This document shows, piece after piece, positions 1-44,799 of a stretch of DNA of 44,799 nt. Numbering within the stretch: the stretch's first letter is position 1; each line of letters starts with the position of its first letter. The notes under the pieces were generated by a model. The model was not told where the DNA came from. It did no database searches and saw nothing but the letters and a program-made list of their open reading frames with translations. Origin of the DNA: Phoronis australis (taxonomy: Eukaryota > Animalia > Phoronida). The stretch covers positions 1,659,911 to 1,704,709 of the forward strand of contig NMRA01000012.1 of NCBI GenBank assembly GCA_002633005.1. Direction: 5' to 3'. The translations under genes were made by a program, and so were the position numbers.

Positions 1-160
1 CCATAAGCATACAATACCATGATCAAGTCACCATAAGCATACAATACCATGATCCATAAGCATACAATACCATGATCAAGTCACCATAAGCATACAATAT
101 CATGACCAAGTCACCATAAGCATACAATACCATGATCAAGTCACCATAAGCATAAAATAC
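1..160. repeat. 30-bp tandem repeat (CCATAAGCATACAATACCATGATCAAGTCA), about 5 units, intronic
   Basis: Units start at 1, 31 (truncated), 54, 84 and 114. The last partial unit overlaps the minus-strand splice donor at 160-159. Confidence 0.95.
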
Positions 161-365
161 CTGACTGAGGCAGAATTACAGTCTTTGTGTCGGAATCAAA
201 ATAGTCACACTTGAGTCGCCAACCAACGTGGCTTCCGGGGATTGTCCAAGCAGGATTGGTGAAGCGAAGCAACACTTTGGATGAGTTAGACACAAAATTG
301 GGACGTTCCTTGACAGCATTCACCTTCTGCTCATAGGATACAATAGTTCTTCCACTGTCCACAAC
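161..365 (-). CDS. Coding exon 3 of a secreted CUB-domain protein (C-terminal half of CUB); gene continues beyond the left window edge
   Basis: Acceptor tttgcattttag (AG at 367-366) and donor CAG|gtattt (160-159). 205 nt, phase 0 to phase 1, open: VVDSGRTIVSYEQ...FVSNSSKVLLRFTNPAWTIPGSHVGWRLKCDYF. Matches the CUB 'S..n.l.l.F......GF...Y' pattern and joins exon 13722-13535 in frame. Confidence 0.8.
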
Positions 366-3300
366 CTAAAATGCAAATATTTGATTGAGAACCTTCTGGT
401 CACACATGTTTATAATTATGTATTAGCAATTTCTTGTGGTTCCTGAAAACAGCTGGAAAGCTTATTAACTAAAATAAAATTGATGATTTTCATTTCTTAA
501 AAATGGAAATTGCATCCAAAGAGATGCACTCATCAACTAAGAAACAAGCTTGTTAACTTGACTGTGCCAAACGCTGCAAAAATGCAGCTTTCAGGGAGAA
601 AAATTTTGAAGTTTTAGAGCAGACTACCTCTAGTAAACACCATTATTTTATAAGTAAGGAATCGAGCTGGTTATACAGACAGGAAGACAGAATCTATGGA
701 AGTCTGGTGAGGTTTGCAATCTTGTCATTATGTACCACACATGATTACATGCAGCCATGAGAGGGTTTGTGACATGCGTGTTGATTACCATTATAAACAT
801 TGATGAATTAAATACAAAAGATATACTTTGCTGTCAATTTCATCATTTATTTTCGACCCTGTCCACACGGCTCCAGAAACTTATGAAAAATAATGCAAAC
901 CTTTCACTACAGAGATTGCCTTCTCTCGACAAATGTCCACTGTCAAAATCGAATTTGAAAATGCTCTACACTGTGGGCATCTGAGCAGAATAAAACGTAA
1001 CTATTTCAGACTGGAAAATAATGTAATCACATGCCTTGGGCAGATGAAAATACATCTTTTCTAAAACCTTTACATCATGCTTGTACACATGTTAATTAGC
1101 ATATTTCAGTGGACAGAGAGCTTTGTGACAGTGTAAAGAAAAAGCTGTGTTTTCCGTCATTCCGTGACACATTAAGTGTATTCGTGTGGATGGACTACTT
1201 TGTGAAAACATTACAAAAATGGAGTTGTGTCCACAGAGACTTTTTTAAGTGGGATTTTTCTGAAACCCATTGACCCCCTCAACCCACAACCCCCTTGACC
1301 CATGACCCCCTTGACCCATGACCCCTCAACCCACAACCTTTGACAATAGAGGTATCTGTTGGCTAGTTATTACATTGCTGGGTGACTTTCCCATATGACA
1401 TATGCAAGTCTGCTCTGGCTGAAGTCTGGTGAGTAAAAGTGGCGTGAGAACGCTGGTGGTCTTGAATGCGCATTGTGAGCACGCTATCGTTGTCACGGAA
1501 ATAAGTTTCACGAGCGGCTATCAGTGGCCCAGTTCTAATAAACTTAGGGAAAGAATATGTTAACATGAATGTACACAATTTCATATTTTTATTATTTGCT
1601 TTAAATTGTATACTCCACATAACGTTGAAATCTTCCAACAGTTTAGTTAACAGGCTGAGTTTGTTTTTTCAACTCTGTTTACTGGACAGGTGAAATTACA
1701 GTTTTGTTTGGTTCCTCACACTCTGCAATTCACTGAAGAGCAGACGAGACAATTACACTCTGCTGAAAATGACATTTGTAAGGTTGGTAGGTCTTTGATT
1801 TGATTTGGTCGTGTTGTTTTTTTCTGTTTTTGTCTTTCAAACTTGCCAAATCGACTGCCTTAATTGCAAAATAATAGAATATCATGAAATGTCGAAAAAT
1901 AACTAGTAGGGTCTAATATTCTAGTGCAGAACAAACACTCAGAAATCAAATGTCACTCTTACATAAAATACTGTAACATGATTTTAGTAGCCAAAAATGT
2001 CTCGTTGAAAAACTCCTAGCACGTAGTGTGACAGGTTGTTGAAAGTGGCTCTTAACTGGAGCTGAAAGATATCAGAGGCCACACTATAAAGAATGACTGT
2101 GTAATAGTCAGTTTTGTTGATTAATTTTGAAGAGAAATCGCTGGTTGTCTGGAACCATACCTCAAGAGTCTCGTTTGACGAACAAAAATGACAAAATAAA
2201 AGTACAATTTGATAGCTACAACACTCATCATTATTCATCAAAACTCGTTGAACCACAAAATCGGAAATTCACTTGGTGCAAACTTTTGCGGCGCGTCCCG
2301 TGAAATCTCACGGTTACAAGCTCCAAGAATAGTAGACATTAAGGCCACATGCCGGCATTCCATATCAAGAGTTTCATAACAGAAACTAATAGAAGGAAGT
2401 CATCTCTACTCCAGTTAATCATTAATACAAAAACAAAGGAATCCTCTTACAGGATCAAATGAGACGTGTCGAAACTGAAACCTGGCAGCTAATGCACATA
2501 AGTGTGTTTTTAATGATATGTACTTTCATTTCTTTGAAGCTGTCAACACTTTGTGTAAGTATTTTTCAGTTCTTTAATTTATCATAAATAGGAATATTTC
2601 ATCAAGACATTGTACTACATTATGCAACAAACTAATCACCATGATCATCTTAGATGGAAAATACACTAGGCCTACTAGGTAATAAACTCAATATAGAAGG
2701 GTTTATGTTAGATAGTTGCATGTTATAATAACTTTTACACTATCTACGGTGTGGCATTTGTTTGCCAGTAGTTGAATGGGAAAATGGTGGAGCTTTGTTC
2801 AACTTGATATTTGAACTCTAAGTCAGATAGGCCTATAGATTTCAAAAATTCAAGTATTAATCAAGTATAGTGCATCACTTGAGCAGTTTTGTAAAAGAAG
2901 GAGTTAAAAATGATGTCTCACTCAGATGACACCTCAAGCATGTCATAGTAGAGATCCTGTAAATCACATGACGACACAGACACCAAAAAAAACCCTAGAT
3001 GGTTTGGCTATAAAAACTTTCATTGAAAAAGTTAGAAGTGCAGCCGTCACAGACCCTTATCAGTGAGTCTAAAACATGACAACTAAGATCAGCCGTGAAA
3101 ATTTACTATGCATCATTTCAGTTTACGGGCAGAACAAAAAGAAACATGATAATGATCGGACAATTTTTATGAGAAATGAAATATTGTCACAATTTACATC
3201 TTAAAGTCTCATACAGCAGCGGCAAGCCGAAGCAAAACCTTGAAGCTCAAACAGCAAATACACAAAATGAACCGAGAGTGGCGTAGATGAAGTAATATCC

Positions 3301-4513
3301 CACGAGACATTATTCTGCGTATCGACCAAGTTTCTTTCATATTCTTGGCAGATTTCAGACTTCACCCAGACTGTTCATGTGGCTGATCACATTCTATGTA
3401 CTCGCCCATTAGGTTACAAGTTTTCTCTCAATAAAAGGAACAGTTTTACCGTAAATGTAACGATTTATAACTGAAAGAGATAAAAAAGATGAAAACAACC
3501 CAGGTAATTGAGCATTGAACTTGTAACATTTCCTGAAAATAGTTAAATAACAACATTTGATATAGTTGAGGATTCAGCGCCTGAGTTGCAGAATGACATA
3601 ATATTTAGCAATTGAAAACTGAGACAGAAGAGTCATATAATTAACAGTTTTGTAGCACACGTTACGTCTGGAACTTGATTGCATGTCGAGTGTTATTTAT
3701 ACTGCAGCAATATTGTATTACTCTAAACTATTTTGGGAGTTTGATGTTCAAAACAGCAAAGAAAGTCGAGTCGACAGTGACCTACCTTTTGAAGTTTCCA
3801 TGTCAGAGGGCACCGTTGAAGTAGTCCAAGAGGGGAATACAGAAAACAAAATCACGTGGCTGTATTGCAGTTGACTGATTCAACAAGTATGGGATAAAGT
3901 TCAAGACACAGTAATCAGGCAAAATATTGTTTCCCGTCTTGACGCCTGATTCTACAAAAATTACTGGTAATAACTATAAGGGAGGCAAAATTCAAATGAC
4001 AGAGCGGCTTAGCCACGACCCACTTTTATTGTCAATTCCCCTTCAGAGGGAAGGCTACAATTTACTTCATACCTAACATGTCACAAAACTTAGCATGTCA
4101 CAAAATTCAATTTACAAAGTACATAACTTCCACTTTCTCATTCGAAAAATCTGCAGATGACAATTATCTGTTTCACACTTTGTTTATACAACCCTTTTAT
4201 TTGTCTTTAAACCGATTCCCGCACTCCAAATTTTCATGACTGTGCAAAGAAAAATTGGCTAATGTATTTTTTAATGAACCTACAACCTAGTTCCAGATAT
4301 AAATGTGAAAATGACCTCGAACATAAAGCGAGCAAGAATTTTAGCAGACCTGTGTACCACCAAAGAAGCATTTAGGTACTTTGGACACCAGATTTGCAGA
4401 TTTTTCTGATCAGTAAATTCGCAGGTTTTCGCGTAGGCCTATTGACCAAACATCAAAACTTTTAAGATTATTAGCCTATTAAAACTGAGTTCAGCTGGTC
4501 CTTTTCCTTCTGG

Positions 4514-4959
4514 TCAGGGTTTCTGAAAATAAGCCCACCTGATGAAATGCCCATGGACGTCTATTCAGAAAGTTATGCCGAATAAATGCCCATGGGCGTT
4601 TATTTTGGTGTTACAACTTCTGGTGTCAGGTGTCCAGATAGTGGGCCGTTTATTTGAAAAATTTCCTCTTAAAAGCTCACGAAGCATTGACTTTTAGTCG
4701 CAAATTCAGTTTCAGGAGCATTTATCATTTATAAAAAACAAACAAAGTGCTAGTGAATTATGCATTTATTAAAATATAAATTTAAATAAAGCACATTTTT
4801 AGTTAAAAAATTTCAAAGTCTGGAAACCTATGACTGTCCGTTTACACGTCACCCTTTTCCGAATAAACGCCCGGGCGTTTATTTGGTGTTATTAAAATGT
4901 CTGAAATTTTTCAATTTCCGAATACACGCTCATGGGCTTATTTACGGAAAATCCCGGTT
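4514..4959. mobile_element. Degenerate MITE (pogo/Tc1-mariner-like)
   Basis: Imperfect TIRs cagggtttctgaaaataagccc / gggcttatttacggaaaatcccgg, with repeated internal CCGAATAAAYGCCC...GGGCGTTTATT palindromes. Confidence 0.5.
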
Positions 4960-6061
4960 AGTACCGTAACTTACTTTGAAACAGTTCTTAAATTACGCTT
5001 AGTGATTTGACCAACAATTTTCAGAATTACCTATTGGAGTGGTGCTGTCACATTAGAGGCGAAACTTTGCTGGGAAAGGTAAACTCCTTAATCAAACTGC
5101 AGGCAAAACTTCTTAAAACAGTAAGATTCAAAAGTGAAACTTTGGTACTCACCGAAACTTAATGGGAACGAGCAAAGTGAAGTTTCGTCAGTTACGGCAA
5201 CGATATATGGTAAACCGAAGTTCCCCTAATAGGAAAGCACCATTACTGAACTCAAATATGTTAATGTTATACTAATATATGCAGCAATGGTATTGTACCG
5301 TGAATCAAGATAAATCAGATCCACAACAAAGAGTTCTTTGCTTCAAAAGTTGTACTCGTTTCTTAAACCAAAAACATGTCTGCAAAAAATGTGCTCATGA
5401 ATCTGCACAGAGTCTGGACAATGTTTTGCGCCAGGCGACATGTTCTCAAACATTCTCAAAACTTCGGAATAATTGCAAGCGAAACACGTACCACCCACCG
5501 TACTGCCTGTCAAAAAACCTTGACTGGTGCCAACGGCTCGCATGCCGCAAAGTCAGTGCGGTCACCAGCCATATATGTGCAAGGACGTACCACACAGCTT
5601 GCAATATAAATTTGATGGTCCCTTCCATAAGACACCAACATTCTTGGGAATAATGCGGCAAAAACAGATGTTCCCTTCCGTCATACGCTATTTTCTTCAC
5701 AGCTTGTAATATGCAGCTTCCATGCTTTGTCATATTGACAACAGTACGGATTTAGCCAGAGATAGCCGGAATCCACCAATCACAGAAGTCGTTGCTTATA
5801 ATTCAGGCCGGTGGTGATGAATATCAGAAGAAGAAGCCTTACCATCTCAATCAGTAGTTTTATGGGTCTCCTATCAAATCAGTTATTTAAGAAATTTCAA
5901 CCTAAGTAATGAAGGAAATGCTAATACCTTAAAGAAAACTTGCTACCAAAACATGATGTCTGCACACGACGACTTTTACCGTAAGTATGAAAGTTGATAA
6001 CAACCGTTCAATTCATTTTCATCTTGCGTTTCAGTAGACAGAAAGGGAGAAGAAAACAAGA

Positions 6062-6501
6062 ATGTACCGACTACTGCTCTGCCACCTGTTATCATTAATA
6101 ATCATTTCCGTGAGCCAAGACTGGTCGTGTCCAGAAAGATGTCATGTGGTGTATAGAGTGGATAATCAGACACTTAGAGACACGTACCAGAGTTACGAGC
6201 AGGCACTGGTCGCATTACCACACAATATAACATCACTATCGTTACCAGACAGGTGTAAAGCTTATCGACTAGAGCAGAATTCGCTGCAGAAATTCACCAA
6301 GTTGCATACGCTTCGGCTTAGAATTTGTGGCCTAAGACCAAATATTTACAGATTGGCTTTTAGTGGCTTGCTAAACCTCAAAGAACTGATGCTCGATTTT
6401 TTTTCATTCCCTTTTGAGCGAGGTGGGTATGTGACAATAGACCCATTAGCATTTAAACCACTACAACATCTGAAAACTTTACGTATATTTCCGAACACAC
6501 A
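6062..6501 (+). CDS. Signal peptide + LRRNT + leucine-rich repeats; N-terminus of a Toll-like receptor or LRR ectodomain protein, truncated at the assembly gap (N 6502)
   Basis: Signal MYRLLLCHLLSLIIISVS; CPERC cap; LPHNITSLSL; LRRs LQKFTKLHTLRL, AFSGLLNLKELML, AFKPLQHLKTLRI. No introns in the visible part. Upstream acceptor tttcag at 6033-34 and donor GTAAGT at 5981 suggest a short 5'UTR intron. No transmembrane or TIR domain is visible. Confidence 0.85.
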
Positions 6502-6502
6502 N

Positions 6503-6609
6503 TACTATCAGTACCAAGTTAGTGTTACTATCAGTACCAAGTTAGTGTTACTATCAGTACCAAGTTAGTGTTACTATTAGTACCAAGTTAGTGTTACTAT
6601 CAGTACCAA
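6503..6609. repeat. 23-bp tandem repeat (TACTATCAGTACCAAGTTAGTGT), about 4.7 units, abutting the gap
   Basis: Near-perfect units are directly visible. It explains the spurious tail of the 168-aa ORF. Confidence 0.95.
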
Positions 6610-8439
6610 AATAGCTTTTTTTATTCCTTTTCCCTCTTCTCTTTTCTTACTCTTCTTTTTGTTTAGAAGTAAAATCTTGTTAATTTCAAGTGTAGCAGTG
6701 TTTATTTTGTAATTTTGTTTCTGTTCTCTTTTAATGTCTGTTATTAGAATAGCATTTCTTTGTTTAAACCAGATATAATGGTCTGCCTCCTGGGTTCTTT
6801 GACTATTTTATAGGAGTGTTACTTGAAATGAACCATATTTTTTGAATGAATTAAGGATCTGCTCATTTTTAATTTCTTGACAAAGGTATTCAGAAGTTAT
6901 TACAAAGCACTGAATAGCAAATCGTTATTCTTCATTATTTTTATCTGATGAAACTTTTCACACAATAGATATGAGTTCAAATTTTCCATCCACAAATAAA
7001 ATGTTATTTATTTCCTCTGTTGAGCTGCCATCCCTCCCTTACAGCAGGTTATATCCACCAGACTTGGGGCAAAATTGGCATATTTTAGCAAAGACACTAT
7101 AACAGGCTACGGAAAATAGAAACAACTCAATGAAACTGAAACTAGGAAGTTTTGAATTGTAGCAACAAGGTCAATGGAAGTAAAAGAACATGTGACAGTA
7201 AATTGACACTGATTCTGATGATATTATTTGTGGACAAAGAGCCTAATAGTATTAAAAGCATCTTTTTAGGTAGCCTTGGTACAAAGCTGTATATAAATAT
7301 ACAGCTTTACACCGATGTGGGTAAAAAAGTGGTAAGATAAAATCTGATACAAAATTAGTGTCATTATAAACTACAGTCTTCCTTGAGTAAACTGAACTAT
7401 TTAACAGTGTTGGAAGAAATGGCGTTCTTCTCTTATTCTGCTGCTAAAGTTGTGGAGCGATCTTTATCGACCGCTTTCGGCGCCATGAAATATTGCTTCA
7501 TCTATTGGCCAGTTTCTTTTTTTGCCGATTCTTCAATCAACTATTCTTCTTCCACGAGGTTGCCTAGATATCACAACAAATTATCGGAACTGGTTTCATT
7601 TAATAACAAGTTTTTAGAATTTTGATGCCGAAAAACTAAATTTCAGAAGAAATTTTATACTGCTGCTAAGCTATCATCATCTACTTTTTAGGCCACTTTC
7701 AAAGATGCAACATTATTGTGCTGTCTTAATTAATTGAACAACAAAGTGTATAATATAAACCATATCCTACATTGGTTAAAACTAAAAAATTTAGGTCACA
7801 ATATGACAGATTAGGGCAATTTAAATTCTCGTTATTTCTTAAAATATAAGTAACCACAAATAACGTCTTTGAAATTTCAAAGTTTTTTAGCCCAGCTATT
7901 CTATCAGACAGAATATGAGAACATGTAGGTACTTGCAACAATGAAAAAGATCAAGTTTCCCAATTATTTTTGTCTGAAATTTGTGAGATTTTACCAAGAT
8001 TATTAACTAATGTTCAAATTCTCGCAATATACAAATAAGGGATTCCTATAGACTGCACTTAATTCAACATAGTTTATAACAAAGTGAGCCGCAACCTTAA
8101 CTCCAACTAATCTGCCTTTGAATGTCATATTTGCTATTTTTGCCATGTCTGGTGCATCAAAGGTTTTGTAATGTATGGAAACCACTTCTCCATAAAGGAT
8201 GTCAAAAAACCTTATGAAATATTCCTAGCTTTATTTAATGCCAGTTTCGTCGTGTTTTCTTAGCAATAGTGAACATCAGTTATTTGTCACAAAGTGTTAA
8301 CAACTGAACTTCCAAGGAAACTGGTTAAGCTTGGCTAAGTTGGCATTTCTAATAAAAAAAATCCGGCTTTGACTTATTTTATTACCAAGCGCTGAATTGA
8401 CTTAAAGATGCTATGATGTCTCAATAAAACTATGAATAT

Positions 8440-9570
8440 TTAAATTTGCAGCAAGCGCCACCTTGCGACTTCCTGGAGAACTGTATGCGCAAGTATAATC
8501 AGGAAAAGAACCAATTTAAATAAATTGCGATTTTAAAGAAAACACCACAATTGATACAAGTGTGAACACATAGAAAACCCTAGTAATTCCAAAATGTTAA
8601 TTGCAATCGTTATTTGATAGTGAAATGAACAAATAATAAAACTGTGCCTTTTATGATTAGGGTAACGATGACATATTACCATACTCATTTACATAAAAAT
8701 AGACTTTTGCGAGATTGTAATGATAACTGGTTCTCTGATGGTTTCCGGCACACTGGAAGAACAGGGGTTGTTTCTAAACTTAATTTCAATTTTATATTCA
8801 CAATTTAATGAGACATAGTCAAAATTTTAGAATTTAAACCTCACGCAAGATAACCAAACTTGACGCGGCTCAATTCAAACTCGTTAGCACGTCTTGTTAA
8901 AACAGGCTGTGGAGAACACTGTCTATCCACAAAAAATCAGAAACATTCAACTAAAAGCAGTGGAGATATGGCTCAGCAAACCAAAAATGGGGAAAATGGC
9001 AGCCACAGCAACATCTTGTGTTGGATTTCCCCCAAATACAATACGTTTCGAGCCATTGACAAGACACAAGATGTGTGTAAATTTCACTTTGATCCAACAA
9101 AAACTGTGATCTGTAGTGTGCAAACAAGGAAAACAAAATTTGATGACGAAGCAACATAGTTAGAGAAATTTCATTTCACCAAGTAATGAAAGCGCTTCGC
9201 AGAGCAACAGTTTGCAAAATCGAACAAAAATTTAAAAGTGAATTTGACGACAGAACCAATATCAACAACCCTGACCCTGACAGCTATTTCACCGAAATAC
9301 AGTAAAAGAAAAAACGTTAAAAGAGTACTATAGAATTTGAAAAGGTTCGGTCAAAAGATTGCTGAGCTAGAGCTCCGCAAACATGATTCAAAAAATCGTT
9401 GTCACAGCGCCACCTTGTGATTTTGCCCCAATGCAAAGTGTTGAACTATTGTCTAGGAAAATACTGCCTGTAAATTTCATTTCGATCAGACAAAAAATAC
9501 GAGTTCTAGCACGAAGATGATGGGCAAGCAAAGTGTGGCTAGAAATAAGTAAATACAAGTATAGCAGCCA
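8440..9570. mobile_element. Degenerate Helentron/HINE-like interspersed repeat
   Basis: Recurring GCGCCACCTTG motifs (about 8455 and 9407) and 'tgtaaatttcaytttgatc' cores (about 9077 and 9469), similar in style to the 15.2-17.7 kb array. Boundaries are approximate. Confidence 0.4.
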
Positions 9571-10076
9571 TCTAAACAGTAAATCTATAACATCCTGAAA
9601 ATGGTACCTAAACTTCAAGGATATGCTTAGCCACTAGCCCAGTCGCCAATGCGAGTAAAAATGGTGCTGGGCGAGTAGAAATTGTCTTTCCGGTTGCCCA
9701 GGTGGCGAGCGGATTTTCAGAGCACAAAAGCACTCTATCGTTTCCCAGATTAATATAAATAAATTTTCTCCTATTTGTGCTGTTTTTATGAAAACAAAGG
9801 TTCAGTTTGGTCCGCGCATCGATGCTCGGGCAGTAAAAACATCAGTGCCGTGTGCTCCTACCGCGATTCGTCTAGACAAGAGATCACCGTGGTTGGTCGT
9901 GCACAAAGGAATTTGTGGACTAGCCCGAAACGAAGAAAAAGGGGGGAAAGGTGGAAGACCAGTCCATGTGCTTGCAGCAAGTGAAATTGGGAATCTAAAA
10001 ACAGGGGCTGGGCGGTTAATATCAAAATTTTTGATAAGTCTTGATTTATTGCTTACTGCACTTAGGACCGTGTTTA

Positions 10077-11910
10077 CCCTTACAAAAATGAACTTACGTT
10101 TTTCGCTGAAAACTTAAGTTTTTGGAAAACAACTTAAGTTTTAGAGGAAAAACTTAAGTTCTTCCGAAAAAAAAAGTTTTTAAAAGAAACTTAAGTTTTT
10201 AAAACTTAAGTTTTTCAGCACAATGTTAAGTTTTTCAGAAAGCTTAAGTTTTTTCAGGTGTAAAACTTAAGTTTTCACAAATAAACTTAAGTTTCAAGAA
10301 ATAACTTAAGTTTTCATGAAAAAGTTTTCTGTACTAACAAAACTTAAGTTTTTCTAATAACTTAAGTTTATCACAAAACTTCAGTTTTTATAATATTAAA
10401 AACTTAAGCTTTCCTGACTTCTTAAGTTTTTCGCCAACTTTAGTTTTTCCAATTATAGAAACTAAGTTTTCCTGACTTCTTAAGTTTTTCAGAAAACTAG
10501 AGTTTTTTCATGTGTGGAAAACTTGAATTTTCTAAAAACTCTAAGGTTTCTATGTGACGAAAATTTATGTTTTCAAGCTTTTAAAATTTGAATATTGTGA
10601 GATATTTAATTTTTTGTTCGAAATTTTCCCATTATTTTCCAACAAAAAATTCTAGTTTTCTCATGCAAAACCCATCATCTCATAAAAATGTGGCCCGAAT
10701 GTTTCCTTATATAGATACAAACCATAAAACGACGAGCGTTTAACCTGGTCAGTACAGAATTAGTGCAAATACGTAATCATTATCACAGGTCTTTGTGTAT
10801 TTAAATGTAGACGAACATCCGGTGACCAACACCAGTAAGAATGCACCCAATGTTCATCCCCTGAGTCACTTACCTGATCAGTAAAATGTAATCAGTAGAA
10901 CTCATGCAATTCTTAAAAAACATAGGCCAAGTTATTGTGCAAGTTTCATTTGTGTTGAGTTGTATTCGAAAGGCAGTTTCCACCAAAAGTCAACTGTTCG
11001 AATTTTATAACCGACAGTCAACTTCGAACAAAAAGTCGTGTGTCGGCTAGCCCAATGACCTTTATATTACTATGAACAGAGCCTGCAAGAAGACATTTCA
11101 GAAGATTTGGAAGTCAGGTTAGTGCCAGAGAGCTTTCTAAAATCGAATGGCCACAATCGGTGCTATGATTTCCAACGAACGTGTTAAGTTCAGTTGTTAT
11201 TGTCAGCCACTCACGAGTCACGCTGTCACATACCGACATGGACTCACTCTGTGTGTGAATTATCTAAACTTCTAACCCGTAGTATACTTCTGGAGGCCCA
11301 TCAGAGGAAGCCATAACGTTCTCATAAGGCTATTACTCTATTATATTTCTGTCTTCTGACTCTGTTCTGAGGTTGTGTCAGTGAGCATCAATGCAAGGGG
11401 GAGGGGGACTACCGAGGCAAAGTGTAATCATTTCGTAAGCTGGGTATATTGGCATTGGTTGTGTGTGCTTATGTCTATGTTCGTATTAATTCTTGGAAGC
11501 TCCTGATTTTGAATCTCATATCATTACAGGTCAATAATTTGCAAGGTTCACTTGCCTCATCCACGCACACATTCTAAAATATCAGGGGGTGCTTAAGTTT
11601 TCCAAAAACTTAAGTATTTTGGAACAAGTTTTTTGGAAAGAACTAAGTTTTTAAAACTTAAGTTTTTAAAACTTAATAAGTCTTCAGAAAACTTAGCTTC
11701 TTGAAAATCTTAAGTTTTTAGAACTTACGTTTTTGAAAAACTCAAGTTTTTGAAAGCTTAACTTATGAAAACTTAAGTTCGTTCCAAAAAACTTGTTCCA
11801 AAATACTTAAGTTTTCGCCAAAAACTTGAGTTTTTGTGAATGAAAACTTAAGTTTTTCAGACCAAAAACTTAAGTTTTTCGATGAAAACTTAAGTTCATT
11901 TTTGTAAGGG
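10077..11910. mobile_element. Non-autonomous foldback DNA transposon (CMC/EnSpm-like), TA flanks
   Basis: TIRs CCCTTACAAAAATGAACTTA(C/A)GTTTT at both ends, TA on each side (10075-76, 11911-12). Subterminal arrays of the palindrome AAAACTTAAGTTTT at about 10100-10570 and 11590-11900. Confidence 0.85.
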
Positions 11911-13265
11911 TATACCCTCACGGGGCCACACTGACGTCGGACTTCAAGCATATCAGTTAAAAGATAGGTTGGGGGATTGAAGTAACGGACTTCCAACGGC
12001 CTGTAGTGCATGATACAGTGGCGTTGTGATCCCGAGTGTGATTGGGTTTTTACGTACCTCGGTGGCTGTTCGTCATTTCTTAGAACTAAGGTATTCCTAT
12101 AGGTAGGCCTGCGTTCAGTAGGGCAAGTTTCTTGAGAGAAAAGACAGATCAAGCAAGCTTCCGCTAGTTAGCAGTGTATTTCTAAGGGAAGCACTTGATT
12201 TTGTAAAGATTCGCTTCCTGCTGTACCCCTAGGCAACCAAACACGTGCTTAATGATTGACAGGTCTTCTTACTGAATACTTTGCCAGGAACTTATAGTTT
12301 AGCAACCAAGCAGGTGCTAATGATTGACAGATTTTCTAACTGAATACTTTGAACTTAGTTTGAACATTGTAACATTTTATATACATNATCATTTCGTAAG
12401 CTGGGTATATTGGCATTGGTTGTGTGTGCTTATGTCTATGTTCGTATTAATTCTTGGAAGCTCCTGATTTTGAAATCTCATATCATTACAGGTCAATAAT
12501 TTGCAAGGTTCACTTGCCTCATCCACGCACACATTCTAAAATATGGGGGGAGCTTAAGTTTACCAAAAACTTAAGTATTTTGGAACAAGTTTTTTGGAAC
12601 GAAAGTTTTTAAAACTTAAGTTTTCAGAAAACTTAGCTTTTTGAAAATCTTAAGTTTTTAGAACTTAAGTTTTTGAAAACTTAACTTATGAAAACTTAAG
12701 TTCGTTCCAAAAAACTTGTTCCAAAATGCTTAAGTTTTCACCAAAAACTTAAGTTTTTCGATGAAACTTAAGTTCATTTTTGTAAGGGTATACCCTCACG
12801 GGGCTGCACTGATGTCGGACTTCAAGCATATCAGTTAAAAGATAGGTTGGGGGATTGAAGTAACAGACTTCCAACAGCCAGTAGTGCATGATACAGTAGC
12901 GTTGTGATCCCGAGTGTGATTGGGTTTTTACGTACCTCGGTGGCTGTTCCATCATTTCTTAGAACTAAGGTATTCCTATAGGTAGGCCTGCGTTCAGTAG
13001 GGCAAGTTTCTTGAGAAAAAAGACAGATCAAGCAAGATTCTGCTAGTTAGCGGTGTATTTCTAAGGGAAGCACTTGATTTTGTAAAGATTCGCTTCCTGC
13101 TGGACCCCTAGGCAACCAAACACGTGCTTAATGATTGACAGGTCTTCTTACTGAATACTTTGCCAGGAACTTATAGTTTAGCAACCAAGCAGGTGCTAAT
13201 GATTGACAGATTTTCTAACTGAATACTTTGAACTTAGTTTGAACATTGTAACATTTTATATACAT
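11427..13265. repeat. Direct duplication 11427-12386 / 12388-13265 across the N at 12387 (probable allelic overlap)
   Basis: Both copies begin ATCATTTCGTAAGCTGGG and end ACATTTTATATACAT. They differ by scattered substitutions and indels, mostly in the CTTAAG array, and the junction is exactly at the gap. Confidence 0.9.
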
Positions 13266-13534
13266 CGTATATTTCTTTTTTTTAGTTCAAAGTCAAAACC
13301 CCACTTATTCAAAACACATGCTCAACAATGGGTTTCACAATACTGATAGCGCTTGGAAAGATCTATTCAGCCCCCATACTTACCAAGTTTCACACAAATC
13401 CATCAAGGGGCACTGAAGATAGGGCACAAAAACTCAATTGTAATGTGTAAACAAAGAAGCAAACAAAAAAACAAACTAAAATTTATTACAAAGCAACAGA
13501 CTTGGACAAATTTCACTGTTACCAAGAAACTAAC

Positions 13535-13722
13535 CTCAATCTTCTGACCTTGTGCTAAATCAAAGTCAACAAAAATTCCCCGTATTACACCGCCATCAGT
13601 GTTCTCCAGCTGGTAGCGGTATACAGTCTGGAACTGTGGTTCATACTTCTGATTGGGAAATCCTGGAGATCTACATGACAGACTGCTGTTGGCGTTGCCT
13701 TGTAACAGGCTGTCACCTCCCA
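13535..13722 (-). CDS. Coding exon 2 of the CUB-domain protein (N-terminal half of CUB)
   Basis: Acceptor tactttcag and donor GAG|gttagt. 188 nt, phase 1 to phase 0. (V)GGDSLLQGNANSSLSCRSPGFPNQKYEPQFQTVYRYQLENTDGGVIRGIFVDFDLAQGQKIE contains the CUB hallmarks SPGFP..Y and F.DFDL. Confidence 0.88.
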
Positions 13723-14231
13723 CTGAAAGTAACAGGTTATGATGAAAATGAACTTGTCCATGCTTAACACCCTCCCCTGTTAAGTTTTCATTTACAATAG
13801 CTGATATCTCTGTTTTTCAAAAACCATACAAAATTTTAAACATGGTTCCCTCGTCCACAGACCATAAAATGACTGACGTGCGAATTTTCAAGCAACTCAG
13901 TCTACGCACTGAAACGGAATGACTGCTCAAAACAGCTTGAGAAGGGGTTCAGCAGTTTACCAATAAGAAGTCATTATTTAACGTCGTTCATTAATACCAA
14001 GCATTGTTTGAATATTATTTTTAATTTCAAGCAGCATTTGAAAAATGTTGATTTTGTGATGATTTTTTGTTGATACAGCCTTAAATTATAGCAATGACAT
14101 AAAAACATCATAATGACAATAGACAAACGGCTCATTGAGAAAACATGAAAGACACTGAAAATTTGAATTAATTAAAAAATAAACTTCTCTTATTTGACAT
14201 CAGTGACTCCCTAATTTTTCTTCTACTTGTG

Positions 14232-14492
14232 CATGCGCGCACCCAGGGGGCCTCGGGGGCTCAAATAAGCCCCCCATTTGGTGAAGTGGGCAAAAAGGTC
14301 CGCCTTCGAAAAACAAAAAGTCCGATAAAATGAGAAAGTCCACTAAGAAGGGCGTAAACCCACAATTCACAGCCCCGAATGCGGTACCTCGTTTCTTTGT
14401 TGAGTTTTAGTCCTCGCACTTTTTTGTTTGTAAAAGGTCCACATCATCGAAAATTTGAGTCTCCCCCATATCAAAGGCTGGGTGCTTGCATG
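14232..14492 (+). mobile_element. MITE family A copy 1 (hAT5-like, 5-bp TSD)
   Basis: TIRs CATGCGCGCACCCAG / CTGGGTGCTTGCATG, flanks TTGTG/ATGTG (4 of 5 match). Colinear with 34318-34584 and, reversed, with 40483-40702. Confidence 0.8.
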
Positions 14493-15229
14493 ATGTGGGC
14501 TATCAAGAATATTAAAAAAATCAACAAGAATGTAGTAATAAATTATAAACTTTTAGGTACTCAAAACCCAGACCAGGAAAATAGTAGGACCGGAAATACA
14601 ATAAAGTCTGTAAAGCATAAAACCGACATGCAAAAAATTGTTTTCAAAAGGATCTCAATCATAATTAGGTTTTCAGTAGAACTAGTTCAGCAACTCCCAC
14701 TTTGTTTAGTAGATTTGTAAAGAAAACCAAAAACACCAAAATTTGAAAAATTTAAGGATAGATTAAACCCGTGTCGAGTCCTACTAAAGAAAATCAAAAT
14801 GCATAGAAAAGAATTCAACTGATTTCGTCCACGCACAACTCTAATTATTGACATATAATGCATGGTGTAGAAGACACAATTATAATAAATACGTTAGTAT
14901 GTAAATATTGTATTATTTAAAACACTTCAGTAATGAGCACAACGCTGCAAGACAAAGTACATCGTCAGTCACATAGTTGCCAACACAGTGAAATGATAAA
15001 AGTGGTATAGGTGCATCTAAGATGCTACAAGGACGAAAAATGGCAACAGAATTCCCGAAACAGCATGCTGGAGTCACTTTTATTACGCTGTTGAAATGGA
15101 ATGGGCAAATAGGGGTCAATAGTGTAAAAAAGCAAAATTTACAGCCAGGCATTCACACAATGGCATGGGTATGCAGATATCGATACATAAAAAGCAAGAT
15201 ATTCCGATGCTGTTACACAAAGGAGGAAC

Positions 15230-17720
15230 AAACACATATCGGGATGATCTCAACAAAAGCGGGAAAGTTGACAACCATCATTTTGGGTTTGGAGGAGGTA
15301 TAGTCTGCAGCGTGGCTTTGAATTTTGCTGACAGAAATGAATCGTGGATGCAATACAATAGGCCTTTCGAAACTGACATGCATTGCAAATGATGTGCTTT
15401 TAGAGGGTTTTGTTCGTATCATCAAAACGGCAACTAGATGGCGCAAAATACGTCGAAGTCATCTGAAAACCACAAAATGTCGTCGTTTCTTCTTAAAGAA
15501 AGCCATTTACCAAATTTCATTTAAAATTCGTCGAGGAATTTCAGAGAAACAAAAAGAAAATGAAAAAAATGAAATTGCCACTAGGGGTCACAGTGTTTGT
15601 CGGATCCGTCTAAAAGTCGTCGTCTTCTCTTGCTAACTTCATATACACAAGCTAAATTTAATAAAGATCCTGCAGAGGGCTTAGGAGATACAGGTATGGG
15701 TGCAAATAAACGCCACTAGGAGGCGCCACAGTACTTGAAGTCATCAGAAAATCATCGTCAACCGTCCCCTACATAGAAAAAACATACATGCCAACTTTCA
15801 CAATCATCCTTAGTGGTTTGGTTGACAGAGGGATGGACGGCAAAAACAGGCTAGAAAACAACAAAAATGGCCACTAGGTGGCGCAAACTAAGAATCCATC
15901 CCAAAACGGGAGGATAGCATCATCTCACTAATAAATGTCTATGTGCCAAATTTTATGGAAATCCGTTGAGGACCTTTGAAGATACGGAGGTAAACGTAAA
16001 AAACTAAAACTGCCACTAAGGGGCACACGGATACACGATTTTTTCGAAAGTCGTCGTCATTCACTGTCAACTTCATATCAATACATTTGCTAAATTTAAT
16101 AAAGATCCTGTAGAACGTTAAGGAGATACTTCCATGGGCACAAAAACAAACAGAACTGACACTAGGGGGCGTCACAGTACTCGAAATCATCGGAAAATCA
16201 TCGTCAACTGTCTTCCTCTTAGTAAGAACATACGTGCCGATTTTCAAAATTGCCAAAAAAAACGACTCGAAAACAGTAACAAGAGCAACGCGGAGTGTTG
16301 AAATGCGCCCATAAATGCATTGCAAATGGTGTGCTTTTAGGGTTATTTATTTGTATCATAAAAACGGCCACTAGATGGATCAAAAAAATACAATCCATCC
16401 AAAAACAGGAACATGCCATATTTCATAAAAATCTGTCAAGGAATTTCAGAGAAACAAAGGAAAACAGAATAAAATGAAATTTCCACTAGTGGGCACAGTG
16501 TCCGTTGGATCCGCCTGAAAGTCATCGTCGTCTGTTGTTATCTTCATATAAATAAACTTACTAAATTTAGTAAAGATCCTGCAGTGGGTTTAAGAGATAC
16601 AACTATGGGCGTAAAACAAAACTAGGAGGTGCCACAGTAATCAGTCACCATCATCAAAGGTCGTCTTCACACTGAGAACATATATGCCAATTTTCAAATG
16701 ATTTGGTTGATACAGGGGTAGACACCAAAAACAAGATTTGGTGCAAAATACCTCAATTCCATCCAAAAACAGAAAGATAGAGTCATCACAACAATAGATG
16801 CCTATATTTAAAATTTTATGAAAATCTGTCGAAGACAAAAAACAAAACTGACACTATGAAGCACCACAGAAGTTGAAATCGTTGGAAAATCATTATCAAC
16901 CGTCCTCTTCATAGTACGCACACACATGCCAATTTTCACAATCATCCTTTGAGCGGTTTGGTTGATAGATGGGTGGATGCAAAGAAACAGACACGAAAAC
17001 AGTAAAAATGGCCACTAGGCGGCGCAAACTATGTCGAATCCATCCGACAATGGGAGGATAGTGTCATCTCACTAATAGCTGCCTACATACCGAATTTCAT
17101 GAAAATCCGTACAGGACTTTTGAAGATACAAAGGTAAGCGTAAAAAACTAAAATTGCCACTAGGGGGCACACCGGCAGTCAGATCCGTCCGAAAGTTCGC
17201 TCATGCCGTCCCATTCATAAATGGAGCATATGCGCCAAATTTCATGAATGTATGTCAAAGAGTTTTGGAGATGGCGCAGCGGACGCTGCCCGGACGGACG
17301 GACGCCACCCGGACGGACGGACGCCGCCCAGACGGACGGACGGAGATGACGGCATAATGCATCCATATATAGATATGTGGGCACATAAAAATGGCCACTA
17401 GATGGCGCAAAATGCCTCGAATCCATCCGAAAACAAGATGATAGCGTCAATTATTATTAATAGATGCCAATGTGCCAAATTTCACAAAAATCGAATGAGG
17501 ACCTTTGAAGATACAGAGGCAATCGTAAAAAAATAAAATTGCCACTAGGGGGTACAGTGGTATTTGGGTCGGTCCAAAACTTGTCACTCTCTGTCGTCAA
17601 CCCCACTGGAACACACTTGCCAAATTTCAATAAGATCCTGCAAGGGGTTTAGTAGATACAGCCGCGGACGCTGAACGCTCAGACAGAGATGATGGCATAA
17701 TAATTGGTTTGTTACCCTCC
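15230..17720 (+). mobile_element. Helentron-associated (HINE/DINE-1-like) element(s) with an internal diverged core-repeat array
   Basis: More than 12 recurrences of GCCACTAG(G/A)(G/T)GGC(G/A)C with 'ccaaatttcatgaaaatcc' cores; GGAC microsatellite at 17280-17345; hairpin plus ATAAAAA at about 17358-17391. Boundaries are approximate. Confidence 0.65.
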
Positions 17721-17832
17721 GTAAGTTTTGAACAGCCAAGACCAGATTGTGTTGTCAGAAACACACGAATCAGACTCAGCGCTGTCAAGTGAGAGTTGGC
17801 ACTTCATATAATATTGTTTCATAATACACGCC

Positions 17833-17999
17833 CATGGGCGGATCCAGGATTTTGAGTTGGGGGAGGGGGCAGGGCAGAGCATTAGCCAGGATTTTGCCTG
17901 TCAGACACTGGCACTCTCGAACTGCCCAATGGAATCTTGGAGAATTTTAGGGGGGGGGGGGCGATGACCCCCTTGGCTCCCCCTCTAAATCTGCCACTG
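17833..17999. mobile_element. Short hAT5-like MITE
   Basis: Termini CATGGGCGGATCC / AAATCTGCCACTG and a perfect 5-bp TSD ACGCC (17828-32, 18000-04). Confidence 0.85.
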
Positions 18000-18132
18000 A
18001 CGCCAGCTATTCAAGTAAACAACTCCCATCAGAGGGAGAGGGCCAATTCACAGCATAAAAACTTAATGCTCTTCGTAAGTTTTGAGTTAGGAGTGTCAGG
18101 CCCAAAAAAGCAGTAGCCACGCATCATCTCAC

Positions 18133-18217
18133 CTTGTTCCTGGGCCAAAAGGCATCTCCCACCACAAAGTAACACACAGAGTAGGTTGCAGCTCTGCACC
18201 AGCCAAGTGAATGACAT
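18133..18217 (-). CDS. Coding exon 1 (signal peptide) of the CUB-domain protein
   Basis: MSFTWLVQSCNLLCVLLCGGRCLLAQEQ plus 1 nt; donor AAG|gtgaga; acceptor cacttctag at 18260-59 (exon starts 18258). Phase 1 matches exon 13722 (G+TG = Val). Confidence 0.8.
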
Positions 18218-20327
18218 GCTCACTGTCAGAGAACCGTGTACATTTCTGTCCCCAGCACCTAGAAGTGAGTACATGACTAAAAATGGCATTAAACTTGTGC
18301 TTTCTGTTAAAACAACTTTTGATTTTGATCACCATAAGCGACATACAAATGACCTCATCTTATTCCTTACTCAATTAGGAAGTGGCCTCTGAGCTCAGAA
18401 ATTTCTGCCTAATCTTGTTATAGTTTCAAACTAGGCTAAAAGAAAATCCAGGTCACGCAGAGAATGTTTCAGCTCAGAAATAGAAAGCTAGTAGGTGAAT
18501 TAGTTACTTGATATGTGACAACAAGTCAATACCACTATGGAAGTGAAATGTGCCTGGGAAGAAATTTTTTTCAAAACAGGAAATGTGGTTTACAATTGCT
18601 TTAAGTTGAAAGGAAGAAACTGAAACTGGAAATTATTGGAAATGACTATCTACTAGGAATAACCAGGTCTTTAAATATCAGTGAATACGAAATGGTGGAT
18701 ATCTTTTGCAAAGAAATCTCTGTTCATTAAAAGGACACTTAGAAATAATTTTTCTGTTGATGAATAACAGAACAAACATCCTAGACTCACAATACATAGC
18801 CAAAGACAAATATAAATATGCCTTAAGGGCTACGTTCACTAATGAAACTACAGTCACCTGCAAGCCCTTATGCAACTTCACCTAACAGATCGGCCCAAGT
18901 AGCGTCGCGAATTGGACCAGTCAAAATTAATGATTACATGTCTCAAGCACATTAAGTTTTAAATTAAATCACATCGAGTTCAACCTCCATGACCTTGGGA
19001 ATGAGCCAATCACTAACGCACTACAGTGGTCCTCCAGAGCTTTGTGCTGCTATATATCAATGATTTTGCTGATGAAAGAAGAGGCGTGATGGAAAGAAAT
19101 TATAAACCTTAATTACCAAAGCATGTGCGCAATTTGGAATGATTTAAATATATCAAAATCCCCCAATTGTGTGATCCTAGGCTCAAAACCAAACCTCAGT
19201 CCCAAACAGGGTTGGTAGTCTATACACTGACAGTACAGAATTAAGCGCCAGTATATATACTTATCACACTCGCATTTCATATCAATATTAACCCGTATAC
19301 ATCAAAATTATGGCATGTGAAGGAAATTATCTGAAAAATGATAACTAGACACAAATCAAGCCCTTCAAAAGAACATAATCACTTGAAGATTCAGCATTTT
19401 ACTCTTCTCTCGTCACTCCGTCATTTGCATTTTTCACAAATTGGTGAACTCGTGAACTAAGCCAAGAACCTGGTTCAATCAAGGGCTGGCACTAGGGTTA
19501 GCATGTATCACAACACATCATGAGATCAAAGTCTATGAGCATAAGATATAGAACAATTTTGTTAATTCATCTTTGTTACAAAGTGAAAAAAAGAAAAATG
19601 TAATATTCGGGAAGATGAGTCACCGATATAAAAGTGACTCGAGAACCAGTTACTTCCACTGAATAACAGGTATTACTCAGTGGGAGTAACTGGTTCTTGA
19701 ATCACCTTTAATGAGGGACACAACCCCCCATTAATAACCAAACTATAGTAGAGCCAGTAGTGGTAATAAGTGGTTCTTGAACCTTTGATCAGGGACCTTA
19801 AGTCCTTAAGACACCCAACTAGCTGTATGAAAACCATCCTGTAGCTTTTAACGACACTAATTCTGTCAGATTTGTCCATTTTTACCCACCTCGGCACAAA
19901 CCTGTATATTTAGTATACACCAAGTATATAACAACACACGGTGTACCTAAATATAACATTCATGATTCAATATCAGCCTCAGGGCCAGGCTCAGGGACCC
20001 ACCTAGGCTATGGCTATGCCACTAGACTATTACCCGAAGACAACTGCACAGATTTTCAGGTACTGTGATTGAATTGAACAGGTTTCGATTACTAATAACC
20101 ACGACAACAACAAACTGAATTACAATCTTGGTAAGCAATAATAGACTTAAAGTCATCTCTTTTACCAAGTTTTTCTGCATATCTGTCACTGAACTGAGAA
20201 CATCAACCAACAACAAGACGATTCGGTTTTTCTACACTAAAGAGTGCTGTTGGTCTGAGGCGCCCTCTATTGTCTCATAAAAGCGGCAAGGGGGAGCTTT
20301 GTTTTATCGATCTCGGCCTCTCTCGGC

Positions 20328-20418
20328 ACACAGGCGCCCTCAGTTGATCGTCCCCAATACACTACATATCATATGTAGTGTATATGGGGACGCGATCAGA
20401 AACTGAGGACGCCTGTGT
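20328..20418. repeat. About 90-nt imperfect palindrome (collapsed MITE-like hairpin)
   Basis: ACACAGGCGCCCTCAGTTGATCGTCCCCAATACACTACATAT-C-ATATGTAGTGTATATGGGGACGCGATCAGAAACTGAGGACGCCTGTGT. Confidence 0.8.
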
Positions 20419-20681
20419 CTCGGCATAGGCCTACCATGTGCACATACGGTGTTTTCTCTAATAGTTCGTACACTAGTGTACTAACTATTTTTCCCTTTAC
20501 ACCTTCGTGTACGCCTACCACTGCAATAGAGACAAAATTGGCTGTACGAACTATAAGAGAAGAAAGTCGAGTGTTCAAGTTATTACAGACAAAGATCGAT
20601 GCAATAACAACGAGTGCAACGCCGGGCCAGTCCGAGACGGTGGTTTGACAATGTGAATTAGGTCAGTGGAAACTGCGGCAC

Positions 20682-20901
20682 ACAAGAAACTGTAGGAACA
20701 CCGCATTTATCCATCTTCACTCTTATCAGGCTTCCGAATGAGTCAGCATGCGTGAATAATTGGCTGATAAGCCACCTCTGGAACTACTTTTGGCTGAATG
20801 GATGACCAGGCCATAAAATGATAATTAGCCAAGACCAGTTACTANATAGAAGCCTGATAAGAGTGAAGGTGGATAAATGCGGTGTTCCTACAGTTTCTTG
20901 T
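20682..20901. mobile_element. 53-bp inverted repeats flanking the gap N20845 (TIR element with unassembled interior, or an artefact)
   Basis: 20682-20734 is the reverse complement of 20849-20901 with one mismatch. No clear TSD. Confidence 0.65.
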
Positions 20902-22836
20902 TTTAGTGGATGTGTTCACGACATGGAAAACTTGCCGACTGATGCGTCGCTGAATCGCGATCGTCAATAGGAAAACTTGAACTCTTAAACAAAAATATAG
21001 TTTCGACTCAACAAATTACCTGAAATATTCCTTATGTTTTACAATTTTTAAAGTTCATGTGAAGTCCGGATTAATTGCGATTAAGTCCAAATCTGCGCTA
21101 CATCGTACCCCACAACACAAGAAAAATCTCTGGATGAACACACATGTTGTTGTCATGTGACGTTTGTTTTGAAGTTCGTCTGCGTATGAGAGTGAGTGAC
21201 GTGTGCGGTCATCGACGACAGACTTTTTTGTTACAAAAGGCAGAGGATTATGCAAGAAAATGGCGTTTACTAGATTGTTTTTCACTTAAACGGCTGCAAC
21301 GTGCAAGGTGAGTGCTGGTTAACTCACAGATTTTGTGTGCACAGGCCGACGGTCGTTAGCTCTACCGTGGAGTATTTATAGTCCAAGGCTCGATCTACAT
21401 GTTGGGGACGAGGTGAACTACCCGGGCTGTGTGAAATTTCTGGGTCTAACGGAGACACTGACGCAGTTGTCAGCCAGCTCTCTGTATCAAGACTATAGTC
21501 AAAATCCAAATTCGTTTTATCGTGTCCCTGTCAATAATAACGGCATGCTAAAATTTCTTATTTTTTGTACTTCAGGAACATAACAATCCCGTGTTTTGTA
21601 CATACGCGCACTCCGCAGATCACATCTCGAAAATTGCCGACTTGACGGATGACAATGAATGAGCACAATGAAATTTAACAACGTCGCTTTACAGCTTGTA
21701 AGATTCATAATAAACGCATTTTGAATATTGCAATGCATGTGTTCCAAAATCTAAATAACTTGGGTCCTATATTTTTGTATTCGTGCGCGCCGAATGAAAG
21801 TAATCGTGAGTGTTGCTGTGTTGCAAAATCTCTTATCCTGGGCCGATTTGAAAAATTCAAAGTTGTACTCATATTTGTTTTCACTCCTCTTTTCAAATAT
21901 TACAGTAACAACTACGTAAATTTCTCTCCATAAAACGTACAGTCTGCTAGCTAGATTGTAATCAGCTGATCATATCCGCATGAGCGAAGCCCATTATTCT
22001 CGCTCGTGACTCGATGAATAGAGCAGCTTAGCGGCATCCCTCTGATCGTGAGCTGAGCGCGACTCAGCCAAGGTGGACTAGTTCAATTTTCCAAACCCCA
22101 CCGTTTACCTTGACCATTGGGGTTAGGACCAATCTTATTTAGTGGGAATGTTTATAGCATGCAGTTTGCCCCAAGAAATTGTATCTTAATAGCATTTCTT
22201 ACTATTGCAGTCATTTAGTTTCTTATTACCGCAAACATTCATGTATGGTATTCGTCTATATTACCTTTGATTTTTTAGGAAATACGATAAGCGCCTACTG
22301 CTCTCGCCTACTAAGCTAAGTTTCGACTAAAAATTTCAATTAAGCACACAACAAGAACTGCAGCGACATTAGTAAAATCTGCTAACACAAAACCTGGCTT
22401 GCGTTTTTTATTATTTCAAGATCAGACACAAATACCCAGTAACGTAGGCAGCAAACTAAATCTGTGAGGCACACTCACGGTCCTTTCCCACTAGCCACGG
22501 CCGCCGCATTCTCGGTATCCCGGCATTTCCAGAAAACTAAGTCGGGGAAATTTCATCAAAATAGGGAGAACTTGACACCTTTCCGTGAGGTATGACACTC
22601 AATATCCGAGAGGTTCTCTTCTACATCGAATTGGGAGTGTTGGCAAAACCATTGTCACATTTCTTTGGCCTGATTTTTTCGAATGCATGTTTTATCTAGT
22701 GCACTGCAGTCGGAAAATAAGTGCGGCAGACGACATCGGCAGAAGATTGCAAACATGGGAAGGAAATAAAATGACAAAGATATCAAGTATTTTGAAGTAA
22801 ATCCATCACCCGGGAAAATTATTTGTTATTTGTTAA

Positions 22837-22965
22837 AGGACCCGTATAGCTAAAATCTAGCCAAAGTCACGTGTTCTCATTTAAAATACACGGCAATATC
22901 TCACGTCAAGAATGTCGCGAAGTCTTGCTTTTTAGCGAGGTCCTATAGCGTTACTGAAAGGGAGG
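22837..22965 (+). mobile_element. Partial copy of the Harbinger-type MITE at 39008-39161 / 39293-39443
   Basis: Near identity over TAGCTAAAATCTAG...GTCACGTGTTCTCATTTAAAATACACGGCAATATCTCACG...GGGAGG|CAG. Confidence 0.85.
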
Positions 22966-25900
22966 CAGGTATACTCTCTCAGCAACGGTTAGCACTGTCG
23001 CTATTCTCGTTTGATGTGCGACTTTGGAGTTGCGTCCGCATGTACATGCTCCCACACTTGAATTGTTGGATGGCATGTTACATTGACAGCAACCCGGCGA
23101 CATCTGTGAATGACAGGTGACTCATAGATACGCACGTGCTCAGCCCCAGAAAGTATAGTTGGGCTGGAGAATTTGTTTGCCGTCTTGCCATAAAAAGAGA
23201 TGCATTTCCAAGTCACGGTCTGTGACATTGCGCGCAAACCGTAGCGGGATCCAGTGGCAGTGCCGCAGGTGAGATCATTTTCACGCAAGACGTCGCTCTA
23301 CGAAGTGTTGGCTTACGTAGTAAATGGCAGTGAGATGATATTGCGGTTGGGGATAATGTTATAGGCTAATCAGGGCAGCTTCCATGAAAAATAAATGTTT
23401 TTTCATCACAAATTCGGTAAGTTGGTCACTATTGAATGAAACATCGCTGTGACTTTTTTAATTTATCACATATTTATGCCGTGGTACGATTTTTTGCCGG
23501 CTCATCCAAAAGTTTGCAAAAGTAACCGAAAGCACCAGCCAATGAAACGCGTCAAAGATCGGTTCTGAATTATCCAAAGACGTTATCCCATGTTCACGCA
23601 ACACGTTTACAACTCAATGAAGAGGGTCGACTGTTCAGCTTGATTTGGAAACAACCAAATAACCGTCGGATTTGCACAAGTGCCGGGTATCTGCTTGCCG
23701 CCAAAAGCTAGCTTAGGCTCACGTTCTTGGGAATTTTCAGGTTGCATGTTGCGACTTGATACGAATTTGAAATGACCAGTCTTGGCGCCCACTCCATCAG
23801 GCATTTCCAAATTTCAGGTCGCGAATGTCTAGCGCCGAGTTGATTACAACGGACATCGAACTAGCGCGTACTCGCTGAGTGGGCTTTGCTGGCTAGAGCT
23901 AATCACTAACTTACCGCGGCTACCGATTACCCGAATAATTGGCGGTTTGTTTACTAGTTATTCTTACCGACAACGATACGTGTACGAACTATGATTGACG
24001 ACTGGCTCATGTCCGCTTACTTCCGATTCTCATCTTCATTACGTAGCGTGTTTCACGCAATGGCAACGGAAGTCAGCCATGCCGGGCGTTCGAGATAAGA
24101 CAGCCGCACTAAACCTTACGTTGACAATTTATTGAGTTGCGGAGTCTAGAACATAAACATTCCCAGCCATAAAAAACACCTGCATTAGTTTTTCAAATAT
24201 TTATTTCGTCAAACAACTCAACTTAGAACTTTACAACTAATACGCAGATAGTTCTACTCATGTCAGGGGCGCTGTAGCCATAAATTTAATCGTTATGATG
24301 TAACCTCTGCAACACATGAAGGTTGCACGCGCGCACTTCGCCACGTGAGAATAGTTGCAATCAAACTGGAGCACTATATAGTCTTTTGTCGTCTGCACAC
24401 TCTAGTCACCGGAATCGGCTTTAACAAGACTAGAGGACGGCACTGTACTATTACTCCGCACTTTTGTAAATTTATCCGTGTAGTACTAATCTGAGGGTAA
24501 CAGAACCTTGTTGGGAAAATCCGCTGTTATGATGACAATTTTACCGCCATTTGGCGACACACTGGAAAATCTTATCGCTATTTCCACATTTTGCCGCCAA
24601 AAATGGCTATCTGAAAAACGACTTTTCGAGCCCTATGCTAGCGTAGTAAAGCAAATAACGGATTCCGATCGCCTGAATAGATTTGGCGCTTATTGATCTG
24701 TGTTCTTTTATGAGAATGAAAATTTCCATTTTACCGATCCAAAAAGCTTGTACGAATTATTTTTTCTGACGTAACTATGTCTACGAACTATTTTTCCCTC
24801 GGACACCTTCTGTACGAACAATTGGAGACAAACGGCATGTTTCAAGGGTTCTGTACGAATTATAAGCGTGTACGAATTTGTATAGAAAACACCGTACCAC
24901 GTGTGTATACTCATACAGTTAGTGTATGAGAGATGTGCGCCAAAAATAAATGAAAGCAACAGATGACCTTACTGTCATTTGCCAGAGAGGGGACTGAAGA
25001 AATATGCCGAGTTCTTTGTGCATTCCGGCGTCTTTTTTGTTGAACAGAATGGAATAAAGTTTATTTTATATCGGGTACAGGGTTACAACAAACATCAGCC
25101 GAGGGCGCTAGTTTCCGATAAAAATACAAAAAATGAACTAAGATATGTACAAAGACTACGTAAGAGAGACATTTACAAAAATGACGTAGTGGTTACAAGA
25201 GTTACTCAACCTCTACCTAGAAATAAAGTTTTTAAGACATGACTTTACGAAATCACAATTGCACTCGCACAAATTCTCGAAATGCTTCCTGGGTAGTTTT
25301 CCATGAATGCTCAATGTCTCTTTCAGGGTATTTGGAAGGGCGTTCCATATTTTGAGTCCTTGGCATTTCAAGCTGTACTTTTTGTATGAAATGAGGAATT
25401 GAAAGAGAGTTTACCAGCGAAAACTGTACAAGTGAGGCTTTATCTGTAAAGAACATCCCCAAACTGCAAGGTCCAATTAAATTGATATGCTTAAGAAGCA
25501 ACAGACATAAATTACGCTGACGTATTGAGATTTGTGGTAAACAGTTTGCTCTGGCTAGGAGATTGGAATAGGAAGATACTGGGTCCATGAAAGCGTAGAG
25601 TGGACCTGCTGAATTTTCTCCACTTTCCTTTCTCATCTTTGGCCTACATAGATGACAGGCAAGTAAGCAATAGTTAAGATATGACTTGATGAAAGCATTG
25701 AAAATTTCAAGCTTACAACGTGCGCAGGGGAAATATGCGTTGACTTGTTTGGATGCCCGACCTCAGTACAAAGGGCCCGAGGCGTGTTCTTGAAGGCGTG
25801 AGTTTTTCGTCAATCAACACTCCAAGAGGTTTCACAGACAGTAATCATTTTAGTATCCATGCAAAAACCGTTCAGCTTTACATTAAACACATTTAGAAAA

Positions 25901-26124
25901 AATGATGCCGTGAAATTTGTCATAGATTTGCTGTCATCATGATGAAACCATTGAAAATTTCAAGCTTACAACGTGTGTCAAGGAGTTCTAGCAGGGGAAA
26001 TAAGCGTGGACTTGTTTGGATGCCTGACCTCAGAACAAAGGGCCCGAGGCGTGTTCTTGAAGGCGAGAGTTCTTCGTCAATCAACCCTCCAAGAAGTTTC
26101 ACTGACAGTAATCATTTTAGTATC

Positions 26125-28807
26125 CAGCCCCGTAGCCAGGGGGGGGGGGGTTCGAGGGGTTCGAATGAACCCCCACCCTCCGTGGTAAAGGTCCAGCCCC
26201 AGCCTGTCCGTTAAGATAGGGTGCAGATGGACAACAGCAAAATTGTTGCTGCTACTAACAGTAAACTACAATGATAACTAAGGTAGTAATAACTTTGAAT
26301 TTGCTTCCGTTTCAAAGCGCTTCACGTAATCATCGGGCCGTGCCCGGCCAACTTTAAGTGGTATTTGCGTAGATGACAGGATCGTGCAGACGATTAGCGG
26401 AGGCTTTATTTTACTCATCGGCATTGAACATACGTGGTGGTTACACCGTAGGGTAAGAAGCGAGCCTAGAAGTTAAATGTCTATACCTAGCTAAGCTATA
26501 CAGTAGCGAGCTAGCTCCCAAAAAGTCTCAGTGCGGTGTGAATGTCTTAAAATCGACCAAGAAACAAAACAGCAGAAAACAGGGCCCGGTCTCTAATCTT
26601 TGTACTCGAAACGAACTCGAAACTATTTTTGGCAATTTCTCTGCTCCTTTTGTGCGAACTTAAGATAATTGGTTATCAGACTGTGCTCGAATACATTATA
26701 GTTTATGCATAGGAGTTTCTAGTTCAAGTTTGCCCTTGAAGACCCTTATATTCGTGCTACAAACTCGAGTAAAAACTCGAAATTTCGAGTTCAAACTCGA
26801 ACTTATTGCTTTAATATTGGGTTTACAAACTGTGAACTAAGGGCAATAAATTATCTACGTAAGTTATTGTGCACTCGAGCATAGAATAATGGACACTTAT
26901 CTTGAGTTCGCCCAAAAGTAGAGTAGAAAATGCCAAACCTAATTTCGAGTTCCATTTCGAGTAAAAAGATTGGAGACCGGGCCCAGGTTCGTTATCTGAT
27001 ATTGCTTGCTAACATAGTACGGTAGGGGGCAGGCGTTTTCAAATTTGAAATCGAAAGTGCTCGTCAAATACAGGTATGTTTTTCATCCAGTGTCCAATTC
27101 GATTGTGGATTGGTGGATTGACATGCATGCGTGTACATGTGTGTGCGTTCCGGAATAGTGGGCTGTTCCCATTTCCAGCGATGTAAGCAACTAGCTGCTT
27201 TTAACAAAAATACTTCATGTATCAGATGAAAAATTACGTCAAGCCATTCTCTGACTAAATATTTCCATTGGAGTATGTGATGAGGTGTAATCACTCAGTT
27301 AAAAAAGCCCGATTTGAAAGTTTGGCAGTTGGTAGGCCTAACGCCATGTGGAGAACTTCTCGCTTAAACTGGCCACCACTCAGATTTACTTAGCCTCAGA
27401 CAACTTTTATGATGCCGATTCAGCTTGCCCTTTGTATTGACGTAGATCTGAGCTAATGAAGTCGAAAGGTAATAGTTAGCACTACTGTCTCAAAAATGAT
27501 GGTTGTTATTACACCCAAATTGGTTTTCTTTGGCATTTGCACAAAGTTACAGCCAGCAACTGTAGAGAGCAGTTTTAACTTGGTACATTTTAAATATTAT
27601 AAAATGACTACAAAAGTTAATTTGTGTTTATCTTGACCATGGGCAACTTCCCAAAGGAACGATGGTTTTAAATATGTTTCATACCGCTTTTTGTTATTTC
27701 ATTTTAATACTCATGTTTTTTTTCTTATCAGGAACGGCTTGATATCTTTTTATTTTATTTTTAAACTTGAAGTACCAAAAACAGTAGTAGATTTGATCGC
27801 CAGCGAAACCTATTAGTTTAGCTTATTGTGAACCCATCCCTGAACTTTCCAGATTACAGCTACATGTACATTAAATATTTCACTGCGAACAAAACTACAC
27901 GTGTCATTAGTTCAAGTTTAATCTTTATTAGAATTCAAATCATAAAAGTTTTTACAAAAGTGCAAATGGTGATTGCCACACTGAAGATTTGGAATCTCTG
28001 GACGATTTCGGTTGCACTAACTACATAACTATTCAAGCTTTTTGTCATTCATAAAAATATACAGTGGACAGAAGTTAAATACAACTGTTTCCTAGTCAAA
28101 ATGTGGTTAAACGAGATTGAAAGAATATTAAAAGAATAATCCATGTGATATATTGTTAACTCTGATCAGCGTTTATAAATCCCCCAATTGCATCGATGCG
28201 CTTGGTCGTTTATCTTCAATCGTATCGTATTGTAGTTTTTAGCTTTTAAGTACATCAATGTTTGAAAATCCAAAACATTACTTGGTTGTTTTTCCAGCTG
28301 AATACCGCCGTGGTATTCGTTTTTAACAAAAAATACTTATTAATGCATTTTGAAAATTCCCCATTATGTACAGGCAGTGATGATTACGACAGTTTATGGT
28401 CGGGCATTAAAGGTCTTGCTCACGCAGGACCATGCGGTCAACACGACCGTATCCGACACAGGCGCCGCACTCTCTTTGGTCCTGGTGAAAGCCGCTGAGA
28501 AGGAAGGGCCGGGTGATTGTAAGCGGTATGGCGAGAACGTTAGTCTATATTTATGAATCACATTACGTCCGAATTTTTTTGCTGCTGTTATCGAGCAACC
28601 GTCACAACATCCTCATTTGTGGTATAGCAAATTCCGTCTTGTCTCAGGAACATAGAGCTGAGAGCCATCGTTGCCGTGGATACAGATTTCCCTTCATAAT
28701 TAACCTGCGTCAAGCGCCTTACCAAGAGCTCGAGTGTTGACGTTTGCAAAAGGTCCACCTTTCTAGAAATTCGAACCGCTCCCAGCCTAATGCTGGCTAC
28801 GGGCCTG
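26125..28807 (+). mobile_element. 2.7-kb hAT5-like DNA transposon with 5-bp TSD GTATC
   Basis: TIRs CAGCCCCGTAGCCAG / CTGGCTACGGGCCTG (14/15), with GTATC at 26120-24 and 28808-12. The empty site is visible in the duplicate at about 25850. A frameshifted hAT dimerisation-like remnant (PNFF..ATVTTSS..NSVL..LRAI) lies at about 28565-28670. Confidence 0.88.
26583..26983. mobile_element. PIF/Harbinger-type MITE nested in the hAT5-like element
   Basis: TIRs GGCCCGGTCTCTAATCTTT / AAAGATTGGAGACCGGGCC, 3-bp TSD CAG, near-foldback interior with ACTCGAAA motifs. Confidence 0.88.
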
Positions 28808-31459
28808 GTATCCATGCAAAAACCGTTCAGCTTTACATTAAACATTTTTAGAAAAAATGATGCCCTGAAATTTGTCAGAGATTTGCTGCCATGGGGCGTG
28901 GACCATTTGATAGCCTCTAACGCAGAGTTGTTTAGAAAAGCACTTAGATACAGTTTCGTTAAAATATGTGCTGAGTTGGTCATAAATTAACTTTTCAAAA
29001 AATTGATTTATGGAGGAGTGGATGCTAATTGGCTTGACGCACATGGGATCATGGGGCAGATTTCATTACTTTTCTTCAGAGCCGTGGAGGGTAGCTGGAT
29101 TAACAATAGCCTTGTTGTAGATAGGAATCAGTGTTACAGACAGTTCTCTAGCAACAGTTTTCGGAAACATGTGAGGAATTCTATCAGAGCCTGTCTCTTT
29201 ACTGGTATTTGTTGACTTCAATTTCTTAAAGACCTCACTTTCATCGAGCTTACTGAAACCAATGCTGAAACAGAACGCTGTCTGTCTATCGACTGCTTGC
29301 AACACGACTAGGGTAATACTTAACCTCGGCGTGGTAAGACCGTCAGCTTCACGAGCAGAGAATAAGACGATTCACTCGGGATTCGGGAAAATCTGTGAGC
29401 CCAAGTATGAATAAGAGCACCTTTTTAAGTGGGTATATAACAAAGACTGTATACTTGTAATATCTTTGCATAAAAGACGATATAGCTGCATTTTTAGAAA
29501 CTATGACCCCACACTACGTGTCCATGGTTAGGACGACACACACTACCGGTATTCAGCCCGGCCAACCCTCGATCGAGAACGCCCGGAAGGCGATCGAGAA
29601 CGAAATTTGGCGCGAGAAGCGAAGCCAGGCAAGGTGAGTAAATTTGACGAATTTTGGTTGTTTTTACTACCAATGTGAAAACAGAGACACGAGTTCATGG
29701 CGTAACACATTGAAGAAGGGCTAGTGTCTCTTCCAATTATATGAGAAAAGTTACGTTGACCGAGGCATCGCATGAGCCGAAGGTGATTTGTAGGTCATTT
29801 TGGCAAATTACCATTACTTTTGACACTAAATCATTAAATTGACCATGGGTTTATGAAGAAATGACGTGTGAAAATATAACTCAGCGCTTGTTATTTTTTT
29901 GTAGTTTTGTCAGGATAGCTGATTTTTCGACGCTTTTCTGTTGAAAGATGTGATCGAGAAAGCAACTATAAGCGATCGGGAATGCATCGTGGTGTGTCGA
30001 ACAGCAATGAACTTTTTACTTATAAAACGTGCAAAAGGTCACAAAATAAGTGTGGTGCAATGAATTAATCACATTTTGCGTCATTACTGTGTTACTTTCA
30101 TATCAAAACTGAACAACAGCATAGCATATTTCTATTAAATTGCCATGAGCGCTACATGTACGTCAAGCATAATTTTAGTTTCACAAACGAATTTATATTC
30201 ATTTCAGGAAACAAGTTCACTGTTGAGGCGAGTAGTTTAGATGAAACCACTGAGAACAAGGGGATCTAAACTGAAGACTCATCCAGGAGTCACCCGTGTC
30301 AGCCAGGGGTAAACAAATTGTTGCAGCAGAAGAAAACGAGTGTAGAACCTTCTTGTAAAATTGTGACAGCAAAAGGAAAAAAACAAATAGCCAGTGAAGT
30401 CAAAGAATGATGATGAGCTTGCCCATGGGGGGAGAGAGAGTGCGGCAACACTTAACGAGATGGTTCAAAGATTCCCAGTCACAAACGTCTGGAATCTAAA
30501 ACTTGGGCGGAAGTTGTGTAAACTGGTGTGCTGATAAAACGGGTGGGATTTTTGTTGTAGTGTCACTGTGTTTTACTGCCATGTTGTCATAGTAAGTCGA
30601 TTTCTTAGTTCCTGAACAAGGCTATATATAACATACACAGACTCCTTTGTGATATGCAGCAGTTGTACTTTTTTGAAGGCGTGGACGTTAACACTCGTCG
30701 TGTGGCTACACTTCAACTGAAAAATTCAAACGCAATCAGTTATGTTTGTTACGCTGAATCTCACTTAAAAATCATGAAATAACGATGAAATGTAATTAAT
30801 AGCCAACCCATCAACTCATTCAAGCTCCGTATTATTCTAAAATTATTAAAATAATACCGTAACTTGAACTACTTATTCAGGAAAATGCAGAGAAAAAAAT
30901 GTGCGTACACGATCGCTTTTTTGCGTTCACGATCGCCATAGAGAATTAACGACTTCGTTTCCGATCGCCGTCTAACACAAGGACCTGCTTGTATTGGTAA
31001 ATATCTCAAATTGTTTCACAAATCATAACTAAGAAAGGTGTTACCAAGGACCATTAAACTATAAACGTCGACACGTCTCTTCTTAAGAATTCTGCAATTG
31101 CTAATAACCATGAAGAAGAAATTGTCGATTTTACGAGGCGCAAGGCATTTTACCGAGAGCCATTGCTCTCTGAGCTCTTTATTTTAAAAAAATAACCAAA
31201 AGCCAAGTCGCAGATCCACAACAAAGGTTACACTCTGACGCTTTTCTGTGTGTTAGCATTCGTACCAAAGTGGCCTCTATTTAAGCAGACAATGAAGGAG
31301 AATGCCACCCAATTTATTAAGTCTTTTTTACAGTCTTAATCGGTCTATTTCCACATTGCTTCTTATACGGTCGACCTCACCTTGCCGAGAGGTGTTGCGT
31401 TAACCTGTGAGGAAGATGAGAAACGATGCAGCGACGTCAGTGGTTCGTCTGAAGAGTGA

Positions 31460-32700
31460 ATGCCGCTCATTGCGGTGCATCGTTCCCGCTTGCCCGAACT
31501 ATGAAGAAAAAAGCGGGAATATCGGTTTTTCGACTTCCTCGAGAGCTCGAAATGCTTAGGAAGTGGCTCGCGGTATAGGCAATGACCATCGCCTCTGTTG
31601 GCCCGAAGCAGAGGCGATGCAGAGGCTATAGGCGCTCTGTACGCCGGAAGCTTTTCGGCTAATTATGCCTCGCACCGACTAAACCATCAAAGTCACGTTG
31701 TTATAAATACCTTTTGCGCATAGAGGAACACCTTAGGAGGTTGTCGATGTGTTTAAGTCCTTCGAACTCGAACACTATACTCCCGTTATGAAACTTTTTT
31801 TTCGATCAGTCCCTATTTCAGTTCCCAAAATCGTGAAATCAAAATTTTCATTTTTTTTTTTTAACCAGGCCGAAGGTCAGAAGTTGCGATCCTACCGGCG
31901 AACTTTGAAAGCTGAAGTTCCCGCCCTTTGCGTACGTGCTGCCGGGAACCAGCCGTGCCTTTGACGTGTTGTTAAACATTAAAACGTCAAACATGTGCAC
32001 AAAGACTATTAAATGTCATATCAACAGCATTTATTTTTATCAAATACAAACAATAATTTATTGAAATACAAACAGTTTCAAGTAACGCCAATTAAAGACA
32101 AGTATAAGTGGTGGCATTTTGGAAACGAATATTTGACTGACAAGACCGCAATGGCTCACCTTTGGCCTATTTAAAAATTGAGGTGATAAAGTCACATCAC
32201 CTAGCGAGCGCGGTAAAAATTGGAGCGTGTGCAGTGCAAAAATTTTGATTTCACGATTTTGGGAACTGAAATAGGGACTGATCGAAGAAAAAGTTTCATA
32301 ACGGGAGTATTTGTTCGAGTTGGAAGGACTTAAACACATCGACAACCTCCTAAGGTGTTCCTCTATGCGCAAAAGGTATTTATAACAACGTGACTTTGAT
32401 GGTTTAGTCGGTGCGAGGCATAATTCGCCGAAAAGCTTCCGGCGTACAGAGCGCCTATAGCCTCTGCTTCGGGCCAACAGAGGCGATGGTCATTGCCTAC
32501 TCGCGGTAGTGAAGAATGAAAGGTACGCTGTTCATAGCAAGTATGAGGCCGTGAAACATCTCTTTGTTTGTTGCCGACATTTCGTCTCCAGTGGACAGTG
32601 ATTTCTCTGACGAATTCCAGCTTACCAAAGAACTATCTATATTTTCCGTTGCTTGTGCATCTTCACGGCGCCTCTTGATCAGTGTATTCCGGTTCGAACT
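31460..32700 (+). pseudogene. THAP-domain pseudogene split by the 31576-32499 insertion
   Basis: After removing the insertion and correcting one frameshift: RCIVPACPNYEEK/AGISVFRLPRELEMLRKWLAVVKNERYAVHSKYEAVKHLFVCCRHF. This is the C2CH THAP pattern with conserved P, W and HF. Confidence 0.8.
31576..32499. mobile_element. Non-autonomous long-TIR transposon with 9-bp TSD (AcademH- or Mutator-like)
   Basis: About 265-bp highly similar TIRs with termini TAGGCAATG / CATTGCCTA. Perfect TSD CTCGCGGTA at 31567-75 and 32500-08. Confidence 0.9.
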
Positions 32701-34317
32701 GATTGCCTGTGAAACCTAACGATCCGACCCGTGAAGTCTTCGTCGGATGAGCTCACTTGTCTATGTCGGGATTGGCACCAGGCGAGTTGCTACTGTATGT
32801 AGACGTGTGTTATTCTGCATTCTGTTTCAATGAATTATTCTCACCCTAACCAATGCTCAGGAAACTGAAACCAAGTCTATCTCATTAGATACAATTTGTA
32901 ATGTCTTTGCAGTATTCGTGAGTGGCAAATGTTGAGAAGCCAGCAATGAATAAACCTCTACGTTGACCGGCTTTTGATGCTGGCAATAAAGGTAATTGAC
33001 CGGGCACCGAGACCGTGTGAGCGCATGCTAATTCAGTGTTTGCTGACAGAAAGCTGTTGTAAAACAATTGCACGAGTTTATATGCTACGGGAATCTTTAT
33101 TTAGAAATACAAGTACATTATTCAAATTATTGTTACCGTGCTACCTTTGCCCTAACGGTCTGTGGAAGGGGAACCCGACTTTGCGGCCCCCGACAACTAA
33201 GTAGATTCTCAGTCTCGTCGCTAATTCACATAAATAATTAAGTGCCTTTCTTTGGCTAACTATTATAGTCTTTTCGTGACTGAAGGTTCACTCTCCAACT
33301 CAAGCTGATTTATAATCTTGCCAGTCCCGGCGGCCGCGACGGGCCCTGATCGGGTTCCGAGCCACTGGCCGGGATAACAAGCGTTTTGTGTATTTAGAAC
33401 TCAAAACATCACAGTCTAAACAGAATACAGATCTAAGTTCTCCAGTCTGTGTTCCACTGAAGAATACTTCGCGCTCCGAAGAGATCCCAAACTCGTGCTA
33501 CGCCACCTTGGTAAATTGGCCTGCCGAACTAATTTGTGGGCTACTGTGTGTCCAGATACCAATAAATCCGTACTGGTTATAGCGAAATAAAAGAACATGT
33601 TTTTAAAAGAACGCGGTGTATTTTTAAGGGTTTTACATCGAAGTGTGGTTATTTTTTGATGTTAAACGATGAATTCAAGCGATAAGCGGACAGTAGTAAC
33701 CCGTGTTGTGAACTGCTGAACAGACTAAGTGTGAAACCAAATGACGTTATTGGATAATTTCAACATCTCCGTCTGCCGTCAGCGGTGTCAGGTAACGCAA
33801 CCGAACGTGCCGTTATCGTACAACTACTCGTCCATCTAAATTGATACAAAATAGGTTGTTTTTTGGGTGGCATTCTCCTTTAAACTCACCAGGTACGTCA
33901 CTGTCGTCTTCCATTTTTGGTGCAAGGTCTCGTTCTCGATCGCCTTCCGGGCGTTCTCGATCGTGGGTTGGGCCGGGGTGGGTATTGGTCAGTAGTCGAC
34001 ATGTACGCTGTACGGGTCACACCAGTACTGAAGATCGACTCAGTAGGCCTAATGGAGTCTGTCCCTCTGCCGAGTGCCAACTGCTCTCCGCGCAGCTCTG
34101 AGTGATGGTCGCCACGAAGATTTCACCCACCCGCCTCAATTGAGGTCACATATTCTCTAATTCCTCGGCCGCCCCATTTCTCAGTCTTCGTTTGTTTGCG
34201 GTGGGTACGCGCAGCTGTCCTCCGTCCCACTTCACGTACGACATAGCCTACGGACTCATGGCACCCGCCGACCGGTCCGACCTCAGGGGTGTTGCCTCAA
34301 CTGCATGATTTCCAGAA

Positions 34318-34584
34318 CATTCGCGCACTCAGAGGGGCTCAGTCGGGGCTCGAACGAGCCCCTCCATTTGGCGAAGTGGCGGGACAAAAATGTCTGCCCC
34401 AGAGAAACAAAAAGTCCGAGAAAACGAGACAAAAAGTCCACTAAAAGGCCCAACGCACAATTCACAGCCCTAGACGTGGTATCCCGTTTTTTTCAGTCCT
34501 CGGCTTTTTTGTCAGTAAAAGGTCCACATCGTCGGAAATTCAAGCCCCCCCTCCCCCCAATATTAAAAGCTGGGTGCGTGCATG
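34318..34584 (+). mobile_element. MITE family A copy 2 (hAT5-like)
   Basis: TIRs CATTCGCGCACTCAG / CTGGGTGCGTGCATG, perfect 5-bp TSD CAGAA, colinear with 14232-14492. Confidence 0.85.
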
Positions 34585-35298
34585 CAGAAATTCCAGAGGT
34601 CTACTCCTGGTGGTTTCTATATGTTCTTGCTGGTAGCGGATATAGATTACTATCGCGGTAAGGAAATTTATGAGACTGGTTTTTTAAGAGTAAAGGGCTT
34701 AAATCGATTTTCGTTTTATCTATCTAAACAGGGTTTTAATTATCTCTGTAATTTTAAACACCCGGAGACTTTTCAGAAAAGCTGATTTTTTTACCTCTGA
34801 GCATTTCCGTGATGAAATCGTTAAGCAACCTTTTTTGAGTCACATGTTTTATTTCAAGCACTAAAAACACGACACCTAATAGTTAGGAGAATAATATATA
34901 ACTCCAATATTGAGGATAACTTCAAAGACACGCTAGGAAAAGGAAACTGGTGCTAATGGTTTTCCATTGTTTGTGCTGCCACAGAGTGGGCCAAAGGCAC
35001 GGAGATCATAATGTGCGAAACAGACTTTGAACAAAGCGTTGGTACTGTTACGGAATTGTGTTCAACTTATTAAACGTAGAATTATACGGTACATGAATTT
35101 CTTATGAATAGTCGATTTTGTTTCACGTCTAAGACCAACTACCAAAGGTAAAATCTCGTCAATTTCGCCGATGCGGGCAAGACTGCCCTTCTCATTTTCA
35201 GAAGCCTCTAACGCTTTTGCCAATGTCCACATTTTTTCACAACATTGTACATTTTTTTAATAATGTACGCAAAAAATAAATCTCAGACCTGCTGCTGT

Positions 35299-35453
35299 TT
35301 GAAACATACAGTTGTGATGCAGTCCTTTCGGCTGTAGGCCAATGTTATTGAAACGTACGGTTGTGATGCAGTGATTTCGGCTGTAGGCCAATGTGATTGA
35401 AACGTACACAGCTGTGATGCAGTCATTTCGGCTGTAGGCCAATGTTATTGAAA
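35299..35453. repeat. About 49-51-bp tandem repeat, 3 units
   Basis: TTGAAACGTAC..TGTGATGCAGT.ATTTCGGCTGTAGGCCAATGT(T/G)A occurs three times. Confidence 0.9.
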
Positions 35454-35876
35454 AGAGCGATAGTGGCAGACTGTCGTAAACGGATACGGTAATTCTCCAT
35501 TTGTTTCGCACAAAAAGGTATTCAAGTTTTCCATTTCCCTCCGGGCTCTTTGTAACTGCAACAACGACGTCTTGTGATGTCGGCGTTTTGTAATGTATTT
35601 CGTTGACATGAACTTCTTGTGTCTTTTTCTCATGTAGATTTTCGCTGTCGATCATTACTCAGTGACACTACGTTGTCATACAATGAAAATATTGCTTACA
35701 ACCGATTTGAAAGTTTTGCAAAGTACTGCTACTGGGCAGACATTTCATTTCACCGTTCACATGCAAACGTCACCTGATGGCTGATTGAACCAGGTGTTCG
35801 ACAGCAATGTTGTTTGAAATATAGCCATGTATCGGTTTCATCGGAAAAGAAATTCGAACTCCACTATTTGAAGATA

Positions 35877-36004
35877 TTAATCCAGTTCTTTTGTTTCCTG
35901 CCCAAGTTTTCTCAGAACGGTTTGAAATATCTTGGAAAATATTTTCGAACTTTTGTGGTTCTCCATTCTACGTAGCAGTCTCAATGAATCTTGCAATTCT
36001 TGTC
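35877..36004 (-). CDS. Final coding exon of the candidate neuropeptide precursor (C-terminal associated peptide)
   Basis: Pyrimidine-rich acceptor ...tttcctttacaaaacattccag. In phase 1 it reads (G)QELQDSLRLLRRMENHKSSKIFSKIFQTVLRKLGQETKELD*. The other two frames stop within about 12 codons. Confidence 0.6.
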
Positions 36005-37458
36005 CTGGAATGTTTTGTAAAGGAAATATAATAAAATACAAACTGACACTTCAACGATTCTAACGCACAGTTAAAATATAACCGAAAAGAAATTACATCA
36101 ATTTTTAACGATCGATTGAATTCATGCTCACGTATATACATCAAATCAACATGAGAAGTTTCATTAACTTTTTTGAATCAGTGAATCGTCAACATCAACG
36201 ATTTTTACTGCCAATAGATGTATCCAGCAAAGTACATGTAATCAAGTCACTAATTCCAGGTGACAAGTATCACGCAGTCAACCCAGGGCCTATGTATATA
36301 ACTTGAAAATAATTCAAATTGTAAACACTTAGTGAATTTGAAAGTATGGGAAGTACTGATGATTTTTTATTCTAGTAGACTCATTTTTTCCCTTTAGGGT
36401 CATTCACTCCACGCTTAAAGAACCTCCGTCTTTATCGGAATAACAAGAAATTGGGGGTGACTTGGTACATTAAAACTTTTAAGTTATCAAAAAAGCGGAG
36501 CTCTAGTTGAGGCTTAGAGTTGATTATCTGTTATAAGGCTTTCGTAATTGTAATTATCCTGTAGTAATACACGGATGATGGGTGTACGGATGATGGATCT
36601 TGCGGTAATTAAAAGACACCACGGAACCAAACCTGGTCATTGTACATTTATATTTATCCCGTAAATTCGGTCACTTTCATTTTAAAATGACAAGGAAACC
36701 GTAAAAATGAATAGACGATTTTAAAAAGCTGTTCAGTGCAGCTTGAATGTTTCCCCCGTATTAGCACGCCCACTTTATCAACTTAAGAATAGAATGCGAC
36801 GTGTCCTGACTTCACCATTTCAACTTTACTTCTCTTGAGTTTGTCATAAGAGTTTTGCACTAGACTCGGATTTACGTACTGAAAGGATTTGATCGCGTTT
36901 AGACTACTTTCTCGAGCCTTTTTCATAACGAACTTTTAGTGTACAACTCTCTTCGCACCAATCTTACTTTCACCTTACCATATGCCAGCCACAGTCACCA
37001 GGTATGAAAAATGTTCAGCCGTCAATGTTCGATTTACGCATAACGTAGAAACGAATGTAGAAACGGTACCCCATTTGTCATCTCAAAATTTCTTTCGAAG
37101 GTCGCTTTAGGGAACAGCGACGGTGGTAGTGAAAATAACAAATGTAAATTTAAAGTTGGCCGACCGGAGATTCTGGACACTGGAAGTTGCCAAAAATGAT
37201 AACTGTACAGTGGCGGATCTAGGATACCATGAGGGTGGGCCCGACGTCCTCGGGGAATTGGGCAAAGCTCGATAGTATGTGCAAGTAGGCGGAAGGTGCG
37301 GGGGCCGTGAATGTATAAATGTATACCTTCTGTTCGGGAAATCTATAGCTGGACTAAAAAAAAAACAAAAACAAAAGAAAAAAAAACAAAAAAAACGGGA
37401 ATGTGTTTTTTCTTTCCTCGTCCGCTCCCTATCTTAGCTCCTACTCAGNGGGCGGTGG

Positions 37459-37666
37459 GCCAATACATATCTGGCAATACATATCTGCCAATGCATGTCT
37501 ACCAGTGCACGTCTGCCCAGTGCACGTCTGCCAGTGCACGTCTGCCAGTTCACGTCTGCCGGTGCACGCCTGCCAGTGCACGCCTGCCAGTGCACGCGTG
37601 CCACTGCACGTCTTCCAGTGCACGTCTGCCAGTGCACGTCTGCCAATGCATATTTGCCAATACATA
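37459..37666. repeat. 14-bp minisatellite (GCCAGTGCACGTCT), about 15 units, intronic
   Basis: Directly visible. It produces the repetitive ORFs at 37311-37765. Confidence 0.95.
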
Positions 37667-37711
37667 ATACCTAGATTGTAGTACTGTTTTAAGGATTCGT
37701 GCAGCCCTTAC

Positions 37712-37877
37712 CAGTAACATCCTCGTGTTGATTGCTAACGCCGTTTCTCTTCCCATACCTAACAAAATTCCAATACTGTTTCATAAAGTCATTATCCAGG
37801 CTGGCGGGGATGAAAGTACAAGCGCATGTGCTGATGACAAAGAACAAAATTACTGTTCGCGAAAGCAGAAGTCTCAT
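37712..37877 (-). CDS. First coding exon of a candidate RYamide-type neuropeptide precursor
   Basis: Acceptor ttcttctccag (exon starts 37915), AAAATG start context, donor CTG|gtaagg. MRLLLSRTVILFFVISTCACTFIPASLDNDFMKQYWNFVRY-GKR-NGVSNQHEDVT reads as signal peptide, peptide, Gly amide donor and dibasic cleavage site. Confidence 0.8.
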
Positions 37878-39007
37878 TTTTCGTGCCGAGGAAGGTCCAA
37901 ACCAAATGTGGTCTACTGGAGAAGAACCAAAGATTGTTTTTTTAAATCAACCCTTATTTTTGTACCAAATGAAATCCTTGATTGAATTTGATGGCGTGCA
38001 GACGTAGATGTCTCGAGAGACGGAGATGATGATAATTAGCGCTCCACAATTGTTGGCGTTTGACAGATCGCATTAATAACTTTGATTAATTCGACGACGA
38101 CGCAGTTTTAGAGCGAGGACGGACTAATTTCATTATTCAGTTTTAGGTCGACACAAGATCAAACATAACAGGGGGATCAAGAATTTTTAAAGGGGGTTGG
38201 ATCAAGGATTTTTTAAAAAGAGTGTCTGGGTCAACAATTTGAAAATTATAGATTTGATATCACTAAAATCAACGGAAAAAGGGGAGGTCCGGACCACTTG
38301 AAACTCTGGATCCGCCTATTCGTACACCAGTACGTACTGAAGGGCGTCATTCGGATTCCTCAGAATATGACGGGTCGAGCAGAGCGTCATTGTCGCAAGC
38401 GTTACGCGTATGACAGAAAAAGGCATCTAATGATTCTTCTGAACGAGTTCCATCTCAGCTAGTCCCCGATTTAAGGTTGCCGGGCAGGGGTCCTGCCCCC
38501 CCCCCTTGGCCGCAAAAAAAGAAGTAAAACGACACAGAAATAAATGTGTGCATTTACTCTGTTGCGGCTAATCGCGAGCAAGTACTTTAATGTGTGTGCG
38601 TGTGTTGGACACAGCCAGTACAAAATGAAAATTATCTCCTCACGATATCCTAGATCTGCCACTGGGTCCCTCACCGTTTATCTAGGCATGTTTTTCAGTG
38701 ATGAAATTTTGTTCCTGGCCTTTATTTTGGAGCAATATCTCTCCAAGCCTGTTGCTTACGTTGACTTGATTTGGCACCAATTTTCTTGTTCTCTATGACA
38801 TTGACTTTTTCTCTCATCAGTTATGGGAGGGAGCATTTTTCTTCGTGAGAATAGCTTTTAGCCTTTTTCGCAGATGTCTGCACTGATTCTACTGTAGTGT
38901 GCCATTGTGTACCCACGTGATCAAGATTTCATTGAAGCACTTCAATAGTTTCTTTGTTGGGTTAATGCGGACCAACACAGTGGGGTGGCTTGAATCCTTT
39001 AAACCTG

Positions 39008-39443
39008 CCTCCCGTTCAGCAACGCTAGGACCTCGCTAAAAAGCAAGACTTCACGAGATTACGTGAGATATTGCCGTGTATTTCAAATGAGAACACGTGA
39101 CTTTGACTAAATTTTAGCTAGGTCCTAGCGCACTAGGTCCTAGCGTCTACTGAACGCACGCCAGGTTTTACTAAACCCGCTTTATGGTCTAACAAAACCA
39201 GACTTGCAGACTTTTAAACCACGTTGGTGAAATGCAAGTTAGGTCTAAAATTAGACCAGGTTTAGGAAGAGCAGGTTTAAGTCTTAAACCTGGCGTGCGT
39301 TCAGTAGACGCTAGGACCTACGCTACTTCCTAGCTAAAATCTAGTCAAGGTCACGTGTTCTCATTTAAAATACACGGCAATATCTCACGCAGTCTCGCGA
39401 AGTCTTGCTTTTTAGCGAGGTCCTAGCGTTACTGAATGGGAGG
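39008..39443. mobile_element. Two inverted copies of a ~150-bp Harbinger-type MITE (39008-39161, 39293-39443) within an AAACCWGGTTT-rich host repeat
   Basis: The arms are reverse complements, and each copy has its own short TIRs and CWG flanks (CTG/CAG; CTG/CTG). Confidence 0.8.
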
Positions 39444-40482
39444 CTGGTTTTGTTAAACCACCTTTATGAAATCGGCTGTCTATGTCTGGGGACGTAATAG
39501 CAGTCCTGCGTATAGCGCTGTGCGAGGGTGTTCACGCGCCTCGTAACTAATCAGACACTTGTGGTTAGGAATGATGCATCCTCAAAATTCAAAAAGGCTC
39601 CAAGAGGCCGATGGCAGACGCAAAGTCGGTCATGGGGTGCTCCATCGAAACAGGAACCCCGGTGTAATACAGATATCCCGGAGTCGAAAACAGACTTCTG
39701 CACCATCAAAACAGTTAACCAACCCCAAAACACGACCCCTGATGTTTAAAACAGGAAACCCCGGGATCGGACAGGAAGCCGGACAATTTTTCAATTTTTT
39801 CGAGACCGTAGTCTGTAGCCTCAAACTTTGAGTTAAAGCATCTTCAAGAACTTTTCAGTTGTTTTCTGCATTTGTTTGTTAGAAATTTTCAATAATAAAA
39901 CGTAACTTATATTATATTGACTTTGTTGTTTGACTTTTATCGGTAAAACTTGTGTAACTTGTTTGTTTGCGATTTTCAACACAATTCATACTCTCACACG
40001 TTGTTATCTCGGTGAATATTTAGTTAATTTCAGATTATTTATAGTTTGTAAATCTGTGAGGGGTACTCAGTTTCGCAATTACAGATAAACAAAATACATA
40101 AAAACATTTCTGATATTTTAAGTAATCATTTCAATTTCAAAAACCATAATCTACAAGCTTTCTGTACAAATAATAGAACAACTCCAGTACCCCTCACACA
40201 CTCACAAGAGAACAATTTTGGATAGATAAGCTTAAAACACTTGAACCCAATCTATTAAACATAAAGACTTCTTAAATTATATTATATGTTGTTTTCAACT
40301 GAGGAATATCAATGGATACGTAGAAAACTGCGAATTGTATTATGTTATCAACTCCATGGAATAATATCTGAGAGGTGTTAATTGTCGATTTAGTTGGGCA
40401 AAGATAGATACTGTTGACCAGGAAAAATGCTGGGGAAAATTTCATTCAAACAAGCTTTCCAAATTTGATAATTTTGTGGTAA

Positions 40483-40702
40483 CAGGCGCGCACCGAGCCT
40501 AAAATTGGAGGCCTCGAATTTTGAGAATGTGGACCTTTTACTAAAGATTCACGGAATAAGTTCAGAGCTATAAATTGTGCATTCGCCGAATTTGGTACTC
40601 CTTGCCTTTTTAGTGGACTTTTGTCTCGCTTTCTACTTTTTTCAGAGTTTTTGTTTCTCCGAGGCGGACATTTTTGCCCACTTCACCGCGGATGCACGCA
40701 TT
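40483..40702 (-). mobile_element. MITE family A copy 3 (reverse, more diverged)
   Basis: Reverse-complement matches to AAAAGGTCCACAT, AAAAGTCCACTAAAA and GAAGTGGGCAAAAA; terminus CAGGCGCGCACCGAG. Confidence 0.75.
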
Positions 40703-42009
40703 TACATGTGACTTAGACATGTGGACTCTTGATTTTTTTGTAATAAAGATGGCCCGCTCTTTAACTGCGAATTTGCAAGCACGTAATTTTTTCTCAAAAT
40801 GATTTTTCCTCTGGTGATGTGCTTTAAAATTAAAGATTTACTGTTTCCCTAGGGAAGTGTGGACTTTTCGTACTTATCAGGCTCAGATCAACTCGTTTCG
40901 CCAGTTGTGCACTCGGCTGAATGTTCCTGAAGCTGTGTTATCGGTGAGAAAGTAGGATGAAACTTCATAAAACGCAGCACTAGTTAAAGAGCTCCCAAAT
41001 AGGCTGACAAAAATTGTCTCTTAGCGCTCAAGAATGGGAAATGGATTACTATAGCTGTCTTCAATCTACTTTATTCACTTTCCTCATACCATAACATATA
41101 TTTTAGCATCCGAAAAAATAATTGAAAGTAAAAAATAAGCCTATAGATAATATTGTTGCAAATACATCGTTAGTAACTGGGACCAGAAATTACTTCCTGG
41201 TTTGTGAAGGTAAGATGCAACGTTGTGAGTTGCGTACTTGAAACGGCAATGCACTTTCAAAATATTTGTTTGAGTTCCTGTAAAATAGCAATATCTGTTG
41301 CGAATGCGTCTGAATAATTCAATATTTTGTATTTAATATATAGTGATTTTGTCATTTTTCCTTTCTAATCGATTTTTATAAAACAATATTAGAGACCCAG
41401 GCAGCGGTCACGACGGACTCTCGAACATACCCAAATAAGTCAAGTAAGTGGCAATCCGGTAGTGTACGTTGAAGTAATCGATAAAATTCCGTGGTTTTGC
41501 CGTGTGTAATTAAGAATGCTAACTTGGAATTCTTTTTGGACATTGCTTTCTCCATTAGCTTATCTCATATTGTGCTGTCGACCTCAGATTCGGAGTGCCA
41601 TCTGCAGTTAATATCCATCTTGTCAGTCAGCTGTCTGTCGAATGACTGTGAGCGTATTCTTGCATTTATCACAAGTGGAAAAGAGATTAGAATATCTGTG
41701 GTGACTACAGAATTTTTCCTTCACATGTATTTCTAAAATTGTGAATTTTGTGATTTTTTCTGGACATTGCCTCTCAGGGGGAATGAATTGCTCTGTATTA
41801 AAGGTTTAATAAACATTTTTGACGAGCTTCCGCGTTCCATACCTCTTTAAATCTGTAAAAAGCAGCCAACCTCTTTCATTAAGAAAAACAGTTTAACAAG
41901 CATGAAACTGATATACACCAAACTTGTCAAGTCATCAAAAGCGTAATTTCTAATTATTTTTCTACGACCGTTCTTCTTCATTTTATTACTTCTGAAGCAT
42001 CTAGATACA

Positions 42010-42350
42010 TTTACTGACAGACAGGAAATAACCGATTAACTCAACAATTATGTAGAGAAAAACATATAGTTTCTGAAATACCTATATGCAATAGCCATTT
42101 TGAAAATTGAAAACTGTTGGTGATGACGATGTGTTAAAAATAATGAAAAATCTTCAATCAAAATCCATTACATGCAGTGATGGCATAACATTTTCATTTA
42201 TCAAAAAAATCATTTTGCGCAAACCAATTTCCTTGATTAAAAGTCAGTATTTTCTCAGAAGTACTTTCCAAGATGATTTAAAAGTTGCGAAGATAATTCT
42301 TATTTATAATGAAAATGTTTATGATCAAATAAATATAGTTATTTTTCTCA
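42010..42350 (+). mobile_element. CR1/L2-clade LINE ORF2 fragment (region preceding the RT core)
   Basis: FTDRQEITD*LNNY ... VGDDDVLKIMKNLQSKSITCSDGITFSFIKK..KPISLI....FQDDLKVAKIILIY resembles 'V.KII..LK.K.S.G.DGI...FPD.LK.AKVIPIYK'. Confidence 0.75.
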
Positions 42351-44386
42351 TGATAAACTTTTGTGGAAATTTCAGTATGCCTTCACACATAATCACTCTG
42401 CTGAAGTGGCTGCCACCGAACTTGTCCATTTTCTCTATAGTGATTTATGACACTTTCACTGAAACTCCGTCACAACTCCCTTTACTCTAACTTTCCAAAT
42501 AGTGGCATCGGAGTTTCCGCTAGTTCGAGGGATTAAATTCCAGGTGGCGTAGTTGATTTGCACTCTGTGCCATGCTCGTTCGATACAAAATTTGTCTATT
42601 TCCGTGTGACGTTATCGCTTACATTACTACATATAGTAACTTACATATGTTCATTATAATGTGGTACGGATAACGACGAATTGTATCGAATGAGAGGTCT
42701 TCTGGTTTGCAATGTCACGACCTCTGGCGATTAATCACATCGGAGTGCTGTTAACCCTTCCGCAAATTCCACAGTTTTGTCCACGTATTTTGACAGGAGT
42801 TGCGTTGACTGTTTAAGTCCTGAAGTTATGCTTTCCATTGGCCAAAAATCCACAAAACAATGGAATTGAAAAGTCAATGGAATGGGACATTAGACAAACG
42901 CTTGAACCATATTTATGGATTTTTTAATGCCTCTGACACCATCGTTATAAGAAATCTTCCTTTCATTTCGTTCTAAGTATTGCTGTTCATGTTGTAATTT
43001 TTCCTTTTTTCTGTTATCAAACCACAACCTTTTTGAGCACAATTTTGTACCTGGGCCGGAACCACTGAGAAAGTCGTTGACTATTTCTGTGTCTTGAGTT
43101 CCTTTTTCACGAACAATTTTTGAATGCCTGTCTTGTCGTCCTTGAAAACGTATTGATAACACCAAAGCGAAAAACCGTTGCTGTTTTATTTGGTTGTTTT
43201 TGATGCCCATTTTGGTTATTGTTATACAAATGTTATCTTACATTGTCCAAATATTTCGCGATTTGTTTGGACACAGACGAGTAATCTTTTTTCATTTTTG
43301 AGAAACCTCATAGCTGTGTCAGTTATGCATTTTTTCAGGTGTCCGAAACATCTGTATAAACAAGGGCTTTGATTGGCTTAGGCCAGTGATAAGGCCAAAA
43401 TCAGCCATTGGCACTGTGGTCTTAAGTCCAAAGTTTCATAAGAAAAAAATAAAAATAAAACTATTAATGACGTTGGAATTTTCAATTTTTCTAATATTTT
43501 TATCATCAGTAAATACATTTCATAATTTGCATCCACAGGTAAATTAAAAAATGCCAGAAATTTTCGACTTCTCAGTTAACGTGTTTGCTACATGCCTACA
43601 GCTTATAGTGTATGGCACCAAATTGAAAAGTCTTTCCGTTTTCTTGAAGGAGATAGGAAGACTTGAAAACTTTCTTTACGAAGAGAACCTGTTGATCCAT
43701 AACGGAGCTCTCAAGTTTTTATCTCAGGTGTTTGGTGCAATGCGCCCAACCATGAGGCCTGCGCACATCTGATGCACCCCAAATAACATCAGACCACCTC
43801 CACTTTTTAACAGGGCTGAAGCCTTCATCAGTGTTAGGTCTTGCCGCTAGTTGTCGCTAAGCGTGATACAGGGTTAGAGGGGGCAATTAGCAAAGATGAT
43901 TTTTCTGTTAATCTTCGAAGTTTTGGTATAGTCGTTAATAAACACCGAGTCTGTATTTAAACGCCGTCACATCTGTATTTTATAAAAGTTCAGGCTTCAG
44001 TTAATACATCGGGAGGGCAAATTTTGCGGTATTTGTAATAATAATACGCAGACTTTTTCACGCTCGAGCTGCCGTCACATGAGTAAGGGAAAACACAAGT
44101 CTCAATTTTCAAGGGCTAATCAACCTCGTCGGCTGTAATGTAGGGCTTACCCCTTGAGCCCCCGTCGTCTTCAGGATTATATTAAATTTAACTTGTTAAA
44201 TGCATTTATCGTCATTATTTTGACACTTGTCTCTTTATTTTGAGACCAGTCCTTAGGGTTTATTTTGCCGCATTACTCATCTCTATTTATAGCCTCTAGG
44301 GCCTACTTTTGTATTCATACGTTTCTCTACGCGACTCCTGATTGGTCGCCCATATTTCCTTTGTTCTGTTCAACGTGGTCTCTCAC

Positions 44387-44799
44387 CTTGACTCTGCCAC
44401 CATGACTGCTTCTCTCCCACAGGACAAGGTGGACAGAGCTTCCAACCTCCTGCCCGACTTCCAAAAGCGCCGCAAGGTTACTCTTCGTGACCTTCAATCC
44501 CTCATTGGCCTACTAAACTTCGCCTGCTCCGTCATCGTGCCCGGCCGCGCCTTCCTGCGCCGACTCATCAACCTCACCATCGGCATTTCGAGACCAGACC
44601 ACTTTGTCACTCTCAATAAAGAAGCTAGAGCGGACCTTCGGGCTTGGTCCATCTTTCTCCGAGGCTTCAATGGGAAAACACTGTTCCTATTCGACGAGTG
44701 GACATCTTCAGACACCATCAAACTGTACTCTGATGCTGCGGGCTCCAACGGGGGTTTTGCTGCGACATTGGGAGCTTCCTGGTTTGCCTGCCCGTGGCC
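44387..44799 (+). mobile_element. DIRS/Ngaro (tyrosine-recombinase retrotransposon) RT C-terminus plus RNase H start, open to the window end
   Basis: LDSATMTASLPQDKV...KVTLRDLQSLIGLLNFACSVIVPGRAFLRRLINLT...ARADLRAWSIFLRGFNGKTLF...LYSDAAGSNGGFAATLGASWFACPW, with no stop over 137 codons. It is missing from the ORF track because it runs off the edge. Confidence 0.9.

What the first reader, a model, noticed from the sequence alone, without database searches (positions are those of the whole stretch)
35877..37915. Unassigned amidated neuropeptide precursor (…MKQYWNFVRY-NH2)
Seen: two phase-compatible exons with canonical splice sites give a 97-aa protein, MRLLLSRTVILFFVISTCACTFIPASLDNDFMKQYWNFVRYGKRNGVSNQHEDVTGQELQDSLRLLRRMENHKSSKIFSKIFQTVLRKLGQETKELD. 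Established: signal peptide, single peptide, G-KR and an associated C-peptide is the layout of NPY/NPF, GnRH/AKH and luqin/RYamide precursors, and G-KR signals cleavage and amidation. Inference: the mature peptide is about 20 aa ending FVRYamide, or pQYWNFVRYamide if cut at the single Lys. It resembles the NPY helix (LRHYINLITRQRY vs MKQYWNFV---RY) and kisspeptin-10 (YNWNSFGLRY). However, it lacks the NPY RxRY motif and the intron in that Arg codon, and lacks luqin's C-terminal cysteine pair. It may be a divergent or new ligand.
Basis: partly seen in the sequence, partly recalled or inferred. Interest (0 to 1): 0.85.

Follow-up and report, generated by a model that had tools for sequence, protein, structure and literature searches.

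The report
Orphan RYamide peptide with variable core
A spliced, expressed invertebrate gene (likely a horseshoe worm's) encodes a precursor predicted to be secreted and cut to a roughly 20-residue amidated signalling peptide that fits no known family I tested, and a few RNA reads from a second version differ most inside the peptide itself, so it is likely a fast-evolving signal rather than a conserved neurotransmitter.

Summary
RNA run X3 covers both exons on the expected strand and not the intron, and 4 reads join 37712 to 36004 exactly. The 97-aa ORF has a signal-peptide-like start, one peptide ending FVRY-GKR and a helical C-terminal part. No relative was found by protein, profile, metagenome or literature searches, and the scan had not seen it on other DNA. 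It fails defining tests for NPY/NPF, PrRP, kisspeptin, luqin, GnRH and pleurin; the nearest profile is FMRFamide-related, just below cut-off. New here: 3 of 9 reads carry a second version with only non-synonymous changes, and it departs completely from codon 31, inside the predicted peptide. That is the reverse of a conserved neuropeptide and resembles effector families such as myticalins, whose exon layout it shares but not their charge. Best reading: a lineage-restricted, fast-evolving RYamide GPCR ligand (0.42). Main rival: an ordinary endogenous neuropeptide, possibly for the phoronid luqin receptor, which has no known precursor (0.33). Host phylum, processing and target are untested. Interest 0.42.

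The parts
37878..37915 (-). 5' UTR part of the first coding exon; acceptor-like site just upstream suggests a further non-coding exon (not located)
   Evidence: pyrimidine tract + AG ending at 37916, no upstream ATG in 37878-37915; depth in bin 37865-37979 fits an exon starting at 37915 (inference)
37818..37877 (-). predicted signal peptide, codons 1-20 (cleavage after C20 or T21)
   Evidence: basic start, hydropathy peak 2.8 in 9-residue windows; cleavage site from the (-3,-1) rule, inferred
37755..37817 (-). predicted mature peptide, residues 21/22-41, ending FVRY-amide; balanced charge, predicted amphipathic helix over residues 31-40
   Evidence: Pfam FARP E 0.068, 14.1 bits against a cut-off of 15.5
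37772..37787 (-). variable core, codons 31-36: second version reads DLEMW here
   Evidence: loose end at 37788 in 3 reads, agreement 1; 9 of 16 letters differ against 6 of 90 in codons 1-30
37746..37754 (-). Gly-Lys-Arg amidation and convertase signal, codons 42-44
   Evidence: sequence; processing inferred from established convertase/CPE/PAM chemistry
37712..37745 (-). first 11 residues of the C-terminal propeptide and first base of codon 56
36005..37711 (-). phase-1 GT-AG intron, 1707 nt; holds a 14-bp tandem array (37484-37650), an N (37449) and a dispersed repeat
   Evidence: joint in 4 reads
35877..36004 (-). second coding exon: two predicted amphipathic helices (residues 58-71 and 76-96), dibasic sites at 67-68 and 87-88, stop codon
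34848..35876 (-). 3' UTR of about 1 kb ending near AATAAA at 34848-34853
   Evidence: stranded depth 3-10 down to bin 34875-34989, zero below

Best explanation
This spliced, expressed gene encodes a 97-residue precursor that is predicted to be secreted and cut to a 20-21-residue amidated peptide ending FVRY, which likely acts on RFamide/RYamide-type G-protein-coupled receptors and likely belongs to a small, lineage-restricted, fast-evolving family. Steps: (1) transcription and splicing of two coding exons, shown; (2) entry into the secretory pathway and loss of residues 1-20/21, predicted; (3) convertase cut after K43-R44, carboxypeptidase trimming and PAM amidation of Y41, inferred from the GKR motif; (4) the C-terminal helices act as a sorting or chaperoning propeptide, inferred; (5) the amidated aromatic-x-Arg-aromatic end engages an RFamide/RYamide-type receptor while the helix before it sets specificity, inferred; (6) because that helix is the part that differs between versions, and expression is uneven between samples, the target is more likely a moving one (another individual, as in mating or defence) than a fixed housekeeping receptor, inferred from thin data.
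For: Junction and stranded coverage. The RY-GKR end scores just under the Pfam FARP cut-off. 8 of the 10 listed Atlas rows are neuropeptide or hormone precursors of different families, best score 0.87, which is weak. Second version in X3: 3 of 9 reads differ at five positions in 37807-37829, 4 of 6 at 37874 and 4 of 5 at 37887; all 6 coding changes are non-synonymous. From codon 31 on, 9 of 16 letters differ and all five complete codons change (Fisher p about 1e-5 against codons 1-30). No substitution is listed over 35417-35868 of the 3' UTR at depth 5-9. X1 and X2 hold only about 2 and 3.5 exonic reads, none at 99%+, with at least 5 other differences per read, against about 60 reads in X3. 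Signal peptide, peptide, dibasic site and first propeptide residues on one exon followed by a phase-1 intron is also the myticalin layout (passages). Not in two spiralian neuropeptide catalogues.
Against: The variable core rests on 3 reads from about 2 start places, possibly 1-2 molecules. Its 7 of 16 ungapped identity is not above chance (p 0.11), so an insertion, recombinant or library chimera is possible. Six of six non-synonymous changes has p 0.17 under neutrality and five lie in the signal peptide. Whether the second version keeps the RY-GKR end is unknown. Allele and paralogue cannot be told apart, since no genome is held. Expression in X3 is low (about 4 RPKM), unlike many gland products. 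The tissues of X1-X3 are unknown. The one described phoronid predator deterrent is thought to be volatile or air-reactive, which does not point to a peptide (passages). No receptor or binding test was possible.
Confidence: 0.42

Rival explanations
1. An ordinary, previously missed endogenous neuropeptide or hormone: released from neurons or endocrine cells onto the animal's own RFamide/RYamide-type GPCR. The best candidate is the luqin/RYamide receptor, which phoronids have although no phoronid luqin precursor was found.
For: Single peptide behind the signal peptide, GKR, and helical associated peptide as in phoronid NdWFamide, corazonin and QSGamide precursors (by eye). Low expression. Atlas neighbours are neuropeptide precursors. 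Luqin receptor present and luqin precursor not found in four phoronid transcriptomes. One X2 read appears to cover codons 41-56, including the GKR site (inferred from bin depth).
Against: The second version differs inside the peptide. No luqin motif or Cys pair. Absent from the catalogue of four phoronid species. Nearly silent in 2 of 3 runs of one study.
Confidence: 0.33
2. A myticalin-like mucosal antimicrobial precursor: the variable amidated core, or the cationic amphipathic helix at residues 76-91 released at the Arg-Arg site, kills microbes by disturbing membranes.
For: Same exon layout and phase-1 intron as myticalins, with a conserved signal region and a variable core. Residues 76-91 carry net +4 and a hydrophobic moment near 2.1, and are predicted helical.
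Against: The core has balanced charge, pI 5.6 and 4.8% Arg, against pI >11 and >10% Arg in myticalins; the second version is more acidic still. The C-terminal part is not anionic (net +1). Amphipathic helices are common in neuropeptide propeptides (by eye).
Confidence: 0.13
3. A strongly diverged pleurin: the missing phoronid member of a single-copy spiralian neuropeptide family, with seven residues inserted before the amidated end.
For: Residues 21-33 line up without gaps with brachiopod, nemertean and scallop pleurins directly behind the signal peptide (5 of 14 positions strictly, 8 of 14 by residue class; by eye). One phase-1 intron as in pleurin genes. Pleurin not found in phoronids.
Against: The invariant PRI-amide end is absent. 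Pleurin introns lie 37-66 residues after the cleavage site, behind the propeptide helix (3 of 4 genes seen); here it lies 11 residues after, before the helices. A rough count gives 0.14-0.8 such matches expected by chance. The second version breaks two of the matching positions.
Confidence: 0.06
4. A divergent NPY/NPF, PrRP or kisspeptin orthologue, and so a possible ligand for the orphan lophotrochozoan kisspeptin receptors.
For: RY-amide end and a predicted helix. PrRP and NPF clusters are among the Atlas neighbours at 0.86 and 0.84. Lophotrochozoan kisspeptin receptor ligands are unknown (passage).
Against: Intron position fits none of the three. No RxR[FY] motif. No family profile hit. A normal NPF precursor is already listed for phoronids. 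Kisspeptin and NPY/F receptors were not recovered from phoronids.
Confidence: 0.04

Closest known systems
FMRFamide-related peptides (Pfam FARP PF01581), including phoronid FMRFamide/FVRIamide and sNPF-type xFRYamides (PMC8557429 supplement, passages)
   Same: Aromatic-x-Arg-aromatic amidated end followed by GKR; profile match E 0.068 over the last 8 residues; phoronid precursors carry FVRI- and FRY-ending peptides.
   Different: Single copy directly behind the signal peptide, 20-21 residues with a predicted helix; those precursors are multi-copy with short peptides; score below the curated cut-off.
Luqin / RYamide precursors of brachiopods and nemerteans (PMC8557429 supplement, passages)
   Same: About 100 aa; one RF/RY-amidated peptide right after the signal peptide, then GKR and a C-terminal part.
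   Different: No WRPQGRF-type motif; no C-terminal Cys pair (Cys only at 18 and 20).
Myticalins and modiocalins of mussels (PMC5577615, passages)
   Same: Signal peptide, core, dibasic site and first propeptide residues on one exon, then a phase-1 intron; amidation signal; conserved signal region with a variable core (here on 3 reads).
   Different: Core neutral, not cationic; propeptide not anionic; no sequence likeness found; myticalins are restricted to Mytiloida.
Pleurin, single-copy form of brachiopods, nemerteans and scallop (PMC8557429, section read and supplement passages)
   Same: One peptide behind the signal peptide, one phase-1 intron, partial residue-class match over 13 positions.
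   Different: No PRI-amide; seven extra residues; intron before and not after the propeptide helix.
Cone-snail doppelganger toxins (PMC13542836, passages only)
   Same: Concept only: neuropeptide-like amidated peptides under fast evolution and aimed at another animal.
   Different: No venom system known for the likely host (own knowledge); no parent neuropeptide identified; exocrine expression untested.

Membership tests
NPY/NPF | Intron between nucleotides 2 and 3 of the Arg codon of the RF/RY end | tested here: not met
   Feature from PMC7314547 passages; here the intron is phase 1, 11 residues after GKR
NPY/NPF | C-terminal RxR[FY]amide and NPY-family profile match | tested here: not met
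   Motif from PMC5996578 passage; end is FVRY; no NPY-family hit at E<=10, no PDB chain match
PrRP-type | Phase-1 intron inside the peptide-coding sequence | tested here: not met
   intron here follows the peptide
Kisspeptin | Phase-1 intron between the signal-peptide exon and the peptide exon | tested here: not met
   PMC9400282 passages; signal peptide and peptide share one exon here
Kisspeptin | Activation of a kisspeptin-type receptor | not testable with these tools
   Receptor not recovered from phoronid or brachiopod transcriptomes
Luqin/RYamide | Single RF/RY/RW-amide directly after the signal peptide | tested here: met
   Layout matches, but the peptide is about twice as long and lacks the spiralian motif
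Luqin/RYamide | C-terminal Cys pair in the propeptide | tested here: not met
   Present in 11 of the 12 luqin entries seen (one ends without Cys); none here
Luqin/RYamide | Activation of the luqin receptor | not testable with these tools
   Receptor listed as present in phoronids
FMRFamide-related (FARP) | Pfam PF01581 score at or above 15.5 bits | tested here: inconclusive
   14.1 bits, E 0.068, on the 24-residue fragment; no hit with longer queries
FMRFamide-related (FARP) | Multi-copy precursor | tested here: not met
   One amidation site against many copies in phoronid FMRFamide and sNPF precursors
GnRH/corazonin/AKH | Pyroglutamyl peptide starting directly after the signal peptide | tested here: not met
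   Phoronid GnRH and corazonin start with Gln right after the signal peptide; here Q34 lies 12-13 residues on, behind a lone Lys
Pleurin | C-terminal [DE][YF]PRI-amide | tested here: not met
Pleurin | Single phase-1 intron at a conserved place behind the propeptide helix | tested here: not met
   Phase agrees, place does not: 37-66 residues after the cleavage site in 3 genes seen against 11 here
Myticalin | Exon holding signal peptide, core, dibasic site and first propeptide residues, then a phase-1 intron | tested here: met
Myticalin | Core with pI >11 and >10% Arg; anionic C-terminal extension | tested here: not met
   pI 5.6, 4.8% Arg; extension net +1, pI 8.4
Myticalin | Hypervariable core between conserved flanks in a multigene family | tested here: inconclusive
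   3 reads from about 2 starts; no paralogue in the window; no genome held
Wx3Yamide | W-x-x-x-Y-amide | tested here: not met
   Scallop peptides end W-x-I-A-Y-amide; here four residues lie between W and Y
Amidated prepropeptide (general kind) | Amidated product detected by mass spectrometry | not testable with these tools
   Masses computed

The most novel reading that the evidence does not exclude
A hypervariable family of neuropeptide-mimicking RYamide peptides in a filter-feeding lophophorate: conserved signal region and propeptide around a core under diversifying selection, secreted outward to act on RFamide/RYamide-type receptors of mates, competitors or predators. It would be a doppelganger-type signal without a venom apparatus, and the first such peptide family in this phylum that I could find.
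Probability: 0.25. Interest if true: 0.7.

Novelty: new variant of a known kind. Interest (0 to 1): 0.42.

Why it matters
Single-copy peptide precursors without relatives are easily missed by similarity searches, and this one is absent from the two catalogues I searched that cover the likely host phylum. If it is an endogenous signal, it is a ready candidate for receptors that lack a known ligand there, above all the luqin/RYamide receptor, and one synthetic 20-mer can test that. If the variable core is real, it would be an RYamide under diversifying selection, which points to a role between individuals that I found undescribed for these animals.

Tried and rejected
Homologue searches, all blank or spurious: word-indexed search with the exon-1 frame, 34-109 aa and with exon 2, longer proteins (5 candidates, none scored); phmmer over 1.84 billion representatives (2 hits, both long repetitive proteins matching by composition, seen, rejected); metagenome scans with exon 1 and exon 2 (599 and 595 pattern matches, 0 confirmed); PDB sequences (0); Atlas with exon 2 (no usable hit). 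Each exon was searched alone, never the spliced protein, which lowers sensitivity; these collections may lack the host's genes, so blanks do not prove novelty. No RNA holder was listed by the index; run X4 gave no coverage of the exons. No paralogue in the window. Neighbour genes for synteny: 0 of 106 ORFs hit Pfam at E<=0.01 (106 of the 184 listed, and 10 others with no hit at cut-off), and the LRR-like ORF found no relative, so synteny could not be tested and the host phylum could not be fixed from window genes. Peptide-gated FaNaC channels as target: two phoronid channels did not respond to FMRFamide or FVRIamide (passages), so not favoured. A 132-codon ORF in the 3' UTR was rejected as the product: it lies downstream, spans a 49-bp tandem array and has no Pfam hit. 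The loose-end letters match nowhere else in the window with fewer than 3 mismatches, and no GT donor follows 37788, so alternative splicing from this locus was rejected as their source. Fold searches were not run: two short helices would match anything. Literature: WNFVRY in 0 papers; FVRY/VRYamide terms in 2 papers, a cnidarian survey and a nematode GPCR paper, seen as listing only; 0 matches for six motifs in the PMC8557429 supplement and no relevant match in 6 supplement files of PMC6425005, one of them cut when stored. Subscription journals, figures and bioRxiv supplements were not searchable and could hold this precursor.
Full report
1. Observation. On the minus strand an ATG at 37877 opens a frame to a GT donor after 37712, and an AG acceptor before 36004 continues it to TAA at 35877-35879: 294 nt, 97 aa. 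Raw reads of run X3 (about 19% of the run) cover both exons and about 1 kb of 3' UTR, all with the first mate on the + strand. They leave the intron empty apart from one repeat, and 4 reads from 4 starts join 36004 to 37712 across a 1707-nt GT-AG intron. Coverage ends near an AATAAA at 34853. The N at 37449 hides no exon in this isoform. The ORF is the first in the modelled transcript, with no upstream ATG in the exon. A post hoc rule for a signal-peptide-like start plus R[FY]G[KR]R fired in 0 of 150 simulated windows.

2. Anatomy. Residues 1-20 are basic then hydrophobic; cleavage after C20 or T21 is inferred. Residues 21/22-41 end in FVRY and are followed by GKR. Their charge is balanced (pI 5.6), and a single-sequence model puts a helix over residues 25-47 with pLDDT 84 for residues 31-40 (mean 68.7). 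The propeptide has two predicted amphipathic helices, 58-71 and 76-96 (mean pLDDT 81.9), and dibasic sites at 67-68 and 87-88. The only cysteines are in the signal region. The intron is phase 1 and lies 11 residues after GKR.

3. Host. No genome is held and no window gene gave a lineage. An earlier, unreviewed note on this genome calls it likely a horseshoe worm's; another says mollusc. My own test is weak: a repeat-derived frame ending near 15939 shares 12 of 17 residues with the repeat-like tail of a Phoronis australis transcript isoform in the PMC8557429 supplement (compared by eye). I treat phoronid as likely, not shown; every argument from phoronid receptor lists depends on it.

4. A second version. 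In X3, 3 of 9 reads (about 2 starts) differ at 37807, 37823, 37825, 37828 and 37829; 4 of 6 differ at 37874 and 4 of 5 at 37887. All six coding changes are non-synonymous: R2G, T17L, C18Y, A19T, P24H. Three reads have an agreeing loose end from 37788, in frame, reading DLEMW where the window's codons 31-35 begin: 9 of 16 letters differ, against 6 of 90 in codons 1-30 (Fisher p about 1e-5). The 3' UTR shows 12 variant sites in 34-80% of reads, in two clusters, one inside a tandem array, and no substitution over 35417-35868. X1 and X2 hold only about 2 and 3.5 exonic reads, none at 99%+, sharing T93A. Against over-reading this: it may be 1-2 molecules; 7 of 16 identity is not above chance (p 0.11), so an insertion or chimera is possible; six non-synonymous changes of six has p 0.17 under neutrality (0.0025 at dN/dS 0.2); codons 37-41 of that version were not seen; allele and paralogue cannot be separated.

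5. Relatives. None was found in protein, representative, metagenome, PDB or scan look-ups. Exons were searched singly and these collections may lack the host. The Atlas places the exon-1 frame among neuropeptide and hormone precursors of many families (8 of 10 listed rows, best 0.87, recognition below the level of known families), which speaks for the layout and for no family. Pfam gives only FARP, 14.1 bits against 15.5, on the 24-residue fragment.

6. Known families. NPY/NPF needs an intron in the Arg codon and PrRP a phase-1 intron inside the peptide (PMC7314547, passages). Kisspeptin genes split the signal peptide from the peptide (PMC9400282, passages). Spiralian luqins have a fixed motif and a C-terminal Cys pair (PMC8557429 supplement). 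None is met. In PMC8557429 (parts 1-4 of 11 of the main section read) kisspeptin and NPY/F receptors were not recovered from phoronids, the luqin receptor was, and luqin and pleurin precursors were not. The 49 P. australis entries shown from its precursor list include nothing similar by eye, and six motifs had no match in the whole supplement, nor a relevant one in PMC6425005's supplements. Pleurin gave a lead: residues 21-33 align in register by residue class. But the PRI-amide end is missing, the intron lies elsewhere, and the match is within chance. Myticalins share the exon layout and the pattern of conserved flanks around a variable core, but not the charge (PMC5577615, passages). Wx3Yamides differ in spacing (PMC5996578, passages; PMC4200219, passages).

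7. Mechanism. Shown: transcription and splicing. Predicted: secretion and helices. Inferred from established chemistry: convertase cut, trimming and amidation giving a 20-21-mer. Inferred: the amidated RY end binds an RFamide/RYamide-type GPCR; peptide-gated channels are less likely because two phoronid channels tested did not respond to FMRFamide or FVRIamide (PMC9234716, passages). The open point is whose receptor. A conserved neuropeptide should be the most constant part of its precursor; the one comparison available shows the reverse, and expression differs about 20- to 40-fold between three runs of one study whose tissues I do not know. I therefore put a fast-evolving, outward-directed signal first (0.42) and an ordinary endogenous neuropeptide close behind (0.33). 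An antimicrobial role (0.13), pleurin (0.06) and NPY/PrRP/kisspeptin (0.04) follow. The known phoronid predator deterrent is thought to be volatile or reactive (PMC13232333, passages), which gives no support to an anti-predator role.

8. Verdict. A real, expressed precursor that I could not find described in the searches named, of a well-known general kind, belonging to no family tested. New variant of a known kind; interest 0.42. If the hypervariable, outward-directed reading holds (probability about 0.25) it would deserve about 0.7.

Noticed in passing
window 6062-6609 (+): ORF with a signal-peptide-like start and leucine-rich-repeat-like segments (Pfam LRR_8 E 0.14), running into an N at 6502 and a 23-bp tandem array; possibly a Toll-like or other LRR receptor exon broken by an assembly join. 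No relative found.
   Followed up: partly
window 11427-13265: Two 89% identical copies of about 900-960 bp in tandem on either side of the single N at 12387; likely two haplotypes placed side by side at a scaffold join.
   Followed up: no
window 39001-39450: 450-bp palindromic element (81% self reverse-complement) with very high RNA depth on both strands in X1-X3 from many related copies; MITE-like. Further palindromes or inverted pairs at 20315-20431, 20682-20901, 26582-26984 and 31576-31848/32239-32499.
   Followed up: no
window 15378-17661: Cluster of 66-81% alike dispersed repeats in tandem; one frame resembles the repeat-like tail of a published Phoronis australis transcript isoform.
   Followed up: partly
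window 35257-35655 (-): 132-codon ATG ORF inside the 3' UTR of the peptide gene, spanning a 49-bp tandem array (35299-35453); no Pfam hit; judged non-coding.
   Followed up: partly
window 35699: 8 of 8 X3 reads carry an extra T here: an assembly error or a fixed difference.
   Followed up: no
window 13403-13816 (-): 137-aa stop-to-stop frame that reads like a coding exon of an extracellular protein; no Pfam hit.
   Followed up: partly
window 25253-25762, 28588-29371 (-) and 42104-42490 (+): Frames that look by eye like decayed non-LTR retrotransposon reverse-transcriptase fragments; no Pfam hit at cut-off; label is from recall.
   Followed up: no
window 36140-36369: A few X1 reads of the opposite orientation lie inside the intron (depth 0.6-1.3); antisense transcription or a repeat.
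   Followed up: no
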